Source: Dehalococcoidia bacterium (GTDB taxonomy: Bacteria; Chloroflexota; Dehalococcoidia; SM23-28-2). Taken from it: DNA of 64,000 nt. The notes beneath the pieces were generated by a model. The model had not been told where the DNA came from. It was given only the letters and a program-made list of their open reading frames with translations, and searched no databases. Positions 1 through 64,000 of this stretch are shown here, one piece after another. The stretch lies in assembly GCA_020356025.1 (NCBI GenBank), contig CP070630.1:2040443-2104442 (forward strand). The letters are read 5' to 3'. Position 1 is the first letter of the stretch, and every line of letters begins with the position of its first letter. The translations under genes and the position numbers were made by a program.

Positions 1-2172
1 AGCCCGCTCAGCGGCATCGAAGCGGGCGTCCTCGATCTCGGCGGCTCCCTGGCTGAAGTGGAATTTCGTCGATATTACCTGTGGGTGGTTAGTAACCGGT
101 CGCAGGGAGAGGAGCTTGGCCGAGTGGGGCGGCATAGCCGGAAAGCGGATCTCCTCCTGGTGCACGCCGAAGTAGCGATCCTGCCACAGATCGAACACGT
201 GGACGGGCTCGGCGGGCAGGGGGGCCGTTACCTCGCTGGGCTCGTCATCCCACTGGAACACGCCCAGGAGCCACCACCGCTGGAAGGAGCGCTCAATGGC
301 GAGTTGGACGAAGCGGGGAAGCGAGCGCTCGAAAACGTCCAGGGCAACCGCCGACTGGCCGTAGGGCGGCAGGAGGAGGCTGGCGATGTTCAGCCGCTCG
401 GGCGGTAGCTTCGCCATCGCGTCGCTGAGGAAGACCATTCCTCCGCTGAGGGCGATGGCGGTCGCCAGCGAGCGCACCTCATCGAGGGATAGGGCTGCCT
501 CGCTGTCCCGAACGAGCAAACAGTCGGGGTCGTTGAGCCATAGACGGTCGTGCGTCCAGAGACGGGTGAGGGTGCTGCGGATGGCGTTTTCGCAGGCAGG
601 CACGGACGTGCTGGGCCAGTCCGGGGGGACCAGTTCGCTGGGGACACGCCAGTAGGCGGCCACGTCGGGCCCGATGCGCTGGGCGTTGACCAGGCCAACG
701 GACGGGCCGAGGGGAGCACCACAGCCCAGGATGAAGGCGTCGCTGGTGCCCCGGCGGATGGCTTCCAGGCCTCGCCGGTAGGCCTGGGCGCGGGTGGCCT
801 GGCGGTCGTAGCGCCTGCCCTCCACAGCGCCAGCGTAGATGAAGTCCAGCTTCAGATAGTCGAAACCGCATTGGTCCACCATCGTCCCGGCTACATGACT
901 CAGCCAGGCCTGAGCGCCGGGATGGGTGCAGTCGAGGGCATAGCACTCCTTGCCCCAGTTATGGATGGCCACCACCGGCCGGCCGTCGCCGTCGTGCACC
1001 ATCCACTCCGGGTGCTCACGGTAGAGAGCGGAGGTGGAAGCGGCCAGGAAGGGAGCCAGCCAGAGGCCAGCCTTGAACCCCTTCTGGTGAATGCGCTCGG
1101 CCAGCCAAGCTAGGCCGTGGGGAAACTTGTCCTTGATGGTGGTCCAGTCGCCTATGTCGGCCTGGTAGCCATCGTCAACCTGGATGTACTCCAGCGCCAA
1201 TTCATGACGATGAGCGTGTAGGAACTCCAGATTCTCCAGGATCGCCTGTTCGCTCACGCCGCCGAAGTAGTAGTACCAGGAGCACCAGCCGCTGGGCACG
1301 TGCTCCCAGCTCAGGCCGCCCATCTGGCGACCCAGAGCATCGGCGTAGCGAGCCAGGGCGTCCAGGGGCGGCCCCGTCACGTCCACCAGCAGCTTCTCCG
1401 ACACCAGGCCCTGCCCCGGCGCGACGGTGATGCCATCGGCGTAGGACATGGCCGACAGGCTGCTGGACGCCTGCCTGCCGCCAGGCAGCTCTAGGCGGAT
1501 CCTGGACAACTGATCGGCGGCGGTGACGAAGCCAACCAGGAGTGAGGCGCCGGTCGTCGGGTCGGCCACCAGGCCCACGAGCTCGCCGGTGAAGCATCCC
1601 TTCTGGGGGGCAACCGAGGACGGCGCTACAATCGGGGGCAGAACCAGCGGCTCATCCTGGGCGCAGCTCAGGCTGAGCGTGGGGCTCCAGGACTGCCAGC
1701 CGTGCTTATAGAACCGCCAGCGGCGGCTGGAGCGGCCCAGGCCGAGGCGGCCGCGACCAGCGGTCGGCGTGACCAGCACCCGAAAGCTCTCCACGCTTAC
1801 GGGTTGTGGAGAGCCGTTGACCACCTCCAGTTGCATGACGGCGAAGGGTTGGGCGTCGTACAGCGTCAGAGACAGGTGAAGTCCGTGGCGATGCTGATTG
1901 GGAAGAGTAGACAGGCAGACGGTGGCTCCCCCGCCGTGGATGTCGCTGAGCCGCTGGACATCGTAGTCTTCTTGGAAGCCACCATCCAGGCTGCTGACGA
2001 CATCGCCGCCCATCAGCTCCACAGCGGCATGGGCTCGACGGATGACTGTGCGGCTAGCGGAACGATCTCTGAAGGCCAGGCTGCCCTGGTCGAGGCGACA
2101 GCACACCTCCAGCCAGCGATTCGCTATTAGCAGGCCGGATCTAGTCTTGCGGACTGTGACTTGCTGGGGCAT
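1..2172 (-). CDS. Alpha-galactosidase, GH36-like; runs off the window edge (3' end missing)
   Basis: Missing from the ORF track because there is no in-window stop. Manual translation from ATG 2172 (AGGAG RBS) gives VPSGWCSWYYYF, LEYIQVDDGYQ, YLKLDF (nucleophile), RIGPD (acid/base) and DPDCLL. Confidence 0.88.
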   Translation of the reverse strand, partial: MPQQVTVRKTRSGLLIANRWLEVCCRLDQGSLAFRDRSASRTVIRRAHAAVELMGGDVVSSLDGGFQEDYDVQRLSDIHGGGATVCLSTLPNQHRHGLHLSLTLYDAQPFAVMQLEVVNGSPQPVSVESFRVLVTPTAGRGRLGLGRSSRRWRFYKHGWQSWSPTLSLSCAQDEPLVLPPIVAPSSVAPQKGCFTGELVGLVADPTTGASLLVGFVTAADQLSRIRLELPGGRQASSSLSAMSYADGITVAPGQGLVSEKLLVDVTGPPLDALARYADALGRQMGGLSWEHVPSGWCSWYYYFGGVSEQAILENLEFLHAHRHELALEYIQVDDGYQADIGDWTTIKDKFPHGLAWLAERIHQKGFKAGLWLAPFLAASTSALYREHPEWMVHDGDGRPVVAIHNWGKECYALDCTHPGAQAWLSHVAGTMVDQCGFDYLKLDFIYAGAVEGRRYDRQATRAQAYRRGLEAIRRGTSDAFILGCGAPLGPSVGLVNAQRIGPDVAAYWRVPSELVPPDWPSTSVPACENAIRSTLTRLWTHDRLWLNDPDCLLVRDSEAALSLDEVRSLATAIALSGGMVFLSDAMAKLPPERLNIASLLLPPYGQSAVALDVFERSLPRFVQLAIERSFQRWWLLGVFQWDDEPSEVTAPLPAEPVHVFDLWQDRYFGVHQEEIRFPAMPPHSAKLLSLRPVTNHPQVISTKFHFSQGAAEIEDARFDAAERA

Positions 2173-3367
2173 TCGCTCCTGCAATGATTCGCAGGCCGTC
2201 GACGGCCTCGCACACATACATCTCAGCGGGGAGGCTCGTGCGGCTGCGATAGGTCTCGATCACCTGCTCTCGGAAGCTGTCGATGGCCTCCTTGCGCACC
2301 AGATTGACGGTGCAGCCGCCAAAGCCAGCGCCGGTCATCCGGGCCCCCACGACTCCCTCCAGGTGACAGGCCAACTCTACCATCAGATCCAGTTCGGGAG
2401 AGCTGACCTCGTAGTCGCCGGCCAGGCTCTGGTGAGAGGCGTAGAGGAGCCGGCCAAGAGTGGGCAGGTCGTCCTGCCGCAGGGCCTCCACGCTCTTCAG
2501 CACCCGCTCGTTCTCGCCTACCACGTGCCTGGCCCGTCGAGCCAACTGGTCCGGTAGGTTACCTTCGTGAGCAGCCAAATCCTTGGAGGTTACATCACGC
2601 AGCGCCACCACCGGCCTGGCGCCAATGACCTGTGCCAGCACCTGAGCAGCCCGGGAGCACTCCTGCTGGCGCTGGCTATAGGCGGAATCGCTCAGCGCTC
2701 GCCTTACGCCCGTGTGAGCCACCACGATCTTCAGGCCGTGGGCGGTCATGTTCAGCGGCACGGCTTTCGTTTCCAGGCTGCGGCAGTCGATGAGGAGGGC
2801 GTGATCGCGATGGCTCATGACCGCTGCCATCTGATCCATGACGCCGCAACCGACCCCCACGAATTCGTTCTCCGCTCGCTGAGCCAGCAGGGCCTGATCT
2901 CGGGGGTCTATGGCCAGTGCGGCGGCGTGCTGGAAAGTGCCCAAGACAGCCACCTCCAGGCTCGCCGAAGAGGCCAGGCCGGCGCCGATGGGCACATCCC
3001 CCTGGATGACCATGTCCACGCCTGTCAGCCGGTACCCCGCCTCCTGGAGCACAGCGGCCACGCCCCGCACGTAGTTGCTCCACACGTCCCCCTCCAGCCG
3101 CTCGATATTGTCCAGAGGGAAGCTATCCTCCTGGTCGAACCCCAGGGAGTACACGCGCACCTGCCGGTCGGAGCGAGCGGCGAAGGCGGCGATCACCGCG
3201 CGGTCGATGGCCACAGGCAGTACGAAGCCCTCATTGTAGTCGGTGTGTTCGCCGATGAGGTTCACCCGCCCCGGTGCTCGAGCCAGACCATGGGGCTCTC
3301 TGGCGAAACGACGCGCGAAGCTGCGGGCGAGGGCGCGCTCACGGCGGGTGCGTGCGACGGCGTTCAC
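2141..3367 (-). CDS. galK: Galactokinase
   Basis: APGRVNLIGEHTDYNEG signature, PIGAGLASSAS GHMP motif, GARMTGAGFGGC. Confidence 0.95.
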   Translation of the reverse strand: MNAVARTRRERALARSFARRFAREPHGLARAPGRVNLIGEHTDYNEGFVLPVAIDRAVIAAFAARSDRQVRVYSLGFDQEDSFPLDNIERLEGDVWSNYVRGVAAVLQEAGYRLTGVDMVIQGDVPIGAGLASSASLEVAVLGTFQHAAALAIDPRDQALLAQRAENEFVGVGCGVMDQMAAVMSHRDHALLIDCRSLETKAVPLNMTAHGLKIVVAHTGVRRALSDSAYSQRQQECSRAAQVLAQVIGARPVVALRDVTSKDLAAHEGNLPDQLARRARHVVGENERVLKSVEALRQDDLPTLGRLLYASHQSLAGDYEVSSPELDLMVELACHLEGVVGARMTGAGFGGCTVNLVRKEAIDSFREQVIETYRSRTSLPAEMYVCEAVDGLRIIAGANAPASHSPQD

Positions 3368-3381
3368 GGGCTGGTGGCTCG

Positions 3382-4761
3382 CTACTCGCCCAGGCGGCGG
3401 TTGTAGTTCTCTATGATCTCATTAGCTTCGGCCGCCGCGTCATCGAGAGCCTCGGTGGGGTCTCTGGAGCCCACCACCGTCTCCTCCATAGCGGTGGCGA
3501 CGACCTCGCGCACGTCCCTGAACGGGCCGAGGAGCGGACCGAGAGACTCTGGCGTCGACGGCGCCTCCAGGAAGAGATCGATGGGGAGGCGAAAGAGCGG
3601 ATACTCGGCTATGGCGCTCTGGGCCGCCGGCAGGTCGTAAGCGGAGATTCGCACTGGCAGGTATCCGCTGCCAGCGAACCATTCCGCCTGCTGTTCGGGT
3701 TCCAGAAGCCACTTGATGAACTTCCAGGCCGCCTCCTGCTCCTCCTCGGGCCGTCCCGTCAGGATCCAGAGGCTCCGGCCGGCCATTCCCGGCAAGCCTG
3801 TCCCGCCGGGGACGCCGGGCACAGCACCCACCCCTGGCTCGACATCCATCTCCCCGCGCTCCAGAACGTCCACCACCGAACGGAGGGCTCCTGAGCTACT
3901 CAAACTCATGGTGGCCCGACCGGTTCCCATCGCCAGGAGGGCGTCGGCATAACTGGGGTTACGACCAACGCTGATGGCTAACCCTTCCTCGATCATTTCG
4001 TGCCACGAACGGAAGAAGGCCTGCCCTGCTGAACCATCGAAGACGACCTCGGTGGCTCGTCCTTCGCGTCCGTTGCCGTTGTTCACATAGAAGTCTCCGT
4101 GCTCGGCCAGGATCACTTCAAGGAACCAGGGCATGAGGACAAGGGCGATGCCGGCGCGGAGGATGTTGCCGAGGCTGTCCCGCTTTACCAGCTTCTGGGA
4201 GAACACTCGCATCACCTCCAGATCCTTCGGTGGCTGCTCGGGATCGAGCCCTACCTCGCTGAAATCCAGCTTGTTGTAGTACAGCAAGGGGACCCCAACG
4301 CCGAATGGCATCCCATAGAGCTCGCCGTCCACGGTGTAGTACTGTATGGCCTTCTCATCGAAGTCGGAGAGGTCATAGTCCTCTCGGTCGATGAACTCTT
4401 GCACCGGCCTTGCGACCCCGCTGTCGACGAGTCTCTGGGTGTCGACCTCAGCCAGATAGACGAGGGCTGGCACGTCTCCCGAACCCAGAAAGGCCGTGAG
4501 CTTGAGCATCGCTTCCTCGTCGTTTCCCTGAAAGGCCGTCTTGACCTTAACCCCGTCCTGCTCGGAGTTGAAGCGGCGCGCCAGTGACTGGATGGCATCC
4601 AGGTTGCTGGCGACCTCGGAGTGCCAGAAGGTGATCTCCACCACCCTCGCCGTTGGTGTCGAACCGTCTCCGTCTGCTGGCTCTCCTTCGTCTTCGCCAC
4701 CACAGGCGGCCACGCTTGCTGCAACAATGAGCAGCACTAAGGAGATCAGGACCTTCTTCAT
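3382..4761 (-). CDS. ABC transporter solute-binding lipoprotein, UgpB/sugar-binding family
   Basis: Lipobox VAAC; ITFWHS, LLYYNK, AWKFIKWL and GSGYLP motifs; operon with permeases. Confidence 0.85.
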   Translation of the reverse strand: MKKVLISLVLLIVAASVAACGGEDEGEPADGDGSTPTARVVEITFWHSEVASNLDAIQSLARRFNSEQDGVKVKTAFQGNDEEAMLKLTAFLGSGDVPALVYLAEVDTQRLVDSGVARPVQEFIDREDYDLSDFDEKAIQYYTVDGELYGMPFGVGVPLLYYNKLDFSEVGLDPEQPPKDLEVMRVFSQKLVKRDSLGNILRAGIALVLMPWFLEVILAEHGDFYVNNGNGREGRATEVVFDGSAGQAFFRSWHEMIEEGLAISVGRNPSYADALLAMGTGRATMSLSSSGALRSVVDVLERGEMDVEPGVGAVPGVPGGTGLPGMAGRSLWILTGRPEEEQEAAWKFIKWLLEPEQQAEWFAGSGYLPVRISAYDLPAAQSAIAEYPLFRLPIDLFLEAPSTPESLGPLLGPFRDVREVVATAMEETVVGSRDPTEALDDAAAEANEIIENYNRRLGE

Positions 4762-4776
4762 AGCTATCTCTCCCCG

Positions 4777-5640
4777 CTAGCCTTTGAGAGCGCCAGCAGT
4801 GAGGCCCCTCACCAGCTGGCGCTGGAACAGGACGAGCATAATCAGTATTGGCAGCGCCGAGATTACCGTCGCTGCCATGGTTATGTTGAACGTGTCGACC
4901 TCGCGGCCCCGCAGAGCGGCCAGACCGATCTGCACTGTGCGCATGTTCTCCTCGTTGGTCACCAGCAGCGGCCACAGGTACTGGTTCCAGGCCTGAAGGA
5001 AGCCGAACACCGCCAGCGCGGCCAGCACTGCCCGCGAAAGGGGCAGCACCACGAAGATGAGGAAGCGGATGTGGCCGTAGCCGTCGATGGCAGCGGCGTC
5101 CCGGAGTTCCTGAGGGATGGTGAGGAAGTGCTGCCGCAGCAGGAACGTCCCCAGGCCGGTGGCCAGGAAGGGAACGGTCAGCGCCTGGTAGGAATCCAGC
5201 CAGTCCAGCCTCTGAATGGTCTGGAAATTGGGAACGATGGAGACCTCCCAGGGCACCATGAGGGTAGAGAGGAAGAGGATGAACAGGAAGGTTCGCCCGG
5301 GGAAGCGAAGGAAGGCAAAGGCGTAGGCGGCGAGGGCGGAAGTGACCAGTTGGCCGATAACGATGACGCCGGCCATGATAAGGCTGTTCAACATGTACCT
5401 CATCAGGGGCACTTCATCCAGCGCCTTTCTGAAGTTGTCCCACTGCGGATCGAAGGGGAACAGCTCGGGTGGCCAGGCAATGATGGACGTTGACGATAGC
5501 AGGCTGTTGACCACCGTCATGTAGATGGGGAAGACGACTATGCCTGCCACCACTAGCAGGACGGCATAGCGCAAAGCGTAGCCCGCCCAGCGCCGATAGC
5601 GCTCGACCCCTTGTCTAGCCGTTGGCAAGTCCACGCTCAT
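4777..5640 (-). CDS. Carbohydrate/G3P ABC permease, UgpE-like
   Basis: EAA loop ELRDAAAIDG; AWNQYLWPL; multiple TM segments. Confidence 0.9.
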   Translation of the reverse strand: MSVDLPTARQGVERYRRWAGYALRYAVLLVVAGIVVFPIYMTVVNSLLSSTSIIAWPPELFPFDPQWDNFRKALDEVPLMRYMLNSLIMAGVIVIGQLVTSALAAYAFAFLRFPGRTFLFILFLSTLMVPWEVSIVPNFQTIQRLDWLDSYQALTVPFLATGLGTFLLRQHFLTIPQELRDAAAIDGYGHIRFLIFVVLPLSRAVLAALAVFGFLQAWNQYLWPLLVTNEENMRTVQIGLAALRGREVDTFNITMAATVISALPILIMLVLFQRQLVRGLTAGALKG

Positions 5641-5643
5641 GGC

Positions 5644-6591
5644 CTACTGATAGAACACTCGGCGCTCCAGGAAGCGAATCTGGATCACGGTCAGGCCCAG
5701 CACCAGCAGAAAGAGCGCTACGGCCTGCACCGAGGCTACTCCGTAGTCGAAGCGCTGGAAGGCGTCCTGCCAGATGGAGTAGACGATAACGGTAGTGGCG
5801 TCCAGGGGGCCACCTCGGGTCAGGATATGGATCTGGCCGAAGGACTGGAAGGCGAGGATAGTGCCCACCACCGACACGAAGAAAAGCGTTGGCGAAAGCA
5901 ATGGCAGCGTCACGTGCCAGAAAACAGATAAGTCGCTGGCCCCTTCGACGCGCGCGCTCTCATAGAGTTCCTCTGGGATTGCCTGCAGGCCGGCGAGGAT
6001 CACGATGAAGGCCAGACCCAGATTCAGCCAAACGGTGGTCGCCGACACGGCGGGCAGAGCCCAGTCCAGGTCATTGAGCCAGTCGATCCTGGGCTGGCCG
6101 GCCTCGACCAGGAAGTAGTTCAGCAGGCCAACGCTGGGGTTGAGTAGGGTGAGCCACATCAACGATGCCACCGCCACCGACGTGGCTACTGTCGAGGAGA
6201 ACATGATGCGAAAGATCGATATCCCTGGCAGCTTCTGGTTGGCCAGCAGAGCCAGCGCCAGACCCAGCAGAATGCCCGGCGGCACCGTGTACAGGGCGAA
6301 GAGAAAGGTGATCCACAGGCTGTGGCGGAAGGACTCGGACGTCAGGACAGTACGGTACTGGTCGAGCGCAACGAAGTCGCCCTGATTGCCGAAGGGATCG
6401 GTCTCGTAGAAGCCGAGGTAGACCGCCTTCAGCAGAGGGTAGAAGACGAAGGCGCCGAAGATGACCAGCGAGGGTATGAGGAAGATGAGGGCGAATCCTA
6501 AGCGGTTGATGCCTCTCAGCCGCTGTGGCAGGCGTCTTGCCACGGCTATCAGTGGCAAGCGTTGGTTCGCGGCGGCATCCGTTGCGTCCAC
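5644..6591 (-). CDS. Carbohydrate/G3P ABC permease, UgpA-like
   Basis: AGLQAIPEELYESARVEGA EAA loop; LPLLSPT; TM segments. Confidence 0.9.
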   Translation of the reverse strand: MDATDAAANQRLPLIAVARRLPQRLRGINRLGFALIFLIPSLVIFGAFVFYPLLKAVYLGFYETDPFGNQGDFVALDQYRTVLTSESFRHSLWITFLFALYTVPPGILLGLALALLANQKLPGISIFRIMFSSTVATSVAVASLMWLTLLNPSVGLLNYFLVEAGQPRIDWLNDLDWALPAVSATTVWLNLGLAFIVILAGLQAIPEELYESARVEGASDLSVFWHVTLPLLSPTLFFVSVVGTILAFQSFGQIHILTRGGPLDATTVIVYSIWQDAFQRFDYGVASVQAVALFLLVLGLTVIQIRFLERRVFYQ

Positions 6592-6617
6592 GGGCAGATT
6601 CTTTGCTCCGGCCTAAG

Positions 6618-7721
6618 CTATTCTCGCTCTATGCGCTGGCCGCTGTCTGGGTCGAAGAAGTGCATATGCGCTCGGTCAATCCTCAGTCGCAGCCTCTCGC
6701 CCTCTTGCAGGCTCCGTGCGGCATCGAGACGAGCTACGACAGTGGTATCGCCAGCGGAAAAGGTGACGTGCTGCTCGTGCCCCATGGACTCGACAGTATC
6801 GACGACTACGTCTAGGCCGGCCTCGGGACCCTCCTCTGCCTCCCAGTCCGGCAGGATGTGCTCAGGGCGCACGCCAACGATCACCTTGCCCTCTTTCAGA
6901 ACAGCCAACGCTCGAGCCTGCTCCTCACTCAGAGGGAAGCGGCCACCGCTGCTGTGAGCCATTAGCTGGTCATCATGCAGTCGGAGCTCGCTGTGGAAGA
7001 AGTTCATGGCCGGGCTGCCGATGAAGGAGGCCACAAACAGGTTAGCGGGGTGCTGATAGACCTCCTGGGGGTCGCCGACCTGCTGAAGGGCGCCTTCATG
7101 GATGATGGCTATGCGGGCCCCCATGGTCATGGCCTCCACCTGATCGTGGGTCACGAAGATGACCGTCGTCTCCAGCTGACGGTGGAGCTTGACGAGCTCA
7201 CGGCGCGTCTGGACGCGTAGCTTGGCGTCAAGGTTGGATAGGGGCTCATCCATGAGAAAGACCGAAGGGTTGCGAACGATGGCTCGGCCCAGGGCGACCC
7301 GCTGCCGCTGGCCACCCGAGAGTTCTCCTGGCCTTCGTCGAAGCAGATCCTGCAGGCCGAGCATACGGGCGGCGTCCAGTACCTTCTGATCACGCTCTCG
7401 CCTGGGGATACGCCGCATTCGCAAACCAAAGGCCATGTTGTCGTACACGGACATGTGGGGGAACAGAGCATAGTTCTGGAATACCATCGCCACGTTTCGG
7501 TTCTTCGCCTCCACGTTGTTGACGATGCGATCGCCGATGATGATGTTGCCCTCCGCTGGATCCTCTAGCCCGGCCACCAGTCGCAGGGCAGTGGACTTGC
7601 CGCAGCCGGAAGGCCCCAGCAGGACGAGAAACTCTTTGTCGTGCACCTCCAGGGAGAGGTCGGCCACCGCCACTACATCCCCGAAGCTTTTAGTCACATG
7701 ATCGAAGACAACTCGACTCAT
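6618..7721 (-). CDS. ABC ATP-binding protein, UgpC/MalK family
   Basis: GPSGCGKS Walker A, LSGGQRQR signature, MDEPLSNLDAKLR, C-terminal TOBE-like region. Confidence 0.93.
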   Translation of the reverse strand: MSRVVFDHVTKSFGDVVAVADLSLEVHDKEFLVLLGPSGCGKSTALRLVAGLEDPAEGNIIIGDRIVNNVEAKNRNVAMVFQNYALFPHMSVYDNMAFGLRMRRIPRRERDQKVLDAARMLGLQDLLRRRPGELSGGQRQRVALGRAIVRNPSVFLMDEPLSNLDAKLRVQTRRELVKLHRQLETTVIFVTHDQVEAMTMGARIAIIHEGALQQVGDPQEVYQHPANLFVASFIGSPAMNFFHSELRLHDDQLMAHSSGGRFPLSEEQARALAVLKEGKVIVGVRPEHILPDWEAEEGPEAGLDVVVDTVESMGHEQHVTFSAGDTTVVARLDAARSLQEGERLRLRIDRAHMHFFDPDSGQRIERE

Positions 7722-7811
7722 CTTCTTCTAGAAGCCCCTACTGAGTGATCCCTGTCCTGGGGACGGACTCTGCCCCATCCGTTGCCATCGTACCAAGGCT
7801 GCCGTGGCACG

Positions 7812-7820
7812 ATTATAGCA
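7812..7820 (-). promoter_or_regulatory. Extended -10 promoter (TGcTATAAT) upstream of the ABC operon
   Basis: Minus-strand TGCTATAAT ~90 nt upstream of the ATP-binding gene; no good -35. Confidence 0.5.
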
Positions 7821-7873
7821 TTGTGTGGCCACCTGTGGGCGGCCAGAGCCCAGCCCGCGGCTGCGACGGCGGG

Positions 7874-7919
7874 TTGAATCGAGAGCGGTACTCGTGCGGC
7901 ACGGCCTCCCTCGATTCAA
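7874..7919. terminator. Inverted repeat downstream of the dehydrogenase; possible terminator
   Basis: TTGAATCGAG ... CTCGATTCAA 10-bp arms with an inner CGTGC/GCACG hairpin; no U-tract. Confidence 0.35.
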
Positions 7920-7957
7920 GGACAGGCTTCCCGTCCAGATAACGGAAGGTGAGCAGA

Positions 7958-8992
7958 TTAGGTCGGCACCACCACTATCTTGCCAAAATGGTCGCGGCTG
8001 GCGAGTTGGCGTACGGCGGCCTGCACCTCGCTCAAGGGGTAGACGCGATCCACCACCGGTCGTAGTTGGCCACTGCGGAAATAGGGCATCATCCCCAGCA
8101 GCTCGCTCTTGGTTCCCATGAACGACCCCAGGAAGGTTTGCTGACGCAGGAAGAAGGACCAAATGTTGAAGTCGGCCGTCCGCCCCGCCGTGACGCCACA
8201 GGTGACCAGGCGGCCGTTCCTGGCCAGGGCCTGCAAGCTCTTCTCGAAGATCTCCCCGCCGATGTGCTCGAAGACCACATCCACGCCGCAGCCGTCAGTG
8301 AGGCGAAGCGTCTCCTGGCCCAGATCGCTGGCGTTGTAGTTGATGCCCTCGTCGGCGCCCAGAGCCCTTGCCTTCTCCAGCTTAGGGTCGGAGCCGGCGC
8401 TGGCGATCACTCTGGCCCCCAGCAGCTTGGCGATCTGGATGGCCGCGATGCCCACGCCGCTGCCCGCCGCGTTCACCAGAACCGTTTCGTTCCGCTGTAG
8501 GTCGGCCCGAGTCACCAGCATGTGCCAGGCGGTGACGAATACCAAGGGGATGGAGGCTGCCTCCTCGAAGGAGAGGTTCTCGGGCATGGGGATGATGTTG
8601 GTCGCCGGTATCTTGATCAGCTCGGCGAAGCCGCCGTCGTAGGGGCCCTGGCCCAGAATGCTGTACGAGGGGCACAGGTTGTCCACGCCCGCCAGGCAGG
8701 CCTGACAGATGCCGCAGCTCACTCCCGGCTGAAGCATCACCTTCGAGCCCACTTCGATGCCCGAGACAACGTCTCCCACCGTCTCCACCACGCCCGCCAC
8801 ATCGCTGCCCAGAATGCGGGGCTTGGAGAAAGTGGTGCCGGGTGGCATCACCGTGGCCCACACCTCCAGGTGATTCAGGGCGCAGCCTTTCACCCGCACC
8901 AGCACCTCGTTGGCAGCGACCTCCGGGTCGGGGGCGTCCTCGTAGACAAACTTCTCCACTCCCCCCGACTCGTGCATGCGTACCGCCTTCAT
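7958..8992 (-). CDS. Zinc-binding dehydrogenase / quinone-oxidoreductase (MDR) family
   Basis: ALNHLE, ILGSDVAG, structural Zn CGICQAC...C, AAGSGVG dinucleotide-binding motif. Confidence 0.88.
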   Translation of the reverse strand: MKAVRMHESGGVEKFVYEDAPDPEVAANEVLVRVKGCALNHLEVWATVMPPGTTFSKPRILGSDVAGVVETVGDVVSGIEVGSKVMLQPGVSCGICQACLAGVDNLCPSYSILGQGPYDGGFAELIKIPATNIIPMPENLSFEEAASIPLVFVTAWHMLVTRADLQRNETVLVNAAGSGVGIAAIQIAKLLGARVIASAGSDPKLEKARALGADEGINYNASDLGQETLRLTDGCGVDVVFEHIGGEIFEKSLQALARNGRLVTCGVTAGRTADFNIWSFFLRQQTFLGSFMGTKSELLGMMPYFRSGQLRPVVDRVYPLSEVQAAVRQLASRDHFGKIVVVPT

Positions 8993-9062
8993 CGACTCCT
9001 CCTGCCTTTACCGCACGGCCAACCCAGCCTACAATCGACTTGCAGTATACCAGAGGAGGCTG

Positions 9063-9509
9063 TTGAAGACGTCCCCGCTCACCCTCAAGGTAAGGCGACT
9101 GCGGCCCGGAGCCAAGCTCCCTCAGCGGGCCACTCCCGGCTCCACCGGCCTCGACCTGTTTGCCTGCATCGAAGGGACAGGCTCCATCGAGCTCGGGCGA
9201 GACCCTGTCCTGGTACCTACGGGCATCGCCATCGAGGTTCCGCCGGGCTACGATGCTCAGGTGCGGCCCCGCTCCGGCCTCTCGGCCAAGGGGGTAGGCG
9301 TCACATTCGGCACAATCGACAGCGACTACCGGGGAGAGGTGCTGGTCACGATGCACCTCTTCGGCGCCCTCGATTCACACACCATCCGCCACGGCGATCG
9401 CATCGCTCAGCTTGTGATCAGCCGCTGGGTCGACCTGCCGGTTGTGGAGGTGGAGAACCTAACGGAGACGGAGCGCGGCCCGGGGGGCCACGGCTCGACC
9501 GGCCTCTGA
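9063..9509 (+). CDS. dut: dUTP diphosphatase
   Basis: All five motifs: GLDL, RSGLS, GTIDSDYRGEV, GDRIAQL, RGPGGHGSTG; TTG start after GAGGAGG. Confidence 0.93.
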   Translation: MKTSPLTLKVRRLRPGAKLPQRATPGSTGLDLFACIEGTGSIELGRDPVLVPTGIAIEVPPGYDAQVRPRSGLSAKGVGVTFGTIDSDYRGEVLVTMHLFGALDSHTIRHGDRIAQLVISRWVDLPVVEVENLTETERGPGGHGSTGL

Positions 9510-9516
9510 GCGCGGC

Positions 9517-11103
9517 CTACGACGGAGGCGCCAGCCGCCGCTCCAGCTCTCGCCGGGCTTCTTCCACGCACTCGGCCCACGGCTCGTCGCAGTCCGCTAC
9601 CATGTGCTCGTCGGGTGGCAGTTCCGTCACCGCCTGGAAGACCTGTTTCTGAGCCTCGTAGATCTCCCAGCGGGCGTCGGAGGCATCCTGCCCGGCCCGC
9701 AAGCGCTCCCCCAGCCGTTGGCGAATGACCTTCTCCTCGGCCCGGCACTCCAGGCACAAGAAGCGAGCGCCCATCGCCTGGGCGAGATCTCTCGCCTTCT
9801 GGCGATAGTCCCGCTGGGCAAACGTGGCGTCGACAATCACCGACCGCCCTTCGGCCAGAAACGCGCGCGCTCGCTCCAGCAGCGCTTTGTAGGCGCGCTG
9901 GGTGAAGCGCGAGGAGTAGATGCCCCTGCCGAAGGGTTCGAAGCGACGCTCCCGCGGCGCAAGCCCGGCCAGTTCCTTGCGCACCACGTCGGAAGAGATG
10001 ACAGGCATGTCCGTGGCCTCGCCCAGGGCCTGGGCCAGCATCGTCTTGCCGCTGGCCACCAGCCCGCAGGTGATGAGAAGGAGAGGCGGCGGCTGCTCGG
10101 CCGCGTACTGGCAGGCCAACCGGAAGTAGCGGCGAGCCGCCCAGCGGGCCTGCTCCTTCTCCTCTGCGCTGACCTCCGCCTGGCCCAGCCTGAAGCTCTC
10201 CACCTTGCCCCGCACGCAGGCCCGATAGCATTTGTAGAAGCCGATGAGGTCCACGATCTCGGGATCGCCCGCTGCCTGGGCGTAGCGTTGTACCAGGACG
10301 TCCGCCAGCTCGGGCCGACTGCGAAAGTCCAGGTCCATGCCCAGAAAGCCGATATCCCCCGCCACGTCCGTGTAGCGGAATCGGCGGTTGAACTCGATGC
10401 AATCGAAGATGCATATGCCATCGACGAAGCAGACGCTTTCAGAGCGGACATCGCCGTGGCAGTCGCGGATGCGCTCCTGCTCAATGCGCCGCTCCAGCAG
10501 GGGCCGCTGGCGGACGAAGAAGGAGCGGACGTATGCCTGGAGGTAGCGGTCCTGCTCTGCCGTTATCGTATCGCCGATGAAGGGCGCCCACTGCTCGAAG
10601 TTCTCCTCCCAAGCCACGCGGATGGCCCGCGCTCCGTAGCGGGCAATCGCCGGACTGGTAGCCGCTCGGGCGTGGAAGTCGGCCAGCCGCTCGGCCACGG
10701 CCTCGACCATGCTCGGCGATACTTTGCCCGCTGCCAGCAGGCTGTCTATCATGCGGTCGCCCGGCAGGCGGCGCATCTTGACGGCATACTCCACCGCCTT
10801 GCCTCGCCCCTCCAGACGAAAACGTCCGTCCTGCCAAGCCACTCGCACGACCCCCTGGTAGGCTCCAGGGCACAGACGGCGGTTGAGGATGACCTCCTGG
10901 CGGCAGTAGTAGCGCCGCTTGGCCAACGAGGTGAAGTTCAGGAAACCGAAGTCCACCGGCTTCTTGATCTTGTAGACGAAATCGCCCGCCAGCAGTACGT
11001 AGGAAATGTGGGTCTGCACCAGCTCAACCTTCCCCACCGCATAGGGATAGGCGGCCGGCTCCAGCAGCCCTCGAATCAGCTCCGGCAGCTCTCCTGTAGA
11101 CAC
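9517..11103 (-). CDS. Aminoglycoside-phosphotransferase-like domain fused to an AAA_33/gluconokinase-like P-loop domain
   Basis: ETHIS-like QTHISYV, YKIKKPVDFGFL, HGDVR, IFDCIEFN, GLVASGKT; start reassigned to GTG 11103 with GGAGG RBS. Confidence 0.85.
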   Translation of the reverse strand: MSTGELPELIRGLLEPAAYPYAVGKVELVQTHISYVLLAGDFVYKIKKPVDFGFLNFTSLAKRRYYCRQEVILNRRLCPGAYQGVVRVAWQDGRFRLEGRGKAVEYAVKMRRLPGDRMIDSLLAAGKVSPSMVEAVAERLADFHARAATSPAIARYGARAIRVAWEENFEQWAPFIGDTITAEQDRYLQAYVRSFFVRQRPLLERRIEQERIRDCHGDVRSESVCFVDGICIFDCIEFNRRFRYTDVAGDIGFLGMDLDFRSRPELADVLVQRYAQAAGDPEIVDLIGFYKCYRACVRGKVESFRLGQAEVSAEEKEQARWAARRYFRLACQYAAEQPPPLLLITCGLVASGKTMLAQALGEATDMPVISSDVVRKELAGLAPRERRFEPFGRGIYSSRFTQRAYKALLERARAFLAEGRSVIVDATFAQRDYRQKARDLAQAMGARFLCLECRAEEKVIRQRLGERLRAGQDASDARWEIYEAQKQVFQAVTELPPDEHMVADCDEPWAECVEEARRELERRLAPPS

Positions 11104-11172
11104 TGCTTCTCTCTGCCCTCCGAAGTATAGCACCCATCTGGGCAGGCGGCGTATACTGCTCCTGAGGGCGCC

Positions 11173-11601
11173 ATGAGGCAAGAGAACGTCGTCACCTGCT
11201 TCCTCCTTCGTCGTAGCGGCGACGACGACGAGATCCTCCTGCTGCGGCGCAGCCAGCAGGTGGGCACCTACCGAGGCCGCTGGGCGGGCGTCAGCGGCTA
11301 CATAGAGGAGGCTGACCCCCTGCTGCAGGCTTACACCGAGGTGGAAGAGGAAACCGGCCTGGCCAGGGAGGACGTGCAGCTCTTGCGCACGGGCGAGCCC
11401 CTGGAGGTGGTGGACGCTGAAGCCGACCGGACGTGGATAGTGCACCCCTTCCTGTTCGAGGTCAGAGAGCCCGCCAGGATACGGTCGGACTGGGAGCACA
11501 TCGAAAGCCGCTGGATCCGGCCGGAGGAGATCTTCCAGTACGAGACCGTCCCTCAGTTGGCCGAGACGCTCATGCGGGTCTACTCGCTGCGACAGCCATG
11601 A
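11173..11601 (+). CDS. NUDIX hydrolase
   Basis: Nudix box GYIEEADPLLQAYTEVEEETGL. Confidence 0.85.
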   Translation: MRQENVVTCFLLRRSGDDDEILLLRRSQQVGTYRGRWAGVSGYIEEADPLLQAYTEVEEETGLAREDVQLLRTGEPLEVVDAEADRTWIVHPFLFEVREPARIRSDWEHIESRWIRPEEIFQYETVPQLAETLMRVYSLRQP

Positions 11602-12500
11602 CTACCATCAGCCCTCGCATATTCCAGGCCATCGAGACCATCGGTCAGGATCGCACTCACGGCGCCGGCTGGCTGGCCCGCGACGCCGCCAATGTCCTCA
11701 CTCATTCGCTCGAGGATTGCCCGGCCCAGACCCCCGCAGAGTTGCTCTCCTACCTCAGAGAGGTGGCCACTGCTCTGGCCCAGGCCCAACCGAGCATGGC
11801 CGCCGTGACCAACGCTGTCGGCGCCGTCGTCCTGGCCGCCAGCAAGAAAGCGCCGAGCGGCCTGTCCGCGATGCGCCGGGCGGCATCGGCCCAAGGCCGC
11901 CAGATATTCGATAGCTGGGGCAAGGCCTCCCGCCGAATCGTCCGTCAAGCCGAGAGAACCCTGCCCTCAGGCACGATCATGACCCACAGCTACTCCGCGA
12001 CCACCTTCGCCACATTAGAGCGCCTGGCATCCAGGGGGTCGCCGATCATCGTCACCGAATCGGCTCCGCTGAACGAGGGGAGAACTGTCGCCCGACTTCT
12101 AGCTCGCCTGGACGTACCGGTGACCCTGATCGCCGATGCCCAGGCGGCAGCGTTCATGCCAGAGGCCGAGGCCGTCCTGGTCGGCGCCGATACCTTCTTC
12201 GCTAACGGCGCTGTGGTCAACAAGGTTGGTACCTGCGCCCTCGCCCTTCTCGCCCGAAACGCTCACATTCCTTTCTATGTGGCGACGGAGACCCTTAAGG
12301 TTGCGCCGGGCCGACCGGAGACCGCTCAACGAGCGTCGGAGGAAAAGCAGACGGGGCTGGCCATCCCCGCCGTCTACTTCGACCTGACGCCGCCCCGTCT
12401 GGTGACGGCCCTCATCACCGAGGAGGGCGTGTTCGCTCCCAGGGAGATACGACCGCTGGCCACGCGAGCGCGTCAGTACCGAAAAGCCCTCTTCCCCTAG
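11598..12500 (+). CDS. eIF-2B alpha/beta/delta-like protein (MtnA / ribose-1,5-bisphosphate isomerase superfamily)
   Basis: THSYS, ESAPLNEG, LVGADT, VVNKVGT, YFDLTP; ATGA overlap with the NUDIX stop. Confidence 0.82.
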   Translation: MTTISPRIFQAIETIGQDRTHGAGWLARDAANVLTHSLEDCPAQTPAELLSYLREVATALAQAQPSMAAVTNAVGAVVLAASKKAPSGLSAMRRAASAQGRQIFDSWGKASRRIVRQAERTLPSGTIMTHSYSATTFATLERLASRGSPIIVTESAPLNEGRTVARLLARLDVPVTLIADAQAAAFMPEAEAVLVGADTFFANGAVVNKVGTCALALLARNAHIPFYVATETLKVAPGRPETAQRASEEKQTGLAIPAVYFDLTPPRLVTALITEEGVFAPREIRPLATRARQYRKALFP

Positions 12501-12518
12501 CAGTGGCCTTGACTTCCC

Positions 12519-12527
12519 TGGTATACT
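12519..12527 (+). promoter_or_regulatory. Extended -10 promoter (TGgTATACT), predicted leaderless start at 12534
   Basis: TATACT at 12522-12527 with GTG 7 nt after its last base; no RBS. Confidence 0.45.
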
Positions 12528-12533
12528 GCCGCC

Positions 12534-13910
12534 GTGTATGCTGTCAGTCGTCTCCGGCTTGCCTTGATCTGCCTCGTTGTGGCTGGCTTGGCCGCGGCTT
12601 TGGCCACCGCCTGCGAGGGAGAGGAAGAGGAGGCGGCGACCGCGACGCCCACGGCCACGCCAACCCGCGTGGCTACTCCGACCGTCACGGCCACACCAAC
12701 CCCAACTACTGAGCCCACACCTACCGCAACCCTTGTGCCCAGCCCGACAGTTGTTGCCACGCCTACAGTCGTTGCTGCGCCGAGCCAGCCCGGCGACTTC
12801 GCCGACTATCCCGCCGCCATCGCTGGCCACCTCACCGTCGCGGGTGGTTCTTCCTCCTGCCTGGCCGAACTCTTTGCCGCCTGGGACATGCCCACAGCCG
12901 TGCCTGGGTGGGCTGAGGAGTCTGGCTCTGTCGATTGCGCCGCCGGTGACCTGGATGGCGATGGTGAAGACGAGTATCTTCTCCGGATCACCAACCCCGT
13001 CGTGACCGATGTCTGGCCCGATGCCGACGTGCTCATCTTCGACCGCGGTGCCGCTGGCTACGAGGTGGCCTTCCAGTCCAGCGAAACGTTGGGGACCGTT
13101 CCGCCCTGGCAGCCCGTCATCCTGGGAGTCCGTGACTTCAACGGCGACGGCAAGCTGGAAGCCAGCTTCACCGCCGACTCCTGCGGCGCCCACACCTGCT
13201 GGACGTCTGTCTACATCCTGGCTTGGGATGGGCAGCAATACGTGGACATCATCGATGGAGAGGTTGGAGTGCCCTGGGCGCAGGGCATCCGCTTCGTGGA
13301 CGTGGAAGGCGACGGCATCGAAGAGCTCTACGTCGCGGCGGGACAGATCGGCTCCATTGGAGCAGGGCCGCAGAGAGACAGCAAGCTGACCTACGCTTGG
13401 GATGGCATCTACTATGTCCTGGTCGAGACCGAAATCGAACCTTCCGAGTCCCTCTACTTCGCCGTCGTGGACGGCGACGAAGCCTATGCCGCCGGCGACC
13501 TTGAGACGGCTATGCAACTCTACAACAAGGCCATCAACGACGACGCCCTCTGGGACTGGAAGGAGGACTTCAGCGGCGTGAGCGGCCGCGACGAGCTGAT
13601 CCCCTACGCTCAGTTCCGCCTCCGCCTGGCCCAGTTAGTCAGCCTGCCGCCCGACGGCGAGGCTGCGGTGCAGGATCTGGTCGACTCCATCGCCGCACTG
13701 GCTGGCCAGTTCCCAGGCAGCCTCAACGCCCAGGCTGCCGCCCAGTTCGCGGCGGTCTATCCCGACGGCCAGGTCTCGCCCCAGGCTCTGGCGACGGGCT
13801 GCGCTGCCTTCCTAGCCTATGTGGAGAGCAATCGCCTGGACTTCGACGACATCTGGTACTACGGCTACGCCAACCCGGAGCTCGTCCCTGAACGCCTCTG
13901 CCCTCACTGA
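12534..13910 (+). CDS. Lipoprotein with Thr/Pro linker and FG-GAP/VCBS-like Ca-binding repeats
   Basis: Lipobox ATAC; TP-rich linker; GDLDGDGEDE, DFNGDGKLE, DVEGDGIEE. Confidence 0.7.
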   Translation: MYAVSRLRLALICLVVAGLAAALATACEGEEEEAATATPTATPTRVATPTVTATPTPTTEPTPTATLVPSPTVVATPTVVAAPSQPGDFADYPAAIAGHLTVAGGSSSCLAELFAAWDMPTAVPGWAEESGSVDCAAGDLDGDGEDEYLLRITNPVVTDVWPDADVLIFDRGAAGYEVAFQSSETLGTVPPWQPVILGVRDFNGDGKLEASFTADSCGAHTCWTSVYILAWDGQQYVDIIDGEVGVPWAQGIRFVDVEGDGIEELYVAAGQIGSIGAGPQRDSKLTYAWDGIYYVLVETEIEPSESLYFAVVDGDEAYAAGDLETAMQLYNKAINDDALWDWKEDFSGVSGRDELIPYAQFRLRLAQLVSLPPDGEAAVQDLVDSIAALAGQFPGSLNAQAAAQFAAVYPDGQVSPQALATGCAAFLAYVESNRLDFDDIWYYGYANPELVPERLCPH

Positions 13911-14030
13911 GCCCTGCGAAGCACGTTGGGCCTCGCTTTCCCGCCTCGGAATCGATTACAATAAGCCTTCGGCGGGCTCTTGTCATGGGCCTTTCGCCCG
14001 CATCCGCAACTCAGATACAGGACGAATAGC

Positions 14031-14846
14031 GTGCCGAAGGTCAAGGTCAACGATGTCCAGCTATACCATGAGGTTCACGGCCAAGGGGAGCCCTTGGTGC
14101 TGATCATGGGCCTAGGAGGCAACACCAGCGGCTGGGACATGCAGATCCCCACCTTGAGCCGCGAGTTCCAGGTCATCGCCTTCGACAACCGCGGCTCCGG
14201 CCGCAGCGACAAGCCGGCCACGCCCTACAGCATACGCCTGTTCGCCGACGACACCGCCGGCCTCATGGATGCCCTGGGCATCGCCTCCGCCCACGTCTAC
14301 GGCCAGTCGATGGGTGGACTCATCGCCCAGGAGCTGGCTTTGAGCTACCCCCAGCGGGTGCGGACGCTGGTTCTGGGCTCCACCAGTTGCGGCGGCCAGC
14401 AGGCCATCCCTGCTCTTCCCGAACACATCACCCTCATGGCTTTTCTCAACACCCTCAGCGTCGAAGAAGCGGCAGAGAAAGGCCTGCCACTCATGTACAG
14501 CGAAGAGTTCATCGTGCGCAAGCGGCAGAAGCTCATCGCCCGGGCATTGGCCGAAGCCGAGCTTCGCCCGCCGCTCGATGCCTTCGCGCGGCAGGTGCAG
14601 GCCGCCGTGCGCCACGAGGCTTACGATAGGCTACCCCAGATCCGCTGTCCCACCCTCGTCATCAGCGGCAGCGAGGACAAGATCGTGCCGGCCGAGAACT
14701 CGCGCATCCTGGCTGAACGAATCCCGGACGCCGAGCTCGTGGTCCTGCCGAAGGCCGGTCACGGCTACCTGGTGGAGTGCGCCGAGGAGTCCAACGCCAT
14801 CGTCCTCGACTTCCTGCGCCGCCACCGGAGTGAACCAATCAACTAG
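14031..14846 (+). CDS. Alpha/beta hydrolase
   Basis: LIMGLGG, FDNRGSG, GQSMGG nucleophile elbow, catalytic D and AGH; GTG start. Confidence 0.88.
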   Translation: MPKVKVNDVQLYHEVHGQGEPLVLIMGLGGNTSGWDMQIPTLSREFQVIAFDNRGSGRSDKPATPYSIRLFADDTAGLMDALGIASAHVYGQSMGGLIAQELALSYPQRVRTLVLGSTSCGGQQAIPALPEHITLMAFLNTLSVEEAAEKGLPLMYSEEFIVRKRQKLIARALAEAELRPPLDAFARQVQAAVRHEAYDRLPQIRCPTLVISGSEDKIVPAENSRILAERIPDAELVVLPKAGHGYLVECAEESNAIVLDFLRRHRSEPIN

Positions 14847-14849
14847 AGC

Positions 14850-15596
14850 ATGACATCGACAGGCAATGGGCCAGTGCGGATAGCCCACGGCTTTGGCAAC
14901 GGCCGTCGACGGCTGCTTCGCGCCCTCATAGGGCCGGTGGATCTTATCGAGACCGACGTCCGGTTCCAGGACGGCAAGATGGTTGCTCGCCACGAGCGAA
15001 AACTGGGCCCGCTGCCCCTCCTCTTCGATGAGAAGGCCAGCTTGCACATCAAGAGCGAGCACAGGTGTCGGCTCCGCCTGTGGAGATGGTACATAGCGCT
15101 GGAGGGCAACCTCCTAGCTCTGCAAGAGGTTCTGGCACAGGCCAAGGACAAGCGAGGCCTGCTTCTCGACTTGAAGGGCGAATACGGAGATCGAGAAGAG
15201 GCCTTGGCCCAGACTCTGGCAGAAATGCTCGAGCGCATGGGCATGGGGGAGCAGGTGACTATCTGTGGCCAGAATTGGTCTCTCCTGGGGCACCTGCGCG
15301 CAGCCGCTCCTCATCTCAGAGTCCACTACTCCATTGACCGCACCGACCAACTCGAGGCCTTCCTGGCGATGCTCGAGCACGACCCCATACGCGGCATCTG
15401 CTTGAACCAGGCACTGATAGAAGAGTCGCTGATCGAACACTTGAAGGCTCTGGGGATAACCATCTACACCTGGACGGTGGACGACCTCTGGCGCGCCCAC
15501 GAACTGCTGGAGCTCGGCATAGACGGTATCATCAGCAATAGCCTGGAGACGTTGGGGCTTCTGGGCGCGAGCCCCCACCGGCAGCGCCAGACTTAG
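14850..15596 (+). CDS. Glycerophosphodiester phosphodiesterase (GDPD)-like protein
   Basis: IETDV, ARH, LLLDLK, YTWTVDD, GIDGIISN; the first motif reads AHGF instead of AHRG. Confidence 0.7.
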   Translation: MTSTGNGPVRIAHGFGNGRRRLLRALIGPVDLIETDVRFQDGKMVARHERKLGPLPLLFDEKASLHIKSEHRCRLRLWRWYIALEGNLLALQEVLAQAKDKRGLLLDLKGEYGDREEALAQTLAEMLERMGMGEQVTICGQNWSLLGHLRAAAPHLRVHYSIDRTDQLEAFLAMLEHDPIRGICLNQALIEESLIEHLKALGITIYTWTVDDLWRAHELLELGIDGIISNSLETLGLLGASPHRQRQT

Positions 15597-16684
15597 GTTC
15601 CGCGCGGTATGACGTGCACAGCGGTGGCCTTGAACGAGGCCACCACCTCGGCGCCCACGCCCAGACCCATCTCCTCCAGCGACTGCTTGGTAATGAGAGC
15701 CACCAGGGTGAAGCCGCAGTCCAGCACCACTCGCACCTGACCGCCGATCGTCGTTATGCGGCGGACGGTCCCCCGCAGGTGGTTGCGAGCACTGGTGGGA
15801 TGGCTGTCGAGCCCTGCGGGCTCCAGAATCACATCCTCCGGCCGCAGGCAGACCAGCACCTCACTCCCAGAGGCGAGGCTGGGCACCATGGCCTGAACGG
15901 CTGCACCGTCCACGTCGATCGTCGCCAGGCCGTCGGCTAGAGACTGCACCCGCCCGCCAACGATCGTCTCCACGCCCACAAAGGCCGCCACCTCCTCGTC
16001 CACCGGCGCAGCGAACACCTCCGCCGCCGTCCCCACCTGGCGTATGCTGCCGCCCATCATCACCGCTACCCGTTCGCCCAGTCGAAGAGCCTCCGCACGA
16101 TCGTGAGTTACGAAAACGGTCGTCACACCCGTGTCCCGCAGGGCTTGCGCCAGGTCATCGAGCAGTTCCTCACGTGTCGGCTGGTCGAGAGCGCTGAAGG
16201 GCTCATCCAGCAATAGCACCTCCGGATCGAGAGTGAAGGCGCGCGCCAGGTTCGTCCGCTGCGCCTCACCGCCCGAGAGGGTCGGGGCGGAGCGCTTGGC
16301 CAGATGGGCAATGCCGAACCGGTGCATCCAGTGCGCGGCCTTCTCTCGGCGCGCTGATCGGGAGACACCGCGCAGCCGCAGGCCCATGGCGATGTTGTCC
16401 GCCACCGAGCGACGCAAGAGCAACGGATCCTGAAACACCACTGCCATGCGGCGCCGCAGGGCCAGCTCGCGCCCTTCAACCGCTTGCCCTTCGAAGAGCG
16501 TCTGCCCTTGGGTAGGCCTTTGCAGCAAGGCGAGCGTCTCCAGGAGGATGCTCTTGCCCGCCCCGTTGGGGCCGACAATCACTAACACCTCCCCTGCCAG
16601 GACGTCCAGATGGGGCACTCTAACCAGCTCGGCCTTGCCGCGCCGTACTCGGATGTCCCGCAGGGAAAGCTTGGGCTGACTCAC
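15593..16684 (-). CDS. tupC: Tungstate/molybdate ABC ATP-binding protein with C-terminal TOBE domains
   Basis: GPNGAGKS, LSGGEAQR, LLLDEP, SARN...TOBE; GTG 16684 overlaps the tupB stop. Confidence 0.82.
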   Translation of the reverse strand: MSQPKLSLRDIRVRRGKAELVRVPHLDVLAGEVLVIVGPNGAGKSILLETLALLQRPTQGQTLFEGQAVEGRELALRRRMAVVFQDPLLLRRSVADNIAMGLRLRGVSRSARREKAAHWMHRFGIAHLAKRSAPTLSGGEAQRTNLARAFTLDPEVLLLDEPFSALDQPTREELLDDLAQALRDTGVTTVFVTHDRAEALRLGERVAVMMGGSIRQVGTAAEVFAAPVDEEVAAFVGVETIVGGRVQSLADGLATIDVDGAAVQAMVPSLASGSEVLVCLRPEDVILEPAGLDSHPTSARNHLRGTVRRITTIGGQVRVVLDCGFTLVALITKQSLEEMGLGVGAEVVASFKATAVHVIPRGT

Positions 16685-17379
16685 GACCGCTGTTCCTGCT
16701 GCTGGACGGTCGTCAGGATCAGGTTCACCAGGAAGATTAGGGCCAGAAGGATCAACGAGAGGGCGATGGCTGGAGCGAATTCGCCCTTGCTGACCTCCAA
16801 TACCACGGCCGTAGTCAGTACCCGCGTATCGCCGGCCAGGTTGCCGCCCACCATGATCGACGCCCCGATCTCGGAGATGGCCCCTCCGAAGCCCGCCATC
16901 ACCGCCGCAAGCAGTGGCAGCTTGGCCTCCCACAGCACCAGCCATAGCATCTGGAGTCGTGAGGCGCCCAAGCCATAGATCTGAGCTCGCAGCCGCGGAT
17001 GCAGGCTGCGCAGTGCCGCCGCCGTGAAGCCGGTGACGATGGGCGCGGCGATGATCGTCTGAGCGATGACCATCGCCGCCGGCGTATAGATGAGTCGCAG
17101 GTCACCCAGGGGCCCGCTTCGCCAGAGTGCGATCGCTACGATGAGGCCTACGACGACCGGCGGCAGGCCCATGCCCGTGTTCACTAGGCTGAAGGCTAGG
17201 TTGCGGCCGGGGAACTCATTGAAGGCCAGCGTCGCGCCCACCGCGATCCCGAACAGCAGGGCAAGCGCCGTGGCCGTACCGGACACCAAGATCGAGCGAA
17301 TCGTGATCTCCCAGACGGAGTAATCGCCGCTGGCGATAATGCGAAAGGCTTCTCGTATCCCATCCCATATCAGATCCAC
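16681..17379 (-). CDS. tupB: Tungstate ABC permease
   Basis: NTGMGLPPVVVGL, MAGFGGAISEIGASIMVGGN, TRVLTTA. Confidence 0.9.
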   Translation of the reverse strand: MDLIWDGIREAFRIIASGDYSVWEITIRSILVSGTATALALLFGIAVGATLAFNEFPGRNLAFSLVNTGMGLPPVVVGLIVAIALWRSGPLGDLRLIYTPAAMVIAQTIIAAPIVTGFTAAALRSLHPRLRAQIYGLGASRLQMLWLVLWEAKLPLLAAVMAGFGGAISEIGASIMVGGNLAGDTRVLTTAVVLEVSKGEFAPAIALSLILLALIFLVNLILTTVQQQEQRS

Positions 17380-17397
17380 AGCGTCACCTCCCGCCAG

Positions 17398-18243
17398 CTA
17401 GCTCGGGGCCAGCTCCGATTCGTCTTTGCCGGCATCGGGAATAAAGAGGGGCTGGCCGAACTCGTCAACACCGAAGCCCCTGATGATATCCTGGGCGCTA
17501 TCCGAGACTATGAAGTCCACAAAGGCGGCGCCGCCCGGGCCGTTCACCTTGTCGAACTCCTGCGGGTTCACCTGCATGACATGATACATGTTGAAGAAGA
17601 CCGGATCGCCTTCAACGAGCACGACCAGTTCGATGTTCTCGTTCAACGCTAGGTAGGTGCCTCGGTCGGAGAGGGTGTAGGAGTCTTTCTGGTTGGCGAT
17701 CTGGAGGGTCGCACCCATGCCCTGGCCGCTCTGCTTGTACCAGGACTGACCTTCCGGATCCAGGCCCGCGCTCTCCCAGATGGCCTTCTCCTTCTTGTGC
17801 GTGCCCGAGTCGTCGCCACGGCTGATGAAAACTGCCTCGCTCTCGTGGATGGTTGCGAAGGCATCAGCGGCCGAGGTCATGCCCTCGATGCCTGCCGGGT
17901 CGTCCTCAGGCCCAACGATGATGAAGTCGTTGTGCATCACCAACTGGCGGTTGATCGCCGCCCCGCTCTCGACGAGCTCCAGCTCGGAGCTGGGCGCGTG
18001 CACAAGCAGTACGTCGGCGTCGCCGCGTTCGCCCATCGCCAGGGCCTGGCCGGTGCCCACAGCGATGATCTTCACCTCGTAGTCGGTTTGGCCCTCGAAG
18101 TCGGGTACCAGGGCGTCCAGCAGGCCGCTGTCGTAGGTACTGGTCGTCGTGGCCAGGATGACTTCCTCTCCTCCTCCGCCGCATCCAACCGCCATCAGGA
18201 TGGCCAGAGCCCCTAGCAGGGCCATGCACATCGGGCGCCTCAT
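17398..18243 (-). CDS. tupA: Tungstate-binding lipoprotein
   Basis: LATTTSTYDSGLL, GTGQAL, FISRGDDSGTH, QGMG, YTLSDRGTY. Confidence 0.92.
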   Translation of the reverse strand: MRRPMCMALLGALAILMAVGCGGGGEEVILATTTSTYDSGLLDALVPDFEGQTDYEVKIIAVGTGQALAMGERGDADVLLVHAPSSELELVESGAAINRQLVMHNDFIIVGPEDDPAGIEGMTSAADAFATIHESEAVFISRGDDSGTHKKEKAIWESAGLDPEGQSWYKQSGQGMGATLQIANQKDSYTLSDRGTYLALNENIELVVLVEGDPVFFNMYHVMQVNPQEFDKVNGPGGAAFVDFIVSDSAQDIIRGFGVDEFGQPLFIPDAGKDESELAPS

Positions 18244-18266
18244 GTCTCTGAGCTCCTTTGGGGCGA

Positions 18267-18290
18267 CGCTATGCTCAGCTCAGCATAACG
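18267..18290. promoter_or_regulatory. ModE-like operator
   Basis: CGCTATGCT-N6-AGCATAACG palindrome (one mismatch) between modE and tupA; resembles the CGnTATATA-N6-TATATAnCG consensus. Confidence 0.65.
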
Positions 18291-18303
18291 ACATCACAAA
18301 AAA

Positions 18304-18642
18304 CTAGCCGTCTCTAACGAACGCTTCGGCGAAATCTCGTCCCACGTGCGATTGCGCCGCCGCCCGGAAGGATCGATAGCGTGCCAGCAGCTCCTCGCCC
18401 TCCGTGGTGAGCGTGGTCCGCCCGCCGCCGAGCCCCCCCACTTCGCTCCTCACTATTCGCACCCCCAGGTTGTGCTCGATCTCCTTGATCTTGCCCCAGG
18501 CCCGCCGGTAGGAAAGCCCCATCCGCTCTGCACCTCCGCTGATCGAGCCCGTCTTGGCAATATGGTCGAGAAGTTCCGCCCGATAGTCACTGAAGACTAG
18601 CAGGCCATCTTTCTCCACCCACAGCTTGACTCTGGGTTGCAC
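18304..18642 (-). CDS. modE: ModE-family winged-helix regulator (N-terminal DNA-binding domain only)
   Basis: KLWVE, GSISGGAERMGLSYRRAW, GGGRTTLT. Confidence 0.85.
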   Translation of the reverse strand: MQPRVKLWVEKDGLLVFSDYRAELLDHIAKTGSISGGAERMGLSYRRAWGKIKEIEHNLGVRIVRSEVGGLGGGRTTLTTEGEELLARYRSFRAAAQSHVGRDFAEAFVRDG

Positions 18643-18760
18643 GCCAAAGCCTCCGTTGAGGAACTACGTACGTCGCCGAGCGGAGGTGTAGACATCATCC
18701 GATACGCACAGCTTGACGTCAAGAATCAGCACTCGCCGTGTGGGTAACCAGGCCAGGCGT

Positions 18761-20515
18761 CTACTTATCCGCAGGAGGGCTTGGATCGGGCGGACGGTCG
18801 TCAGCGCCAAGCGGCTCGTCTTCGCCTGTCGGCGGTGGGTCGACCGTCGCTGCTGAACTGCCGGCGACAGGTGATTGGCCCAAGCGGTCCAGCGGCATGG
18901 CGCCGGCCGTTGCCTCGGGAACGGCCCACGTCTTGGCCAACGGCACTTCCTTCAGGAAGACGGCCACTACGAGCGCGGCCAGCGTTATCCCCATGCCCAC
19001 GAGAAAAGCCTCTGCTATCGCCGTGCCGAGAGCCGTGCGGGTGCCCAGCATGATCTCATTGAACATGACTGGCCCATTCTCGCCCAGGCCTGCGAAGGCG
19101 TCCCGCAACTCTGCCAGCAGGTCGGCGTTGAGGAGGGACTGGGGATTCTGAAGGCGCTCTAGGAGGGCAGGAGGCGTTGCTTCCCGAACTTCAGGCGACG
19201 TCTCAGCCGTTAGCTCGGACGAAAAGCTGCTGTTAACCAGCGACCCCATGACGGCCACTCCCATGGTGCCACCCACCGAGCGGAAGAACTGGATGGCGGC
19301 GGTAGAGACGCCCAGCATTCGATAGGGCAGAGCATTCTGGACCACCAAGACAAAGATGGGCATCGTCGCTCCCAGGCCTATGCCCACCACGATCATGTTG
19401 CGGGTAGCGATTGCGTTGGTGGAGGTAACGTCCATGCCTGACATCAGGAACATGCCGACGGCCATCACCGCCAGCCCCACCAAGGCGATGATGCGATAGC
19501 GCCCCCAGCGACCCAGGATTTGCCCCATGATGGCAGCCGTGATGGCAAGGCTCAGCATCATGGGCATGATCACCAGGCCGGAGTTGGTGGCCGAGGAGCC
19601 AATGACTCCCTGGACGAACAGGGGAAGGTAGACGATGCCGCCGAACATGCCCATAGCGGTCAGGAAGGTGACGCCGGCGGACACCAGGAAGATGGGATGG
19701 CGGAAGAGAGCAGGGGGCAGAATGGGTTCCACGGTCCGCATCTCCACAACAGCGAAGGCCAGGCCAGCCAGGGTTGCGAAGGCCAGCAGGCCTATGATCT
19801 GGGCCGAGAGCCAGGGGTACTGCTCGTTGGCCCAAGAGAAGGCCAGCAGCAGAGGCACGACGGCCAGGATGAGCATCGCCGCGCCCCAGTAGTCCAGCTG
19901 GTGCCTCACTCCGGCGCGCACGGAAGGCATCACCGCGAAGAAGACGGCCAATGCCAGAGCGCCCATCGGTAGGTTCACATAGAACACCCAGCGCCAGTTG
20001 AGGTTGTCGGTGATGTAGCCGCCGATAAGGGGCCCCGCCACGCTAGCAGCGGCAAACACGCTGGTCATGAGACCGGCCCAGCGGGCCCGCTGGGCCGGCG
20101 GGAACACGTCGCCGATGATCGCAAAGGCGGTGGCCATAATCGTGCCCGCTCCCAGGCCCTGAATGGCCCGGAAGACGATGAGCTGGATCATGCTTTGGGA
20201 CGTGCCACAGAGAGCCGAGCCCAGCATCATGACCGCGATTCCCGCCAGGAAGAAGAATTTGCGGCCATACATGTCGGTGAGCTTGCCCACGATGGGCACG
20301 GCCGTGGTGGACACGACCATGAAGCTTGTGAACACCCAGCTGTAGTGTTCGTAGCCGCCCAGATGGGCCACCACTCTGGGCATGGCTGTGCCCACTATCG
20401 TCTGGTCCATGGCCGCAGTGAACAGGCCCAGCAGCGTGCCGGCCATCACCAGCACCTTGGTGCGGGTGCTCATCTGGGAGATGCTCTGCACTTGGGTCAT
20501 GCCTTGGCTCACCAT
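18761..20515 (-). CDS. MFS exporter, DHA2 (EmrB/QacA) family
   Basis: AMDQTIVGTAMP, GKLTDMYGRK, WRWVFYVNLP; ~14 TM segments. Confidence 0.9.
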   Translation of the reverse strand: MVSQGMTQVQSISQMSTRTKVLVMAGTLLGLFTAAMDQTIVGTAMPRVVAHLGGYEHYSWVFTSFMVVSTTAVPIVGKLTDMYGRKFFFLAGIAVMMLGSALCGTSQSMIQLIVFRAIQGLGAGTIMATAFAIIGDVFPPAQRARWAGLMTSVFAAASVAGPLIGGYITDNLNWRWVFYVNLPMGALALAVFFAVMPSVRAGVRHQLDYWGAAMLILAVVPLLLAFSWANEQYPWLSAQIIGLLAFATLAGLAFAVVEMRTVEPILPPALFRHPIFLVSAGVTFLTAMGMFGGIVYLPLFVQGVIGSSATNSGLVIMPMMLSLAITAAIMGQILGRWGRYRIIALVGLAVMAVGMFLMSGMDVTSTNAIATRNMIVVGIGLGATMPIFVLVVQNALPYRMLGVSTAAIQFFRSVGGTMGVAVMGSLVNSSFSSELTAETSPEVREATPPALLERLQNPQSLLNADLLAELRDAFAGLGENGPVMFNEIMLGTRTALGTAIAEAFLVGMGITLAALVVAVFLKEVPLAKTWAVPEATAGAMPLDRLGQSPVAGSSAATVDPPPTGEDEPLGADDRPPDPSPPADK

Positions 20516-20666
20516 TCTCCTGGGGCGATTGCTCCGGCCTCCACCGCATCCGCCGCCATCGAGAGGGCAGCACGTTCATCGTATCAGCCGCCGATGGCAG
20601 CCTCAACCGCTCGCCTGGCAGCAGCCATCGCCCTGCGATATGATCGCTCTACTCGGGAGGAAGAGC

Positions 20667-21842
20667 TTGCGCCCCAACGAGGACGAGTTCGCGTCGGCCA
20701 CCGAGAGCGAGGAGCTGAAGGCCGCCATCAGAGAGGGCATCGCGGCGGAGGGCCGCATTCCCTTTCGCCAGTTCATGGCTGTGGCACTCTACCATCCCCA
20801 GCACGGCTACTACTCCTCGCCACGCCAGCGGATGGGACGCCACGGCGACTACCTCACTAGCCCCGAAGTGCACCCCATCTTCGGCTCCCTGATGGCCAAG
20901 CAGCTCTGCCACATGTGGCAGGCGATGGGCGAGCCTCAGCCCTTCACCGTCGTGGAGATGGGGGCGGGCAGCGGCCTGCTGGCTCGCGACATCCTGGGCT
21001 GGGCAGGCAGGCGAGCGCCCGAGTTCTTCCAGGCGCTGGAGTATCGGCTTATCGAGGTGAATGATTGGCTGGTTGACGGTCAGCGGCGCCTCCTGCGCCA
21101 GGTCGATGCCTCCTTGGCTAAGGTCTCCTGGCTGCCCTCGCTGGAGTCCATCGCCGCTGAGAGCGTCAGCGGCTGCTTCCTCAGCAACGAGCTGATCGAC
21201 AGCTTTCCCGTCCACCGAGTGGTGGTTCGCGATGGCCGCCTGCATGAGCTGTACGTCGAGTGGCAGGAGGAGCGCTTTGTGGAGAGCCTTGGCCCTCCTT
21301 CCACGCCCTTGCTCGAGGACTACTTCCACCGCCTCGGCCTTCTGCCCGGCGAAGGCTGCTCGGCCGAGGTGAATCTGGAGGCCCTGGTGTGGATGAAAAC
21401 GGTGGCCGGCGCCCTCCGCCGCGGCTTCGTCCTCACCTTTGACTACGGCTACCCCGCCGCGGAGTTGTATGCCCCTTGGCGCAAGGACGGCACTCTCCTC
21501 TGCTTCTATCGCCACAACCCCAGCCCGGACCCCTACGCTCGCCTGGGCCGTCAGGACATGACCAGCCACGTCGACTTCACCAGCCTCGTTCAGGCAGGCC
21601 GGGAGCATGGCCTGGAGCCGCTGGGCCTCACCAGCCAGGGCCGCTTCCTGACCGCCTTGGGCATCGCTGCCGGCCTCGAGCGCCAGGCCGACAGCGGGCT
21701 CTCCCTCGAGGAGTACTATGCGCGGCGACGGGCGGTGACGGAGCTGATCGATCCCGCCGGCCTGGGCCGGATCAAGGTGCTCGTTCAGGCCAAGGGCGTC
21801 GGCCAGCCGAAGCTGTGGGGCCTGGAGGGAAGCGAGTCCTAG
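20667..21842 (+). CDS. SAM-dependent methyltransferase, MidA/NDUFAF7 family
   Basis: FMAVALYHPQHGYY, GDYLTSPE, VEMGAGSG, SNELIDSFP, DYGY, QDMTSHVDF; probable TTG start after GGAGG. Confidence 0.9.
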   Translation: MRPNEDEFASATESEELKAAIREGIAAEGRIPFRQFMAVALYHPQHGYYSSPRQRMGRHGDYLTSPEVHPIFGSLMAKQLCHMWQAMGEPQPFTVVEMGAGSGLLARDILGWAGRRAPEFFQALEYRLIEVNDWLVDGQRRLLRQVDASLAKVSWLPSLESIAAESVSGCFLSNELIDSFPVHRVVVRDGRLHELYVEWQEERFVESLGPPSTPLLEDYFHRLGLLPGEGCSAEVNLEALVWMKTVAGALRRGFVLTFDYGYPAAELYAPWRKDGTLLCFYRHNPSPDPYARLGRQDMTSHVDFTSLVQAGREHGLEPLGLTSQGRFLTALGIAAGLERQADSGLSLEEYYARRRAVTELIDPAGLGRIKVLVQAKGVGQPKLWGLEGSES

Positions 21843-21869
21843 TACTGGTCCGACAGCAGGTGCAGGTTG
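21813..21869 (+). repeat. Left copy of a 57-bp imperfect direct repeat (att-like)
   Basis: 51/57 identical to 23740-23796; contains the MidA stop and a remnant of the radical SAM 3' end. Confidence 0.9.
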
Positions 21870-21949
21870 TCTCCTTTGCTTTCGGTAACACTACTTCTGA
21901 GGCAACATTAACCGATTCGGTAAAATTCTCAGTGAGGAAGTTCGACTAC

Positions 21950-21978
21950 TTGACAAAATCAAACCGTGGTGATAGACT
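21950..21978 (+). promoter_or_regulatory. Sigma70-type promoter for the lipase gene
   Basis: TTGACA-N17-TAGACT with extended TG. Confidence 0.7.
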
Positions 21979-22167
21979 CACCGCCCAATATGTAAAACCT
22001 TAGAACGAGGCGTATCAACGAAACGGGTTCTACCTAGCCCGATTTCTTAGGCTGAAATCATAGCTGCTCTGCTAATCAACTCCAGGAAGGGCGGTGAGGC
22101 GTTATGCCTTGATCCGCGAGAGAATCTCTGTAGAGCGTGAATCCATTAGTTCAGTGGAGCTAGGAAG

Positions 22168-23640
22168 ATGAAGATTAAACTGTTTGGCACGATTGCTGCA
22201 TTCGTGGTTGTGCTGACCGGCGTACTCGTCGCCGGATCATCGGCACCCACGCCTGCCGCCGCCGACGGCGATCCGACCCTGCTACCCATAGTCTTCGTGC
22301 ACGGCGGATCGGGTTCGGCGGCCCAGTACGAGGTCCAGGCCCAGCGATGGGCAAGCAACAACTATCCCAACGTAGTAAGAGCGCTCGACCGCTTCTCCGA
22401 CGACATACAGCCAGTCGACGAGCAAATGGATGACTTCTTCGACGCGGTCATGGCCGAGACTGGCGACGATCAGATTTTCGTGCTTTCACATTCGTACGGT
22501 TCACTACTCATGAAGAACTGGCTGAACAGCTCGCCGGAGCGGAGCGCCAAGGTCGCCAAGTTTATCTCCATCGACTCATCGTCGGCTGGGGAGAATCCCG
22601 AATGCCCGGGGAACCCTGGTCCAGTGGACTGCATCGGCATATATCGTGAGGAAAATCCGAACTACATGGGCCCGATCACGTATCGCCTCCCGCTGCACGG
22701 TCACACCCAATGTGTGACCTCCGCCGAGTCGTTCGCCATCCAGTATGAGTACCTCACCGGCGAAGAGCCCGAGACAACGCTCGTCCTTCCGGAACCCCCG
22801 GGGCAGGTTGACATCGGCGGAAGGGTGATCTTGTTCCCGGCGAACACCGTTCCGGAGGAGGCCACGCTGGAGATCTGGGAGGTCCACGGCAATTCGGGCG
22901 TCAGGAAGGACACTGCCCCGATGGCCGTCATCGAGATCGGGGAGGATGGCAACTTTGGTCCCATCAACGTCAATGGGATGAAGCACTACGAGTTCTCCCT
23001 GTACCGCCCCGAGTCCGGCCTCACCGTCCACTACTACTTCCAGCCGTTCATACGGGACGACCTCCTGATCCGGCTGCTCGTGACACCGCCTGACTCCCCT
23101 ATCCTCATGTACACGCCGACGGGCCCGGACCACGCCGCTTTGGTCATCCTCAGGTACTTTGAATGGTGGAACGATCAGGCGACCGGCAACGACACCCTGT
23201 GGGTCACCACCACGAGTCCCGCCTGGGACGATGACCCGGTCAATCCGACCCCGCCGACGCTCAACATATTGAGCAACCCGGCGGTGGCTCCCAGAGCCGG
23301 TAGCAGGCTCGGTATACATGCACACGACATAGGCCCCTACCCCACCCCCTTCCCCTACCCCGACCCCCCCGACAAGGTTTCGACTCTCGGGCTGATAAGG
23401 TTGTTCGCCTATATGCCCTTCCAGACGGGTGTAGACATCTGGATGCCCACAACTGAACCACCGGATGGGACGATCACCTTTATGAACGAGCCGAGAGGGG
23501 ACACGACGAAGCCGCAGACCATCAACATCCCCAACTGGGCGTCTGAGGACCACCGCGTCTTGGTTATCTTCAACAGCTACTTCCAGGACATCAACAGCTT
23601 CCCGGAGTGCATCGCAGCCGACCCCAGCCCCTGCAAGTAG
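22168..23640 (+). CDS. Secreted lipase resembling Archaeoglobus fulgidus AFL (alpha/beta hydrolase plus C-terminal beta domain)
   Basis: Signal peptide; PIVFVHGGSGS, SHSYG elbow, NSSPERSAKV, HTQCVTS, HYY..PFIRDDL, IPNW - matches recalled AFL segments. Confidence 0.75.
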   Translation: MKIKLFGTIAAFVVVLTGVLVAGSSAPTPAAADGDPTLLPIVFVHGGSGSAAQYEVQAQRWASNNYPNVVRALDRFSDDIQPVDEQMDDFFDAVMAETGDDQIFVLSHSYGSLLMKNWLNSSPERSAKVAKFISIDSSSAGENPECPGNPGPVDCIGIYREENPNYMGPITYRLPLHGHTQCVTSAESFAIQYEYLTGEEPETTLVLPEPPGQVDIGGRVILFPANTVPEEATLEIWEVHGNSGVRKDTAPMAVIEIGEDGNFGPINVNGMKHYEFSLYRPESGLTVHYYFQPFIRDDLLIRLLVTPPDSPILMYTPTGPDHAALVILRYFEWWNDQATGNDTLWVTTTSPAWDDDPVNPTPPTLNILSNPAVAPRAGSRLGIHAHDIGPYPTPFPYPDPPDKVSTLGLIRLFAYMPFQTGVDIWMPTTEPPDGTITFMNEPRGDTTKPQTINIPNWASEDHRVLVIFNSYFQDINSFPECIAADPSPCK

Positions 23641-23700
23641 CACGGTCATGCTGGCGCCGGCTGTTCCGTAAGGACAACCCCGGCGCGTAGCACCCGGGGT

Positions 23701-23733
23701 GCAGAGAGCCCACCGGCAAGGTGGGCTCTCTGC
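23701..23733. terminator. Perfect 14-bp hairpin after the lipase gene
   Basis: GCAGAGAGCCCACC-ggcaa-GGTGGGCTCTCTGC, immediately inside the right repeat. Confidence 0.7.
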
Positions 23734-23739
23734 CAATCA

Positions 23740-23796
23740 CTATGGGGCCTGGAGGGAAACGAGCCCTAGTACAGGCCCGACAGCAAGTGCAGGTTG
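23740..23796 (+). repeat. Right copy of the 57-bp imperfect direct repeat
   Basis: Contains a remnant of the MidA end (LWGLEGNEP*) and the real radical SAM end. Confidence 0.9.
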
Positions 23797-24875
23797 CCGA
23801 TCTTGACGTTGGCCAGCCTCGCCGCCTTCGCTGCCTTGAGGCATTCGTCGGCGTGACGACGAGAGGTCGTTGGCAGGTTGCCCATGAAGAAGTGAGGGTA
23901 GAAGGCCAGAAGGCTGTAGGGGATGGTCGGGTCGAGGGAGGCGATGAAGCGGGCGATCTGACCCACCTCGTGCGCGTCGACGTAGCCGGGTACCAGGAGG
24001 GTGCTCGCGGTGAGGAAGGGCGGCTCCTGCCGCTGGCCGAAGAGCCCACCTAGCCAAGCGAAGTTCTCCAGCGTTCGCTTGTTGCTCACTCCGCACAGAG
24101 CGAGGTAAAGGTTCTCGTCCCAGGCCTTCAGGTCGAACTTGATGGTGCCGCCCGAGTCCATGGCCAGCGCGCTCGCCTGGCGCAGGAGGGAAGGCGACAT
24201 GCTGCCGTTGGTCTCCCAGCAGATGCGCAGAGGGCGAGCCCGCCGCTCGCGCAGGGCCCGGCGGGCGGTGGCGATAGCGTGGGGCATCTGAGGTGATGGG
24301 TCTCCCCCGAAGTAGCAGATACAGGCTGTGCTCTCGTCTACGCAGTCGGCCAACTCCTGCGCGCTCATTGTAGGTGCCAGGCGGTGAGCCAGGGTGCGGT
24401 AGTGCCAGTTCTGACAGAACAGGCAGTCGAAGCTGCAGGCTCCGTAGAACACCGCCAGGTTCTTGAAGCCGCGGCTCTCCTTCTCGGCGCAGACCCATTC
24501 GGCCACACAGTTCGTGGGCAGGGGATCGTAGTACCACTCCAGGATGCCGCTGGCGGCCGTCCCGCCCAGGTGCGTGAGCTTCCCGCCACGATTGCTGCGC
24601 AAGCCGCAGTAGCCCAGTTCGTCTTCGGGGATCTGGCACTCGTTGGCGCAGAAGGTGCAGGGCACACCGTCGGCCACCTGGGGCGGCTCGACAGGCAGGC
24701 CGAACTGTCTTCGGGCCTCGGCGTGCACGCCCTTCAGGTGAGGCATCACTCTATCCGGCTGCTGGCGGATGCAGTCCAGGCACGTCCCCAGATTGGCGGC
24801 GATCAGCAGCGAGCTCTTGCCGCAGCCCTGGCAGGTGCCCTCCTTCAAACGAGGCGCCGACAGGTAGCGGATCAT
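23766..24875 (-). CDS. Radical SAM protein, PflA/AmmeMemoRadiSam-like
   Basis: CSFDCLFC motif, N-terminal CxxC clusters, CYFGGDP, WETNG, DLKA. Confidence 0.85.
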   Translation of the reverse strand: MIRYLSAPRLKEGTCQGCGKSSLLIAANLGTCLDCIRQQPDRVMPHLKGVHAEARRQFGLPVEPPQVADGVPCTFCANECQIPEDELGYCGLRSNRGGKLTHLGGTAASGILEWYYDPLPTNCVAEWVCAEKESRGFKNLAVFYGACSFDCLFCQNWHYRTLAHRLAPTMSAQELADCVDESTACICYFGGDPSPQMPHAIATARRALRERRARPLRICWETNGSMSPSLLRQASALAMDSGGTIKFDLKAWDENLYLALCGVSNKRTLENFAWLGGLFGQRQEPPFLTASTLLVPGYVDAHEVGQIARFIASLDPTIPYSLLAFYPHFFMGNLPTTSRRHADECLKAAKAARLANVKIGNLHLLSGLY

Positions 24876-25109
24876 CGACCTCTCTCCAGCGCCTAGTGTA
24901 TCATGGCCAGCCCGATCGTCCCTCGCGTTCCATTATGGTAAACTTGAACGGCCATAGACTTGACGCAGCGCTTGCGGTCGCGCTAAAACCAGCATGGCAC
25001 CCGCAAAGACAGCGACCTTGCACTGAACCGACGGTGGTGCAGGTTGCGATGAGGCCAGGCGGGTTTGATATCGGCTCTTTCCGTTGAATGGGCTTCGCCA
25101 GGAGGTGTG

Positions 25110-26516
25110 ATGACAGGCATCAAATCTTACGGAGCCTATGTCCCCAAATATCGTCTGGGCAAGGAAACGGCGGGCTGGGGATTTCCCGCCGAGAAGGCAG
25201 TGGCCAACTTCGACGAGGACAGCATAACGATGGCGGTTGCTGCCGGAATGGACTGTCTCAGGGGGATAGATAGATCCCAGGTGGATGGCATCTTATATGC
25301 CACTACCACCTCGCCCTACGTCGAGAAGCAGGGGGCAGCCCTGATCGCCGCCGCCCTCGACCTGCGACGGGACATCACCAGCGCCGACGTCACCGATGTG
25401 CTTCGGGCGGGGACCACCGCCCTCAAGATGGCCATGGACGCTGTCCAGGCGGGCACGGCCAGCAATATACTGGTGATTGCCTCTGACTGTCGCATGGCGA
25501 CCCCCAAGGGCGGCTTGGACCGAGCGATGGGTGACGGAGCTGTTGCCCTGCTCATCGCCAAGGACGGCGTGGCCGCTGAGGTAGAGGCGGACTACCACAT
25601 CACCGACCACATGCTGGACGTGTGGCGCTCCAGCGACGAAAGCACCGTCAGGAGCTGGGAAGACCGCTTCGTCATCGAGGAAGGGATCCTGCGGGTCATT
25701 CCAGAGGCGGTATCGGCATTCATGGCCAAGAACAACCTGGCCCCAAAGGACTTCCAGAAGGCCGCTTACCACTCCAGTGACGCCCGCAGGCACGCCGCGT
25801 TGGCAAAGATGATGGGGTTCGAAGCCGCTCAGGTTCAGGACCCCCTCTACGACCAGATGGGGAATACCGGCGCTGCCTTCCCCCTGATGCTGCTGGTGGC
25901 AGCCTTGGAGGAGGCTAAGACCGGCGACAGGATCATGGTGGCGGGCTACGGTGATGGCTGCGATGTCTACTCGATCAAGGCCGGAGAGGGCATCGACAAG
26001 CTCCGGCAGGGGCATCGCGGCGTTAAGAAGCATGTGGAGGCGAAGCGAGTCCTAGAGACCTACGACGAGTACCTCCGCTGGCGGGGCCTGATGACTGTGG
26101 CTGGAGTGCGCCGGCCGACAGCCAGCGGCCCGTCCGCTTCCGCCCTTTGGCGCGAGACCGATCGGGTTATCCAGATGTACGGCTCCAAGTGCAGGAAATG
26201 CGGCTACGTGCAGTTCCCGCCCCAGCGCGTCTGCGTGGAGTGCCACGCCAAGGACGAGATGGACAACGTTCGCCTCTCCGACAAGCCAGCGACCGTGGCC
26301 ACCTACGCCATGGATTATCTGTCGGGAACTACCGATGTCCCTTTGGTGATAGCGGTGATAAACTTTAAGGGTGGCGGTCGCATGCTCTCCATGATGACCG
26401 ATCGGGAAACTGGTGAGCTAAGCGTGGGTATGCCGGTGGAGATGAGCTTCCGCAAGATACGCTCCGCAGGCGGGATTCACAACTACTACTGGAAGTCCAC
26501 ACCGGTGAGGGCATAA
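25110..26516 (+). CDS. HMG-CoA-synthase-like domain (catalytic Cys absent) fused to a DUF35 Zn-ribbon/OB-fold
   Basis: SYGAYVP, DEDSITMA, DVLRAGT at the ACKAGT position, GNTGAA; C-terminal CRKCG...CVEC plus OB-fold. Confidence 0.85.
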   Translation: MTGIKSYGAYVPKYRLGKETAGWGFPAEKAVANFDEDSITMAVAAGMDCLRGIDRSQVDGILYATTTSPYVEKQGAALIAAALDLRRDITSADVTDVLRAGTTALKMAMDAVQAGTASNILVIASDCRMATPKGGLDRAMGDGAVALLIAKDGVAAEVEADYHITDHMLDVWRSSDESTVRSWEDRFVIEEGILRVIPEAVSAFMAKNNLAPKDFQKAAYHSSDARRHAALAKMMGFEAAQVQDPLYDQMGNTGAAFPLMLLVAALEEAKTGDRIMVAGYGDGCDVYSIKAGEGIDKLRQGHRGVKKHVEAKRVLETYDEYLRWRGLMTVAGVRRPTASGPSASALWRETDRVIQMYGSKCRKCGYVQFPPQRVCVECHAKDEMDNVRLSDKPATVATYAMDYLSGTTDVPLVIAVINFKGGGRMLSMMTDRETGELSVGMPVEMSFRKIRSAGGIHNYYWKSTPVRA

Positions 26517-26533
26517 GCTCTAAGGGAACGACA

Positions 26534-27721
26534 ATGACAGAAGGTATTAAGGACAGGGTTGCCATAGTTGGAATGGGTTGCACCAAGTTCGGGGAGCGCT
26601 GGGATGTCAGCGGTCTCGACATGATGGTTGAGGCCTGCTACGAGGCCTATGAGGACGCCGGTCTGGAGCCCAAGGATATCCAGGCGGCCTGGCTTGGCAC
26701 CGTCGCCAGCTTCAACACCGGCCAACCAGCGGCCGAGGCCCTGAAGTTGGACTACATTCCCATTACGCGCGTCGAGAACGCCTGCGCCACCGCCACCGAC
26801 GCTTTCAGGAACGCCTGCTACGCCGTAGCCGCCGGCATCTACGACATTGTCCTGGCGGTGGGGGTGGAGAAGCTAAAGGACTCAGGATTCGCTGGCCTTG
26901 CCACTGGCGTACAGTCGGGCTCAGGCGTGGAGCCACCCAGTCCGCCGCCGGTTCAGTTCGCCCTGGCGGCCACGAGCTACTTCCACAAGTATGGCCTGTC
27001 CTACGATGAGGGCAAGCGTGTCCTGGGGCAGATAGCGGTGAAGAATCATCACAATGGCGCTCTCCACCCCAAGGCTCACCTGCGCCGAGAGATAACGCTG
27101 GAGCAGGTGTTGAAGGCTCCTATGATCGCTTGGCCCCTGGGCCTCTTCGATTGCTGCGGGGTCAGCGACGGTGCCTCTGCGGCCATCATCACCACGCCGG
27201 AGAACGCCCGCAAGATGCGGGACGACTATGTGCTGGTGAAGGGCCTGGGCGTCGCCGTGGGCGGTAGGCAGGGAATGCTCAGGGACGACTACGACTTCGT
27301 CCACTTCCCTGAGAACCTCGCTGCTGCCCGGCAGGCCTATGACGAGGCGGGTATCACGAACCCTCGCCAGGAGATAGACCTGGCCGTGGTTCACGACTGT
27401 TTTACCATCACTGAGCTGATCATCTACGAGGACATGGGCTTCAGCTCCAGGGGCAAGGCTAAGGAAGACGTGGAGTCGGGCGTCTTCACCCTGGAGGGTG
27501 ACCTGCCGGTCAATCCGGACGGTGGCCTCAAGTGCTTCGGTCACCCTATTGGCGCCAGCGGGCTGCGCATGATCTATGAGATCTACAAGCAGATACAGGG
27601 CAAGGCCCCCGGCCCGCCCGAGCGCCAGCTGAAGAAGGCGGACATCGGCCTGACCCACAACCTGGGTGGCCGACCAGGGTCGTTTACCTGCTCCGTCGCC
27701 ATTTTCGGTCGCAGGGATTAG
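26534..27721 (+). CDS. Thiolase, SCP2/archaeal type (acetyl-CoA acyltransferase)
   Basis: RVENACATA, KNHHNG, VHDCFT, GHPIGASG. Confidence 0.9.
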   Translation: MTEGIKDRVAIVGMGCTKFGERWDVSGLDMMVEACYEAYEDAGLEPKDIQAAWLGTVASFNTGQPAAEALKLDYIPITRVENACATATDAFRNACYAVAAGIYDIVLAVGVEKLKDSGFAGLATGVQSGSGVEPPSPPPVQFALAATSYFHKYGLSYDEGKRVLGQIAVKNHHNGALHPKAHLRREITLEQVLKAPMIAWPLGLFDCCGVSDGASAAIITTPENARKMRDDYVLVKGLGVAVGGRQGMLRDDYDFVHFPENLAAARQAYDEAGITNPRQEIDLAVVHDCFTITELIIYEDMGFSSRGKAKEDVESGVFTLEGDLPVNPDGGLKCFGHPIGASGLRMIYEIYKQIQGKAPGPPERQLKKADIGLTHNLGGRPGSFTCSVAIFGRRD

Positions 27722-27810
27722 GCCCATCGAGAAAGGAACGCGACGAGGGCTGCACAATCGGCACCCTCAACGAATAGGCACCGCAGACAGCGCGAATACT
27801 TCGCGGGAGA

Positions 27811-27838
27811 GCTGAGTCCTGCAGAGTTGGGGCTCAGC
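27811..27838 (+). terminator. Possible intrinsic terminator after the thiolase
   Basis: GCTGAGTCC / GGGGCTCAGC stem followed by CCTTTCCT. Confidence 0.3.
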
Positions 27839-27882
27839 CCTTTCCTGGATGCACAGGGCTAGAAGGGAGAAGAACACATCTC

Positions 27883-28617
27883 ATGCTAGAGCTTTCGTTC
27901 TTGGGTTCAGGCAATGCTTTCGCCCCCGATGGGCGCTACTGGAGCTCGTTGCTGCTCAACGGCCGCTACCTGCTCGACGCGCCCCCCACTCTTCTCCCTC
28001 ACCTGAAGCGTCTGGGTGTTTCCCCAACCGATATCTGCACCATCTTCATCAGCCACTTCCACGGCGACCACTTCCTGGGGCTGCCCTTTCTCCTTCTTGA
28101 GTACCTTCACATGACGCCGCGGCAAGAGAATCTCTACATCGTGGGCCCGCCCGGCGTTGAGAAGGTGATTGAAGCGGCGGCCGAGCTGGCCTTCCCCAAC
28201 CTCAGCAACTCCGATGCTGGCTATCAGCGCTGCTATTTGGAGGCTGAGGCAGGCCGACAGCAAACGGTGAACGACCTCTCTTTTCAGGCCTTCTCCATGA
28301 AGCATGCTAACGCAGAGCTAGCCGCGTTCGGCTACAGGCTGAGCTTGGCAGATAAGGTGGTCGCCTACTCGGGCGATACGGAGCTCTGTGACGAACTCTT
28401 CGATCTGGCGGAAGGGGCAGACGTGCTGGTGCTGGACTGCAACTATAGCGAAAGCAGAGGCCTCTATCACGTGAGCTTCGCCGATGTGCCGGTGATCAGG
28501 AAGCGACTGCCACCCTCCACCACTATCATCCTCACCCACCTGGAGGCGGAGCCTGACGTCAGTGGCCTGGAAGGCGTGCTCGTCGCTCGCGACTTCGAAA
28601 CCTTCCGCTTTCCCTAA
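27883..28617 (+). CDS. MBL-fold metallohydrolase, RNase Z/BN-like
   Basis: LGSGNAF, SHFHGDH, YSGDT, LTH. Confidence 0.82.
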   Translation: MLELSFLGSGNAFAPDGRYWSSLLLNGRYLLDAPPTLLPHLKRLGVSPTDICTIFISHFHGDHFLGLPFLLLEYLHMTPRQENLYIVGPPGVEKVIEAAAELAFPNLSNSDAGYQRCYLEAEAGRQQTVNDLSFQAFSMKHANAELAAFGYRLSLADKVVAYSGDTELCDELFDLAEGADVLVLDCNYSESRGLYHVSFADVPVIRKRLPPSTTIILTHLEAEPDVSGLEGVLVARDFETFRFP

Positions 28618-28640
28618 TAGCGACCCCGCAAAGCAAGAAA

Positions 28641-28661
28641 GGCAGGGGTACTTCCCCTGCC
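28641..28661. terminator. Terminator between the convergent MBL and suf genes
   Basis: GGCAGGGG-tactt-CCCCTGCC; T-rich tail on the minus strand. Confidence 0.65.
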
Positions 28662-28695
28662 ATCGCCTTCCTCTTGGGCCGCCACCGGCCGTGGG

Positions 28696-29151
28696 CTAGC
28701 CCCGGCCTTTGCCGAATTCCTCCAGCGCCTCCTGCAGTGTGTTCCAGGCCAGGGTGGCGCACTTGACCCGCACCGGGAACTTGCGCACCCCCTGGAGGGC
28801 CTCCAGGTCGCCCAGGGCCTCCACATCCACCTCGTCGGAGCCGTACATCATGCCCTTAAACGTCTCGAACAGGGAATCCACTTCCTCCAGACTGAGACCC
28901 TTCACGGCCTCGGTCATCATGGAGGCCGAGGCCTGGCTTATGGAGCAGCCCTTGGCCTCGAAGCGCACGTCGGATACCCGGCCGTCGCGAATGTCCAGAT
29001 CGACCCTCACCTCGTCGCCGCAGAGGGGGTTGTCGCCCTCGCCGATCGCATTGGGCTGATCGAGCGAACCGCGGTTGCGGGGGTTGCGATAGTGGTCGAG
29101 GATGATCTCCCGATAGAGCTCATCCAGCTCCACGTCTCTATCCAGAGGCAT
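28696..29151 (-). CDS. sufU: SufU/IscU-type sulfur-transfer scaffold
   Basis: ILDHYRNPRN, NPLCGD, GCSISQASAS, RVKCATLAW. Confidence 0.93.
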   Translation of the reverse strand: MPLDRDVELDELYREIILDHYRNPRNRGSLDQPNAIGEGDNPLCGDEVRVDLDIRDGRVSDVRFEAKGCSISQASASMMTEAVKGLSLEEVDSLFETFKGMMYGSDEVDVEALGDLEALQGVRKFPVRVKCATLAWNTLQEALEEFGKGRG

Positions 29152-30397
29152 GGCTGAAGAAGGCTCTCGCTTTCTCAACACCCTCAATGAGTGCATCCAC
29201 CTCTTCCAGGGTGTTGTAGATGTAGAAGCTGGCGCGGGCGGTGCCCGCCATATCGAAGCGCCGCATCAACGGCTGAGCGCAGTGGTGGCCGGCCCTTATG
29301 GCCACACCTTCCCGATCCAGGATCGTCCCCACATCGTGAGCATGGATGTCAGGGTAGTTGAAGGATGCTACACCGCCTCGGCGGGAGGTGTCCTGGGGGC
29401 CGTAGATAATGATGTCCTCCAGTTGGCGAAGGCGGCGCAGGGCGTATGCGGTCAGCTCCTGCTCATGGGCACGGACGTTGTCCATGCCCAGGGCCGACAG
29501 GTAGTCCAGCGCGGCACCGAAAGCGATGACATCGGCGATGTTGGGGGTGCCCGCCTCGAACTTCCAGGGCACATCGTTCCAGCTGGCACCCTCCAGGCGC
29601 ACGCGGCTGATCATCTCCCCGCCGCTCTGGAAGGGCTCCATCTCCTCCAGCAGCTCGTAGCGGGCGTAGAGGACGCCAACCCCCGTGGGGCCCAGCATTT
29701 TGTGAGCGGAGAATGCCAGGAAGTCGCAGTCTATCGCCTGAACGTCCACCGGCATGTGAGGGACGCTCTGAGCCCCGTCCACCACCGCCAGGGCGCCTCG
29801 CCGATGGGCTGCCGCGATGATCTTGTCTAGGACGTTGATGGTGCCGAAGGCATTGGATACCTGGGTTACGCTCACCAGCTTCGTCTTCTCAGTGATAATG
29901 TCGTCCAGTCCGTCCAGGTCGAGGGTCCCCTCATCGCTGACGCCTATGTACTTGATGGTGGCCCCCACCTCCTGGGCCAGGCGCTGCCAGGGAACCATGT
30001 TGCTGTGGTGCTCCATCTGAGTGAGGACGATCTCGTCCCCCTTTTTCACGTTGGCCCGACCCCAAGCATAGGCGATCAGGTTCAGGGCCTCGGTGGCGCT
30101 GCGCGTGAAGACGATGCTCTCCGGCCGAGACGCATTGATGAACTGAGAGACCTTGGCCCGTGTCTCCTCATAGGCGGCGGTGGCCTCCTCGCCCAGCGTA
30201 TGAATGGCCCTGTGGATGTTGGCGTTCTGGTGTTCGTAGTAGTGGACCAGCGCGTCGATGACGGCCCGCGGCTTCTGAGTTGTGGCGGCGTTGTCCAGGT
30301 AGACCAGCGGCTTGCCGTGCACCTGGCGACCAAGGATGGGGAAATCCCGCCGGATGGCCTGCACGTCGAACACCGTCTTCGCCTTTGACGGCTTCAT
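29138..30397 (-). CDS. sufS: Cysteine desulfurase SufS
   Basis: YLDNAATTQKP, SAHKMLGPTG, RAGHHCAQP. Confidence 0.95.
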   Translation of the reverse strand: MKPSKAKTVFDVQAIRRDFPILGRQVHGKPLVYLDNAATTQKPRAVIDALVHYYEHQNANIHRAIHTLGEEATAAYEETRAKVSQFINASRPESIVFTRSATEALNLIAYAWGRANVKKGDEIVLTQMEHHSNMVPWQRLAQEVGATIKYIGVSDEGTLDLDGLDDIITEKTKLVSVTQVSNAFGTINVLDKIIAAAHRRGALAVVDGAQSVPHMPVDVQAIDCDFLAFSAHKMLGPTGVGVLYARYELLEEMEPFQSGGEMISRVRLEGASWNDVPWKFEAGTPNIADVIAFGAALDYLSALGMDNVRAHEQELTAYALRRLRQLEDIIIYGPQDTSRRGGVASFNYPDIHAHDVGTILDREGVAIRAGHHCAQPLMRRFDMAGTARASFYIYNTLEEVDALIEGVEKARAFFSHASG

Positions 30398-30705
30398 GGC
30401 ATCGCCACCTGGATCTCGCTGCCCTCCACCCTGAGGGGATAGGTGTTGAGGGGCTTGACGGCGGGCAGGGCCAGCACCTTGCCCGTCTTCACGTTAAAGC
30501 GCGCGCCGTGCCGCGGGCACTCGATGACGTCGCTCTGCAGTTCGCCTTGATCCAGGGGGCCGCCGTCGTGCGTGCAGATGTCGTCGATGGCGAAGAACTC
30601 CCCCTCCACGTTGCATAGAGCGATACGCCTATCGCCCACAACCACCACCTTCACCCTTCCCGCCGGGATCTCGTTTGTCTCCGCTACCTTGATGAAGTCG
30701 CTCAT
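30394..30705 (-). CDS. Rieske-type ferredoxin within the suf operon
   Basis: CTHDGGPL ... CPRHGARF; ATGA coupling on both sides. Confidence 0.92.
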   Translation of the reverse strand: MSDFIKVAETNEIPAGRVKVVVVGDRRIALCNVEGEFFAIDDICTHDGGPLDQGELQSDVIECPRHGARFNVKTGKVLALPAVKPLNTYPLRVEGSEIQVAMP

Positions 30706-32060
30706 GGCATCGCCAATCCCAGTTTCTCATCGACCGCCCGTCGCAGTCTATGCTGGATGGCTGGCAGGGGGATCGCCTCCAGAACGGGCTCGAAGAAGCC
30801 GTCCACGATGAGCTTCTGGGCGTCTCGGCGGCTGAGGCCACGGCTCATCAGGTAGAAAAGCTGGGCCTCGTCGACCTGGCCGACGGTAGCTGCGTGGCTG
30901 CAGCGCCTGATGTCGCTGGCCTCGATCTCCAGCGGCAGGATGGGATGAGCCTTGGCCCCCTCGCTGAGGATGAGGTTGCGCACCGTTTGGCCGGCGTCGG
31001 TGCCGCGCGCATCGCCGTGCACCCGCACGTTACCCAGATGCACCGACATAGCCTGGTCCTTGACCACCACCTTGAACAACAGATCGCTGGAGCAGTCAGC
31101 GGCGATGTGCTCCTGCAACGTCTGGTGGTCGAAGTGCTGGTCGTCGCCGCCGAAGACCACGCCTCGCATCTGGGCGTTGGCTCCGGGGCCTTCCAGCACG
31201 CTCTCCACGAAGAACTTGGTGAGCTCTCCCCCAAGGCCGATGATCAGGGAGTCCAGGCTGCTGTCTCCCTCCAGCAGATGACGTTGCGCTCCCAGGTTGT
31301 ACACCTGCCGTCCCAGTTGCTGCACCGAGATGTGGCGGAGTTGCGCCCCCTCTCCCAGATAGACCTCGGTGGCACCGCAGGAGAGGGCTTGGCCGTCCAT
31401 CTCCGGCGAGCACTGCTCGGCGATGAAGGTGAGTTTGCTCCCTGCCTCCAGCACGATGAGGGTGTGGGGGAAGACGGCCAGCCCCGGTCTGGCCAACCAC
31501 TGGCAGGCTCGCAAGGGCAACTCTACCTCCACTCCCTTGGGTACGTAGACGAAGGTGCCGCCGCTCCACATGGCTCCGTGGAGAGCGACGAACTTACTGT
31601 GCTCTGGAGGCAGGCAGCGGGTCATGAAGTATCGCTTCACCAGCTCCGGCTGCTCGCCGACGGCCTCCTCCAGGCTGGCGAAGATGACCCCTTGCTTCGC
31701 TGCTTCTTCCGCTGGCGAGGCGTGAACCACCTGCGAGTCGTGCTGGATCAGGAGGCCGCTCTCCGGCCGGCTCTTGTCCAGCAAGGCGCATAACCCCTGG
31801 GGCAGCTCGGCTATGCTGTCTGCGTGAGGGGAGGGCGCTTCGGCGAATGGCAGGAGCTCGTCGAGGGCGAGGGCGCTGATATCGGTGCGCCGCCAGTCCT
31901 CGTCCTGAAGCGTGGGCATGGGCGTGGCCTCGTAGACCCGCCAGGCCTCCAGGCGACGCTGCCGCAGCCAGGGCGGCTCGCTATGAAGGGAGGATAGCTC
32001 CTCCACTACCTGACGGGAGAACCCCTTCGCCGCCTGTTTCATGATCGGCGTCAACGGCAC
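30702..32060 (-). CDS. sufD: Fe-S assembly protein SufD
   Basis: EDWRRTD, P.LEI, CSHAATVG, FYLMSRG. Confidence 0.92.
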   Translation of the reverse strand: MPLTPIMKQAAKGFSRQVVEELSSLHSEPPWLRQRRLEAWRVYEATPMPTLQDEDWRRTDISALALDELLPFAEAPSPHADSIAELPQGLCALLDKSRPESGLLIQHDSQVVHASPAEEAAKQGVIFASLEEAVGEQPELVKRYFMTRCLPPEHSKFVALHGAMWSGGTFVYVPKGVEVELPLRACQWLARPGLAVFPHTLIVLEAGSKLTFIAEQCSPEMDGQALSCGATEVYLGEGAQLRHISVQQLGRQVYNLGAQRHLLEGDSSLDSLIIGLGGELTKFFVESVLEGPGANAQMRGVVFGGDDQHFDHQTLQEHIAADCSSDLLFKVVVKDQAMSVHLGNVRVHGDARGTDAGQTVRNLILSEGAKAHPILPLEIEASDIRRCSHAATVGQVDEAQLFYLMSRGLSRRDAQKLIVDGFFEPVLEAIPLPAIQHRLRRAVDEKLGLAMP

Positions 32061-32168
32061 AATTCCTTTTGCTCAAGCGCGAGCGTCGCTACCGGTTCCC
32101 TGGGACGAAAGAGATGCCCGCTCTCCCCTGTCTAGCGCCAGGCTTGCCGGGGGAAAGCCATCCCCGGC

Positions 32169-33578
32169 CTAGCCGACAGCCCCCTCCATCTGGAGCTGGA
32201 TGAGACGGTTCAACTCCACCGCATACTCCATGGGCAGTTCCTTGACGACGGGCTCGATGAAGCCACTCACGACCAGAGTTGCCGCCTCCGTCTCGCTGAG
32301 CCCGCGGCTCATCAGATAGAAGAGTTGCTCGGCGGCGATCTTGCTGACCGTCGCCTCGTGGCCGATGCTTACCTGCTCCTCCTCGATCTCCATGTAGGGG
32401 TAGGTATCGGAGCGGGAGTCGTCGTCTAGGACCAGGGCATCGCAGCGAACGCTCGCCTTCGCTCCCACGCTGCCCGGATAGGCCTTTACCAGGCCGCGGT
32501 AGCTGCTGCGACCGCCGTCCTTGCTGATCGACTTGGAGACTACCACCGATGACGTGTGGGGAGCGGCGTGCACCATCTTGGCGCCGGCGTCCTGATGCTG
32601 ACCCTTGCCGGCGAAGGCCAGGGAAAGCATCTCACCGTGCGCCCCCGGTTCCATAAGGAAGACGGCAGGATACTTCATATTGAGCTTGCTGCCCAGGTTG
32701 CCGTCCACCCACTCCATGATCGAGTCCTGGTAGGCCACCGCCCGCTTCGTCACCAGGTTGTAAACGTTGGTGGACCAGTTCTGGATGGTGGTGTAGCGCA
32801 CGCGGGCTCCCGGCTTGATGATGACCTCCACCACCGCTGCATGGAGGGAGTCGGCGCTATAGATGGGGGCGGTGCAGCCCTCCACATAGTGTAGATAGCT
32901 GCCCGGCTCGGCGATGATCAGCGTGCGCTCGAATTGGCCTAGCTTCTCGGCGTTGATGCGGAAGTAGGCCTGGAGGGGGACGTCCACCTGAACGCCCTCG
33001 GGCACGTAGATGAAGCTGCCGCCGCTCCACACCGCCGAGTTGAGGGCAGCGAACTTGTTGTCGGCCAGCGGCACCACCGTGCCGAAGTACTCCCGGAACA
33101 GCTCGGGATGCTCGCGCAGGGCGGTGTCCGTGTCCAGGAACAGCACTCCTTGCTTCGCCAGCTCCTCACGCAGGTTGTGATAGACGACCTCCGAGTCGTA
33201 TTGAGCGCCCACGCCAGCCAGGAACTCCCGCTCGGCCTGGGGGACGCCCAGCTTGTCGAACGTTCGCTTGATGTATTGAGGGACGTTGTCCCAGTCACGC
33301 ACTTGGCGGTCGGTGGGCTTGACGTAATAGTAGATCTCGTCGAAGTTGATGCCCGACAGGTCACCGCCCCACGTAGGCAGGGGCTTCTTCCGGAAGACCT
33401 CCAGAGCCCGCAGGCGGAGGTCGCGCATCCAGGCGGGCTCCTCCTTCATTCCGGAGATCTCCTTCACAACCTCCGGCGACAGGCCCGGCCGCGCCTGAAA
33501 GAGAGGCTTCTCGCTGTCGCGGAAACCGTACTTCTGAGCGTAGTCAGCCTGGGGGGCTTCTACAGCCTTCTTAGCCAT
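32169..33578 (-). CDS. sufB: Fe-S assembly protein SufB
   Basis: [32 protein letters not shown]. Confidence 0.96.
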
Positions 33579-33590
33579 TCTGCCTCTAAC

Positions 33591-34343
33591 CTAGGCTACT
33601 GCCTCGCCGGCAATCCACTCGTAGCCCTTGGCCTCCAGCTCCTGAGCCAGTTCCATGCCGCCCGAGCGGACGATGCGGCCGTCGAAGAGGACGTGCACGA
33701 AATGAGGGTCGACGTAGTTCAGTATACGCTGGTAGTGGGTGATCAGCAGCATCCCCATGTGAGGCCCGGCCAGCTTATTGATGCCGTTGGCCACCGACCG
33801 CAGGGCGTCGATGTCCAGGCCTGAGTCGGCCTCGTCCAGGACGGCCATCTCGGGCTCCAGCATGGCCAGCTGAAGGATTTCGTTTCGCTTCTTCTCGCCG
33901 CCCGAGAAGCCCTCATTGACGTAGCGCTCGGAGAAGGAGCGGTTCATCTCCAGCAGGGCCATCTTCTCGAAGAGCTGCTTGCGGAACTCGGTGACGGAGG
34001 GCTCCTCACCCTTGCTGGCCTTCAGGGCCATGCGCAGGAAGTGGCGCACCTTCACCCCTGGGATCTCCACAGGGTACTGGAAGGCCAGGAACATCCCCTG
34101 ACGGGCCCGCTCGTCGGGCGGAAGCGAAAGGACATCCTTGCCCTTCAGCAGCACCCGCCCCTGAGTTATCTGAAACCGGGGGTGGCCCATGAGGGTGTGA
34201 GCCAGGGTGCTCTTGCCGGAGCCGTTGGGCCCCATGAGGGCATGCACCTCCCCCCGCTCAACGGTCAGGTTCACCCCTTTGAGGATCTCCTTGCCCTCTA
34301 CGCTTACGTGGAGGTCTTCGATGACGAACAGTGGTTTAGGCAT
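33591..34343 (-). CDS. sufC: Fe-S assembly ATPase SufC
   Basis: [31 protein letters not shown]. Confidence 0.96.
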
Positions 34344-34469
34344 CTCTCCAAGGGAATATCAGAACATTTTACTGTGTAAAGCTGCCAGGGCGTATTCTAT
34401 CATAGCCACCTTCTTCTTTCAACCGTTTTGCGTGGCCTTTGGCCAAAATGCGGGCATGGTCCTTGTTCC

Positions 34470-34498
34470 TTGACAGCCAGCTAGGCCCGTGCTACTTT
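34470..34498 (+). promoter_or_regulatory. Sigma70-type promoter upstream of iscS
   Basis: TTGACA-N17-TACTTT with extended TG. Confidence 0.55.
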
Positions 34499-34582
34499 GA
34501 CGATGCTGGACCGCCCCGATATGCTTGTCTCCCGCTAGGCAGGTCGGGGCGGCGTCCGATCCTAAGGCATTTGTGCGGCACC

Positions 34583-35821
34583 ATGGCCGAGCGCATTTAC
34601 CTCGATCACGCTGCCACCACCCCTCTAGACTCGCCCGTCCTGGAGGCGATGCTCCCCTATCTTACTCGCTACTGGGGTAATCCTTCCAGCCTGTACACCG
34701 AGGCACAGGAGGCCCGCAAGGGCCTGGATGCTGCCCGCCGGTCGGTAGCCGAGCTGCTGGGCTGCAAGCCCCAGGAGGTCATCTTCACCAGCGGCGGCAG
34801 CGAGAGCAACAGCCTGGTCATCCGTGGTGCTGCCTACGCCAGCCGTCGCGCCCTGCCGGCCGGTAGGCGGAGCCGCCACATTGTCACCTCCGCCATCGAG
34901 CACCACGCCGTCCTCCACACAGTGCAGCAACTGGAGAAGGAAGGCTTTCGGGTCACCTACTTGCCCGTGGATCGTCATGGCTTCATCGACCTGCCCGCTC
35001 TGGAGGCGGCGGTGACCGCCGAGACGATCCTGGTGAGCATCATGTACGCCAACAACGAGGTGGGTAGCGTGGAGCCCATCGCCCGGGCGGCGGGGATCAT
35101 CAAGGAGAAGAACCGCCATACCGTCTTCCACACCGACGCCGTGCAGGCGGTGGGCACCCTTGACATCAACGTCGATCGCCTGGGGGTAGACATGCTGACC
35201 ATCGCTGGCCACAAGATCTACGGGCCTAAAGGGGTGGGCGCCCTCTACGTGCGCAGTCGCACGCCCTTCCAGCCTCAGATACTGGGAGGCTCCCAGGAAC
35301 GTAACCGCCGGGCAGGCACCGAGAACGTGGCTGGCGCTGTGGGCCTGGCCAAGGCTATGGAGCTGGCCTGCAGCGAGTTCGACAGCCGCAACGCCCACTA
35401 TCGCTCCCTGCGCGACCGCCTGATGAGCGAACTGCCGGCCCGCATACCCCATACCCACATCACCGGGCCGTTGGACCCCGGCCGGCGTCTGTCCAACAGC
35501 TTCAGTTGCTGCTTTCAGTTCGTGCAGGGAGAGGCGGTGCTCATGGCCCTGGACCTCCAGGGCATCGCTGCCTCCAGCGGCTCGGCCTGCACCTCCGGCT
35601 CGCTGGAGCCCTCCCACGTTCTGGTGGCCATGGGCCTATCGGAGGAGTTGGCGCGAGGCAGCCTGCGTCTTACCGTGGGCAAGGACAACACGATGGAAGA
35701 GATCGACCGCCTGCTGGAGGTGCTGCCGCCCATCGTCGCCAAGCTGCGGGACTTATCGCCCCTGTGGCGGCAGGCTGATGAAGCGGGTTCGGGCCCGAGC
35801 AGTCCCCCTGGTGGCAATTAA
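34583..35821 (+). CDS. iscS: Cysteine desulfurase, IscS/NifS group
   Basis: YLDHAATT, GNPSS, HTDAVQA, GHKIYGPKG, SSGSACTSG. Confidence 0.92.
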   Translation: MAERIYLDHAATTPLDSPVLEAMLPYLTRYWGNPSSLYTEAQEARKGLDAARRSVAELLGCKPQEVIFTSGGSESNSLVIRGAAYASRRALPAGRRSRHIVTSAIEHHAVLHTVQQLEKEGFRVTYLPVDRHGFIDLPALEAAVTAETILVSIMYANNEVGSVEPIARAAGIIKEKNRHTVFHTDAVQAVGTLDINVDRLGVDMLTIAGHKIYGPKGVGALYVRSRTPFQPQILGGSQERNRRAGTENVAGAVGLAKAMELACSEFDSRNAHYRSLRDRLMSELPARIPHTHITGPLDPGRRLSNSFSCCFQFVQGEAVLMALDLQGIAASSGSACTSGSLEPSHVLVAMGLSEELARGSLRLTVGKDNTMEEIDRLLEVLPPIVAKLRDLSPLWRQADEAGSGPSSPPGGN

Positions 35822-35868
35822 GGGCGTTGTGATACGATAACCCAGCACCGCCATTCCTGGAGGACAGC

Positions 35869-36486
35869 TTGGACGACCTAGAAGAATCTCTTCAACAGAA
35901 TCTCCTGATCACCTCTGTTGACCACGTCCTGAACTGGGCTCGTCGGTCTTCTCTCTGGCCAGTCACCTTCGGTCTGGCCTGCTGCGCCATTGAGATGATC
36001 GCCACATTCGCTCCCCGCTATGATATCTCTCGCTTCGGGGCCGAGGTGATGCGCCCTTCGCCCCGCCAGGCCGACTTCATGATGGTGTCGGGCACCGTCA
36101 CCTGGAAGATGGCGCCGGTGGTGCGGCGGCTCTATCTGCAAATGGCTGAGCCGAAGTGGGTGATCTCCATGGGAAGCTGCGCCAACATCGGCGGGCCTTT
36201 CGCCTACGGCTACAGCGTGCTGCCCGGCGTCAGGTTGATCATCCCCGTCGACGTGTACGTGCCTGGCTGTCCACCCCGCCCGGAGTCATTGCTCCAGGGG
36301 CTAATGCTTCTTCAGCAGAAGATCGACCGCCTGAGCATCAGCGGCGAGCGCGAGCGGGAGGAGCCCAGCGGCGATTTCTCCCAGTATCTGCCGCCGGACG
36401 ACCCCGTGCGCAAGGAGCTGGAGTCCCTCTTCCCGCCCTACCCGCGAGACGAACGCTCGCCCGAGCCAGAGAGGTTAGCGGGATAA
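35869..36486 (+). CDS. nuoB: NADH-quinone oxidoreductase subunit B
   Basis: [35 protein letters not shown]. Confidence 0.92.
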
Positions 36487-36956
36487 TGTACGGTCTCGGC
36501 ATTGCCAAGGGTCTGTTCGCTACCCTGAGACAATTGTTCCGGCGGCCTTTCACCGTTCAGTATCCCGAGGAGGCGCGTCAAGTGCCGCCGCGCGCCCGTA
36601 CCAACCTCCTCTGGTTCGACGAGCGCTGCACCGGCTGTAGCACCTGTGCCCAGGCCTGCCCCGACGGCTGCATTCTGGTGGTCACCAGCCCCCGGGAGGA
36701 CGGCAGTCTGAACAAAGACCGCTATGAGATCGACTTCCGCCTCTGCATGTTCTGCGGCTTGTGCGTGGAAGCCTGCCCCTACGAAGCCATCCAGTCAGGC
36801 GGGCCCTTTGATGACGCGGTCTACGTCTTCGACGACATGTACAGGGACAAAGACGCGCTGACCCGCATGGCCCAGGTCTACCTGGACAGCCACGACTACA
36901 CCTATCCCAATGGCAAGAATGCCCCCAGGCCGGGCGAACTGATATCGCTGAAGTGA
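36486..36956 (+). CDS. nuoI: NADH-quinone oxidoreductase subunit I (2x[4Fe-4S])
   Basis: TVQYPEE, CTGCSTCAQAC, CMFCGLCVEACP; TAATG coupling to nuoB. Confidence 0.88.
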   Translation: MYGLGIAKGLFATLRQLFRRPFTVQYPEEARQVPPRARTNLLWFDERCTGCSTCAQACPDGCILVVTSPREDGSLNKDRYEIDFRLCMFCGLCVEACPYEAIQSGGPFDDAVYVFDDMYRDKDALTRMAQVYLDSHDYTYPNGKNAPRPGELISLK

Positions 36957-36965
36957 GGACGGTAA

Positions 36966-39689
36966 GTGGCTACCATCACCGTCGACGACAAGCCAATAGA
37001 GGCACCTGAGGGGGCGCCTCTGCTGGAAGTCCTGCGCAAGGCAGGCATCTACGTCCCCAGCCTCTGCTACCTGGAGGGCCTGCCTCCCTACGGCGGCTGC
37101 CGCATGTGCCTGGTGGAGATCGATGGGGCGCCTGGTCTCCAGCTAGCGTGCACCAGCCGGGTCAGCGACGGCATGATCGTGCGCACCGGCACGCCCGAGG
37201 TGGTGGCGGCCCGGCGAGCTGTTCTCTCCCTCATCGTGGCCAATCACTCCGATCGCTGCCTCACCTGTCATCGGGTGGTTCATTGCAGGCCTGGCGACAC
37301 CTGCCTGCGCGACAACCTCGTCACCCACCGCTGCCTTACCTGCTGCAAGGACTACCGCTGCGATCTCCAGCTCGCCTGCTACATGGTGGGCATGAAAGGC
37401 TACGAGCCCTGGCTGGACGAAGCCCGCACCTATTACCGGACCGAGCCGCCGCCGGGTGATAGGGCTAACCCCTTCCTGGAGTTCGACCCCCAGATGTGCA
37501 TCCTCTGCACCCGTTGCGTCAGGGCCTGCGACGAGATTCGCCACACCGGGGCCATAACACTGGCCGAGCGCGGCTGGGAGACGCACATTGCCTTCGGCGC
37601 CGGTGGTGCCGTCCATGAATCCAATTGTGACTTCTGCGGCGCCTGCATCAACGTATGTCCTACGGCTACCCTTATGGAGAAACCCAACAAGTGGGCAGCC
37701 AGCCAGACCGAGGGCTGGGTGTCCACCGCCTGCGCCTACTGCAGCGTTGGCTGCACTATCAGCTTGGGGGTGAAAAAGGGGCGGGCTGTCATCGTGCGGC
37801 CGGAGCCATCCAATCCGGTCAGCGATGACCAGCTCTGCATCCGCGGCTGCTTCCACTACGACGCCATCAGGGACGACGACCGCCTGGCCCAACCCCTGCT
37901 GCGCCGGGACGGCGAGCTAGCCGCCGCTTCCTGGGATCAGGCCCTGGAGTCAGCCGCATCGCGGCTGGCGGCCATCAGGGAGGAGCACGGACCGGAAGCC
38001 ATCGCCTTCCTGGGCTCGCCCTTCGCCACCAACGAGGAGAACTACCTGCTCCAGAAGCTGGCCCGGGCAGTCGTTGGAAGCAACAACGTCGGCTCTAGCG
38101 GCGGCGCGGTGATAGACGCGGTGGCCCAATCGCTGCGCCGCGCCTTCGCCACCGATATCCTTCCCGCCGACATGACCGATCTGGCCAAGGCCAGGACGAT
38201 CGTGGTGGTGGCCGACGACCTGGAGTCCACCCACAACGTGGCCTGCCTGCGAGTGAAGGACGCCGTCGTGCGCAACGGCGCTCGCCTCATAGTCGTCACG
38301 CCCCGCTCGGGCGAGCTGTGCGACTTCGCCGAGGTCTGGCTGCGGCCCAATCCTGGCCAGGAAGCCCACGTTCTGGCAGCCCTGGCCCACGCTCTGTTGC
38401 AGGACGAGGAGCTCGTAACCTCGCTTAAGGCGTCCCCACCGGCGGGACTCGAGGATCTGGCCAGGGCCTCTCTGCCTGACCTGAGCGACGACCTGGCCGA
38501 TCTCGTGGGCCGGGCGGCCCTCGCGCTGGCCGACTCCGCCAAGCAGCCGCCCGACGATAGGCGCACCGCTATCGTGTACGCTGTCCCCCATCTGGGCGCG
38601 CAGGCGGCAGGGAGGGTGACGGCCGCTGTGGCCAACCTGGCTATTCTCTGCTGTGGGCCACAGGAGGCAGCGCGATCGCTGTTCGTCCTGCCGCCCGAGG
38701 TCAACGGCTGGGGCCTGCAGGACATGGGCGTGACGCCCGGCCTGCTGCCTGGCTATCGTCCCGTGGACGATGAGGGCGCGCGCCAGGAGGTGGAGAAGGC
38801 CTGGGGCGCCAGCCCTCCATCAGCGGCGGGGCTGGGCTTCCGAGGAGCCCTGGACGCCATCCAGGAGGGGCGCATCAAGGCGATGGTCGTGCTGGCTGAC
38901 AACCCCCTGTTCGTTGCACCCGACAAGGCCTCGTTGAGGGCCTGCCTCTCCTCCCTGGACTTCCTGCTGGTCATCGATAGCGTCCTCTCGGACACGGCTC
39001 GCATGGCGCAGGTGGTACTGCCCGACGTGAGCGTCTTTGGCAAGGACGGCACCTACACCATCGCCGACCGTCGCATCCTCCGTCTGCGGGGCGCAGTCGC
39101 CCCTATCGGCCAGGCGCGGCCTGCCTGGCGAATCCTGGCTGAGCTCGGCTCTGCCCTGGCCCAAGGCCTGGGCGTGGACGCCAGCACCTGGGAGTACGCC
39201 AGCCCTGACCAGATCATGGACGATATAGCCAGCCTGGTGCCTCTCTATCGCCAGGCTCGCTATAGCGAGCTCGAATCGGGAGCCCAGCAGGACTTCGCAG
39301 GCACCCAGCCCCAGGCCGCCGTCCTCCAGCCCCCCGCTCTGGAGCCGACGGCAGCCGGCGAGGGCCTAGTACTAACCGCCAGCCGCACCCTCTACACCAG
39401 CTGGGAGGGCGCCGCCATCCACTCGCCCGAGGCCGACAAGCTGCATCGGGAGGAGTTCGTCGAGATGAACGCCGCCGATGCCGCTGGCCTGGGAGTCGAA
39501 GATGGCCAGGAGGTCATCCTGGCCAACGAGCGCGGCGAGCTCACCATCCGCGTCAAGATCAGCGACAGCGTCCTGCCGGGAAGCGTTTTCGTCCCTCTGT
39601 ACTACGACGGCGGCGCGGTCACTGCCCTGTTAGGCCACGAGGATGGCGCCCTGGCTCGCGTCAGGATAGCCGTCAGGGCCCGAGCGTAG
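36966..39689 (+). CDS. NuoG / formate-dehydrogenase-alpha-like multi-Fe-S protein with a degenerate molybdopterin domain
   Basis: [2Fe-2S] CY...GGCRMC...C; HSDRCLTC...C; CILCTRC; CDFCGAC; CAYCSVGC; no Cys/Sec-His at the Mo-ligand position. Confidence 0.78.
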   Translation: MATITVDDKPIEAPEGAPLLEVLRKAGIYVPSLCYLEGLPPYGGCRMCLVEIDGAPGLQLACTSRVSDGMIVRTGTPEVVAARRAVLSLIVANHSDRCLTCHRVVHCRPGDTCLRDNLVTHRCLTCCKDYRCDLQLACYMVGMKGYEPWLDEARTYYRTEPPPGDRANPFLEFDPQMCILCTRCVRACDEIRHTGAITLAERGWETHIAFGAGGAVHESNCDFCGACINVCPTATLMEKPNKWAASQTEGWVSTACAYCSVGCTISLGVKKGRAVIVRPEPSNPVSDDQLCIRGCFHYDAIRDDDRLAQPLLRRDGELAAASWDQALESAASRLAAIREEHGPEAIAFLGSPFATNEENYLLQKLARAVVGSNNVGSSGGAVIDAVAQSLRRAFATDILPADMTDLAKARTIVVVADDLESTHNVACLRVKDAVVRNGARLIVVTPRSGELCDFAEVWLRPNPGQEAHVLAALAHALLQDEELVTSLKASPPAGLEDLARASLPDLSDDLADLVGRAALALADSAKQPPDDRRTAIVYAVPHLGAQAAGRVTAAVANLAILCCGPQEAARSLFVLPPEVNGWGLQDMGVTPGLLPGYRPVDDEGARQEVEKAWGASPPSAAGLGFRGALDAIQEGRIKAMVVLADNPLFVAPDKASLRACLSSLDFLLVIDSVLSDTARMAQVVLPDVSVFGKDGTYTIADRRILRLRGAVAPIGQARPAWRILAELGSALAQGLGVDASTWEYASPDQIMDDIASLVPLYRQARYSELESGAQQDFAGTQPQAAVLQPPALEPTAAGEGLVLTASRTLYTSWEGAAIHSPEADKLHREEFVEMNAADAAGLGVEDGQEVILANERGELTIRVKISDSVLPGSVFVPLYYDGGAVTALLGHEDGALARVRIAVRARA

Positions 39690-39794
39690 GACGCTCTCGC
39701 TGCGTTGACGAACTCGCCACTCCTCGTGTAGTGTTGGCGCACAGACCTGTCCCACATCGCCCGTCTCCATTTCACATCGACAGGGAGAGAATCA

Positions 39795-40859
39795 GTGTAC
39801 TCACTCCAGGACCTCGGCTGGGGCCCATTCTTCGAGAACCACATAACTGATCCGTCGGCCGGCCTCTTCCCCGCTCGCGTCGCGGGCCACTCCCGCGGCA
39901 TCTACCGGCTCCTCAGTGCGAGTGGCGACCTAACCGCCTCCGTCGCGGGCAGGCTGGCGCACGAGGCCGCCCAGAGCGCCGCCCTGCCCGTCGTCGGCGA
40001 CTGGATCCTCGGCCGCCTCGCTTCGCCGGGGCAGGCTGTGATCGAGAACGTCCTCGAACGCCGCACGAAGCTTTCGCGCATCGCTCCCGGCGAGCGTACT
40101 GAGGAGCAGATTCTGGCCACCAACGTCGACGTCGTCTTTCTCGTCACCTCCCTCACGCGCGAGTTCAAACCACGCCGCATCGAGCGCTACCTGGTACAGA
40201 TCTGGGAGAGCGGAGCGCGCCCGGTGATCGTCCTCAACAAGGAGGACCTCGTGGAGTCGCCGGACGAATTCCTCAGGCAAGCGGAGGAGACCCCGCTCAT
40301 CGACGTGCTGCTCACTAGCGCTACGACCGGCTCCGGCATCGAGCGACTGCGCGGCCGCCTGGGAGCCGGCGAGACGGCCGTCTTCGTTGGCTCGTCCGGA
40401 GTCGGCAAGTCGTCGATCATCAACCGTCTGCTCGGCGACACCGTCCAGGCCGTTCGCGCTGTCCGCGCGGGCGACGATCGGGGCCGGCACACGACGGCAG
40501 CTCGCGAGATGTTCCTCCTACCGGCCGGCGGCGTGATCATCGATACGCCCGGTCTGCGTGAGCTCCAGGTGCTCGCCGATCCGTCAACGCTCGGCCAGAC
40601 CTTCCCCGACGTCGACAAGCTTGCGGCCAACTGCGCTTTCCGGGACTGCATGCACGTCTCGGAGCCCGGCTGCGCGGTGAAGGCTGCTGTAGAGGACGGA
40701 ACGTTAGACGGCGCACGCCTTCGCGGCTACCGGAAGCTGCAGCGAGAGCTGGACTACGCGAAGCGCCGCACTGACCGGTCCTCGCAGCTCGCCGAGAAGC
40801 GCAAGTGGAAGCAGATACAGAAGCAATACCGCCGGCGCTGCCGAGAACGGGAGCGCTAG
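39795..40859 (+). CDS. rsgA: Ribosome small subunit-dependent GTPase A
   Basis: NKED, GSSGVGKS, GRHTT, DTPG, Zn site CAFRDCMH.SEPGC. Confidence 0.93.
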   Translation: MYSLQDLGWGPFFENHITDPSAGLFPARVAGHSRGIYRLLSASGDLTASVAGRLAHEAAQSAALPVVGDWILGRLASPGQAVIENVLERRTKLSRIAPGERTEEQILATNVDVVFLVTSLTREFKPRRIERYLVQIWESGARPVIVLNKEDLVESPDEFLRQAEETPLIDVLLTSATTGSGIERLRGRLGAGETAVFVGSSGVGKSSIINRLLGDTVQAVRAVRAGDDRGRHTTAAREMFLLPAGGVIIDTPGLRELQVLADPSTLGQTFPDVDKLAANCAFRDCMHVSEPGCAVKAAVEDGTLDGARLRGYRKLQRELDYAKRRTDRSSQLAEKRKWKQIQKQYRRRCRERER

Positions 40860-41614
40860 TCTTCTATCTTGTCCACCGTCGACGCACCGGATGTCGTCAC
40901 GTCGCCCAGGCTGGGGTCGCCCAGGTAGCGCAGCTTTGAGGCACCGCTCACGTCCACGGGGTCGATGCGCTCCTGCGCCCGCACCGTCGCATCGCTGGCG
41001 CCGCTGAGTCTGACCTCAGCTGTCTCGACGGTGAAGTCGGCCAGGTCCAGGCTGCTCGCGCCGGACCCCTCGATGGTCAGCCCTGTGGCGGATCCGTCCA
41101 GCACCACCCTGCTTGCGCCCGATGCGTTGATGTCGACGTCGCCTGCCTCCAGGTCACCGTCCAGAGAGCTTGCGCCCGATAGTCCGATGTCGAGCTGACC
41201 GGACGATCGGAAGCCGGAGACGCTTGCCCTGGAAGCGCCGCTCAGATCCAGGCCCTCCAGATCGGGCATCGTAATCTCTGCCTCCAGGGTCGCATTCCTG
41301 AGGCTCACGCCTCGCTCGAGGCGTAGTTTGAGCGTGTCGTCCACCTTGGATACGTCGGCCAAATCCATGATGTTGTCGTCCGCCCGTACCGTGACGGCGA
41401 AGGAGTCCGACTGGGTGATCTGCAGCTCAAACGCGTTCTGCGCCTCGACGGTGGTGAAGTCGGCCAACGCCATCTGTTCGCTGACCACGTTTCCGGAGCC
41501 CTGCAGCGTCTCCCCGTCGCCGTCGTCGATGTCGACGTCGATGTCGACGTCGCAGGCGGCAAACAGAGCGATTAGCCCTGCCAGTGCCAAAACAAGAATC
41601 ATCAGCCGCTTCAC
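40856..41614 (-). CDS. DUF2807 / head-GIN-domain lipoprotein
   Basis: Lipobox FAAC; GSGNV; repeated LSGAS beta-helix motifs. Confidence 0.8.
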   Translation of the reverse strand: MKRLMILVLALAGLIALFAACDVDIDVDIDDGDGETLQGSGNVVSEQMALADFTTVEAQNAFELQITQSDSFAVTVRADDNIMDLADVSKVDDTLKLRLERGVSLRNATLEAEITMPDLEGLDLSGASRASVSGFRSSGQLDIGLSGASSLDGDLEAGDVDINASGASRVVLDGSATGLTIEGSGASSLDLADFTVETAEVRLSGASDATVRAQERIDPVDVSGASKLRYLGDPSLGDVTTSGASTVDKIED

Positions 41615-41696
41615 GGCTCACCTCCCATGAACTAGATGACGTTGGCCCCTATCCTACCCGCAGACGCGAGGGGTCGGCAAGTGCGAAGCTGCGGCC

Positions 41697-42377
41697 TCAG
41701 CCTAGTAGGGCGTCCAGAACCGCCTGCCAGGAGGAGAAGTCGGGGAAGACGACATCGGCGCCGGCGGTCGTCAACTCGTCCACGCTGAAGAAACCGGTGG
41801 CTACGGCTATAGAGCGCGCCCCGTTGGCCTCAGCGGCGGCGATGTCCAGGGGCGTATCGCCGATAACGTAGACCTCGCGGGGATCGGGCCCGCCGCTCGC
41901 CTCGGCCAGCCGCTCGATGGCTATTGCCACAACTTCCGCCCGATCCTCGGAGTCGTCAGCGAAGCCGCCTGCCAGGAAGAAGTCGTACAGTCCGAAAGGC
42001 TCCAGCTTCAGACGGGCGGACTCGCGGAAGTTGCCCGTCGCCAGCCCCAGAGACGCCCCGGGAGCCGCCTGGATGCCCGCCAGCAGCTCGTGTACGCCGG
42101 AGAGCACTTGCGCTTGAACCTCGGTGAGTGTCCTCGGCAGCATGCTGAAGTACGTCTCCTGAAAGCGAGCGAGAAGAGTGGGGAACTCACCATCGAGGCT
42201 GTGGGCGTTCACCGCATCGCGGAAGATGGCCGTATCGGTGCGGCCGGTGAATCCGATACCGGCGAAGCCGTCGGCGATGCCGAAGAGCTGGGCGAAGGCC
42301 GCAGTCATCGCCCGACCGCCAGCACCACGACTATCTACCAGGGTCTTGTCAACGTCGAAGAGGAAAAGCTTGGCCAA
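41697..42377 (-). CDS. HAD-superfamily hydrolase
   Basis: FDVDKTL, LATGN, IGDTPLD. Confidence 0.85.
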   Translation of the reverse strand: MAKLFLFDVDKTLVDSRGAGGRAMTAAFAQLFGIADGFAGIGFTGRTDTAIFRDAVNAHSLDGEFPTLLARFQETYFSMLPRTLTEVQAQVLSGVHELLAGIQAAPGASLGLATGNFRESARLKLEPFGLYDFFLAGGFADDSEDRAEVVAIAIERLAEASGGPDPREVYVIGDTPLDIAAAEANGARSIAVATGFFSVDELTTAGADVVFPDFSSWQAVLDALLG

Positions 42378-42398
42378 TGTTGCAGCGCCCGCAGCTCG

Positions 42399-43280
42399 CT
42401 AGGAAGGCTGGGGCTCCTGCTCCCAAATGACGCCTACCACTCGTCTGCCCATGTGAACCAGCAAGGCGGGCCCTATCCTGGTTTCCAGGACTTGCTCCCT
42501 GTTTAGGCCCAGCCTTTCACACAGCTTGCCTACAAGCATCTCTCTGAGTTCCGGGCATATTCCCTCCACCACCGAGACTACGCCGGACTTGTAGGTCCGC
42601 TGCACCTCGTCAACCATGCGATCCACGGCCCTCTCCATGCGCCCCCGCACCCTGGTGTAGAGAGCCATAGCCCCATCCCTGGTGCTGATGATCGGTTTGA
42701 TCTGCAGGGCGCTGCCGAGCATGTGTTGGAAGGGTCGAACCCGGCCACTCTTCAGCAGGTACTTGGTCGTTTCCAAGGCTGCCAGGAGGCGCAGCCGTCC
42801 CCTCATCTCCTCCACCAGGCGCTTGGCCTCCCCCAAAGGACGGCCGAGGTCGCGCATACGGGCCGCCTCCAGGACAAGCATACCCTCCCCCATCGAGCCG
42901 CTGAGGGAGTCCACCACCTCGATCTCCGAGTCGGGATGCTCCTGCTCCACCATCTCCGCCCCTTCGACGGCAGCATCGTAAGTCTTGCTCAGCTTGCGGG
43001 AGAGGGTAATGGTGAGGATCCGCGACAGGCCTTGCTTCACATTAGACATGAATGCCTCCGCGAAGCGAGAAGGAGCGGGTGCCGCCGTGGTGGGATACCC
43101 CTTACCCTTCTCGTACTGGTCCAATAGCTTGGCGAAATCCTCTAGGGTCATCACACCGTCGTCGAGGCTGCTGTCCGTGCCGAAGTTGATGGTGAAAGGC
43201 ACCACCGTAAGGCGCAGCTTCTTGGTGATGTCCGGCGGCAGGTCATGGGTACTGTCGCAGACGATGGCAAAGGGATCCAT
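42399..43280 (-). CDS. DegV-family fatty-acid-binding protein
   Basis: CDSTHDL, PTTAAP, LSKTY, VDSLSGSMGEG, IKPII, HMG. Confidence 0.87.
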   Translation of the reverse strand: MDPFAIVCDSTHDLPPDITKKLRLTVVPFTINFGTDSSLDDGVMTLEDFAKLLDQYEKGKGYPTTAAPAPSRFAEAFMSNVKQGLSRILTITLSRKLSKTYDAAVEGAEMVEQEHPDSEIEVVDSLSGSMGEGMLVLEAARMRDLGRPLGEAKRLVEEMRGRLRLLAALETTKYLLKSGRVRPFQHMLGSALQIKPIISTRDGAMALYTRVRGRMERAVDRMVDEVQRTYKSGVVSVVEGICPELREMLVGKLCERLGLNREQVLETRIGPALLVHMGRRVVGVIWEQEPQPS

Positions 43281-43398
43281 GCTTCTCGCTCCCTCCTTTT
43301 GCCTGCATTCTACCAACTGCCAGCCCCACCCCGCTAGCCCTGCAAGGCCCCCCGATTGACAGAACGGCCCGCCACTAGAGTATCATGCGTGGCAAGAG

Positions 43399-44415
43399 GT
43401 GACTGTGGCAGAGACAAAAGCGGCCAAGGTCTACGTCACGCGCGAGCTTCCCAGCGCTGCCCTCGACCCTCTGGCAGAAGCGGCCACCGTAAGGGTCTGG
43501 CCCGAAGAGTTGCCCCCGCCGCCGGAGGTTCTCTTGGCGGAGGCGGCAGATGCTGATGCCCTCCTCACCCTCCTGACCGACCGCATCGATGCCGCGATCA
43601 TGGCGGCGGCACCGCGACTGCGGGTCATCAGCAACATGGCCGTGGGCTACGACAATATCGACGTCCAGGAGGCCAGCCGGCGGGGGATCCTTGTGACCAA
43701 CACGCCCGGCATCTTGACCAAGACCACGGCCGACTTCGCCTTTGCCCTCCTTCTTGCCGCCGCCCGCCGCGTGGTAGAGGCCGACCGCTACACTCGCCAG
43801 GGCCGCTGGAAGACCTGGGGACCGCAGATCCTCCTGGGGCAGGACGTGTACGAAGCCACCCTGGGGGTGGTGGGCCTGGGTGGCGTCGGACTGGAGGTGG
43901 CCAAGAGGGGACGCGGTTTCGGCATGCGCGTCCTTTACTGCGATAGCACCCGCAGGCCCAAAGAGGAGCGCCGCTACGGGTTGGCCTGTGTGAAGCTGGA
44001 CCAGCTTCTGGCCGAGTCCGACTTCGTTAGTCTGCACACGCCCCTTACTCCTGAGACTCACCACCTTATCGGCGAGCGGGAGCTGGCGCTTATGAAGCCC
44101 ACAGCCGTTCTCGTCAACACCGCCCGAGGGGCGATAGTGGATCAGCGGGATCTGTGGCGCTTCCTCAAGGATGGGCGTATCGCCGCCGCCGCCATCGACG
44201 TCAGCGAGCAAGAACCCATCGCCCCCGACGACCCCCTCCTGGGGTTGGACAACATCATCATCACGCCCCACATTGCCAGCGCCAGCGTCGCCACCCGTCT
44301 GGGCATGGCCAGGATGGCGGTGGACAATCTGCTCACGGCCCTGCGAGGCCAGGTGCCACCCCAGTGCGTCAACCGAGAGGCCATCCCCCGCTGGCGCCGA
44401 GCTCTGCCCAGATAA
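43399..44415 (+). CDS. D-isomer 2-hydroxyacid dehydrogenase (glyoxylate/hydroxypyruvate reductase-like)
   Basis: AVGYDNID, GLGGVG, VNTARG, TPHIASAS. Confidence 0.9.
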   Translation: MTVAETKAAKVYVTRELPSAALDPLAEAATVRVWPEELPPPPEVLLAEAADADALLTLLTDRIDAAIMAAAPRLRVISNMAVGYDNIDVQEASRRGILVTNTPGILTKTTADFAFALLLAAARRVVEADRYTRQGRWKTWGPQILLGQDVYEATLGVVGLGGVGLEVAKRGRGFGMRVLYCDSTRRPKEERRYGLACVKLDQLLAESDFVSLHTPLTPETHHLIGERELALMKPTAVLVNTARGAIVDQRDLWRFLKDGRIAAAAIDVSEQEPIAPDDPLLGLDNIIITPHIASASVATRLGMARMAVDNLLTALRGQVPPQCVNREAIPRWRRALPR

Positions 44416-44432
44416 AGCATGAGCGTTGTAGC

Positions 44433-44461
44433 TTGACAGCGCCCAGGGGTAATGGTATCGT
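44433..44461 (+). promoter_or_regulatory. Sigma70-type promoter
   Basis: TTGACA-N17-TATCGT with extended TG. Confidence 0.55.
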
Positions 44462-44544
44462 TTTGCCACTCCCAAGGCCTCTGCTCGCAGGGGCTGCCTC
44501 TTCTGCGGCGAGGCCGTCTTTAGTTGGAGCAGAGGCGAGGCGAT

Positions 44545-45198
44545 ATGGGCCGTTCTGCTCGCGCTGCCGGTAATTTGTGGCTGGCCAGAACCCTGTGGGA
44601 TCTGGGGGCTATCCGGTTCGGCGACTTCACTCTGGGAAGGACAACGCTCCACTCCCCCATCTACGTCAACGTGCGCCTGCTGATCAGCAAGCCCAGAGCC
44701 CTCAGGCGGGCGGCTCGCTTGATGTATGAAGAGGTGCGCACTCTCCAGAGGATGCTCCACCCCCGCGGCGCCCCCTTCGATCGGGTGGCCGGTATCCCCT
44801 TCGGTGGGTTGCACCTGGCCACCGTCTTCTCCCTCATCGCCAACGTCCCCATGGTCTACGTCCACCCCTCCAAGGATCGCGATACCACCACTCCTTTCCT
44901 GGAGGGCGCGTACGAACGGGGTGAGACGGTTCTCCTCATCGACGACCTCGTTACCGGCGGTGGCAACATCATCGAGACGGCCGCCTTCCTGGGGATGGCT
45001 GGCCTGAAGGTGAAGGACATAGTGGTGCTGCTGGATCGCCACGAGGGAGCCAAGGACCGCCTGAAGGCCCACGGCTACAACCTGATATCCATCCTCGGCC
45101 TGGAGCCGATGCTCAACTACCTGATGGCCAGCGGCAAGATCGAGGAAGACTGGTACCGCAAGAGCGTCGACTACATCCTGTCCCGCCGCCCCGTCTGA
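44545..45198 (+). CDS. Phosphoribosyltransferase, orotate PRT (PyrE)-like
   Basis: GDFTL, SPIYVN, GIPFGG, PRPP motif LLIDDLVTGG, LLDR. Confidence 0.75.
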   Translation: MGRSARAAGNLWLARTLWDLGAIRFGDFTLGRTTLHSPIYVNVRLLISKPRALRRAARLMYEEVRTLQRMLHPRGAPFDRVAGIPFGGLHLATVFSLIANVPMVYVHPSKDRDTTTPFLEGAYERGETVLLIDDLVTGGGNIIETAAFLGMAGLKVKDIVVLLDRHEGAKDRLKAHGYNLISILGLEPMLNYLMASGKIEEDWYRKSVDYILSRRPV

Positions 45199-45280
45199 TT
45201 GACAGCCATCGAATCGTTGCAGCACCAGGGGGCGCATTCGTCTTCCGAGGGATCGCGGAATTCGAGGGCTGGATCTGGCT

Positions 45281-45309
45281 TTGACCTAGCCTACCTGAGG
45301 TGCTAGACT
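45281..45309 (+). promoter_or_regulatory. Sigma70-type promoter
   Basis: TTGACC-N17-TAGACT with extended TG. Confidence 0.55.
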
Positions 45310-45357
45310 TCGCGAGATGTAGGCCTGCCTGCCGGCAGGAGGGAAGGAGTTGAAGAT

Positions 45358-46233
45358 ATGCGAATCTTAACCCTTGCCATGGCCACTATCTTGATAGTTG
45401 TTGGCTTGACAGCCTGCGACGGAGATGGAGACGAAGAAGGTGCACCAGCGGCTGCCGTAACGCCTACCGCCACTGAGGAGGGCGAACCCGCCGCTGCCGA
45501 AACTCCTACTGTCACTGAGGAGGACACACCCGTCACTGAAGAAGACACACCCGCCGCTGCGCCTTCGCCCTCCGAGGCAGGCGTGGAGACCGGCTCCCTC
45601 ACCGGCCTGAACAGCTATCGCTACACCATGAAGATGGAACTGGAGGGGTTGCAGAGCGCCCTCGCCGACCAACTGGCCGCCATACCGGGTCAAGACCCTG
45701 CCGCTATGGCCGAGAGTCTGGAGATGGAGATCAGCGGGGCGTTCGTCGCGCCGGACCAGGCCGAGAGCCATATGAGCATCAGTGGCGTCGACGACGAACT
45801 GGTCCTGGTTGTCATTGGCAACCAGCAATGGGTGCAACTGGGCGACCTGGCCATCGGCCCCATGGAAACCATGGGTGACGTATCGGAACTGGACTTTGCT
45901 CTCCTGATGTGGGAGGCGTTCGAGGAAGAGGCTGGCGGGCTGACCTGCGCCAGCGAGAAGAAAGAGACGGTGAACGACGTTCCCGCCAACTACTGCGGCA
46001 TCGACACGGCTACCTATGAGCAGCTCTCCGCTCTGTTCGGCGGCACGGAGGAGGAGATGGGCGACATAGATGAGCTGAATCTCGAGATGTGGCTGGCGGA
46101 AGACGGAGGCTGGCCCGTGCGTCTGCGCGTTAGCATGGAAGGCACGGATGAGACCGGCCAGGAGTTCAAGGCCAAACTGGACATGGACGTCACCGACGTC
46201 AACGAGGATATCGAGATCAAGCCCCTCAGCTAG
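45358..46233 (+). CDS. Acidic lipoprotein of unknown function (LppX/LprA-like fold possible)
   Basis: Lipobox LTAC; TP/E-rich linker including a 21-bp tandem pair at 45511-45552; SYRYTM...WL..DGGWPVR. Confidence 0.6.
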   Translation: MRILTLAMATILIVVGLTACDGDGDEEGAPAAAVTPTATEEGEPAAAETPTVTEEDTPVTEEDTPAAAPSPSEAGVETGSLTGLNSYRYTMKMELEGLQSALADQLAAIPGQDPAAMAESLEMEISGAFVAPDQAESHMSISGVDDELVLVVIGNQQWVQLGDLAIGPMETMGDVSELDFALLMWEAFEEEAGGLTCASEKKETVNDVPANYCGIDTATYEQLSALFGGTEEEMGDIDELNLEMWLAEDGGWPVRLRVSMEGTDETGQEFKAKLDMDVTDVNEDIEIKPLS

Positions 46234-46252
46234 CGGTAGCCGCTGGGAGAGC

Positions 46253-46468
46253 CTAGAGGAGGCGACGAATTGGCTTGCGGCCGGGGCGGGGGTCGTAGTT
46301 GGCCTTGAACATCTCTAGCTTATCGCGCTCGATGAGGTACTTGCCAGCGAAGAGAAGGGCAGGAACCTTCTTCTGCTTGATCAGTCGCCGCAGACTCTGG
46401 GGGTGAATGCCCAGGATTCGCGCTGCTTCCACTAGATCCAGGTAGTTATCGAACGGCGTGTCGACCAT
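46253..46468 (-). CDS. Excisionase-like HTH (HTH_17/MerR-type) DNA-binding protein
   Basis: LDLVEAARILGIHPQSLRRLIK...YLIERD; GGAGGGG RBS. Confidence 0.75.
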   Translation of the reverse strand: MVDTPFDNYLDLVEAARILGIHPQSLRRLIKQKKVPALLFAGKYLIERDKLEMFKANYDPRPGRKPIRRLL

Positions 46469-46645
46469 TCCCCTCCCCTAGTCTACTAACACGCTAACAC
46501 GCATTAATGATTTTACCACATTTGTCAAGCCTAGTGGCCTATATGGATCACCATCTTGACACCTCCGTGGCTGGCAAGAGCTGGCATCTCTCGTTAGCAA
46601 ACCCATAGCTGGTATGTTATATGCGCTGTAACGTCTAACCCGGCC

Positions 46646-46702
46646 TGGAGCGGGAGACGGGAATCGAACCCGCGACAACCTGCTTGGAAGGCAGAAGCTC
46701 TA
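46646..46702 (-). pseudogene. 3' fragment (57 nt) of tRNA-Gly(TCC); probable att site
   Basis: TAGAGC, anticodon arm TCTGC-CTTCCAA-GCAGG, T-arm GGTTCGATTCC, CTCCCGCTCCA end; the 5' acceptor strand and most of the D-arm are replaced by unrelated sequence. Confidence 0.85.
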
Positions 46703-46894
46703 TCGGGGGGCGATCCGTGCCAGCAGGCGTCCCGGATTGGCAATCGCGGCGGCGCGGCCGCAGCGGTAGCGCCGCATCCCTGTCTTGATGAAGGTGAGAG
46801 CCATGCTAGGTGTCCACCAAGAACTGCTCACACACATTGCGGAAGTCGTTGAACACCCGCAGCGTGTGCGGACAGGCTGACTGACAGGCCGCGT

Positions 46895-48124
46895 TTACTG
46901 CTTGCGCTGCAGGCGATAGACGGCATTCGCAAACGTCAAAGTCACCACTTTACCGTCTGCCAACTCGCCGAATGAGGCAATAGGCTGCCCTGTCTCGGCG
47001 AGAAGAACTGGCAGGCTGTCATCAGCCGTGTTCGTGGCCCAAATGCGGCCGCTACAGAAGTCGCCGTAGACGTACCATCCATTCAGCTCAGGCATTGAGG
47101 CACCCCGGTAGACGTACCCACCGGTCACCGAGCACCCGGTATCGTGGCCGTAGACAGCTCGCGGCATTTGCAGCCCGCTCTTGTCGCAGTCCGGCGAGAG
47201 GAAGCACTCCAAGCCCTCCATGACGTTCCAGCCATAGTTCCCACCGGGAACGATGTGATTTACTTCCTCCCACCTGTCCTGTCCCACGTCCGCAGCCCAA
47301 AGCTCGCCGCTAGCCCTGTCGAAGCTAAAGCGCCAAGGGTTGCGCAGGCCGTAGGCATAGATCTCCGGGCGGGCATCAGCCATCGCCACGAATGGGTTGT
47401 CCGCTGGAGCCACATAGCCCTCGCCGGAGACATCCAGCCGGAGTATGGAGCCGAGGAGAGTCGAGAGGTTCTGAGCGTTGCCCTGTGGGTCACCAGCGGA
47501 GCCGCCATCGCCAACCGCGACGTACAGGTAGCCATCCGGCCCGAATGCCAGCTGCCCGCCGTTGTGATTACCGAAGGGCTGGGGGACCTCCAGAAGAACG
47601 TGTTCGCTCTCCGGGTCTATCGCTCCGTCAACAACCTGGAACCGTGACAGGACGCTGCGCCTGGGGTCGCCGGCCGCATAGTAGAGGTACACCCGCCCGT
47701 CCACCGAGAAGTCCGGCGAAAACGCCAACCCAAGGAGGCCTTCCTCGTTACCCGGGCTCTTGATCAGCCGGTCCGACATGTCGCCAAAGATGGTGGGACT
47801 GGAGTCACCTTCCACCGAACCCCGCCAAATCATCCCACCTTGAGTGACGAGTACCGCCTCCCCCTCGCTGCCAGGTATCGTAGAGAAGCCCAACATGCGG
47901 TCAAACGTAGCCCAGTCTAGAGCGGGGGCGAGTTCGTAGGCCTCCTCGACCGGGTGGGAGGGCGTGGCCGTCGGCTCTGGCGTCGGCGAGAACTCAGCGA
48001 CCACGGGCGACGGTGTGGGCGTCGGCTTGGGCGATGCCTCCTCCTCGCCGCCTTCGCAGGCTGGCACGAGCACCACCAGGCAGATCCCAAAGCTAAAAAC
48101 CATCCTCAAGGACGACCCCTTCAT
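46895..48124 (-). CDS. PQQ-dependent (glucose/sorbosone) sugar dehydrogenase lipoprotein
   Basis: EEGLLGLAFSPDF, NHNGGQLAFGPDGYLY, YAYGLRNPWR, GGNYGW, SVTGGYVY. Confidence 0.9.
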   Translation of the reverse strand: MKGSSLRMVFSFGICLVVLVPACEGGEEEASPKPTPTPSPVVAEFSPTPEPTATPSHPVEEAYELAPALDWATFDRMLGFSTIPGSEGEAVLVTQGGMIWRGSVEGDSSPTIFGDMSDRLIKSPGNEEGLLGLAFSPDFSVDGRVYLYYAAGDPRRSVLSRFQVVDGAIDPESEHVLLEVPQPFGNHNGGQLAFGPDGYLYVAVGDGGSAGDPQGNAQNLSTLLGSILRLDVSGEGYVAPADNPFVAMADARPEIYAYGLRNPWRFSFDRASGELWAADVGQDRWEEVNHIVPGGNYGWNVMEGLECFLSPDCDKSGLQMPRAVYGHDTGCSVTGGYVYRGASMPELNGWYVYGDFCSGRIWATNTADDSLPVLLAETGQPIASFGELADGKVVTLTFANAVYRLQRKQ

Positions 48125-48421
48125 TTTGATGCCTCCCTACTAGGTGTCCGCCTTCACTCGATGTGTGCGGTATCCTACTCGCAGGCGCACACCGGGGGCG
48201 CTCAAGCGGGAGCGGCGACTACCACCCACCTGGCCCAACGCAGCTTCACCGGAGCTTACACCGGTGAGCGGCACCGCCAATGACCTCCGGCGCTCCGGGT
48301 GCAAGCTATCTCTTACCGTGGAATAGCTCGCTGCCCGCTCCAGGGTACACAATGCGCTGAGTCTTCGGGGTGAGCCGTATGACATCTGGCCACTTGCCCG
48401 ATTCGCTCTCCCCCTTAGGCA

Positions 48422-49270
48422 CTAGCGCCGCTGTATTCGACCGGCTGCGAAGGCGCCGATACCGCCAGCCAACACCAGAGCGGCAAGGCCGGCGCCGATG
48501 GCTACCAGCCACGCGGTGGAATCCGAAGAGTCGCCCACGGGACCGCCGCCGGCCGTCGGAACGACGGTCGGGGTCGCAATGGGCGAGGGGGTCGGCACGA
48601 AGCTCGCGTCCGCCGTCAGCTTCGCGTTGAGGGCCGGCTGCCCCTCGAGCAGCCCGACCGCGAAGGCGGTATACACTGTGCCCTCCTCCAGCATGATGCC
48701 GGGAAGGTTCAGCGCCACGGTCTCTGTTCCGGCCGCCCGCACCTCAAGATCGTACGTGCCAGCCGGTAGGTTGAGATAGCCGCTGGCGTCCTTGAACGCT
48801 GCGTTGGGCACTACGACACCTGCGCCCTCGGCATAGATGTCCACGGCCGGAGCGTCTGGGGAAGCGTGAACGAAGCGAAGCTTGGACTCGCCGTCCGCCG
48901 GAGCACTGTTGTCGTCCACCAGAACCAGTGGCTCGATCTCCGCCAGAAGGCCAACAGCTGCCACAGTGTAGTCGGTGTCAGCGGACAGCGTCACGTCGGC
49001 GCTTATGAGCGGGTCGCCCGTGCCGTCGGCGGAGGCCGCGAAGACATCAACCGTGTGATCGCCGGCCGGGACGGACACGTAGTCGGTGATGTCGTCGAAG
49101 GCGAGGTCACTGATGGCCTCCGAGCCGTCTAGAAAGATGTCTACCGCCGGGGCATCGGGAGAGGCGTGCAGAACCCTGATGCGGGCCCCGTCCTCCTCCG
49201 CCGCGGCCGTCGACAGAGTTGTCAGGACTCCCACGAACCCTGCAAGGAAACCTACTAGTAGCTTGTTCAT
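48422..49270 (-). CDS. DUF4397 domain surface protein with C-terminal TM anchor
   Basis: Two RVLHASPDAPAVD repeats; signal peptide; VPTAG then hydrophobic helix and RIQRR tail. Confidence 0.82.
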   Translation of the reverse strand: MNKLLVGFLAGFVGVLTTLSTAAAEEDGARIRVLHASPDAPAVDIFLDGSEAISDLAFDDITDYVSVPAGDHTVDVFAASADGTGDPLISADVTLSADTDYTVAAVGLLAEIEPLVLVDDNSAPADGESKLRFVHASPDAPAVDIYAEGAGVVVPNAAFKDASGYLNLPAGTYDLEVRAAGTETVALNLPGIMLEEGTVYTAFAVGLLEGQPALNAKLTADASFVPTPSPIATPTVVPTAGGGPVGDSSDSTAWLVAIGAGLAALVLAGGIGAFAAGRIQRR

Positions 49271-49647
49271 CTCTGAACTCCTCCTTCCCCCATTGCAGGG
49301 AGAGTGACCATTCCGATCGTCGGGAGGCCCTAGTCGTTTCTCACACCTAGGACCTGCGCAAGTCATTTCATAGGCAACCTCCGGGTCTTGGTAATCGGCA
49401 AGTTGGAACCAGCCGTTCTCTGTGCAAATCAGGCCCATTATAGGCTTGTGATCGCGCATCAGATCTGAGCTCCGATCGACTAACCTGAGGCCTTCTCAGA
49501 ACCGATCTCCCAGTTGACAGCACTCATGAGCACCACGTCCTTGACAACATTCAAGCGGGATTCCTCATATCAAGCAGCATCGCTGTCCTCATTCGGCGCC
49601 GAGTCGCGTGACGCTGCTAACGAAACCGCGAGCTTCTCCTTCTTCCG

Positions 49648-49890
49648 TCATTCCTCCGTTACCCGGGTGGGGGACTCCTCGGGTCGTCCCCACCGCCCGC
49701 GGGACAGCTCGGAGAGGGGGTCATCCTCCCACAACCAGCTGTGGGCCCAGTTGCGAAAGTCTTTCTGAGCCCCGCACAGCCTGCAAATGCCCATGCTGGT
49801 TGGGCCGTTGGGGCTTTCGATCAGCCAGTGATGGCGGCACTGAGTTTGAGCCGTCGCCCCTCTGGCCCGTTTGACTGCTACCTCACTCAT
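49648..49890 (-). CDS. Small putative Zn-binding protein (CxHxW...CxxC)
   Basis: CRHHWLIESPNGPTSMGICRLCG; GAGG RBS; 12 nt after the receiver gene. Confidence 0.7.
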   Translation of the reverse strand: MSEVAVKRARGATAQTQCRHHWLIESPNGPTSMGICRLCGAQKDFRNWAHSWLWEDDPLSELSRGRWGRPEESPTRVTEE

Positions 49891-49902
49891 CGTCTTCCTC
49901 GA

Positions 49903-50307
49903 CTACGGTTGTTGGGGCTCACCCTTTGCCAACAAGAGGTGCTTCAGCATCGCGACGAGCTCCCAGGGATCGAAGGGCTTGGTTAGGAAGTGATTCCCCA
50001 GAGGGCCATAACGCCTGGTCGCCTCGGCTCGGTCCAGGGCAGATATCACGACCCAGACGGGGGAGCTGCTTGCTGCCTCGTCGAGCTGACGAAGCCACTC
50101 CAGGACTGCGCCCCCCTTGCTGTCGGGAAGCTGGAGATCGAGAACCGCGGCATCTGGGGGTTGCTGTTTCAAAATGTGCAGGGCCTCGCCGCCTGTCGCC
50201 ACACCGGCGGTGTCAAAGCCTGCGTTACTCAAGGAAAAGCGCAGCATCCTCGTCACACTTTCGTCGTCCTCGATCACAAGGACCCTTCTACGGATATCGC
50301 TAGCCAC
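49903..50307 (-). CDS. Single-domain response regulator (CheY-like receiver)
   Basis: VLVIEDD, LDLQLP, ISA, FLTKPF; probable leaderless GTG at 50307. Confidence 0.85.
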   Translation of the reverse strand: MASDIRRRVLVIEDDESVTRMLRFSLSNAGFDTAGVATGGEALHILKQQPPDAAVLDLQLPDSKGGAVLEWLRQLDEAASSSPVWVVISALDRAEATRRYGPLGNHFLTKPFDPWELVAMLKHLLLAKGEPQQP

Positions 50308-50314
50308 GTTTGCC

Positions 50315-50388
50315 ATAGTAGATGCCAGCTGTGTAGAACGTGTGAATGTCCGAGCGGGCGGCGTGAAAAAGACGTGAATGTCGGCGGC
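50315..50388 (-). promoter_or_regulatory. Promoter with four TTCAC-type direct-repeat boxes and -10 TACTAT
   Basis: Boxes at 50331, 50342, 50363 and 50374 (spacing 11/21/11); same layout as 55755-55828. Confidence 0.7.
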
Positions 50389-50526
50389 TAGAGACAAGCG
50401 CCACGGCGAACCAGAGGCCCCAAGCTGTCGCGCCAGCCATGCCCTATGCAGGGCGCTTAGGGAGTCAGCGGGGCGACGCAGGGGGTGGCGAGAAGGGAAA
50501 GGAGAACCCCAGCCGTTCAGGGAGAG

Positions 50527-53292
50527 CTAGGGCTTGGGCATACGGTATCCGGCCTGCCGCTCGGTGAAGATAAATCGGGGGTGGTGGGCGTCATCACCCA
50601 ACTTACGGCGAAGATTGCGGATGAAGGAGCGCACGAGTTCGGTCTCGCCGCGGTACTCTTCTCCCCACACTTGCTGGAGAATCTGGTCATAGGTCAAGAC
50701 CCGCCCGGCATGGGTTGCCAGCTCGTACAGGATCTTGTACTCGGTGGCGGAGAGAGCGACCTGCTCGCTTGCCACGGTGACCCGCCGCTCTGCAAAGTTG
50801 ACTCTCAGATCACCCAGCACAAACGGCGGCCTCGCCTCCATCAGGTCGGGCAAGAGCCGCCGTCGCAGGGCTGCCCCAATACGAGCAAGCAACTCCGAGG
50901 GGGAGAAGGGCTTGGTAATGTAGTCGTCGGCCCCCATCCTCAGGGCGCGGACGGTGTCCTCCTCCCGATCGCTAGCAGTGAGAAAGATAACCGGCACCCC
51001 TGAGAACTCCCGGATGCGCCGGAGCAGGTCGAAGCCGCTGGTCCGGGGAAGCCTAAGGTCCAGCAGAACTAGGTCTGGCTCCTCCAACTCCATCAGTTTC
51101 GCGACCTCTGACGGGTTGCTGGTCACGATGGGCTGGTACCCCGCCTCGTCCAGGGAACGCTGGACATAGCGCAGCACCTGCGGCTCGTCATCGACGGCGA
51201 GCACGCGCGTCCTCTCACCTGCCCGCCGGACCCTCCCCAGGTGCACGGTCCTCCGAGTTTCGTCCGATAATGACTTGACACCGGTTTCGGCGGCTACCGG
51301 CAAGGTGAAACTGAAGGTGGAGCCTTGTCCCTCCCCAGGACTATCGGCCCGGATGCGCCCGCCCTGGGCCTCCACAATACCCTTGCAGATGGCCAATCCG
51401 AGGCCGGTGCCAGAAAGCTTTTGCCCGCCATCGTCGTGAACCTGCGAGAATTTCCTGAACAGAAGAGGCAGCTTCTCCCTGGGGATTCCGCGGCCCCGGT
51501 CTCGGACATGGATTGTGACCTGCAAGGGGTCGTGCTCCGCTGCTATGGTGATGGGCGCTGTTGCCGGAGAGAATCTGGCCGCGTTGTTGAGGAGGTTCGT
51601 CAGCACCTGAACGACCCTGTGCCGGTCTGCGTTGACAGCGGGGAGGTCGTCGGGTACCTCCAACTCGACCTGGTGACGGCCGCCGCTTCGCGCAAAAGTT
51701 GCCCGGGCTTCCTTGAGAACGTCCCGCAGATCGGTAGGTTCAGCGCCGATCGACAGGGAGCCAGCCTCGATGCGCGTCATGTCCAGGAGGTTGTCCACCA
51801 GGTCCCTAAGGCGGTCTGCTTGCTCGTCAATGATCTGAAAGAGTTCTCTATTCTCCTCGGGACTGAAGGGCCTCTGGCTGCCCAACGCCGTCGCTGCAGA
51901 CCCCTTGATTGCTGTGAGCGGTGTCTTCAGCTCGTGGGTGACCATGCCCAGGAATTCGCTACGGAGCTTCTCCAACTCCTCCTGGGCCCGCTTTCGCTCG
52001 GTGATGTCCAGGGTGTATTCGATCACCTGCCTGACATTTCCTTCGTGATCGAGAACCGGGTGGCAGTGGACTTCCACAGCGCGGTCATTGCCATCGGTAT
52101 CGCGGTGGATATGCTCGACCGTGACGGGCGCCTTAGTCTGCTTGACCACTTCGAGGGGGCAGACGTGTTCGTCGCCTTTACACGGCTCGGTCAGTCCATG
52201 GGTGAGCGCGTAACAGGTTGCGGCTTCCCGCAATCCGCCCCGACAAGCGGCTGCATTGGCCATCTTGATGGTATAGTCTTCGGCCTCTATCACATAGAAC
52301 GGGTGGCGAAGGGCGTCCAGGACGGCCTGAAGGAAGGCGCTATGCTCCCGGATTCTCTCCTGCGCCCGCCCGCGCTCGGTGACACGGCCCAGTCTCTCGG
52401 CAATGGCGTTGATCAGGTTTCGCTCTTCCTTTAGGAAGGGCCCCTCATCGCTCTTGGGCCTCTCCTCGAGATAGCAGACCTCCACAATGCCAAGCCGCTG
52501 CCCAAGCACGATGATGTCGGCTGTCTGCCTCCAGTTGCTTTCTCTGAAGTTTCCTGTCCTGAACTCTTGATCCTCCAGCATGATGCGGGCGCACGTCACT
52601 TCGGGGTACTGCCAGGCTGGGGGAATCAGTTCGACTGTCCCCTGGAGGAACTGTTCCAGCGAAAAATCGGCCCGCTCAACGAGACGGGAGATACCGTAGA
52701 GGCAGTTCAGTTCCTTGACGCGCTCGCTAAGATGGTGGGTCCGTTCGCTCAGCGCTTGCTCTGTCCGCGTCTTCTCTGTCACGTCGACGAGGGAGAGCAC
52801 AAGCCCTTGCATGGCCCCGGAGGCATCCGTGACGGGCGAAAGCGTCCAGTCCCAGTAAGTTACGCCGCGTTCTGGCTGGTCCGCGTATACGAAGGGCTTG
52901 GCGGTGTACTGGACCGCTTCCCCCGTGTCCCTCACCTTCTCGAATATGGCCCGGTTCTCGGGATCGGGGAACAAGGCGAAGTGATTCGTCCCGATGAGCT
53001 CTTCGGCCGTGTGGCCTGAACCTTTGGCGTAAGCAGAGCTGACCTTGATGAAGTTGAAATCAGTGTCTAGGTAGGCGATCTGTGCACTTGTGGTCTCCAT
53101 GATGACATCCAGCATGTCTCTCTCACGCTGGACGCTTGCGGCAAGCTGCTCCGTGTGGCTCTGCTCTCGACGCCGCCTAGCGAGGCGCGCGTCGTGACTC
53201 TCCCCGTGGCGCTGGGCCACTGTGTTCGGAGCCTTCTTTCGCTTCTTGTTCTTCACCATCACGTCCCGCTGACTGCAACTCGGGATAACCAT
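50527..53292 (-). CDS. Hybrid sensor-regulator: PAS, GAF-like, PAS, HisKA/HATPase, receiver, OmpR-type wHTH
   Basis: VTHELKTPL, NLLNNA, DRGRGI, GTGLGL, AVDDE, LLDL, YITKPF, KdpE-like C-terminus RKLGDD...TERQAGYRM; start 53292 or 53259. Confidence 0.9.
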   Translation of the reverse strand: MVIPSCSQRDVMVKNKKRKKAPNTVAQRHGESHDARLARRRREQSHTEQLAASVQRERDMLDVIMETTSAQIAYLDTDFNFIKVSSAYAKGSGHTAEELIGTNHFALFPDPENRAIFEKVRDTGEAVQYTAKPFVYADQPERGVTYWDWTLSPVTDASGAMQGLVLSLVDVTEKTRTEQALSERTHHLSERVKELNCLYGISRLVERADFSLEQFLQGTVELIPPAWQYPEVTCARIMLEDQEFRTGNFRESNWRQTADIIVLGQRLGIVEVCYLEERPKSDEGPFLKEERNLINAIAERLGRVTERGRAQERIREHSAFLQAVLDALRHPFYVIEAEDYTIKMANAAACRGGLREAATCYALTHGLTEPCKGDEHVCPLEVVKQTKAPVTVEHIHRDTDGNDRAVEVHCHPVLDHEGNVRQVIEYTLDITERKRAQEELEKLRSEFLGMVTHELKTPLTAIKGSAATALGSQRPFSPEENRELFQIIDEQADRLRDLVDNLLDMTRIEAGSLSIGAEPTDLRDVLKEARATFARSGGRHQVELEVPDDLPAVNADRHRVVQVLTNLLNNAARFSPATAPITIAAEHDPLQVTIHVRDRGRGIPREKLPLLFRKFSQVHDDGGQKLSGTGLGLAICKGIVEAQGGRIRADSPGEGQGSTFSFTLPVAAETGVKSLSDETRRTVHLGRVRRAGERTRVLAVDDEPQVLRYVQRSLDEAGYQPIVTSNPSEVAKLMELEEPDLVLLDLRLPRTSGFDLLRRIREFSGVPVIFLTASDREEDTVRALRMGADDYITKPFSPSELLARIGAALRRRLLPDLMEARPPFVLGDLRVNFAERRVTVASEQVALSATEYKILYELATHAGRVLTYDQILQQVWGEEYRGETELVRSFIRNLRRKLGDDAHHPRFIFTERQAGYRMPKP

Positions 53293-53306
53293 GGTTCTTA
53301 TTGTCG

Positions 53307-53315
53307 AGTATACCA
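53307..53315 (-). promoter_or_regulatory. Extended -10 promoter (TGgTATACT) for the hybrid kinase
   Basis: Overlaps the ORF-track start, so the true start is downstream. Confidence 0.45.
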
Positions 53316-53531
53316 CTAGCGAGGTAACGCTAGATACCGCCCGTCGTCAGCAGCTTTCGCGATCTGTACGAGCAGCCCTTAGTGGCCATTTCAAGGCTTG
53401 CTCTCGCTGCCCAGACGAAGGTCGGGTATCACCCGCGCGAAAGGACCGGTGAGCGCCCCAAGAGCGTTCAGCGGCACGAGTCGAGGTGCAGGCCAGGAGC
53501 GGAGAGACCTGGGAGCTGAGCCGCAAAAGGA

Positions 53532-53559
53532 AGAGAGCCGCGGCCGGCTGCGGCTCTCT
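53532..53559 (-). terminator. Intrinsic terminator after the multicopper oxidase
   Basis: 12-bp stem AGAGAGCCGCGG/CTGCGGCTCTCT followed on the minus strand by TCCTTTT. Confidence 0.7.
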
Positions 53560-53591
53560 CCCCGTTGCGTTTGGCCCGTATCAGGGTTTGC

Positions 53592-55553
53592 CTATGGCGC
53601 AACCGTGTACGGCCGCATCATCTCGTTGTCCTCGTGGTCGAGGATGTGGCAGTGCCAGACGTAGCCCGGGCCGGCCGTCGGGTCAAAGGGGAACGTGTTG
53701 ACTCCGGCACTCACGTTGTTGACCGGGACATCTTGCGGCGCCCACCGCACGACGATGCGGGTGACCTCGCCGGGGTACATGATGACGGTGTCCTTCCAGC
53801 CCGTTTCGTTGGCTGCCGGCGGCGCGGCCTTCCCCTGCAGGAAAGCACCTATGGCCGGGTTGCCGCCAACGGCGCCATCGGCGTTGGGGGTGTCATACGG
53901 CAGCGGGGGTCCAGCAGCAGGGTTGTAGACACCTCCGGCGAACGCCGCATCGTAGGCCTTCAGATACTTGCTCGCCTGGAATCCCTGGCGGCTGAGGACC
54001 TGGAACTGCACCAGGTGCAGGTGGATGGGGTGGGCGTCGCCCGTCAGGTTGATGACCTCCCACACCTCGGTCGAGCCGACCCGCGGCATCTCCGTTATCC
54101 CCGGCGCAGGAAGGCCCGACATGGTGCCGTCCCACTTGGTGTTGTTGAGCAGCGCCTCCAAGGGACCACCGGCACCCATGACCTCGTTGAGGGTCAATTG
54201 TCTGACTTGATCTGGCAGGATGGTGGTCACGGCCGGATCTAGGCCGACGATGGGGTTAGCGGGCCGCAGGCTGCCCGGGAGAGCGATCGCGGGGTTGTAG
54301 CTGGTGTCCGGGCCGCCTGTAGGGAAGCCCACCCGGAACTGCATTATCTGTCCGACCGTCTGTGGATCTGGCGTTGCCCCTTGCGGGAAGGGCGCCCGCG
54401 CGTTGTTAGTCATGATGAGCTTGGTTCCCGGCTTCACTTTCGCGAAGTCGACGATAACGTCAGCGCGCTCACCCGGCGCGAGGAGGAGCTTGTTGACCTC
54501 CACCGGCGTGTCGAGCAATCCGCCGTCGGTCCCGATCTGCCAGAAGGTCAGCCCTCTCGGCAGATTCAGTTCATAGAAGCGGGCGTTCGAGCCGTTCAAG
54601 AGGCGGAAGCGGTAGCGGCGCGGCTCCACATCCAGGTACGGCCAGGTCTTGCCGTTGACCACGATGGTGTCGCCCAGGAACTCCGGCTGCCAGAAGGGGT
54701 GCTCCGGGTTGAGAGCCGGCGCGTCCGGGAAGAGCCACTGACCGTTGGTATCGAACATGCGGTCCTGGATGACGATCTCCGCCTCTTGCTGTCCGCTGGG
54801 CAGGTTGGCAGGCTCATTCAGTGGATCCCTCAGCAAGTAGAAGCCCGCCAGGCCACCGTAGACGTTTAGTCGCGTGACGCCCAGAGCGTGGTCGTGGTAC
54901 CAGAGCGTGGCGGCTTCCTGGGTGTTGGGATAGGTGTATGTGTTCGTCACAAACCCGGGGCCTGTCTGCGCGAATCCGGGGGTGAACCACGAATCCGGGT
55001 GACCATCGAAGGCCGAAGGGACCTCCCCGCCGTGCAAATGGGTGACCGCGGGCACGGGGCCAGCGTAGGGGTCTACAAGGGGATCGCCCACTGGGCCGAT
55101 AGGATCGGCCCAGTGAAGGGTCTGGTCCACCGTGAGGTATTGCTGGAGCACGGGGTTCACCAAGTTGTTGAAGTAGGTGATCGTCGTGGGCACGCCGCGC
55201 TGCGCCTCAATCGTGTAGGCGGGATATAGAGGGCCGAAGGGAGTCGGGTTCCCGGCCTCGGTTATCTGGTAGCCCCAGACATATGTGCCCGCGTTATATG
55301 GAGCAGGCAAACCAGCGTAAGATGCCGCGGGAAGGACTTGCTGCTGGAACTCCTCCATTGTCACAGTTAGTGGCACGGTCCCATCGACCCTGTTGCCAGC
55401 AAACGTGGGCAGCGGATCCACGTATTTCGGGATGGCCCCCCCGGGAAGAGGAACCTGCGGAACCTGAACAGATGCGCCCGCCGTTGACCCGATGAACAGC
55501 ACCGTGAACAGCACAGCCACGGCTGCTGCGACTAGTAGAGCGCTCTTCTTCAT
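53592..55553 (-). CDS. Multicopper oxidase, CotA/bilirubin-oxidase-like, secreted
   Basis: HLHG, WYHDH, HPIHLH, WHCHILDHEDNEM; signal peptide. Confidence 0.95.
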   Translation of the reverse strand: MKKSALLVAAAVAVLFTVLFIGSTAGASVQVPQVPLPGGAIPKYVDPLPTFAGNRVDGTVPLTVTMEEFQQQVLPAASYAGLPAPYNAGTYVWGYQITEAGNPTPFGPLYPAYTIEAQRGVPTTITYFNNLVNPVLQQYLTVDQTLHWADPIGPVGDPLVDPYAGPVPAVTHLHGGEVPSAFDGHPDSWFTPGFAQTGPGFVTNTYTYPNTQEAATLWYHDHALGVTRLNVYGGLAGFYLLRDPLNEPANLPSGQQEAEIVIQDRMFDTNGQWLFPDAPALNPEHPFWQPEFLGDTIVVNGKTWPYLDVEPRRYRFRLLNGSNARFYELNLPRGLTFWQIGTDGGLLDTPVEVNKLLLAPGERADVIVDFAKVKPGTKLIMTNNARAPFPQGATPDPQTVGQIMQFRVGFPTGGPDTSYNPAIALPGSLRPANPIVGLDPAVTTILPDQVRQLTLNEVMGAGGPLEALLNNTKWDGTMSGLPAPGITEMPRVGSTEVWEVINLTGDAHPIHLHLVQFQVLSRQGFQASKYLKAYDAAFAGGVYNPAAGPPLPYDTPNADGAVGGNPAIGAFLQGKAAPPAANETGWKDTVIMYPGEVTRIVVRWAPQDVPVNNVSAGVNTFPFDPTAGPGYVWHCHILDHEDNEMMRPYTVAP

Positions 55554-55754
55554 TGGTCGTCTCCTTCCTTCAGTTCTTCAATGCTCTGCGCCGTCAGCAA
55601 TAGGCCGTATCCATAGGCACCTCCCCACTCCATCAGTCATCTCCACTCGTGCTTCCCTTATCCAGATGGGATTTCCCATCGCCATCGCTCTTCTCTCTCG
55701 GCGAGCCGGAGAGAAGGGACTGTACTGCGCTCGAGCCCTCTAGGGTTGAGGTTC

Positions 55755-55828
55755 ATGTTAGATGGCGGTTGTGAAGAGCGCGTGAACAGGGGAGCGGGCG
55801 GCATGAAAAAGGCGTGAATGCCGGGGGC
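55755..55828 (-). promoter_or_regulatory. Promoter with four TTCAC-type boxes and -10 TAACAT
   Basis: Boxes at 55771, 55782, 55803 and 55814; offset of 5440 bp from the 50315 copy for every element. Confidence 0.7.
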
Positions 55829-56138
55829 CACTCAGTGGCTACGGGGGGTGCTAGGCCGAAGGTCGCAGGGCGGGGTCGCTGTCTGCGAGCAGCTCCAGAG
55901 GGCCGGGTGGGATTCGAGGGGGCCATACGCGATGGGCATTTGTGTGGGAGGTGGGGATGGCAGGCGAACCGCTGTGGGCAGTGCAGAAGCTGGTACCTGT
56001 AACTGCATCGCCAGGGCGAGCGGCACGACGGTGGTGACGAGCAGGGGGATAGGGAAGCGGCGGTGGCCTGATGCTTGGCGGCTTCACTCGAGCGGATGAA
56101 GTGGACGGACCTGGCTTTGTGGCAACAGAGCTCGCGCG

Positions 56139-59100
56139 TCAGCGGATAAGATTAAACGTCCAGGTGGCTCCTTCCTCCTTGGTCACTAGCGCAAGTACAG
56201 ACGTTAGGTGAGCCAGATCGCTAATGGTGGTGATGTCAGGGCGGCCAAGGGCGTAGCGGTGCCACAACTGGTCGCTGCCCAGAGCGTAAAGGATGTTGAG
56301 TTCGGTGCTTATGGTAGCGGAGGCCTCGTCTACTGGCTCGGTCAAGCCCACGTAGCACACGCTATTCCAGCCCATCACTAGATCGGCGCTGGTGGGGGAC
56401 ATGGCGGATACATCCTGAACCCAGGAGGCGTCGCCGGCCATGAGAACGAAAAAAGACTCGAATGGGTTGACCGTGGTGATCGTGCTGACTTCGGGCCTGT
56501 CGGCGAACCAGCGGTCGTAGCCGCCGTCGTCCCGGAGGCGGTAGACGGCCAGCACTTGGCTCACGATGGGCTCCAAAGCCGCGTCGATACCCTGCTGTGA
56601 TCCGGCGTAGCAGGCATGGTTCCAGCCAGCCGCCAGACTCAGGGCACCTACGACATCGACGATATCGTGACCACGGAAGGGCGTGCCGTCCTGAAGGCTC
56701 CCGACGATTGTCGCCGTCACCAGGTTGGGAGAGGTGGGCAGGGCGGAGATGAAGCTCGGCCCGTCGAAGGTCAGCTCTAGGTCGGCAAGTCCGTCTTCGT
56801 CGAAGTCGCCAACGGTGGCCTGGGTCGGCGATAGGGTTGCCTCTCCCACCAGAAGGTCGAGGCTATCGGTATCTACCTCATTGACATCGTGCCCGAAGGG
56901 CAGCTCGGTATAGGCGGTGACCGTTGACGGCGGCTCGGGACTGGCCAGGTTGAGCGCATCGGGCTTCACATCTACAAGTGTGGTAATGCCTACGAAGATG
57001 CGAACGCTGGCCGAGCCCTGCTGCCCGTCGGAGTCAGTGACCTTCAGGGTGATGGTGTGCCACCCAGGCGATAGATCGGCTACCAGTCCCGCCGGGCCGT
57101 CAGCGATTTGGCCGTCCCGATCCGAAGACCAAATGTAGGCTTCCGACGGCAGGCCTCCGTCCTCCTTGTCTGCCGCTGACCCCATCAGCGTCACCGCGTC
57201 CCCTATCTGATACTCAGAGTTATCTTCAGGCGAGAAGATGGTGGGCACGGGTGGCTTGGTGGCGACTTGGAAGTGGCCGCTGTCGCCCGTGCTTGAGTTG
57301 CCGGTGTTGTCGGTGGCGATGACCCGGTAGAAGGCATCGTTGCCGCCGGGCAGGTCATCTACGTTGGCCTGATAGGTGGTCTCGGAGATGTTGGCCACGA
57401 TGGGGAAGAAATTGGCGCCGCCATCCCAGCTGTAGAGAAGGGTGAAGAGAAGAGGATCGCCGTCGGGGTCCTCGGCCTGCCACTGCACGGTCTGGTTGCC
57501 GCTGAGGAGGCCGCCATCGGCAGGCGCGGTGACCTCGACGGTGGGCGCGTTGGCGCTAACGTCCACCGAGTCCAAGACCTCCGTGCCGTGACGCAGGACG
57601 ATGCGGTCGGTTCCCTCCACCCAGGCCAGAACGACGCTGAAGGGGGATGGCTCGGGCATAGTCGGCACCTCGAGCAATTCGAAGTTCACGTCGAAGCAGT
57701 GGCTGCCGACAACAGTTCCTTCGTCCTCCAGTTCGACGCAGTACTCCCCTTCGCCAATCGGATCAGGAGTACCGTCCATTACGCGGTACAAGGTGGAGAT
57801 GTTTCCCGTAGCGTCGGGATTGACTACCCCGGCTACGAAGACCGACTCTACGCCATTCACAGCGACAGTGATGCTCTCAGCCGAACCCCCGGCGATGGAG
57901 CCGATAGCGACAGCATTGCCCTGCCAGCAGGACTTGGCAGTAGCGCTGTTGGGCGAAAGAGCGCAGAACAGCTGCTGGTAGGTATAGGGACTGACCCAAC
58001 GCACGTCGTTGGCGTTGGTCTGCACGGTGAAGCCGCAGTGGCCACCCTGCATCATCTCCGTCTGAGTTGAAGGATGAGCGACAGCCGATGGGAGAGGAAT
58101 CGGGAAAATCCCCGCCACCAGTATGGTAAGGTCTGTCTCTATGCCCGTCTCCTGGATATCATAGTCAAGGCCGACCGCACCAGCGCCGGTGTAAGGCCAG
58201 TCCGGGTCGTCCGCGAAGCCTCCGGTGCAGGGGTGGCGACGGCCTAGGTTGTGGCCGATCTCGTGGGTCATGACCATCGACCGGTTGCCGGCAACGGTCC
58301 AGCCCACGTCCACGATACTCGCTATTCCCTTCCCTCCGTTCCAGATCGGGTTGGAGACGCCGTTGTTGAAGCCGGTGGCGCCAGGCACGAACACCACAAC
58401 CTGGTCAGGGGGGCTAACATACCCGAAAGTGTAGAGGAGATTGGCTTCCGCTATGACATCCGGCCAGCTGAAGCTCTTTTTCCAGTCAAACAATGATCCT
58501 ATTTCATAGACAACGGGGTCCCAGTGGGACACAGGAAAAGTCCTCACCAGCCAGAATACTTGGTTCTTCACGTCGGCGGTGGAGACTGAGCCGCCACCGC
58601 CGCCGGGGGGATCGTAGTTCATTCTCGCGGCATAGATATGGGGTGACTCGCGCTCGTACACCTTAAGGTCAAGGGTGCCGCTGGCCGGGGCGACGTTATT
58701 GGTGTCATCTTGCTCAACAAGGGTGTCATCGGGGTTCACCTCGGCCTGGAAGCTGAGCACATCGTCGGCCGCGCATTCCTTGCAGAGAAGCACGAAGTTG
58801 GCGCTGCTGTTGATGTTGTCCCTTATGAGGGCTTGCGTGGCCGTGGTCGTGCCGTTCATGGTCAGCCACGAAGTGCCATTGCGGGAAACCTTGAGGCGGA
58901 CGGGCACGTTCTGGATGGCGGCCGACGTGCCGGAGGCCACATAGACGCGCACCCAGGTGAACCTGCCCGCCACCAGCGGGAGTTGGTTGTCGGCGCAGGC
59001 GGTGTCGCCGGTTGTGTTGTCCAGGCACTGCTGGGCTTGAGTGACCTCTATGGCAGCAATGGTGTAGTCAGGGGTTGGCGCGATGGACTCGGTCGGAGGC

Positions 59101-59696
59101 GGAGCGAACATAGGGTTCGCTGCTTTGGGGAAGCCGGGCCCGACAATGGCTATCTTGGGCGTGGGCGTTGGCGTTGGCGCCGGCACGGGGGTGGGGGTAG
59201 GGGTAGGGGTAAGCGTCGGCTCTGGGACGCCGAAAGCGGCTGTCTTGTAGTACCAGGTCTCGTCCAGGGAGTACCACCAGCAGACGGTCACCGTATGGTC
59301 ACCGGGCTCGGCATGCTCCGGCACCATGGCGTCTATGCGTCCCGCGCTCTCGTACTCGGGCACGGCACCACTGCCGATGAGCGTGCCTCCCGAGGCGGGG
59401 TCCCAGTCCCAGAGTGCCTCCGCTGGCTGGTCATCGTAGTCGTTCGGCTCGATACTGGACAGCTCGACTTGAAGCGATGAGCCGGGAGGGCCTACCTCCG
59501 GGATGAGGGTGACGACGGCTTCCGGCAACGGTTGCAGGAAGCCGTAGGCGCCGCATTGCACCTCTCCTAGAGCTTGAGCTGGTGGGTCGGCCAGGCGTTG
59601 AGGGATGGAGGTCAAGGCGAGAGCCAAGACAAGGGCCATGCCTGTCATTGCCAAGATGGCAAGAGCGTGACGGGAACCGAGTCTCCACACTTTCAT
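56139..59696 (-). CDS. Large secreted multidomain zinc metalloprotease (metzincin-type)
   Basis: Signal peptide, TP linker, HEIGHNLGRRH, Ig-like domains, GDFDEDG Ca motif, tandem C-terminal repeat. Confidence 0.8.
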   Translation of the reverse strand: MKVWRLGSRHALAILAMTGMALVLALALTSIPQRLADPPAQALGEVQCGAYGFLQPLPEAVVTLIPEVGPPGSSLQVELSSIEPNDYDDQPAEALWDWDPASGGTLIGSGAVPEYESAGRIDAMVPEHAEPGDHTVTVCWWYSLDETWYYKTAAFGVPEPTLTPTPTPTPVPAPTPTPTPKIAIVGPGFPKAANPMFAPPPTESIAPTPDYTIAAIEVTQAQQCLDNTTGDTACADNQLPLVAGRFTWVRVYVASGTSAAIQNVPVRLKVSRNGTSWLTMNGTTTATQALIRDNINSSANFVLLCKECAADDVLSFQAEVNPDDTLVEQDDTNNVAPASGTLDLKVYERESPHIYAARMNYDPPGGGGGSVSTADVKNQVFWLVRTFPVSHWDPVVYEIGSLFDWKKSFSWPDVIAEANLLYTFGYVSPPDQVVVFVPGATGFNNGVSNPIWNGGKGIASIVDVGWTVAGNRSMVMTHEIGHNLGRRHPCTGGFADDPDWPYTGAGAVGLDYDIQETGIETDLTILVAGIFPIPLPSAVAHPSTQTEMMQGGHCGFTVQTNANDVRWVSPYTYQQLFCALSPNSATAKSCWQGNAVAIGSIAGGSAESITVAVNGVESVFVAGVVNPDATGNISTLYRVMDGTPDPIGEGEYCVELEDEGTVVGSHCFDVNFELLEVPTMPEPSPFSVVLAWVEGTDRIVLRHGTEVLDSVDVSANAPTVEVTAPADGGLLSGNQTVQWQAEDPDGDPLLFTLLYSWDGGANFFPIVANISETTYQANVDDLPGGNDAFYRVIATDNTGNSSTGDSGHFQVATKPPVPTIFSPEDNSEYQIGDAVTLMGSAADKEDGGLPSEAYIWSSDRDGQIADGPAGLVADLSPGWHTITLKVTDSDGQQGSASVRIFVGITTLVDVKPDALNLASPEPPSTVTAYTELPFGHDVNEVDTDSLDLLVGEATLSPTQATVGDFDEDGLADLELTFDGPSFISALPTSPNLVTATIVGSLQDGTPFRGHDIVDVVGALSLAAGWNHACYAGSQQGIDAALEPIVSQVLAVYRLRDDGGYDRWFADRPEVSTITTVNPFESFFVLMAGDASWVQDVSAMSPTSADLVMGWNSVCYVGLTEPVDEASATISTELNILYALGSDQLWHRYALGRPDITTISDLAHLTSVLALVTKEEGATWTFNLIR

Positions 59697-60256
59697 AGCT
59701 GAACCTCCACCGCTGTTCTCCCCGACGTGCCAATGGCCGGCGACTTGGATAAGGGAGACACGCTTCGTGGGACTTCGCCTTTCTTCAGATCGGGTCGAAT
59801 CATGCCAGGAAGTCTAGCAGGCGTCAAGGCGCACCGGTAGCTCCCTCCTACGAGCACCCACAAGGGTTGGAGGGAACAAGCTGGGGATGTGCCAAAAGGC
59901 ATGACTGCTAGCGGTCTAAGGCGAATGCTCTGGACGTCAGTCCTCGGCGAGGGGATAAGGGGATAAGAACATAAGCTCTGGCGACCCCGAGGGGATTCAG
60001 AGTCCACACGTAACAGCGATAGCAGAGGTGATTGCCGCCGGAGCAGCGCTGGTGAGGGCGTGATGAATGAGCACGCGCTAAGCACCCTGTAGATACGCTA
60101 GGTCCAAATGAGTGATAGGTCATCGTACCTAGTCTGCTATTGACACCATTGATCTGGACACAGCCGGGATGTGAGAATGACACGGTGGGGAAAAGGGGCT
60201 TAGTCACCAACATCTAGACCCTAATCAGTAGACATCTCTAGGAGTCGAGATTCGAT

Positions 60257-60427
60257 ATGGAAAACGTCATCTTCATAATTCTCGGCCCGGCGTTGATTGC
60301 GGGCGGCATCGTTGCGTATCGCGGGAGCGGGTGGGTTTACGTGCGGGCACTCGGTGCTGCCGCCACTACGGCGGGAGTTGTCATGTTCCTCATAGGTCTA
60401 GTCAACGCTTTATCAGGCACGGCCTAG
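60257..60427 (+). CDS. 56-aa two-TM membrane protein (below the ORF-track cut-off)
   Basis: MENVIFIILGPALIAGGIVAYRGSGWVYVRALGAAATTAGVVMFLIGLVNALSGTA*; AGGAG upstream. Confidence 0.5.
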   Translation: MENVIFIILGPALIAGGIVAYRGSGWVYVRALGAAATTAGVVMFLIGLVNALSGTA

Positions 60428-60729
60428 GCCCTCAAACGCATACGCGTGAGGCTGCAGACTGCATCTAAGGCCCCCAGCCCAATAGCCACTACACCCTTTA
60501 TCACCCCGTTCCCTACACGCATTGTCTGACAACCAGACGATATTACCGCCTATGCCCTAAGCCCTTGATTGCTCATTGCAGGCCGCCAACGGGAGCGTGT
60601 AAAACCCCCATATGCATCCGTAGGGGTGATGGTGCTGTTCTGTGCTACCCCCCTTTTGCTCGCCAGGCAGCGGTCACGTCACCGAGGCCAGAGGATGACG
60701 AACCGCGCGATGGCCTTGACCAGCGGGCT

Positions 60730-60767
60730 CTACGGCGCGATGGTCATGCTGCAGCTCACGGGGGCCG
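60730..60767 (-). repeat. Duplicated 3' end of the edge ORF (remnant)
   Basis: 33/38 identical to 63519-63556; reads APVSCSMTIAP* versus APVSCSMAIVP*. Confidence 0.75.
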
Positions 60768-60907
60768 ACTGGCAACGGGGTGAGCGGTAGCTGTTGCCCG
60801 TTGTCGCCTGGCCGCGACCAATATTCACCCCCTTCTAACCTTCGTGCTCCTGGTTTTCACTGATCCCTAGGCTTCTTCCGGCGATAATGTCCCCAAAGGA
60901 GGCGAGA

Positions 60908-61363
60908 GTGCGGCTACGCAAGAAGAACGAGCCGAGCGATCAGCCCGAGGATGAGGACCTCACGGATGAGCTGCTGGAATGGGCTAGGGCCAGAGGAGTG
61001 GTTGTCCCCGAGACCATGCCAGACACGATGGAACCTTCCCAAGGGACGAAGTCTGAGCCGGAACTCCATCCGTCCGGCTGGGAGAGCGTGCCCAGCGGGG
61101 TTGAGACCGCTGCGCCGATCAAGCCCCAACAGCAGCCTAAGATCTTGGTAGTAACTCTTGACGAGAGCGCTACAGACCGGGCCCAGGCCTACTTGTTCGA
61201 TGACACCCAAGGGGCGAGTCAGTTCATCGAAACCCTCGTGAAGACCGGCCTCAATCCGGACCGCATCATCGCCATCTGGGCCACGCCGATGTACTTCAAC
61301 GTGACCTGCGGCCTCGTGGTCACCACCGGCGAACCCGAGCTGCAGCCGACGGTATCTAGTTAG
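60908..61363 (+). CDS. Hypothetical protein
   Basis: Open frame 60887-61363; GGAGG RBS before GTG 60908; acidic N-terminus and an ordered-looking C-terminal domain. Confidence 0.6.
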   Translation: MRLRKKNEPSDQPEDEDLTDELLEWARARGVVVPETMPDTMEPSQGTKSEPELHPSGWESVPSGVETAAPIKPQQQPKILVVTLDESATDRAQAYLFDDTQGASQFIETLVKTGLNPDRIIAIWATPMYFNVTCGLVVTTGEPELQPTVSS

Positions 61364-61382
61364 CAACCCCAGCCAGGGGCTG

Positions 61383-63374
61383 TCACTGCGATCGGTATAT
61401 CACTCCAACTCCGCCCAAGTGGACCTCGCTGCCGTCGTAAAGGGGGCGACGCTGTCCCTTCCGTAGGGTGTAGTCGTCCACTACGATATCAGTCGCCGAA
61501 ACCGCCTCCAGGAGGCACTCCCCGTTCCTGCGCGGAATGATGCGGGCCGATCGCCCGGCAAGGCCCAGATCCATGTCGTCATGCGGGCCCCCCAAGGTTA
61601 GTGGCCGCCGCCACCAAGTGCGACAGTGCCGCCCTTCGAGATCGTAGGCTCGTCCCTCTGGCACCGACGTCAAGTAACCGCGCAGAGTGGGGCGTCCGAA
61701 GTGGGCATAACCTGCCCAGGACACGGTCAACGCGGCCAGGAGCGCGGGACCCAGGATCAAAACCAGCGTGGGGCCCCCACCGCCGTTCCCGCCGGCCGTC
61801 GGGACCGCGACGGGCACCGGAGTGGGCGGTGGCCCCGCAGAGGGCGAAGGTGCGTCGACCTGCGCCGCCGATAACGACGTCTCAAAGCTGCGACGGGCTA
61901 CCACTCCTTCCTCCGTCTCTGCCACCAAGGCGATGCTGTACCTCCCCTCTACTCCGCTCACCGCAACCGTCCCGACGTACTCCCCCGATCCCACCGGTTG
62001 AAGGGCCCCTTCATTGGACCGCCCATCCGGCTCGGTGACTGTAACAGCCACCGTAGCATCCTCCACCGGCCTCTCCTCCTCCGTCTGGGGGTCGCGAGCG
62101 GTGAGCCGGACGGCAACTTCCAGCGGTGCACCAGACCCTAGATTCAGCAAGGGCGGCGGGCGCAGCCAGACCACCTCCAGCAGCGTCCGCGGCGTCGACG
62201 AGATAGTCAGGCAGGACTCGCCTTCAGTCGGTCCCGCTATCGTCACCGTCCAAGTTCCCCTCGGTGGCTCCTCAATGCTGAAGGCGTCGTAGCGAGCGTC
62301 GGTTCCCGCGGGGGCAACCGGCTCACCACCGGGGTCAGCCACCATCACCGCCGGCCGTAGGTCACTGGGGTAGGTCACGAACAGTGAGAGCGTGGAAACG
62401 AACGAGTGGACGGGAAAGGTCACAGATCTCTCCTCGCCGGGAGCCAGGCAATCGCTGAACAGGACTTCGAACACGTCCAGCTTCTTAGCGGCGAAAATCT
62501 CCTGGAACACCAGCGTCAGTTCGCTGGCCTCTGGCGCCTCGCGGTACAGCCCGCCACCGTTCTCTGCCAGCTTCTGCAGAAACTCCGACTCCACGGCGCT
62601 GGCCAGGGAAACCGGAAAGAGGCCCCACTTCCTCTCTCCGAAGCTGGCCGCCAGGGCAAGCACCGCGTTCCGCTCTGCTTCCTGCTTCTGGGCCGAAAAG
62701 TTGGGCCAGTCAGGCGGGTGGAGCTCCCCATCCGTCAGGAATATGGCGAAGCGGATGGAGTTGGAGCCCTTCTCTAGCTCCTCCAGCCCCGTCTCCAGAC
62801 CGGTCCGCATGTTTGTGTTGCCCGCTGGGGCCAGTGGCCTCAGCCGCACCTTTATGGACTCCTTAGTCGTCACGTCCGTCACCCTCGTCAGCGGCACCAG
62901 CACGATACTGTCGTCGGCGAACAGAACCACGCTCATCTCGTCCCCGTCCTCCAGTAGGTCCACCAGCTGGCTGGCCGCCGCAAAGCGCAGGCTGGCGGGG
63001 TCGGTCTGGGCCATGCTCCCTGAATTGTCGATCACGAGAACGACGGCGTTGTGCGGCGGCCCTTGGGCGCCCGCCGGCAGGATGGATAACGAAGCAAGAG
63101 CGATTAACGCAGGAAGGGAGAGGGAGAGCGCACGAAACATCAGCCGTAGCGCCTTGATCGCCCTAGGGTTAGATCTTGCGGGTCCCGGTGGCGTTGTCCT
63201 CTCTCTCAAACGGATGTTGCCCACTTGTCCACCTGGGCGTAGTTGTGCATAGTGCGCTCTTGGGCCTCGGGAAGACCTTGCTCTATCGCTCGGGTAAGGG
63301 CTAGCAGTCCTGGAACAAGCACCACTGCCAGCAGTAACAGAACGAGCTTGGCTATCATGCTGCGCATGATTCAC
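61383..63374 (-). CDS. vWA-domain membrane protein with a C-terminal FHA-like domain
   Basis: MIDAS DNSGS, T, LTDG; signal-like segment from Met 63140 (alternative start); Pro linker, TM helix, FHA-like tail. Confidence 0.75.
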   Translation of the reverse strand: MNHAQHDSQARSVTAGSGACSRTASPYPSDRARSSRGPRAHYAQLRPGGQVGNIRLRERTTPPGPARSNPRAIKALRLMFRALSLSLPALIALASLSILPAGAQGPPHNAVVLVIDNSGSMAQTDPASLRFAAASQLVDLLEDGDEMSVVLFADDSIVLVPLTRVTDVTTKESIKVRLRPLAPAGNTNMRTGLETGLEELEKGSNSIRFAIFLTDGELHPPDWPNFSAQKQEAERNAVLALAASFGERKWGLFPVSLASAVESEFLQKLAENGGGLYREAPEASELTLVFQEIFAAKKLDVFEVLFSDCLAPGEERSVTFPVHSFVSTLSLFVTYPSDLRPAVMVADPGGEPVAPAGTDARYDAFSIEEPPRGTWTVTIAGPTEGESCLTISSTPRTLLEVVWLRPPPLLNLGSGAPLEVAVRLTARDPQTEEERPVEDATVAVTVTEPDGRSNEGALQPVGSGEYVGTVAVSGVEGRYSIALVAETEEGVVARRSFETSLSAAQVDAPSPSAGPPPTPVPVAVPTAGGNGGGGPTLVLILGPALLAALTVSWAGYAHFGRPTLRGYLTSVPEGRAYDLEGRHCRTWWRRPLTLGGPHDDMDLGLAGRSARIIPRRNGECLLEAVSATDIVVDDYTLRKGQRRPLYDGSEVHLGGVGVIYRSQ

Positions 63375-63518
63375 CCCTCGAGTTAGACGAAATTGCCGGC
63401 GCGATGTTACTCGCAGCCGCGAGGGCTGGCAAAGAGGAGGCTAGCGTCAACGGTCCCTACCCCACTCACCGCCTCCTGGCATACCACGCGCCTGCGGTGA
63501 GGGCGACCAGGGCTGCCG

Positions 63519-64000
63519 CTAGGGGACGATGGCCATGCTGCAGCTCACGGGCGCCGTGACCAGGATGAGGAAGGCGTCGTACCCGTCCAGCGGCCCCATG
63601 TTGGAGATCTCTGGCCGGTCGGGGAAGTAGCGCTCCCAGCCCCCACCTACCAGCCGATAGGCAGCAGCGTAGCTGCCCTCCGCGCAGTCGAACACGTCCT
63701 CAGGCGGCATGCCGTCGGCACCTGTCCACCCCTCGTTCTGCCAGCCCACGCTCCAGTCCAGCGTGCGTTCGGTGCCCGCCGCATCGGCCACCTCCATCTG
63801 GCAGGTGACCTCCTCGGTGTTAAGGATGAGGAAGGCTTCATACTGTTCCAGGTCTGCCATGTTGGAGAGGTCTGGCCGGTCCGGGAAGTGGCGCTCCCAG
63901 CCTCCGCCCACCAAGCGATAGGCGGCGGCGTAGCTGCCGTCGGCGCAAGCGAACGCCTCCTCAGGGGTGGAGGCGCCGCTCCAGGTCTCGTTGTGCCAGC
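63519..64000 (-). CDS. C-terminal part of a probable surface protein with two ~70-aa repeats (5' end beyond the window)
   Basis: Frame is open to the edge; two YAAAYRLVGGGWERxFPDRP units with a 261-bp period. Confidence 0.75.
   Translation of the reverse strand, partial: WHNETWSGASTPEEAFACADGSYAAAYRLVGGGWERHFPDRPDLSNMADLEQYEAFLILNTEEVTCQMEVADAAGTERTLDWSVGWQNEGWTGADGMPPEDVFDCAEGSYAAAYRLVGGGWERYFPDRPEISNMGPLDGYDAFLILVTAPVSCSMAIVP

Follow-up and report, generated by a model that had tools for sequence, protein, structure and literature searches.

A lipase unit between 57-nt repeats at a tail-to-tail gene junction: a possible scar of one ancient insertion with long target duplication in an uncultured Dehalococcoidia genus

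Overview

A lipase gene with its own promoter separates two convergent resident genes of a Dehalococcoidia bacterium, a MidA-type methyltransferase gene and a radical SAM gene, and is bracketed by two 57-nt direct repeats that each contain the ends of both neighbours (Table 1). The window, i.e. the whole stretch of DNA that was analysed, comprises 64,000 nt. We read the structure, which belongs to an uncultured Dehalococcoidia genus, as what remains of a single ancient insertion with long target duplication, with a probability of about 0.5 for this explanation. The comparisons show that a foreign lipase unit consisting of operator, promoter, leader, coding sequence and hairpin was joined into the zero-spacer MidA-type/radical-SAM junction in the ancestor shared by a small subclade. 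Some 57 bp of the host junction came to lie on either side, such that each gene kept its native C-terminus and has beside it a remnant of its neighbour's end that does not function. The unit has been inherited vertically since then while the relic halves drift, and in the window lineage the segment from codon ~9 to the hairpin was replaced in situ from a paralogous "type A" lipase carrying a NadA-end-like 3' flank.

Table 1. Features of the lipase unit and its surroundings (positions in the window).
Feature	Position	Strand	Remarks
Resident gene 1, PF02636 (Methyltransf_28, "MidA"-type) methyltransferase	20568..21842	+	Pfam E = 9.4e-66
Left 57-nt copy of the putative target duplication	21813-21869		Real MidA end 21813-21842, stop 21840-21842; relic radical-SAM 3' end 21839-21869, minus-strand sense
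Insert left end	21870..21949	+	TCTCCTT, a relic ribosome-binding site left by a divergent gene now lost; two ~26-nt boxes resembling operators follow
Sigma-70-type promoter, TTGACA-17-TAGACT	21950..21978	+	10/12 positions matched, with TG
Lipase 5' leader, ~190 nt, conserved	21979..22167	+	Blocks common to G008, L030, L166
Cargo lipase ("type A"), 490 aa	22168..23640	+	Pfam: alpha/beta-hydrolase, Lipase_C, AF_1763-like C-terminal domains
Type-A lipase 3' flank	23647..23700	+	Travels with type-A lipases
Perfect 14-bp G+C-rich inverted repeat (hairpin)	23701..23733	+	Presumed terminator, without T-run
Right 57-nt copy of the putative target duplication	23740-23796		Relic MidA end 23740-23769, relic stop 23767-23769; real radical-SAM 3' end 23766-23796, minus strand
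Resident gene 2, radical SAM enzyme	23766..24875	-	Pfam PF04055

The Repeat and Its Target Junction

The two repeat copies, spaced by 1927 nt, are identical at 51 of 57 positions, and in each of them one CTAG holds both stop codons. The real MidA terminus (...GSES*) lies in the left copy and the real radical-SAM terminus (...LLSGLY*) in the right copy, which confirms the arrangement of real and relic gene ends described in the initial annotation. Its view that a true insertion had occurred at a tail-to-tail junction and had left both resident genes intact was likewise upheld. The longest ORF of the MidA-type gene begins at 20382, while its likely start lies further in, and its orthologues in congeners share 86-92% identity. 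The radical SAM gene, with orthologues at 87-92% identity, shows a weak AmmeMemoRadiSam/activase-like match and NCBIfam matches under the curated cut-offs. The two genes are convergent and their junction has zero spacer.

A search of the whole 2.175-Mb genome recovered only these two copies of the 57-mer (the second at E = 8.9e-16), and the further copies that had been considered are not present there. The 57-mer is also absent from GTDB species representatives outside the genus, viral contigs, plasmids and phages, collections in which a diverged attP could escape detection. An 8-bp "identical core" (CCTAGTAC) had been proposed as the overlap of a tyrosine recombinase, but it turned out to be just the stretch left over by mismatches that are scattered around both stops. 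As a candidate recombinase core it was rejected, its inverted arms being no better than shuffled controls: for 9-nt arms with a 5-9-nt spacer, the best pairs in the 57-mers matched at 5-6 of 9 positions and were equalled by 459-500 of 500 shuffles, and none was centred on the 8-mer. attC-like folding of the 57-mers was rejected on the same grounds (z from -0.98 to +1.97), and a search for a terminal inverted repeat joining the insert ends found none.

Parts of the Insert

The segment between the repeats measures 1.87 kb and contains promoter, lipase and hairpin. Both the promoter and the single lipase ORF of the initial annotation are thus present, and the promoter is kept in two relatives with a filled site, G008 and L030. 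The left end of the insert has a low G+C content (0.46-0.53) and holds operator-like box 1 at 21881-21906 (TTCGGTAACACTACTTCTGAGGCAAC) and a weaker box 2 near 21915-21940. The box occurs once in its own genome and in 17 of 400 other Dehalococcoidia genomes, where it lies upstream of diverse genes and adjoins the start of a divergent gene. Among the loci that share blocks of the leader, L166 is a type-B lipase locus from another family. An Rfam search of the leader and the unit matched no family.

Hairpins occupy the equivalent position after the lipases in L030, L031, L032, G008 and L166, with stems that differ in sequence yet pair. Of the terminator initially annotated, the perfect 14-bp hairpin is present, but it carries no T-run and was not flagged by a consensus scan; since the T-run is missing, the terminator label is presumptive. 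The statement that the unit encodes no recombinase holds, as the lipase is the sole ORF with Pfam matches and a Pfam search of the unit's other ORFs matched no family. A hidden recombinase was considered for an antisense 386-aa ORF (GC3 0.57, low) and other small ORFs and was rejected, none of them having a Pfam match.

The lipase carries a signal peptide and is predicted to be secreted. In phmmer comparisons it matches the PDB entries 2ZYH, 2ZYI, 2ZYR and 2ZYS (E about 1e-39) with the Ser/Asp/His columns aligned; these entries presumably represent Archaeoglobus fulgidus AF1763. Homology is full-length and covers the alpha/beta-hydrolase, Lipase_C and AF_1763-like domains, but similarity is low, and the window's enzyme differs in its nucleophile motif (SHSYG, not GHSMG) and in its signal peptide.

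The first ~8 lipase codons (22168-22191) resemble the type-B lipase of G008, while the remainder is of type A and is 84-90% identical in nucleotides to type-A loci, such that the window's lipase is a chimera. Part of the type-A 3' flank (CATGCTGGCGCCGG CTGTTCCGTAAGG...) resembles the NadA 3' end of a congener and matches L032 1917-2003 at 83%. The lipases of the window's genome (G000) and of G008 are only 36-41% identical, although repeats, leader and hairpin are common to both. Because these surroundings are shared, the alternative cargo points to a replacement in situ. The idea of other cargo at this site is therefore correct in that a sister species carries a different lipase, but the coding sequence was swapped in place and no second integration took place.

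Empty and Filled Sites

The predicted empty allele, with one 57-mer and both stops in one CTAG, was found in seven distinct congeneric sequences (G002, G004, G006, G007, G009, L033 and L035), in which the MidA-type and radical-SAM genes abut. The site is filled in G000, L030, G008 and, as seen at its right junction, L168. An assembly artefact or mis-join, which the initial annotation had allowed for and which general caution towards metagenome-derived genomes would suggest, has a negligible probability: the structure recurs in L030, G008 and the right junction of L168, four independent assemblies share it, and their divergence is consistent with the species tree.

In the trees of both flanking genes, the filled genomes group as a single clade (100/99 and 100/98), and the phylogeny requires only one gain; thus, one ancestral event with vertical inheritance thereafter suffices. 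Parsimony reconstruction at the clade ancestor, which covers only 53 positions and three or four lineages, matched the relic halves to the host sequence at 52 of the 53 positions. The reconstructed relic radical-SAM end is identical to the real ancestral end (27/27), and the relic MidA end nearly so (25-26/26). The relic halves later gained lineage-specific substitutions and a 1-nt deletion, as seen in L030. As the relics matched the host at their origin, a duplication of the host's own sequence fits better than a foreign attP. Among 80 metagenome loci encoding a radical-SAM relative, only three are congeneric, each of them empty, and beyond the genus the MidA-type and radical-SAM genes are not neighbours in the metagenome loci searched.

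In G003, the radical-SAM gene has been lost between two TGGCCAGCC 9-mers, and microhomology joins do therefore occur in this lineage. The single junction copy of this genome has a T34 variant; elsewhere, the variant is confined to G000 and L030, where it lies in the left relic. The placement of G003 conflicts between loci: one gene tree nests G003 within the filled clade, whereas an unlinked locus, at which G008 and G003 are also the closest relatives, puts G003 outside G000+G008. Because the gene trees disagree, G003 was rejected as proof of excision and remains a mere hint of it.

Related Lipase Loci and Mobility Genes

Lipase units occur at at least five other loci, including the ArgRS/TrpRS site in G008 and L171 as well as L031, L166 and L169, and no flanking repeats were found at the ArgRS/TrpRS site, L031, L166 or L169. 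Elsewhere, the units are repeat-free wherever their landing place is a true intergenic spacer. The sole other lipase-unit insertion that struck a gene end is found in L032, where it lies at the end of NadA between two identical 26-nt copies of this end. A second "gene-end duplication" in the window (60730 / 63519) was considered as a sister case and rejected, as its edge ORF belongs to a family of at least 10 copies, and the 3' end of this ORF together with downstream sequence recurs throughout its own and related genomes.

The genome contains five PF00589 places and one serine recombinase, the latter within an island of 52 kb that lies in NadA and has a 340-nt repeat. From the unit, it is more than 100 kb to the nearest PF00589 or PF00239 place, and the nearest integrase, ~109 kb off, is a pseudogene. 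The same genome harbours several cargo-only islets between 44-52-nt repeats of tRNA 3' halves, which resemble the unit in size and repeat length. Repeated tRNA 3' halves on both sides are a classic integrase footprint. Genome searches for Ku and for the ComEC competence channel found neither.

How the Unit Was Joined

We infer that the unit was joined by a one-off illegitimate event, for which a dedicated site-specific recombinase would not be needed. Candidate joins are two joints 57 nt apart, made on a staggered break or on sister chromatids and followed by fill-in; we know of no enzyme or pathway that produces joints with a 57-nt offset. Survivorship may explain why a duplication is seen here and repeat-free units are found in true spacers, since at overlapping stops only a duplicating insertion would spare both genes. 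Any present role of the repeats would be limited to that of substrates in deletion, amplification or gene conversion. Without Ku and ComEC, neither classical end-joining nor natural transformation is an evident route, and the simple versions of this explanation that rely on them are weakened. The insert also has tidy edges, one at the neighbour's ribosome-binding site and the other 6 nt beyond the hairpin; this is not predicted by random breakage and counts against illegitimate joining.

These tidy edges are better accommodated by the main alternative, which is tentative and less probable than the favoured reading: a fossil of site-specific integration. A circular element, using its own integrase or one acting in trans, would have carried an attP copying the junction, and the repeats would be attL and attR; the integrase and other genes would have been lost before the clade diversified, leaving an inert cargo-only islet like a cis-mobilizable element (CIME). 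The 57-nt repeat is in the range of the tRNA-half repeats around the genome's cargo-only islets, and the resemblance of these islets to the unit raises the prior for a site-specific origin. The genome does encode integrases of both families, and integrative elements would be a plausible route of DNA entry into a host without ComEC or Ku. CIMEs, moreover, by definition keep attL and attR after losing their integration and transfer genes (PMC5704250). However, no integrase lies anywhere near the unit, which contains no relic of integration or transfer genes, and a recombinase-type core was not found. Neither the 12 related loci nor the collections searched for the 57-mer contain an integrase-bearing element at the junction or with a matching attP, and none of the 12 loci has a larger occupant. 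An attP would not need a 26-27-nt host match on both sides of the crossover, yet the relics were near-identical to the host at their origin, and related lipase units elsewhere have no repeats.

Two further explanations were weighed. Campbell-type integration, by a single crossover through homologous recombination with a non-replicating circle that already carried the 57-bp junction beside the lipase unit, yields exactly such a product with copies identical to the host at their origin, and by the same mechanism the repeat-flanked unit could be excised again and integrate at a related empty site. It is nevertheless decidedly unlikely: the first linkage of the junction to the lipase is left unexplained, RecA-type recombination would work poorly on 57 bp, a DNA-uptake system is not evident, and searches of its own genome and of GTDB representatives outside the genus showed neither a circle nor a second occurrence of the 57-mer. 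The minimal cassette proposed in the initial annotation, which a tyrosine recombinase would still move in trans via the 8-bp overlap into tail-to-tail junctions, appears about as improbable. An empty site and a second cargo are known at the junction, and the single T34 copy of G003 would be compatible with loss via recombination between the repeats, as would the gene tree that places this genome within the filled clade. Such a loss is not required, however, because the unlinked locus puts G003 outside G000+G008. The second cargo, with the same repeats, leader and hairpin, is explained by an in-situ swap, and a single clade needs only one event. The relic halves are decaying, including by deletion, the 8-mer is not surrounded by inverted binding sites, and searches of the genome and the collections revealed neither a further copy nor a further target. 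The reading as a mobile cassette is not supported, and a single insertion with target duplication is preferred.

Broader Significance

On a broader reading, which is considered unlikely, insertion with long target duplication would be a general way for single-gene units with their own expression signals to settle at gene ends and tail-to-tail junctions, whatever the cargo and without a nuclease. A host-encoded or trans-acting activity would drive it, also in streamlined bacteria that lack competence and Ku, and the repeat-flanked unit could still leave as a circle and enter empty junctions of related cells. If this were true, a single active process would have left its mark three times: in the lipase unit, in the congener's NadA-end block and in G003, with its possible precise loss.

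The case combines a plain lipase cargo, a host genome with no visible competence channel or Ku, and a zero-spacer junction at which two genes were kept whole together; it therefore argues that neither a cargo nuclease nor natural transformation is needed. The locus provides a rare dated history within a small clade, with empty, filled, cargo-swapped and possibly re-emptied states, and it is relevant to the movement of accessory hydrolases among sediment Dehalococcoidia. For genome annotation, it illustrates that tidy repeats of ~50 nt around a single gene are insufficient to call an att-flanked mobile cassette.

Comparison with Known Systems

The unit does not resemble a DNA transposon or MITE, as it has no terminal inverted repeats and its duplication is 57 nt long instead of short and fixed. 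Integron gene cassettes and dif/pdif modules are single-gene units without a recombinase of their own that are moved in trans. Unlike these, the lipase unit has no attC-like hairpin, no dif-like core or inverted-repeat core of another kind and no adjacent IntI (PF00589), and unlike typical integron cassettes it has its own promoter.

Small tRNA/tmRNA-targeting islands are known from streamlined genomes, namely the ssrA islands of Dehalococcoides (McMurdie et al. 2011, PMC3146451) and the tycheposons (Hackl et al., bioRxiv 10.1101/2020.12.28.424599). They share with the unit a small cargo module, a streamlined genome and partial copies of the target 3' end at the flanks, but they carry or adjoin recombinases and target RNA genes, whereas the lipase unit occupies a protein-gene junction with no linked recombinase. 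CIMEs have lost their integration and transfer genes and retain attL and attR (Guedon et al. 2017, PMC5704250). The lipase unit is similar to them as a cargo-only segment whose bracketing direct repeats include the 3' end of a target gene. These attL/attR-like repeats are compatible with a tyrosine-recombinase element or a CIME and are not specific for either; in contrast to CIMEs, the unit has no integrase of matching specificity and no att-type core, retains no relics of genes for integration or transfer, and shows no accretion with another element.

Insertion with long target duplication has been described for restriction-modification genes and was defined by a duplication of more than 30 bp, an insert of less than 20 kb, the absence of mobility genes and a single copy of the target in a relative with an empty site (Furuta, Abe and Kobayashi 2010, NAR 38:2428, PMC2853133). 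Published 46-bp duplications also overlap gene 3' ends, most published cases come from naturally competent species, and double-strand breakage by the cargo's own nuclease was tentatively suggested as the cause (PMC2853133). The lipase unit corresponds to this pattern in its 57-nt duplication of a unique target, its 1.87-kb insert without a mobility gene, and its empty-site relatives with one 57-mer and aligned flanks (seven sequences). It differs in that the cargo is a lipase and not a restriction-modification system, so that breakage by a cargo nuclease cannot apply, and in a host without detectable ComEC and a zero-spacer junction at which two genes were rescued together. To our knowledge, the pattern is decades old and its mechanism unexplained; reference 37 of Furuta, Abe and Kobayashi 2010 is reportedly Nobusato et al. 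2000 (Gene). Among known systems, insertion with long target duplication is the closest pattern, represented here with a non-nuclease cargo.

The repeated gene junction

The lipase unit of this genome (G000) lies between two direct 57-nt repeats that are identical at 51 of 57 positions and set 1927 nt apart from start to start. Each repeat reproduces the junction of a MidA methyltransferase gene and a convergent radical-SAM gene, and in both copies one CTAG holds both stops. The repeat and its hybrid real and relic gene ends, as described in the initial annotation, are borne out by direct reading. The search for further copies proposed there, run over the whole genome (a single contig of 2.175 Mb), returns these two only (second copy, E = 8.9e-16). 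A possible second gene-end target duplication, at 60730-60767 and 63519-63556, was rejected because the ORF at its edge belongs to a family with at least 10 copies in the genome; the sequence around the stop of this ORF turns up again in numerous places, both here and in related genomes.

Features of the unit, lipase units elsewhere and repeat-bounded stretches of the same genome (window positions unless a locus or C1, the genome's own contig, is named)
Feature	Position	Description
57-mer, left copy	21813-21869	Real PF02636 "MidA"-type end, then radical-SAM 3' end relic (direct reading)
57-mer, right copy	23740-23796	MidA end relic, then real radical-SAM 3' end (direct reading)
Promoter	within 1870-nt insert	TTGACA-17-TAGACT
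Lipase ORF		490 aa; sole ORF with a Pfam match in the unit
Hairpin		Perfect, 14 bp, G+C-rich; no T-run
Type-A tandem pair	G008, between ArgRS and TrpRS	Same site empty in G000
Type-A unit	L171, between ArgRS and TrpRS	
Type-A unit	L031, adjoining PucR-like regulator	Unrelated genome; 89.6% nt identity
Type-A unit	L169, beside VRR-NUC gene	
Type-A units	L173, L174	Other places
Type-B unit	L166, between TrmO and GyrB	
NadA-end duplication	L032: 1905-1930 and 6489-6514	26 nt
Partial NadA-end copies with hairpin	L032: 4612-4696; 6351-6437	After each lipase
tRNA-half islet	C1: 88146, 92960, 96124-96196, 98650	tRNA-Arg(tct) at 96124-96196
tRNA-half islet	C1: 399461 / 401109	tRNA-Thr
tRNA-half islet	C1: 789547 / 790804	tRNA-Arg(tcg) at 789547
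tRNA-half islet	C1: 1681563 / 1683935	tRNA-Met at 1681563
tRNA-half islet	C1: 1688420 / 1691320	
NadA 3'-part direct repeat	C1: 775629-775968 and 827997-828336	340 nt, 96%; ~52 kb between
Protein-gene 3'-part repeat	C1: 349584-349631 / 351661-351708	434-aa ORF inside, beside two tRNA-Ser genes
Protein-gene 3'-part repeat	C1: 1888795-1888973 / 1889865-1890043	

Content of the unit

The insert between the repeats comprises 1870 nt and encodes a predicted secreted lipase of the alpha/beta-hydrolase type, which bears Lipase_C and AF_1763-like domains at its C-terminus and is homologous along its full length to PDB 2ZYH, 2ZYI, 2ZYR and 2ZYS, with the Ser, Asp and His columns aligned. The remaining ORFs of the unit match no Pfam family. 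The earlier description as promoter, one gene and terminator without a recombinase holds for the promoter, the single Pfam-matched gene and the missing recombinase, while the proposed terminator is a hairpin that lacks a T-run.

The leader is low in G+C (0.46-0.53, versus 0.63 for the genome). A box of about 26 nt, TTCGGTAACACTACTTCTGAGGCAAC, lies at 21881-21906, its only site in this genome, with a weaker second box near 21915-21940. Of 400 other Dehalococcoidia genomes, 17 have it too, before unrelated genes and often as a tandem pair or triplet, just upstream of a -35 hexamer and adjoining a divergent gene start; it looks like a putative class-wide operator or promoter-associated motif. Further downstream, a leader of about 190 nt (window 21979-22167; locus L027 4395-4587; locus L166 4810-5003) is kept across families in blocks (CAGGCTGAA, AAGGGNGGTGANGC, CTGTAGAGC, CTAGTTNAAGGGAG). 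Some of its predicted base pairs are preserved despite substitutions, and it has no Rfam match; it may be a cis-regulatory RNA.

Empty and filled sites

Five congeneric species representatives (G002, G004, G006, G007 and G009) have an empty site, in which the MidA and radical-SAM genes abut at a single 57-mer with one CTAG. Three congeneric metagenome contigs are likewise empty and, as one is identical to G004, seven distinct sequences display the predicted empty allele. In genomes of other genera the two lie apart. The site is filled in four independent assemblies: G000, the locus L030 (94.4% identical to the window over 5.5 kb), the genome G008 and L168, a short contig that covers the right junction. 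Since congeners have empty sites and four independent assemblies have filled ones, the insertion is real, and the assembly artefact named earlier as a refuting outcome is excluded.

The junction of G008 and L168 holds a different lipase (type B), with 36-41% protein identity to that of the window (type A). Other cargo at this site, as had been anticipated, thus exists; a second integration does not follow, as the 57-nt repeats, the leader and the hairpin region are common to both versions. The shared leader, promoter and boxes included, is 73% identical over 297 nt, and its proximal part is conserved with the type-B locus L166, of another family. The first eight codons of the window lipase resemble the type-B gene of G008, and window 22192-23733, from about nucleotide 25 of the coding sequence through the hairpin, is 84-90% identical to type-A lipases elsewhere. 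On these alignments, the simplest history would have two steps: a type-B unit carrying its own leader would have inserted once, and in the G000/L030 lineage a type-A paralogue would later have replaced the coding sequence and 3' flank in situ.

Both flanking-gene trees unite the filled genomes in a single clade (support 100/99 for MidA and 100/98 for radical-SAM), and G008 and G003 are the nearest relatives of G000 at the unlinked RecG-ArgRS locus too. A single gain in the common ancestor is enough, and there is good support for one insertion that was then passed on vertically and had its cargo swapped in situ. In G003 the junction is present once, and the radical-SAM gene, except for its last ~50 nt, has been lost between two TGGCCAGCC 9-mers (L138 / L130, contig C27; window equivalents about 23810-23818 and 24904-24912). 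At repeat position 34, G003 has a T whose sole other occurrence is the left relic copy in G000 and L030; this would fit loss of the unit through recombination between the repeats. The neighbouring MFS gene tree groups G003 with G000 and L030, whereas the RecG-ArgRS tree places it outside G000 and G008 (support 100/99); because of this conflict, such a loss is only possible. The G003 MAG is labelled Acidobacteriota by NCBI, and its 10,734-nt junction contig is clearly of this Dehalococcoidia genus.

Lipase units at other loci

Related units lie in spacers at several loci (ArgRS/TrpRS, L031, L166 and L169 among them), and none of these has flanking repeats. Only one further case struck a gene end, in L032, a contig from a congener, where a TetR-lipase-lipase block lies between perfect copies of the NadA 3' end. 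This block could be an array from repeated insertion or from tandem duplication; a NadA-like stretch also follows the window lipase (23647-23732). Repeats therefore occur where insertion would have truncated a gene, and nowhere else.

In L031, the type-A lipase with its 3' flank (3797-5332) has a TonB-dependent receptor and an iron-type ABC transporter nearby, and the downstream region, by eye, looks like a putative cobalamin riboswitch. Its high DNA identity in a genome whose other genes are unlike this genus points to recent horizontal transfer.

Origin of the insertion

[quoted passage not shown] A parsimony reconstruction across the filled lineages makes the ancestral relic halves identical or nearly so to the host's real ends (27/27 for radical-SAM, 25-26/26 for MidA); private substitutions, and a 1-nt deletion in L030, came since. 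Such near-identity favours a duplication of host sequence over an attP site, as nothing in its function would require an attP to agree with the host for 26-27 nt on each side of the crossover. The 8-bp identical core, previously likened in size to a tyrosine-recombinase overlap, has no flanking inverted arms, and none occur in the junction beyond shuffled controls. The 57-mer folds no better than its shuffles and the insert lacks terminal inverted repeats. Searched with degenerate junction patterns, GTDB species representatives yield no junctions but those of the genus itself, and viral contigs yield nothing; the unit has no match in plasmid or phage collections. The recombinase places of the genome, five of PF00589 (two Xer-sized, one pseudogene, one fragment) and one of a serine recombinase, are each over 100 kb away from the unit. 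None of the checks (core, folding, terminal repeats, recombinase places, copy searches) finds a site-specific system. Of the proposed minimal mobile cassette, the insertion at the junction and the empty allele stand, and a site-specific system is not supported; that the cassette is active at present is very improbable, as is Campbell-type entry through homologous recombination.

A decayed (CIME-like, PMC5704250) or trans-served integrase product is kept at about one chance in three, because integrase traffic with small cargo-only residues is common in this genome, as judged from its tRNA-half islets and NadA island, and because Ku and ComEC are undetected. The islets (1.2-6 kb) lie between copies of tRNA 3' halves, 44-52 nt in length, and their ORFs coincide with none of the recombinase places. 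The stretch between the NadA repeats is probably an integrated island and holds the only serine recombinase (821408-821815). Ku (PF02735) and ComEC (PF03772) go undetected in a genome estimated 83% complete with 13,900 bases N, and this makes a non-specific join by plain end-joining or by transformation less likely.

Several of these stretches have features of their own. The intact tRNA-Arg(tct) gene has relic halves to its left and to its right, a layout not expected from simple accretion. The original end of NadA, now displaced, adjoins a phosphoribosyltransferase gene. At C1:349584 and C1:1888795, the 3' part of a gene is copied 1-2 kb downstream; the content of the former site varies among congeners, and the relic version in the genome G005 is 124 nt long.

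Comparison with known insertions

Small inserts without mobility genes, flanked on both sides by target duplications of more than 30 bp, were described by Furuta et al. 2010 (PMC2853133). There, the duplicated target is single-copy in the empty-site relative, 46-bp examples overlap gene 3' ends, and the mechanism is unknown, the authors tentatively linking it to double-strand breakage by carried restriction enzymes. The window unit shares every structural feature of this pattern and is a further member of it; it differs in its cargo, a lipase rather than a nuclease, and is new in this and in its target, the junction of two genes.

Follow-up and report, generated by a model that had tools for sequence, protein, structure and literature searches.

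What is an HMG-CoA synthase (HMGS) fold for when its catalytic nucleophile is missing and a thiolase gene follows it directly? The question is raised by two adjacent genes, here termed gene A and gene B, on the + strand of an uncultured Dehalococcoidia bacterium, within the 64,000-nucleotide stretch of DNA analysed here (the window; Table 1). A preliminary description had read gene A as a dead HMGS-like domain fused to DUF35, and had proposed that the pair encodes a PhlABC-like acyltransferase or a specialised thiolase. The positions that it gave for both genes agree with ours, and gene B starts 17 nt past the end of gene A. In our reading, which we hold with a probability of about 0.78, the two genes form an operon for a heteromeric thiolase in which the gene B product is the sole catalyst and the gene A product is a pseudo-enzyme partner.

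Table 1 Features of the gene A/gene B locus (positions in the window)
Feature	Position	Strand	Basis
Promoter-like site TCGACC-18-TATCAT, 5' of gene A	24875..24904	+	Consensus scan, 9/12 matches, weak
Ribosome-binding site AGGAGG, 4 nt ahead of gene A ATG	25100..25105	+	Sequence read
Gene A, 468 aa, HMG-CoA-synthase-like (KAS III fold) + DUF35 fusion	25110..26516	+	Pfam, NCBIfam, PDB phmmer, AF2, Foldseek
HMGS-like domain, ~residues 1-330	25110..26099	+	Alignment to 6esq_I
T66 codon	25305-25307	+	Aligned to archaeal E82; codon checked
L98 codon	25401-25403	+	Aligned to archaeal C114; codon checked
H221 codon	25770-25772	+	Aligned to archaeal H238; codon checked
N252 codon	25863-25865	+	Aligned to archaeal N270; codon checked
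DUF35 rubredoxin-like zinc ribbon, residues 358-381, Cys361/Cys364/Cys375/Cys378	26181..26252	+	Pfam PF12172
DUF35 OB-fold domain, residues 388-448	26271..26453	+	Pfam PF01796, 1.2e-8
Gene B, 395 aa, SCP2-type thiolase, motifs intact	26534..27721	+	NCBIfam NF004810, PDB matches
Gene B Cys84 codon	26783-26785	+	
Gene B HDCF, residues 287-290	27392-27403	+	
Gene B His337 (in GHP, G336-H337-P338)	27542-27544	+	

Gene A is a single open reading frame in which Pfam recognizes ACP_syn_III_C, zf-ChsH2 and OB_ChsH2_C, and the archaeal HMGS model NF003274 scores it at 216 bits, under the cut-off of 244. A phmmer search of the PDB gives PhlA as the best sequence match (9e-30 for 9skh_A and 1.5e-28 for 5m3k_A), together with the archaeal HMGS 6esq_I (1.5e-28) and the archaeal DUF35 protein 6esq_E (4.5e-16); the OB-fold part aligns with 6esq_E, with PhlB (5m3k_B) and with the DUF35 domain of ChsH2 (6ok1_B). 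The AF2 monomer model of gene A has a pLDDT of 93.3 and a pTM of 0.94, and a Foldseek search with this model returns 6esq_I at a TM-score of 0.91 and an rmsd of 1.6 Å, and PhlA at a TM-score of 0.85.

Does this fold retain the residues needed for synthase chemistry? The archaeal catalytic tetrad, numbered E82/C114/H238/N270 (PMC12960953) and checked on the 6esq_I alignment, corresponds to T66/L98/H221/N252 of gene A, such that the Glu and the Cys are gone and the His and Asn are present. The phmmer alignment to 6esq_I reproduces the match of ADVTDVLRAGT to ADLEFACKAGT on which the preliminary description had based its Cys-to-Leu replacement (C114 to L98), and its claim of a retained His is likewise borne out (H238 to H221). 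Its claim of a retained Glu is wrong, as counting residue by residue places E82 (in GSESHPY) opposite T66 (in ATTTSPY). With the nucleophile Cys and the catalytic Glu, the two residues on which catalysis depends, both lost, the conclusion that the HMGS-like domain is not a synthase is supported. The loss of both residues is family-wide: L98 and T66 are each found in 119 of 121 close homologues (at least 56% identity), none of these 121 carries Cys or Glu at the tetrad positions, and a search for active fused forms among 150 cluster representatives (33-54% identity) found Cys or Glu there in 0 of 150. By comparison, the four zinc-ribbon Cys residues are invariant in all 121 close homologues and present in 142-145 of 152 aligned rows, the latter made up of the 150 representatives, the query and the query's paralogue. 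Arg99, next to Leu98, is also invariant (121/121), and the position of His221 is mostly Tyr, Pro, Ala or Ser among the 150 representatives of the wider family. A pure scaffold would not strictly need the degree of conservation that gene A shows in keeping H221, N252 and the invariant Arg99.

The thiolase encoded by gene B is intact. It matches NF004810 (PRK06157) over residues 1-394 with 574.7 bits against a cut-off of 403, and its PDB matches include 7yvy_A (3e-59), the archaeal thiolase 6esq_A (6e-58) and BbsB (7pxp_C, 8e-44); its match to PhlC is far weaker (1e-25 to 4e-27, compared with ~1e-58 for the archaeal and other SCP2-type thiolases). The nucleophile Cys84, whose presence had been noted in the preliminary description, is accompanied by H287-D288-C289-F290 and GHP, and C84, HDxF and GH are each conserved in 68 of 69 partner thiolases.

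Could the pair nonetheless serve mevalonate synthesis? The genome, a single contig of 2.18 Mb with an estimated completeness of 83%, gave no match to HMG-CoA reductase (PF00368) but does encode IspG and two copies of IspH. The rejection of mevalonate synthesis in the preliminary description is thus upheld: the reductase not having been found and IspG and IspH being present, this pathway is unlikely. The archaeal thiolase/HMGS/DUF35 complex (6ESQ) contains the same three modules; however, in the window pair the Glu and Cys are missing from the HMGS module, which is joined to DUF35 in one polypeptide, and these differences, together with the reductase not being found, argue that the window pair is not a mevalonate-pathway channelling complex. 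The warning that an HMGS annotation would mislead also proved apt, since homologues are named 'hydroxymethylglutaryl-CoA synthase' at JGI.

The closest counterpart in architecture is a characterised one. PfACAT/HMGS-DUF35 of Pseudomonas fluorescens was described in 2026 (Nat Commun 2026;17:2196, PMC12960953); this complex makes no HMG-CoA and cleaves acetoacetyl-CoA, and the thiolytically active PfACAT requires HDxF (PMC12960953). The likeness to the window pair lies in shared architecture and motifs: an HMGS-like domain that has lost HMGS catalytic residues is covalently fused to DUF35, an adjacent ACAT-type thiolase carries the catalytic Cys, HDxF and GHx, PKS/NRPS neighbours are absent, and the host uses the MEP pathway. 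The window pair differs in its Dehalococcoidia host and in that gene A keeps the tetrad His and Asn, only the Glu and Cys being lost. More distant likenesses are seen in the BbsAB benzoylsuccinyl-CoA thiolase (7PXP) and the ChsH2(DUF35)/Ltp2 steroid aldolase (6OK1), in which a zinc-ribbon/OB DUF35 protein sits on an SCP2-type thiolase fold and which act on bulky acyl-CoA in degradative pathways. Unlike the window pair, these partners do without an HMGS-like domain and have known substrates and known pathway genes, and Ltp2 lacks the thiolase nucleophile and works as an aldolase.

An alternative hypothesis is that gene A performs the roles of both PhlA and PhlB in a Friedel-Crafts C-acyltransferase, which would take an acetyl group off acetyl-CoA or an acetylated donor and attach it to a carbon nucleophile of a small molecule. 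In PhlABC (the Pseudomonas protegens ATase, 5M3K/5MG5) and MucABC (Streptococcus macacae, 9VBO/9VBT), a dead HMGS-like subunit and a DUF35 subunit give structural support to a catalytic subunit of the thiolase fold; PhlA heads the PDB sequence matches of gene A and ranks among its top fold matches, and PhlA and MucA also lack the tetrad (PMC12960953). However, these systems consist of three separate polypeptides, whereas the HMGS-like and DUF35 parts are fused in the window pair, and PhlC and MucB lack HDxF and show no thiolysis (PMC12960953), whereas gene B keeps HDCF, a motif conserved in nearly all partners, and matches SCP2-type thiolases far above PhlC. Because HDxF is kept, a thiolase is favoured over a PhlABC-like C-acylase. 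Genomic context argues in the same direction: the phl genes lie in an antibiotic cluster with a type III PKS and the muc genes in one with an NRPS-PKS, no PKS, NRPS or type III PKS genes occur within ~7 kb on either side of the window pair, and biosynthetic partners are missing at 1,001 of 1,030 such loci in bacteria (PMC12960953). C-acylation by the window pair is in our view very unlikely, and of the two options offered by the preliminary description it is the thiolase with a structural partner that stands as the likely one.

Could the thiolase instead work in the condensing direction, forming ketoacyl-CoA independently of ACP with a reductase pulling the reaction, as has been proposed for the archaeal ketothiolase/DUF35 fatty-acid synthase? 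Thiolases are reversible, KT/DUF35 with SDR/MDR has been reported for fatty-acid synthesis in Sulfolobus acidocaldarius (bioRxiv 10.1101/2024.07.05.601840), and SDR genes lie beside the paralogue, while some family members carry a fused SDR. Nevertheless, the genome encodes a FabF-type ketoacyl synthase, so that a condensing route is not needed; acyl-CoA dehydrogenases and CoA-transferases, enzymes typical of degradative pathways, are encoded among the neighbours in other genomes; and the P. fluorescens complex did not convert acetyl-CoA to acetoacetyl-CoA in an assay without a coupling enzyme (PMC12960953). We consider this direction improbable. An exceedingly small chance is given to gene A still being an enzyme, either through a compensating residue such as Cys49 or through Cys-independent chemistry of His221, Asn252 and Arg99; its reaction might be HMG-CoA synthesis or a decarboxylation. 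H221 and N252 are kept, R99 is present in 121/121 and C49 in 120/121 close homologues, yet the nucleophile and the general base are both missing, His221 is replaced in most of the family, and no HMG-CoA reductase was found in the genome. Moreover, substitution of the whole E-C-H-N tetrad in the archaeal complex (mut4) abolished HMG-CoA formation, and the fused P. fluorescens homologue formed no HMG-CoA (PMC12960953). Cys49 was rejected as a compensating nucleophile: it aligns to Val in the archaeal HMGS and to Ala in PhlA, and 26 of 152 rows have Ala at this position, a pattern that fits a buried small residue as judged from the alignment. Of the three Cys residues of the HMGS domain, the other two, C127 and C284, vary across the family.

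For the heteromeric thiolase, the following mechanism is proposed. Gene B would cleave 3-oxoacyl-CoA reversibly, using Cys84 as the nucleophile together with the HDCF loop and His337. Gene A, an archaeal-type HMGS fold without nucleophile Cys and catalytic Glu, covalently fused to a DUF35 zinc-ribbon/OB adaptor, would clamp and stabilise the thiolase and probably supply part of a shared CoA/substrate chamber. This role is proposed by comparison with the archaeal, PhlABC and MucABC complexes, whose structures have been solved. The physical complex between the two products, the thiolytic direction and the nature of the substrate are inferred. A beta-oxidation-type route probably provides the substrate, in the form of a 3-oxoacyl-CoA other than acetoacetyl-CoA destined for isoprenoids.

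How widespread is this arrangement, and what does its gene context say about the substrate? The fusion/thiolase family comprises at least 569 loci across species genomes and is present in 51 of 121 sampled Dehalococcoidia genomes, with up to 8 copies in a single 1.2-Mb genome. The window genome itself encodes two pairs, as well as two classical thiolases; the second pair is 42% and 54% identical to the first, and its tetrad positions read TVSN and are also dead. The adjacency of the two genes is conserved, as the thiolase lies directly 3' on the same strand in most of 80 loci from many phyla, and beyond the thiolase no neighbour occurs in more than 14 of these 80 loci. Around the window pair lie a divergent radical SAM gene, a lipase insertion, a methyltransferase, an MBL-fold hydrolase and the suf operon, with no adjoining pathway partner gene among them; the MBL-fold, radical SAM and lipase genes show no conservation across the 80 loci, and the closest orthologues of the pair are placed among housekeeping genes. 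At divergent loci the neighbours include enoyl-CoA hydratase (10 loci), family III CoA-transferase (8), acyl-CoA dehydrogenase (7), SDR (6) and 3-hydroxyacyl-CoA dehydrogenase (5). The operon order in Variovorax is SDR, MaoC, fusion, ACAT, ACAD and CoA transferase, and that in Rhodococcus DK17 is fusion, ACAT, thiolase, SDR and crotonase. Natural fusions add SDR and SCP2 domains to family members, and this SDR is 60% identical to an SDR in the paralogue's operon in the window genome. P0162 (723 aa, ATP-grasp and molybdopterin-binding parts), which was set aside, looks like a chimeric gene call. These neighbours and fusions point to a beta-oxidation-type thiolase step, a context that is borrowed from more distant family members and the paralogue, not from the window locus.

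The window pair is an ordinary further member of a widespread, already characterised type, and the locus itself adds nothing beyond the published P. fluorescens case. The main value of the analysis lies in annotation: thousands of such proteins carry the name 'hydroxymethylglutaryl-CoA synthase' or 'OB-fold domain-containing protein', and the former label could falsely suggest that Dehalococcoidia, and other bacteria that use the MEP pathway, have a mevalonate pathway. The family is also a sizeable case of a pseudo-enzyme retained as the obligatory partner of a thiolase, and its gene contexts and SDR/SCP2 fusions suggest (R)-specific beta-oxidation-like modules as the place to search. We tentatively hypothesize, while regarding it as doubtful, that the dead-HMGS/DUF35 partner is a specificity module through which an SCP2-type thiolase becomes the terminal enzyme of an (R)-specific, MFE-2/SCP2-like beta-oxidation that breaks down organic acids with bulky or branched structures. 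If this is true, the retained residues His221, Asn252 and Arg99 would form the walls of a second pocket that binds a ligand, paralogues, among them the two of the window genome, would be adapted to different substrates, and, given the expansion of the family, such pairs would be the main thiolase system of sediment Dehalococcoidia for recalcitrant organic matter.

Two co-directional genes in the window encode an HMGS-like domain fused to DUF35 (gene A, the fusion) and an SCP2-type thiolase (gene B), and their layout is collected in the table. Gene A residues 2-329 match the archaeal HMG-CoA synthase model NF003274 at 216 bits, short of the model's cut-off of 244, and gene B matches NF004810 (PRK06157, SCP2-type thiolase) over its full length at 574.7 bits (cut-off 403).

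Layout and domains of the fusion/thiolase pair (domain positions are residues of gene A)
Feature	Position	Strand	Remark
Promoter-like site, weak	24875-24904	+	upstream of gene A
Ribosome-binding site AGGAGG	25100-25105	+	4 nt ahead of gene A ATG
Gene A	25110-26516	+	468 aa, ATG start
ACP_syn_III_C (KAS III/HMGS-type C-terminal half)	residues 205-285		Pfam
zf-ChsH2 zinc ribbon (DUF35 module)	residues 358-381		Pfam
OB_ChsH2_C OB fold (DUF35 module)	residues 388-448		Pfam
Gene B	26534-27721	+	395 aa, start 17 nt past gene A end

The tetrad of archaeal HMG-CoA synthase consists of E82, C114, H238 and N270 (PMC12960953), and these positions were mapped residue by residue, with codons verified, in the phmmer alignment of gene A to 6esq_I, the synthase of the archaeal thiolase/HMGS/DUF35 complex. 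Gene A carries T66, L98, H221 and N252 at the corresponding positions. The alignment bears out the exchange of Cys for Leu and the retention of His proposed in the preliminary description, and the Asn is kept as well; the Glu, however, which had been thought retained, is a Thr. With that exception, the original observation is real and mostly accurate. Among 121 homologues at least 56% identical to gene A, 119 have Leu at position 98 and 119 have Thr at position 66, the His position is occupied by Tyr in 73 and by His in 45, and Asn252, Arg99 and each of the four zinc-ribbon cysteines are present in all. Neither Cys nor Glu occurs at the two lost positions in any of 150 representatives of 50%-identity clusters that are 33-54% identical to gene A. 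As judged from these alignments, the loss of Cys and Glu extends across the whole fusion family and is not confined to gene A. Conservation is strong at Thr66 and Leu98-Arg99, and in gene A's clade also at His221 and Asn252.

Could another cysteine compensate? None is evident in alignments of gene A to its homologues, archaeal HMGS and PhlA, a component of the C-acyltransferase PhlABC. C127 and C284 are both variable, and C49 is replaced by Val in archaeal HMGS, by Ala in PhlA and by Ala in 26 of 152 aligned rows. Cys49 (window 25254-25256) is found in 120 of the 121 close homologues, the other row being a gap; it sits in a helix and is probably structural.

Searches of the PDB with phmmer place PhlA among the closest matches of gene A (9skh_A, 9e-30; 5m3k_A, 1.5e-28), with 6esq_I at 1.5e-28 and the C-terminus resembling 6esq_E, the DUF35 subunit of the archaeal complex (4.5e-16). 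AlphaFold2, given an alignment of 37 sequences, models gene A with confidence (pLDDT 93.3, pTM 0.94), and the N-terminal domain of the model fits onto 6esq_I with a TM score of 0.91 and an rmsd of 1.6 Å, onto PhlA with 0.85 and onto MucA with 0.81. For gene B, the nearest structures are archaeal-type thiolases (7yvy_A, 3e-59; 6esq_A, 6e-58), followed by BbsB (8e-44), while PhlC is far more remote (about 1e-25 to 4e-27). Gene B carries Cys84 in ENACAT, H287-D288-C289-F290 and G336-H337-P338, motifs from which it is judged to be catalytically intact and each of which is kept in 68 of 69 partner thiolases. HDCF is the fingerprint loop of SCP2-type thiolases.

What, then, does the pair do? Pairs of this kind have already been described and are very common, so that genes A and B represent a further member: mining of bacterial genomes yielded 1,030 loci with HMGS, ACAT (the thiolase) and DUF35, 1,001 of them without biosynthetic partners (PMC12960953, Nat Commun 2026). 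The representative from P. fluorescens, PfACAT/HMGS-DUF35, has a fused HMGS-DUF35 that lacks the tetrad and an ACAT with Cys, HDxF and GHx; supplied with acetyl-CoA, this complex formed neither HMG-CoA nor acetoacetyl-CoA, but it cleaved acetoacetyl-CoA, and the H294Y substitution in HDxF nearly abolished cleavage, making the His essential for thiolysis (PMC12960953). Since the window pair has the architecture and the motif pattern of this complex, its best reading is a thiolase accompanied by a non-catalytic HMGS-DUF35 partner. The preliminary description had offered either a specialised thiolase, with which the intact motifs of gene B agree, or a PhlABC-like acyltransferase. The likeness of gene A to PhlA notwithstanding, the latter is unlikely, as HDxF is kept in gene B whereas PhlABC and MucABC have lost it and perform no thiolysis (PMC12960953). 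Nor is the fusion best read as an HMG-CoA synthase: with Cys and Glu gone across the family, such an annotation would mislead, as had been anticipated. The accompanying view that the pair does not serve mevalonate synthesis also holds, in that no match to HMG-CoA reductase was found in the 2.18-Mb, single-contig genome of the host, an uncultured Dehalococcoidia bacterium (estimated completeness 83%), and because IspH (two genes) and IspG (one gene) are present there, its isoprenoids are made via the MEP route.

The host genome further encodes a FabF-type synthase, two classical thiolases, six SCP2-type thiolases and three DUF35 domains. A second fusion/thiolase pair lies at G000:C1:405515-408115 of its contig (- strand; 8507-11116 of extracted locus L004); its fusion shares 42% and its thiolase 54% identity with the window counterparts, and TVSN occupies the tetrad positions. 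Downstream on the same strand (L004:4264-8346) come genes for a luciferase-like monooxygenase, an NmrA-like NAD-binding protein and two SDRs, which together with the pair may form a catabolic operon. A third thiolase cluster (G000:C1:1870456-1874601) shows the unfused arrangement, in which a stand-alone DUF35, its OB domain lying in a ~199-aa frame, accompanies three SCP2-type thiolase genes. Beside the window's own pair there are no pathway-related genes; its neighbors are a divergent radical SAM gene, a lipase insertion, an MBL-fold hydrolase and the suf operon, and its closest orthologues also sit among housekeeping genes.

The fusion family is large and widespread, with 591 clusters at E ≤ 1e-30 in a representative-level search and at least 569 loci when a single genome was scanned for each species. 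Most of these loci belong to Dehalococcoidia and other Chloroflexota, and the nearest homologues, 87-93% identical, come from the Dehalococcoidia MAGs SM23_28_1 and SM23_28_2. The remainder fall in Actinomycetes, Thermodesulfobacteriota, Acidobacteriota, Nitrospinae, Armatimonadota and Bathyarchaeia. Cultured organisms that carry the fusion, in each case on a large plasmid, include Variovorax, Rhodococcus DK17, Sphingobium, Novosphingobium, Mycobacterium avium and Haladaptatus. Of 121 genomes sampled from the class Dehalococcoidia, 51 contain the family, with up to 8 copies each; expansion is strong in some small genomes, namely G067 (1.2 Mb, 8 matches) and G110 (1.6 Mb, 7 matches), several copies sharing one contig a few kb apart. 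The thiolase lies directly 3' of the fusion on the same strand in most of 80 loci; in Bathyarchaeia it lies upstream instead. Bathyarchaeia MAGs (L046, L052, L069) carry copies of the full-length dead fusion that share 45% identity with the Dehalococcoidia protein, suggesting that the fusion/thiolase unit was transferred between domains of life.

More divergent loci place the pair with genes for enoyl-CoA hydratase, family III CoA-transferase, acyl-CoA dehydrogenase, SDR and 3-hydroxyacyl-CoA dehydrogenase. The order in Rhodococcus DK17 is fusion, ACAT, thiolase, SDR and crotonase, and a plasmid operon of Variovorax paradoxus VAI-C (L085, 4203-12074) comprises SDR, MaoC dehydratase, fusion, ACAT, acyl-CoA dehydrogenase, CoA transferase and a TTT binding protein. 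A LysR regulator adjoins the latter operon, in which the fusion is annotated as 'OB-fold domain-containing protein' and the ACAT as acetyl-CoA acetyltransferase. Some homologues extend the family architecture, P0266 (800 aa) by a C-terminal SDR, P0200 (722 aa) by two C-terminal SCP2 domains, and P0197 (911 aa) combines HMGS-like, DUF35, SDR and SCP2 parts. The SDR at L004:5280-6248 (-), three genes downstream of the paralogous pair, shares 60% identity (2e-125) with the SDR part of P0197; at the sequence level the P0197 fusion thereby ties the family to a hydroxyacyl-CoA dehydrogenase step as a Rosetta-stone link. Together, the divergent loci, the Variovorax and Rhodococcus operons and the SDR and SCP2 fusions point to a family role in the thiolytic step of a beta-oxidation-type route, and the Variovorax paradoxus VAI-C operon, being in a cultured host, is a tractable system in which to look for the substrate.

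Follow-up and report, generated by a model that had tools for sequence, protein, structure and literature searches.

Our analysis of a 64,000-nt stretch of the genome of a Dehalococcoidia bacterium (the window; assembly GCA_020356025.1, contig CP070630.1, positions 2,040,443-2,104,442 of the forward strand) points to a small regulon. Two look-alike elements, here called promoters A and B, are probably activator-dependent promoters, and the regulator that controls them is most likely the soluble PAS-HisKA-HATPase-REC-wHTH protein encoded beside them. That this protein binds the elements, that it activates rather than represses, what it senses, and what a stand-alone receiver contributes are matters that we infer from sequence. 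Coordinates are those of the window unless stated otherwise.

Architecture of the two predicted promoters

Promoters A and B have the same layout, with B displaced by +5440:

50314..50388, minus strand: promoter A; composite score 53.7 bits; predicted start 50308/50307
50378-50374, 50367-50363, 50346-50342 and 50335-50331, minus strand: promoter A boxes TTCAC, TTCAC, TTCAC and TACAC
50320-50315, minus strand: promoter A -10, TACTAT, after 10 nt ending in CATC
55754..55828, minus strand: promoter B; composite score 55.4 bits; predicted start about 55748/55747
55818-55814, 55807-55803, 55786-55782 and 55775-55771, minus strand: promoter B boxes TTCAC, TTCAT, TTCAC and TTCAC
55760-55755, minus strand: promoter B -10, TAACAT

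The ungapped similarity between 50314-50388 and 55754-55828 covers 75 nt, of which 58 are identical (77%), and it stops abruptly on both sides. An earlier sequence-only reading had reported 43/54 identities for the 54-nt cores (50335-50388 and 55775-55828), a figure that we obtained again on recomputing, and the layout that it described is present in both elements: four boxes on the minus strand with start-to-start spacings of 11/21/11, then 10 nt ending in CATC, then a -10 of TACTAT or TAACAT. This spacing holds at all three sites found in the genome and at 35 sites in relatives. In each promoter, 11-bp direct repeats form two pairs (consensus yaTTCACgnnT cTTCACrnn), a design that, as the same reading had proposed, fits the OmpR/PhoB family. 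The pair centers lie 32 bp apart, or about three helical turns, which would place both pairs on the same face of the DNA. The end of the proximal pair is followed by 6 nt and then by a TANNNT -10. With the start taken 8 nt past the -10, the proximal pair extends from about -41 to -20 and the distal pair from about -73 to -52, so that the proximal pair would fill the position of an absent -35 element. The hexamers 16 to 18 nt from the -10 are ACACGT, ACGCGC, and ACGCGT, none of which matches TTGACA; a consensus scan found no sigma-70-type promoter at the sites, and there is no extended -10 at any of the three promoters.

The same geometry could be read in the opposite sense. If the boxes were operators, the regulator would repress by occluding RNA polymerase from about -41 to -20 and -73 to -52, and the genes would be on when the regulator is unphosphorylated. 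The proximal box unit is indeed just 6 nt from the -10, a shorter distance than in the classical pho box, and OmpR/PhoB-family proteins both activate and repress, with a repression complex of PhoP described (PMC11825685). We nevertheless regard repression as unlikely. Promoters with neither a -35 hexamer nor an extended -10 should be weak without an activator, and this holds for all three. The proximal dimer would sit where, according to PMC10570014 and PMC11825685, a regulator box replaces the -35 element. Furthermore, the distance to the -10 is fixed in 30/35 sites, which is expected from a need for polymerase contact and not from simple occlusion.

A third site in the genome

The similarity between A and B is not a product of chance. 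When the 58 shared positions were slid over both strands of the 2.17-Mb genome, the background reached at most 34-35/58, while A and B score 58 and a third site (genome positions 896436-896510) scores 48/58. With a 22-nt half-site matrix, the six half-sites of these three promoters alone reached 27-33 bits, the next best being about 20. Composite scores were 53.7 (A), 55.4 (B), and 59.3 (third site) against 11.4 for the runner-up in the genome, and a reversed composite matrix reached a maximum of 8.7 bits. The proposal of a mini-regulon of two promoters therefore holds in that both are real, but the genome-wide scan shows at least three promoters in this genome.

The gene served by the third site lies beyond the assembled sequence: the site is 25 nt from a contig end (a gap follows genome position 896534), none of the other contig ends overlaps it, and searching metagenome contigs for an exact 51-nt match returned nothing. 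An ECF sigma factor is the target of the second site in two relatives (G010 and G011), and we looked for it as a candidate; no orthologue was found in the genome, where the best match has 32% identity. The inter-pair spacer GCCGCCCGCTC is identical in A and B and differs by one base at the third site. Because the three sites share this spacer, their mutual similarity partly reflects recent copying rather than selection.

The fused regulator

Promoters A and B flank the following features:

50527..53316, minus strand: soluble one-polypeptide two-component regulator, 929 aa (Pfam)
50507..50522, minus strand: terminator-like hairpin, 3' of the regulator stop codon and 5' of promoter A

The regulator is composed, in order, of a PAS domain, an unnamed module, a Cys/His-rich PAS_4 domain, HisKA (with H461), HATPase_c, REC, and Trans_reg_C. 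The expectation that the gene between the two sites ends in an OmpR-type winged helix was borne out in the C-terminal 230 residues, which match Response_reg (E = 1.5e-28) and Trans_reg_C (E = 1.2e-22) of Pfam. The receiver domain carries D709/D710, D753, T780, and K802; together with H461 and the recognition helix ELVRSFIRNLRRKLG, these residues are invariant in four orthologues, and the phosphorelay residues appear intact. Its nearest solved structures are MtrA, KdpE, RegX3, and PhoP (PDB; E of about 1e-39). No membrane segment was found in the protein, the maximum 19-residue hydropathy being 1.26. Residues 440-929 form an open frame without a stop codon, here and in more than 100 homologues. 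As for autoregulation, no box was found 5' of the regulator gene (53317-53591).

Conservation in other Dehalococcoidia

A strict IUPAC pattern with one mismatch allowed recovered one site in 40 relatives and proved too strict; a matrix and a sequence-only covariance model took its place. In 1.18 Mb surrounding 80 regulator homologues, 35 sites had a half-site offset of 32, against 0-3 at each of the other offsets from 28 to 36 and 6 at an offset of 43, and the reversed matrix gave 0 sites in the same DNA. TANNNT lay exactly 6 nt past box unit 4 in 30/35 of these sites, and the -10 was not part of the search matrix. Specifically, the boxes are retained in G010, G011, and G035, as are their 11/21/11 phasing and the -10, but the spacer is not.

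Among 300 other members of the class, a motif match occurred in 17 of the 18 genomes with a close orthologue of the regulator (at least 60% identity) versus 18 of the 282 without one (Fisher p = 3.4e-17), and nine genomes of the same genus have neither regulator nor motif. No more than a few hundred bases separate the regulator stop codon from the motif 3' of it in G011, G288, G187, G308, G097, G284, G276, and G073. Where kinase and regulator are separate genes (G250, G192, and G049), the motif and a receiver-only gene are retained, which ties the motif to the REC-wHTH lineage. There are exceptions in both directions. G061 has close orthologues, yet no detectable motif, and six genomes have strong motif matches without a close fused orthologue. 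Split systems account for the matches in G250, G192, and G049 but not for those in G043, G162, and G247; G162 and G247 have paralogues at about 52% identity, and some of the G247 matches lie near these. Taken together, the comparison of genomes indicates that promoters A and B are real and that their design is statistically significant, conserved, and both co-occurs with and adjoins the regulator family.

These patterns bear on whether the binder is the fused regulator at all. Another OmpR-family response regulator, for example one of phosphate or general stress, might occupy the boxes, leaving the fused protein as a passenger or a co-regulated gene. The genome encodes at least five other OmpR-type REC-wHTH regulators, and several family members, among them actinobacterial PhoP, MtrA, and KdpE, have boxes similar to the TTCAC-type 11-bp repeats. 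We consider this quite unlikely, given that the presence of the motif follows the fused regulator or its split orthologue and not genome lineage, that the motif directly adjoins the fused gene in many genomes, and that the nine motif-free genomes of the same genus do have ordinary OmpR-type regulators. Nor do the targets seem to suit a phosphate regulator: there are 0 phosphate genes among the annotated targets in five genomes. In the 83%-complete assembly itself, pstS was not found, and the sole PF12849 match is a ModA/TupA-like gene.

A recent neutral duplication of intergenic DNA that has no regulatory function is very improbable. In its favor, A, B, and the third site have in common a spacer that is unconserved in relatives, and mismatches within the genome are not clearly concentrated outside the boxes (2/20 core positions versus 13/46 others). 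Against it, the same boxes, phasing, and distance to the -10 are found again in dozens of genomes amid unrelated flanks and spacers, and there is no sign that the sites are a mobile repeat. The sequence-only reading had named such a duplication, not conserved in relatives, as the outcome that would count against it; the relatives instead have the element adjoining orthologous regulators in many genomes, with spacers diverged.

Predicted target genes

The genes downstream of the two promoters are a receiver with a small Cys-rich gene and a multicopper oxidase, in agreement with the targets foreseen earlier, a receiver/Zn-protein operon and the oxidase:

49903..50307, minus strand: stand-alone receiver (REC-only) gene; Response_reg E = 4.2e-18
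49648..49890, minus strand: small 80-aa Cys/His protein (CxHHW...CxxC), 12 nt past the receiver gene
48422-49459, minus strand: DUF4397 protein (Pfam)
46895-48124, minus strand: PQQ-type glucose/sorbosone dehydrogenase (GSDH; Pfam)
55554..55747, minus strand: predicted 5' leader, about 194 nt, of the mRNA for the oxidase; the ATG is preceded by GGAAGGAG
53592..55553, minus strand: multicopper oxidase with signal peptide (PhsA/CueO-like), three Cu-oxidase domains
53522..53569, minus strand: hairpin with 24-bp arms directly past the oxidase stop codon; inverted repeat 83% complementary

At promoter A, the receiver mRNA is probably leaderless and would begin at GTG 50307, which agrees with the start near 50308 predicted before; an in-frame ATG at 50316 overlaps the -10. 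The same arrangement, a -10 followed by 7 nt and then the start codon, occurs in G010 and G011, the orthologous promoters placing an ATG at equal distance. Orthologous promoters precede the receiver gene in G010, G011, G035, and other genomes, and a receiver gene lies 3' of the motif in 7 loci as well as in the split systems of G250 and G192. Among the targets, the receiver is the most conserved, and its promoter is ancestral. The small Cys/His gene is probably cotranscribed with the receiver gene; its product has two paralogues in the genome and no Pfam or NCBIfam match. The DUF4397 and GSDH genes (46895..49459) may be distal members of the same unit, and their membership is uncertain on account of a 190-375 nt gap past the small gene. 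In G187, a GSDH gene is a direct target of the motif.

At promoter B, the secreted oxidase matches the NCBIfam PhsA/CueO models below their cut-offs. No orthologue of it was found in the 40 nearest genomes, and we interpret its promoter as a lineage-specific addition. The 194-nt leader was considered as a possible RNA element and rejected, there being no Rfam match and a fold no better than that of shuffled sequences (z = -0.32). The hairpin past the oxidase, within which a terminator-like site lies at 53549-53536, is likely a terminator that parts the oxidase transcript from the regulator gene.

Proposed mechanism and wider regulon

Under the preferred reading of A and B as activated promoters, the cytoplasmic PAS modules would sense a signal, probably redox or oxygen related, upon which the kinase core would phosphorylate the receiver domain of its own chain. 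Within one kinase dimer, the two winged helices would then occupy one pair of boxes in head-to-tail order; the four boxes would take up two dimers. The proximal dimer would recruit RNA polymerase by replacing the contact of sigma region 4 with the -35 element, as in PhoB, PmrA, PhoP, and GlnR. The stand-alone receiver would likely serve as a competing phosphate acceptor, providing negative feedback.

The class Dehalococcoidia, to which SAR202 and related groups belong, is abundant and mostly uncultured, and to our knowledge almost nothing is known about its gene regulation. Predicted targets in other genomes include Usp, Hsp20, an ECF sigma factor, and redox enzymes (PNPOx-like and nitrate-/nitrite-type oxidoreductases). 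This gene set has not been described before and is probably redox or stress responsive. Its content resembles that of the DosR dormancy regulon of Mycobacterium tuberculosis, where Usp, Hsp20, PNPOx-like proteins, nitrate-/nitrite-type oxidoreductases, and a cytoplasmic sensor kinase are also found, although the likeness is functional only. DosR (DevR), whose activation complex is described in PMC13486717, is a NarL-type protein that binds palindromes, and neither its DNA-binding domain nor its site is homologous to those considered here. A more ambitious and tentative suggestion, which we hold to be possible but doubtful, is that the four-box element, the fused or ancestrally split regulator, and the always-linked receiver form the master switch of a regulon for hypoxia, redox, or general stress that spans the class Dehalococcoidia, functionally analogous to DosR and with the kinase dimer seated on the promoter. 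If so, some genomes would have at least 15 such promoters (Usp, Hsp20, ECF sigma, SOD, AhpD-like, PNPOx, nitrate/nitrite-type oxidoreductases, and multicopper oxidases), sensing, phosphotransfer, and polymerase recruitment would all take place on DNA, and the induced receiver would drain phosphate as a built-in timer.

For the class as a whole, our analysis provides a cis-element, a candidate binder from a large uncharacterized family of soluble one-polypeptide two-component systems, and a predicted start site together with target genes listed for many genomes. The sequence of any Dehalococcoidia MAG is now enough to predict the regulon. In addition, one protein and one 75-bp DNA would make a simple in vitro system for a kinase-fused OmpR-type regulator.

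Relation to known systems

The basic mechanism, tandem OmpR-family dimers in place of a -35 element, is already well known. The TorR tor boxes at torC of E. coli offer one likeness, with four direct repeats including TTCAT, an OmpR-family binder, and a proximal box near -35. They differ in box spacing, organism, and regulon, and TorR, as a stand-alone protein, receives phosphate through the TorS phosphorelay. In the activation complexes of PmrA, GlnR, and PhoP, tandem dimers replace the -35 contact, as set out in PMC10570014, PMC10235972, and PMC11825685. Like the PhoB pho-box, the PmrA-box, and the mycobacterial PhoP PHO-box, the present sites consist of 11-bp direct repeats that would be bound by a head-to-tail dimer, and in those systems too a proximal site stands for the -35 element 5' of a recognizable -10, with extra upstream dimers possible (PMC10570014 and PMC11825685; Blanco et al. 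2002, cited therein). The dimer sites of PhoB, PmrA, and PhoP are contiguous, whereas here one extra helical turn separates them (11/21/11). Moreover, the protein presumed to bind here carries its own kinase in the same chain, and the targets are stress and redox genes rather than genes for phosphate or polymyxin resistance.

Actinobacterial GlnR four-site promoters (a1-b1-a2-b2) are similar in having four 5-nt boxes, which here would likewise hold four protomers, placed around and upstream of a poor -35 (PMC10235972). Unlike the present sites with their middle interval of 21 nt, GlnR sites are all six bases apart (11/11/11); GlnR itself is an orphan regulator, with no fused kinase to phosphorylate it (PMC10235972). 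The composite peak lies at a half-site offset of 32 rather than at the 22 of contiguous GlnR/PhoP multi-box sites.

With respect to the protein, the closest parallel is the HTCS family of Bacteroides, in which kinase, receiver, and DNA-binding output share one chain and signaling is intramolecular, as we presume it to be here (PMC11253607). The membrane-bound HTCS have periplasmic glycan sensors and an AraC-type output, whereas the present regulator is soluble and PAS based with an OmpR-type winged helix (PMC11253607); it would work like an HTCS but is not a member of that family. Our search of the literature returned nothing specific on this regulator family or motif in Dehalococcoidia or Chloroflexi.

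Sequence design and transcription units

The gene for a 929-aa fused two-component regulator lies between two closely similar elements, and the relevant genes of the window are all on the minus strand.

49648-49890, minus strand: Cys/His protein, 80 aa
49903-50316, minus strand: open frame of a receiver-only gene
50314-50388, minus strand: promoter A
50507-50522: terminator-like hairpin after the regulator
50527-53316, minus strand: the regulator, a PAS-PAS_4-HisKA-HATPase_c-Response_reg-Trans_reg_C protein
53522-53569: strong hairpin after the oxidase
53592-55553, minus strand: multicopper oxidase, 653 aa
55754-55828, minus strand: promoter B

Promoters A and B match without gaps at 58 of 75 nt, and no other direct repeat of the region comes near them in length. 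The sequence-only reading had described them as twins with four boxes spaced 11/21/11, and this is confirmed: on recount the 54-nt cores are identical at 43/54 positions, and in both copies the boxes start 11, 21 and 11 nt apart on the minus strand, where the shared design is as follows.

Unit 1: CATTCACGyCT
Unit 2: TTTTCAyGCCG
Inter-pair spacer, 10 nt: CCCGCTCnnn
Unit 3: yrTTCACrCGy
Unit 4: TCTwCACArCy
After unit 4: 6 nt ending CATC, then a -10 of TACTAT or TAACAT

The hexamers 16-18 nt upstream of the -10 (ACACGT, ACGCGC and ACGCGT) are not TTGACA-like, box 3 TTCACA stands 20 nt from the -10, and these promoters lack a TGn extended -10. A generic sigma-70 scan called no promoter at either site.

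In promoter A, the -10 is followed after 7 nt by GTG (50307); in two relatives, G010 and G011, 7 nt likewise separate the -10 from the ATG of the receiver-only gene, and eight residues precede the conserved (I/V)L(I/V)xE(D) strand in all three receiver proteins. The simplest reading is that the receiver mRNA would be leaderless, with its 5' end at the start codon. The predicted start is then 50307/50308, in line with the one proposed earlier near 50308. On this reading the in-frame ATG at 50316, which overlaps the -10, is rejected as the receiver start. Relative to the predicted start, the boxes of the proximal pair occupy roughly -41 to -20 and those of the distal pair roughly -73 to -52. Leaders of 30-70 nt occur in more distant relatives. 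Transcription from promoter B should begin near 55747, giving the oxidase a predicted 194-nt leader with a good ribosome-binding site; this leader matches no Rfam family, and its fold is not unusual. The two hairpins divide the locus into three transcription units, and no box was found upstream of the regulator gene itself. Further downstream, a DUF4397 open frame (48422-49459, minus strand) has its probable start at Met64 (MNKLLVGFLAGF..., signal peptide); the resulting stretch of about 375 non-coding nt after the small Cys-rich gene makes a separate promoter for DUF4397 and GSDH possible.

Rarity and fixed geometry of the element

The assembly searched is a 2.175-Mb MAG (63% G+C, 83% complete, 139 contigs joined by runs of 100 N). 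The earlier reading had called for a genome-wide scan for the spaced motif, and such a scan placed both window sites far above background and disclosed one more. When the 58 shared positions were slid over both strands of the whole assembly, background topped out at 34-35 matches, compared with 58 for promoters A and B and 48 for the third site. A matrix built from six 22-nt half-sites (two units each) recovered just those six at 27-33 bits, with a runner-up of about 20, and the composite score for two half-sites 32 nt apart was 53.7, 55.4 and 59.3 bits for the three sites, 11.4 for the next position and at most 8.7 for a reversed-matrix control.

C1:896436-896510 of the same genome (L001:6436-6510), plus strand: third four-box promoter, 48/58 shared positions

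All four boxes of the third site are perfect TTCAC, its phasing is unchanged, its spacer is again GCCCGCTC, and TAGGGT occupies the -10 position. The contig ends 25 nt beyond it, so that the target gene is missing from the assembly; comparison with other contig ends and an exact search of metagenome contigs both failed to extend the site.

Scanning GTDB species genomes with an alignment of four regulators gave 80 loci (1.18 Mb), mostly from Dehalococcoidia, SAR202 or Chloroflexota MAGs, with farther matches in Acidimicrobiia and elsewhere. Over these 1.18 Mb, 35 sites scored above 18 bits with the composite matrix when the half-site offset was 32; the other offsets from 28 to 36 gave 0-3 sites each, an offset of 43 (one more helical turn) gave 6, and the reversed matrix gave zero. 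Of the 35 sites, 30 have TANNNT precisely 6 nt downstream of unit 4; at other positions it hardly occurs. Since the -10 had no part in the matrix, this is independent evidence for a promoter with fixed geometry.

Predicted mode of action

The regulator would bind as dimers, head to tail, on the 11-bp direct repeats; the proximal dimer would stand in for the -35 contact, and additional dimers would stack upstream of it. This design, with binding predicted from sequence, matches the established mode of OmpR/PhoB-family activators, for which the PmrA activation complex (PMC10570014) offers a precedent; that the boxes serve repression instead appears unlikely. GlnR places four protomers on a1-b1-a2-b2 (PMC10235972), and PhoP forms dimers, tetramers and hexamers (PMC11825685). 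The kind of mechanism is thus already known. Unlike these precedents, however, the element described here has its two dimer sites spaced by an extra helical turn, and its putative binder, in this lineage, belongs to a kinase dimer. In the literature searched, no match was found for the 11/21/11 four-box element, for its tie to these soluble fused two-component regulators, a large family that is uncharacterised, or for a Dehalococcoidia-wide predicted regulon.

Association with the regulator lineage

One set of 301 Dehalococcoidia genomes was searched both with a sequence-only covariance model from 30 sites and with the kinase-receiver-wHTH part of the regulator. With our own genome excluded, the motif (E <= 0.01) was present in 17/18 genomes with a close orthologue (60% identity or more) and in 18/282 genomes without one (Fisher p = 3.4e-17); at E <= 1e-5 the counts were 13/18 and 6/282 (p = 1e-14). 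The sole close-orthologue genome lacking a detectable site was G061. In eight genomes (G011, G288, G187, G308, G097, G284, G276 and G073) the best or a strong motif match lies within a few hundred bases 3' of the regulator stop. Set against this distribution, binding of the boxes by some other OmpR-type regulator seems quite improbable.

Three of the genomes that seem to break this association are informative. Two of them carry split systems, in which the same PAS-kinase and REC-wHTH are adjacent separate genes followed by the same four-box promoter and then the receiver-only gene (L118, G250:C5, 3549-5434; L119, G192:C7, 3391-5339). In the third, G049, the motif abuts a 40%-identity match with a single stop codon inside it, for which split genes are the simplest reading. 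Because split systems retain the motif, the motif follows the REC-wHTH lineage and the one-polypeptide form is a derived fusion; they also have the extra helical turn, which is therefore older than the fusion.

Conservation in the nearest relatives

A strict pattern search of the 40 nearest genomes found one extra site only, in G010. The regulator orthologue is absent from nine same-genus genomes and present in G010 (79% identity), G011 (73%) and G035 (60%), and the matrix finds four-box sites beside the regulator in exactly these three. All three have a site before the orthologous receiver-only gene; G010 and G011 have another before an ECF sigma factor gene. These sites retain the boxes, the 11/21/11 phasing and a -10 six nt beyond unit 4, while the inter-pair spacers are unrelated between relatives (tccgccgggg, ctccttgggt and cctagcctca, among others). 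This is a phylogenetic footprint. Within our genome the spacer is identical in promoters A and B and differs by one base at the third site, which suggests that the promoter was copied within this lineage. The earlier reading would have been refuted by a neutral duplication not conserved in relatives; the conserved boxes, phasing and -10 remove that objection and leave duplication without function scarcely credible.

Predicted regulon

The earlier interpretation, with a mini-regulon comprising the receiver operon and the multicopper oxidase, is supported and extended.

Genes that directly follow a motif site in other genomes
Receiver-only gene: 7 loci and the split systems
Tandem Usp proteins: 4 loci, G104 and G288
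Hsp20: 3 loci and G288
ECF sigma factor: 2 loci
Fe/Mn superoxide dismutase: G010, immediately 3' of the receiver gene
Carboxymuconolactone-decarboxylase/AhpD-like, PNPOx-like and pyridine-nucleotide disulphide oxidoreductase: G187
AHSA1, ABM monooxygenase and PQQ-type dehydrogenase: G187
Tat-signal molybdopterin oxidoreductase, cupredoxin/multicopper protein and SDR: G104

Judged by this gene content, the predicted regulon would serve a response to redox conditions, oxygen or general stress. The 40 nearest genomes hold no orthologue of the multicopper oxidase, so promoter B would be a recent recruitment; together with the regulator's absence from nine same-genus genomes, this indicates that the region (53592-55553, and 46646-64000 generally) behaves as accessory DNA. 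The 83%-complete MAG yielded no pstS. The assembly's only PBP_like_2 gene (17398-18243, minus strand) lies behind a ModE-like winged-helix open frame (18300-18650, minus strand), and its product resembles a binding protein for molybdate or tungstate rather than PstS.

The regulator protein and its small neighbour

No membrane segment was found in the regulator. Its H-box His461, receiver residues D709/D710, D753, T780 and K802, and recognition helix are invariant among orthologues, and its REC-wHTH is an ordinary OmpR/PhoB-family module with MtrA, KdpE, RegX3 and PhoP as closest solved structures. The fused design is frequent in the class (94/301 genomes with a match at E <= 1e-70, often with several intact paralogues each).

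The input region varies between orthologues. A module of about 110 aa (residues about 195-305; 52402-52732, minus strand; LNCLYGIS...WQYPE..CARI...EGPFLxEE) has no Pfam match, is strongly conserved in 83 homologues aligned over the whole region, and has the look of a sensor domain not yet catalogued. The 256-residue region containing this module and the next PAS domain is matched by more than 6000 database proteins, with many different outputs that include HisKA and HisKA_3 kinases, sigma-54 activators, GGDEF/HD-GYP proteins and kinase-REC-GerE fusions. NarL-type one-polypeptide systems (HisKA_3-HATPase-REC-GerE) with the same sensor module were also seen (protein matches P0048, P0050, P0070, P0096, P0115, P0117 and P0123), from which it follows that the whole pathway has been fused into one soluble chain with more than one output family. 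The PAS_4 domain (residues 333-443; 51988-52318, minus strand) contains C368, H373, C379, C386, H402, H404 and H417, each present in about half of the 83 aligned homologues, which suggests a PAS subtype rich in Cys and His, perhaps with a bound metal or redox cofactor. A different PAS domain occupies this position in the nearest orthologues (G010, G011 and G035).

The 80-aa protein (CxHHWLIESP...GxCxLCG) has no family match, and its gene is absent from the orthologous loci of relatives; paralogues occur elsewhere in the genome at 1591348-1591563 (61% identity) and 260319-260402.

Follow-up and report, generated by a model that had tools for sequence, protein, structure and literature searches.

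The window, i.e., the whole 64,000-nucleotide stretch analyzed here, corresponds to C1:2040443-2104442 of a single-contig, 2.175-Mb Dehalococcoidia assembly with 63% GC, and its minus strand encodes two proteins with signal sequences that end in homologous tandem repeats. The first is a secreted zinc metalloprotease of 1185 aa (ORF 56139..59696, minus strand), with a signal sequence at aa 1-42 (59571-59696, minus strand), the zinc motif HEIGHNLGRRH at aa 478-488 (58233-58265, minus strand) and PKD/Big-like domains at about aa 718-902; the Pfam matches to Reprolysin, PKD and Big_7 are all weak. The repeat pair follows these domains, with HMM envelopes placing unit 1 at 56406..56648 (minus strand; aa 1017-1097) and unit 2 at 56145..56393 (minus strand; aa 1102-1184). 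An earlier note on this DNA, made from the sequence alone, had bounded the pair at 56139-56630; the start is correct, but the pair extends about 18 nt past the end given there. The second protein is encoded by an ORF that is open-ended in the window (63519-64000, minus strand) and runs on to the window-equivalent of ~65354 (genome C1:2105796). In the genome, the complete protein (C1:2103964-2105796) has 611 aa, in which a signal sequence is followed by a parallel beta-helix and, after a Pro/Thr linker, by two units, of which the C-terminal unit 2 lies at 63525..63767 (minus strand), and unit 1, at about 63786..64000 (also given to 63998; minus strand), is cut by the end of the window.

The homology of the two tails, as claimed in the note, is borne out by BLASTP of tail against tail (E=1e-11). 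Moreover, an HMM built from the two units of the edge protein alone scores 36.1 bits on unit 1 of the protease and 19.0 bits on unit 2, against a maximum of 8.5 bits in a shuffle control (1873 scored shuffles). The assumption that the remainder of the two proteins is unrelated also stands: the N-terminal 440 aa of the edge protein align to the protease with a best BLASTP E=0.81, in an alignment that falls in the Pro/Thr linker, and these 440 aa share 51% identity with a paralog that has a Pfam Beta_helix match.

Read by eye from their translations, the neighbors of the protease are a 653-aa secreted multicopper-oxidase-like protein (53592-55553, minus strand), a 929-aa PAS/histidine-kinase/receiver/OmpR-type hybrid (50527-53316, minus strand) and a 663-aa membrane protein that contains a DxSxS motif of vWA-like type and has an FHA-like C-terminal end (61383-63374, minus strand). 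An Rfam scan of the window gave no match.

Conservation, subfamilies and predicted structure

The repeat is a real, undescribed, independently folding extracytoplasmic domain of ~75 residues. The consensus offered in the earlier note is roughly right when compared with conservation over 381 unique copies, across which W9 (100%), G16, A24, Y36 (98%), W44 and R46 are conserved together with the loop F-P-G-R-P-[DE]-x-S-x-[LIM]. The latter belongs to a long polar loop after strand 4, viz., R-[YW]-F-P-G-R-P-[DE]-x-S-x-[LIM], which is kept across subfamilies. The units are acidic, with a median pI of 4.1-4.3 and a net charge of -4 to -6.5, as are the carrier proteins as a whole.

A tree of units resolves four subfamilies, A-D, each of which is monophyletic or nearly so. 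Subfamily A comprises C-terminal pairs on beta-helix proteins, including both units of the edge protein, and subfamily B comprises C-terminal pairs with the motif GWNxVCYxG, including the metalloprotease, whose two units are of the first-unit and second-unit type, respectively. Subfamily C is N-terminal, sits right behind a conserved cleavage-like site, G-x-G-S-S-x-A, and has two invariant cysteines; subfamily D consists of single C-terminal units on NosD-like beta-helix proteins. The cysteine pattern of one subfamily combines an N-terminal cysteine with one at the end of the helix, and that of two others combines the helix-end cysteine with one in the C-terminal strand. Subfamilies B and C are homologous (hhalign 98.1%, E=1e-13), and by sequence comparison the subfamilies are one superfamily. 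Within subfamily B, first and second units fall into separate clades (support 0.96 each), which indicates that the pair spread as a two-unit cassette and not by recent local duplication.

As the note had stated, no name can be given to the domain: we found no Pfam, NCBIfam or PDB sequence match, with the best E in the PDB sequence profile search being 1.4. When 21 isolated pairs were scanned against Pfam at E<=1, only scattered sub-threshold matches emerged. The best recurrent one, DUF5926 (PF19348), was seen in 3 of the 21 pairs (best E=1.2e-5) and falls short of its gathering threshold of 27 bits; on whole carriers it scores 19.7-22.2 bits, each below 27, across ~36 of its 264 profile positions. 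DUF3564 reaches 27.3 bits in one carrier (P0001), a sum over four copies of which no single stretch is significant. These two, along with DUF1811, KH_SLS1_1 and PGG, were rejected as being inconsistent among members and below threshold. The public homologs for which a source name is available are all labeled 'hypothetical protein', except for one JGI label, 'cell division septation protein DedD', and we found no mention of the module in the literature on Dehalococcoidia surface proteins, sortase and the cell wall.

AlphaFold2 models both the pair of the protease (pLDDT 96.8, pTM 0.89) and a single unit (pLDDT 96.8) with confidence. The predicted topology of the unit is strand-strand-helix-strand-strand-strand-strand, with a helix of 11 residues, and the pTM of the pair suggests that the two units are in fixed packing. 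Under a criterion of E<=0.001 or TM>=0.5, Foldseek searches of the PDB recovered nothing significant for the pair (best E=0.029, TM<=0.23) or the single unit (best E=0.39, TM<=0.45), and neither did a search of BFVD (best E=0.19). The module constitutes a new domain family, with a putative function of a kind already known, and, going by these models, possibly a new fold. Its interest lies partly in being a confidently predicted fold without a solved neighbor.

Placement, passengers and distribution of the module

An HMM of the four units of the window, iterated against all six-frame ORFs of the genome, converged at 53 ORFs with 82 copies; at E<1e-8, the 2.18-Mb genome contains 80 copies of the domain in 51 ORFs. 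Some family members are truncated, as the assembly is an estimated 83% complete and includes 13.9 kb of N. A hydrophobic signal segment is present at the N-terminus of every one of the 39 intact ORFs, in line with the secreted character that the note had ascribed to the carriers. In contrast, the expectation that the domain might always be C-terminal and paired does not hold. C-terminal pairs (16 of the 39) and C-terminal singles (9) are accompanied by N-terminal singles (7), N-terminal pairs (3) and pairs located internally between two other domains (4). Thus, in 35 of the 39 the domain occupies the mature N-terminus or the extreme C-terminus, behind Pro/Thr linkers. The copy number per protein is 1, 2 or 4, and one module-only protein comprises a signal sequence and four modules, with nothing else.

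The note had raised the possibility of an export tag analogous to a secretion CTD, and these placements bear on it, as well as on a sorting tag or a pro-domain that is cleaved off, comparable to the T9SS CTD or PPC. While the domain is indeed C-terminal on the secreted protease and on 25 of the 39 intact carriers, the secretion-CTD reading is ruled out by the N-terminal and internal copies, and the pairs and quadruple copies are also at odds with it. Further, the carriers already have Sec-type signal sequences, and there is no match to PPC or to any NCBIfam model of C-terminal sorting domains (T9SS CTD, PEP-CTERM, LPXTG and similar). We accordingly regard a tag or pro-domain of any such kind as highly improbable.

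A Pfam scan of 20 carriers reveals a wide range of passengers: Beta_helix/NosD, PD40 propellers, a methyltransferase, DUF11/CARDB, TSP3, Beta-lactamase2 plus NHL, glycosidase-like domains, pectinacetylesterase, CAP plus DUF333, CarboxypepD_reg and Flg_new_2, in addition to the metalloprotease of the window. In metagenomic relatives, thermolysin, M60 peptidase and cohesin also occur as passengers. This range bears on an alternative in which the domain acts like a carbohydrate-binding module (CBM), binding an environmental polysaccharide or particle and thereby taking the enzyme to its substrate rather than to the cell. Many carriers are indeed beta-helix/NosD-like, glycosidase-like or pectinacetylesterase proteins; W9, Y36 and W44 would provide conserved aromatics; tandem copies with Pro/Thr linkers are typical of CBMs; and internal placements occur. 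However, the passengers are mostly not carbohydrate-active, and the protease, PD40 propeller, methyltransferase, beta-lactamase, CAP, cohesin and module-only carriers are without a polysaccharide substrate. Moreover, the conserved aromatics may just be the core of a 75-residue fold, and Foldseek finds no similarity to a solved CBM (best CBM entry 4lpl, E=0.55, TM 0.28). Hence, we consider substrate targeting of this type unlikely.

The note had inferred that the domain is restricted in lineage, and genome surveys agree: it is expanded in the GTDB family of the window, patchy across the class, and rare and weak beyond. All 13 genomes of that family have 11-82 copies. In the order, one other family has 20 weaker copies, and the remaining four families are without the domain. 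Across the class Dehalococcoidia, matches at E<=1e-5 are found in 97 of 401 genomes, mostly from a small number of families, and in a sample of the phylum Chloroflexota 13 genomes outside the class match weakly. The close relatives retrieved with the subfamily C alignment only (23 loci) come almost exclusively from MAGs labeled Dehalococcoidia, the exceptions being three from MAGs labeled Bathyarchaeia, Bacillota and Chloroflexia. A search of 1.84 billion cluster representatives (50% identity) gave 3065 matches at E<=1e-3, of which 984 reach E<=1e-10 and 231 reach E<=1e-30. Among the best 150 of the 3065, the domains are C-terminal in 92 and N-terminal in 49, and 94 of the 128 sequences in this set that start with Met have a hydrophobic N-terminus. 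Proteins made up of only a signal sequence and four modules recur among the public matches. With 3065 clusters in public data, the family is ready for a Pfam entry.

Two further observations concern the genomic setting of the copies. A cassette of three genes occurs in at least four copies (C1:20807-28266, 579115-584346, 917602-921414 and 1263049-1268621), and consists of a beta-helix protein of subfamily A, a ~455-aa protein with the ending SDRGDVALRGFEDPVRLFEV.WREE, the end of which we take to resemble a nucleotide cyclase, and a NosD-like protein of subfamily D. Several of these cassettes abut N runs; hence, the repeats probably broke the assembly. Separately, a few module-bearing frames have an in-frame TGA or TAG (e.g., C1:301459-301704), which could represent pseudogenes, sequencing errors or, for TGA, selenocysteine.

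A candidate surface-retention role and known analogs

The signal sequences, the terminal placement behind linkers and the spread as a cassette argue for a module that localizes or docks its carriers, and against a catalytic or substrate-specific role. The diversity of passengers, the single conserved loop and the exclusion from proteins with a C-terminal anchor (see below) point the same way. More specifically, we see about an even chance that the domain holds its carriers at the cell surface non-covalently via one common envelope component; among the readings considered, anchoring, as put forward in the note, remains the best. It would thus be a portable module on secreted proteins of the Dehalococcoidia lineage, with a wall glycan, peptidoglycan or a surface receptor protein as the candidate common ligand. 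The loop R-[YW]-F-P-G-R-P-[DE]-x-S, polar and invariant, is the putative contact site, and its occurrence in all subfamilies suggests one ligand common to them. The two units are predicted to pack against each other into a compact pseudo-dimer that does the binding, and proteins with a single unit would form such pairs between molecules. We infer surface retention, a ligand shared by the carriers and a pseudo-dimer as the functional unit. Counting against anchoring are the acidity of the domain, the four proteins with an internal pair and the module-only proteins, which are odd for a pure anchor. Further, peptidoglycan is present in the sister families of the order that lack the domain, which indicates that the ligand is not simply generic peptidoglycan and would have to be lineage-specific.

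The closest architectural parallels are found among modules that attach secreted proteins to cell envelopes. The SLH domain (PF00395) of monoderm and some diderm bacteria, which binds pyruvylated secondary cell-wall polymer (SCWP), is likewise a short tandem module that occurs at the N- or C-terminus of numerous unrelated secreted proteins, with its copies packed as one pseudo-symmetric unit, and it too features in cohesin-bearing 'anchoring scaffoldin' architectures. Indeed, some metagenomic relatives fuse cohesin to the module pair, and the arrangement of a cohesin that ends in the pair parallels the SLH-anchored scaffoldins. However, SLH has a helical fold and occurs in triplets forming a pseudo-trimer, whereas the present module is predicted to be a beta-sheet with one helix and is found in 1, 2 or 4 copies. 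No SLH match was found in 32 carriers or in the 21 isolated pairs, even at E<=1. CWB2 (PF04122) of Clostridioides difficile similarly marks dozens of paralogous surface proteins per genome and has alpha/beta units, but these are of ~90 aa in triplets against ~75 aa in pairs; there is no structural match, and no profile match on carriers or isolated pairs. The GW modules (PF13457) of Listeria InlB and Ami also have ~80-aa units starting with Gly-Trp, arranged in C-terminal tandem for non-covalent attachment. Yet they are all-beta, SH3-like and basic, and bind lipoteichoic acid, whereas our module has a helix and a pI of ~4.2; with no Pfam match and no SH3b structure among the Foldseek matches, the resemblance is superficial.

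Two other comparisons extend beyond wall binding. Dockerin and cohesin (PF00404, PF00963) offer the precedent of a terminal docking module on many secreted enzymes, but the duplicated Ca-binding loop-helix motif of dockerin is absent in our module, and dockerin type I has no match on any carrier. True cohesin and dockerin domains exist separately in genomes of the same genus (G001, G004, G005, G007 and G009), making the module a distinct system. Neither was found in the own assembly (83% complete); as they are absent here and present in some congeners, the module is no replacement for them. PPC (PF04151) is a ~70-aa, often duplicated domain at the C-terminus of secreted metalloproteases, as in the window. 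In contrast to PPC, the module has a helix and is limited neither to proteases nor to the C-terminus (most carriers are not peptidases, and the domain is N-terminal in 10 of the 39), and the carriers and isolated pairs scanned gave no PPC profile match.

Members of the Dehalococcoidia abound in sediments, aquifers and the deep ocean, and nearly all of them remain uncultured; to our knowledge, next to nothing is known of their cell-surface organization. Since the module marks ~50 secreted proteins per genome, or ~2-3% of genes as estimated from genome size, it allows the surface proteome to be picked directly from sequence. It might also serve as an affinity handle to label or capture Dehalococcoidia cells in environmental samples.

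The envelope and the sortase locus

The genome encodes four PBPs, a SEDS protein and one sortase, and therefore a peptidoglycan wall is to be expected as a possible target. SLH was not found in any of the 31 genomes searched from the order of the window, while control genomes did match. The genome also has 38 ORFs with a C-terminal hydrophobic segment followed by a basic tail, including candidate anchor signals, and the domain occurs in none of them. Accordingly, the domain and the C-terminal anchor look like alternative routes of retention.

The single sortase gene sits in a conserved locus (C1:1025718-1033637), which contains a module protein of 1300-1770 aa, two ~220-aa proteins, one or two sortases and a smaller module protein. 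The ~220-aa proteins (C1:1030211-1031599 in the own genome) have a C-terminal TM and an Arg-rich tail and are sortase-substrate-like; the smaller module protein is a CAP protein with a divergent module. In the own genome, the locus is preceded by an ECF sigma/anti-sigma pair. It recurs in another Dehalococcoidia family (L050 5169-15442) and, by coordinates, in two further genomes (G011, C1:2617232-2620708; G004, C22:8334-11111).

This locus is pertinent to a dockerin-like alternative, in which the module would not bind a wall glycan; instead, its units would attach to one another or to a dedicated protein receptor, giving rise to a multi-protein matrix or complex at the surface. The prediction of the pair as a tight pseudo-dimer (pTM 0.89) and the existence of single-unit and four-unit-only proteins are compatible with such cohesion, and the small sortase-substrate-like proteins of the conserved locus could be the receptor. 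On the other hand, only one of the ~50 domain genes is at the sortase locus, and this alternative overlaps with surface retention if the receptor is cell-bound. We view protein-protein cohesion as a doubtful explanation.

Returning to surface retention, a bolder form of it would have a new fold serve as the universal means of surface display throughout a large, uncultured clade of Dehalococcoidia, paired with a cell-bound receptor or a lineage-specific wall glycan. The candidate dedicated receptor would be the small sortase-anchored proteins, which adjoin a family member in a locus conserved across families. We think this improbable; if the new fold with its dedicated ligand were true, it would constitute a third independent solution to non-covalent display, beside SLH/SCWP and cohesin-dockerin.

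A different uncatalogued C-terminal signal was also observed in this genome: at least eight secreted proteins share P-x-VGGIAELP[DE]-x-SDS, a hydrophobic helix and WYARRRW (C1:180527-183481, 331107-331595, 552792-554450, 551036-553021, 495515-496129, 101967-102800, 103403-104743 and 34111-35697). The 75-aa module is in none of these proteins. The only NCBIfam match of the signal is GVDTG_CTERM, at 14-17.6 bits versus a cut-off of 29 bits, and VGGIAELP[DE]...WYARRRW may be a sortase- or exosortase-type signal that has not been described before.
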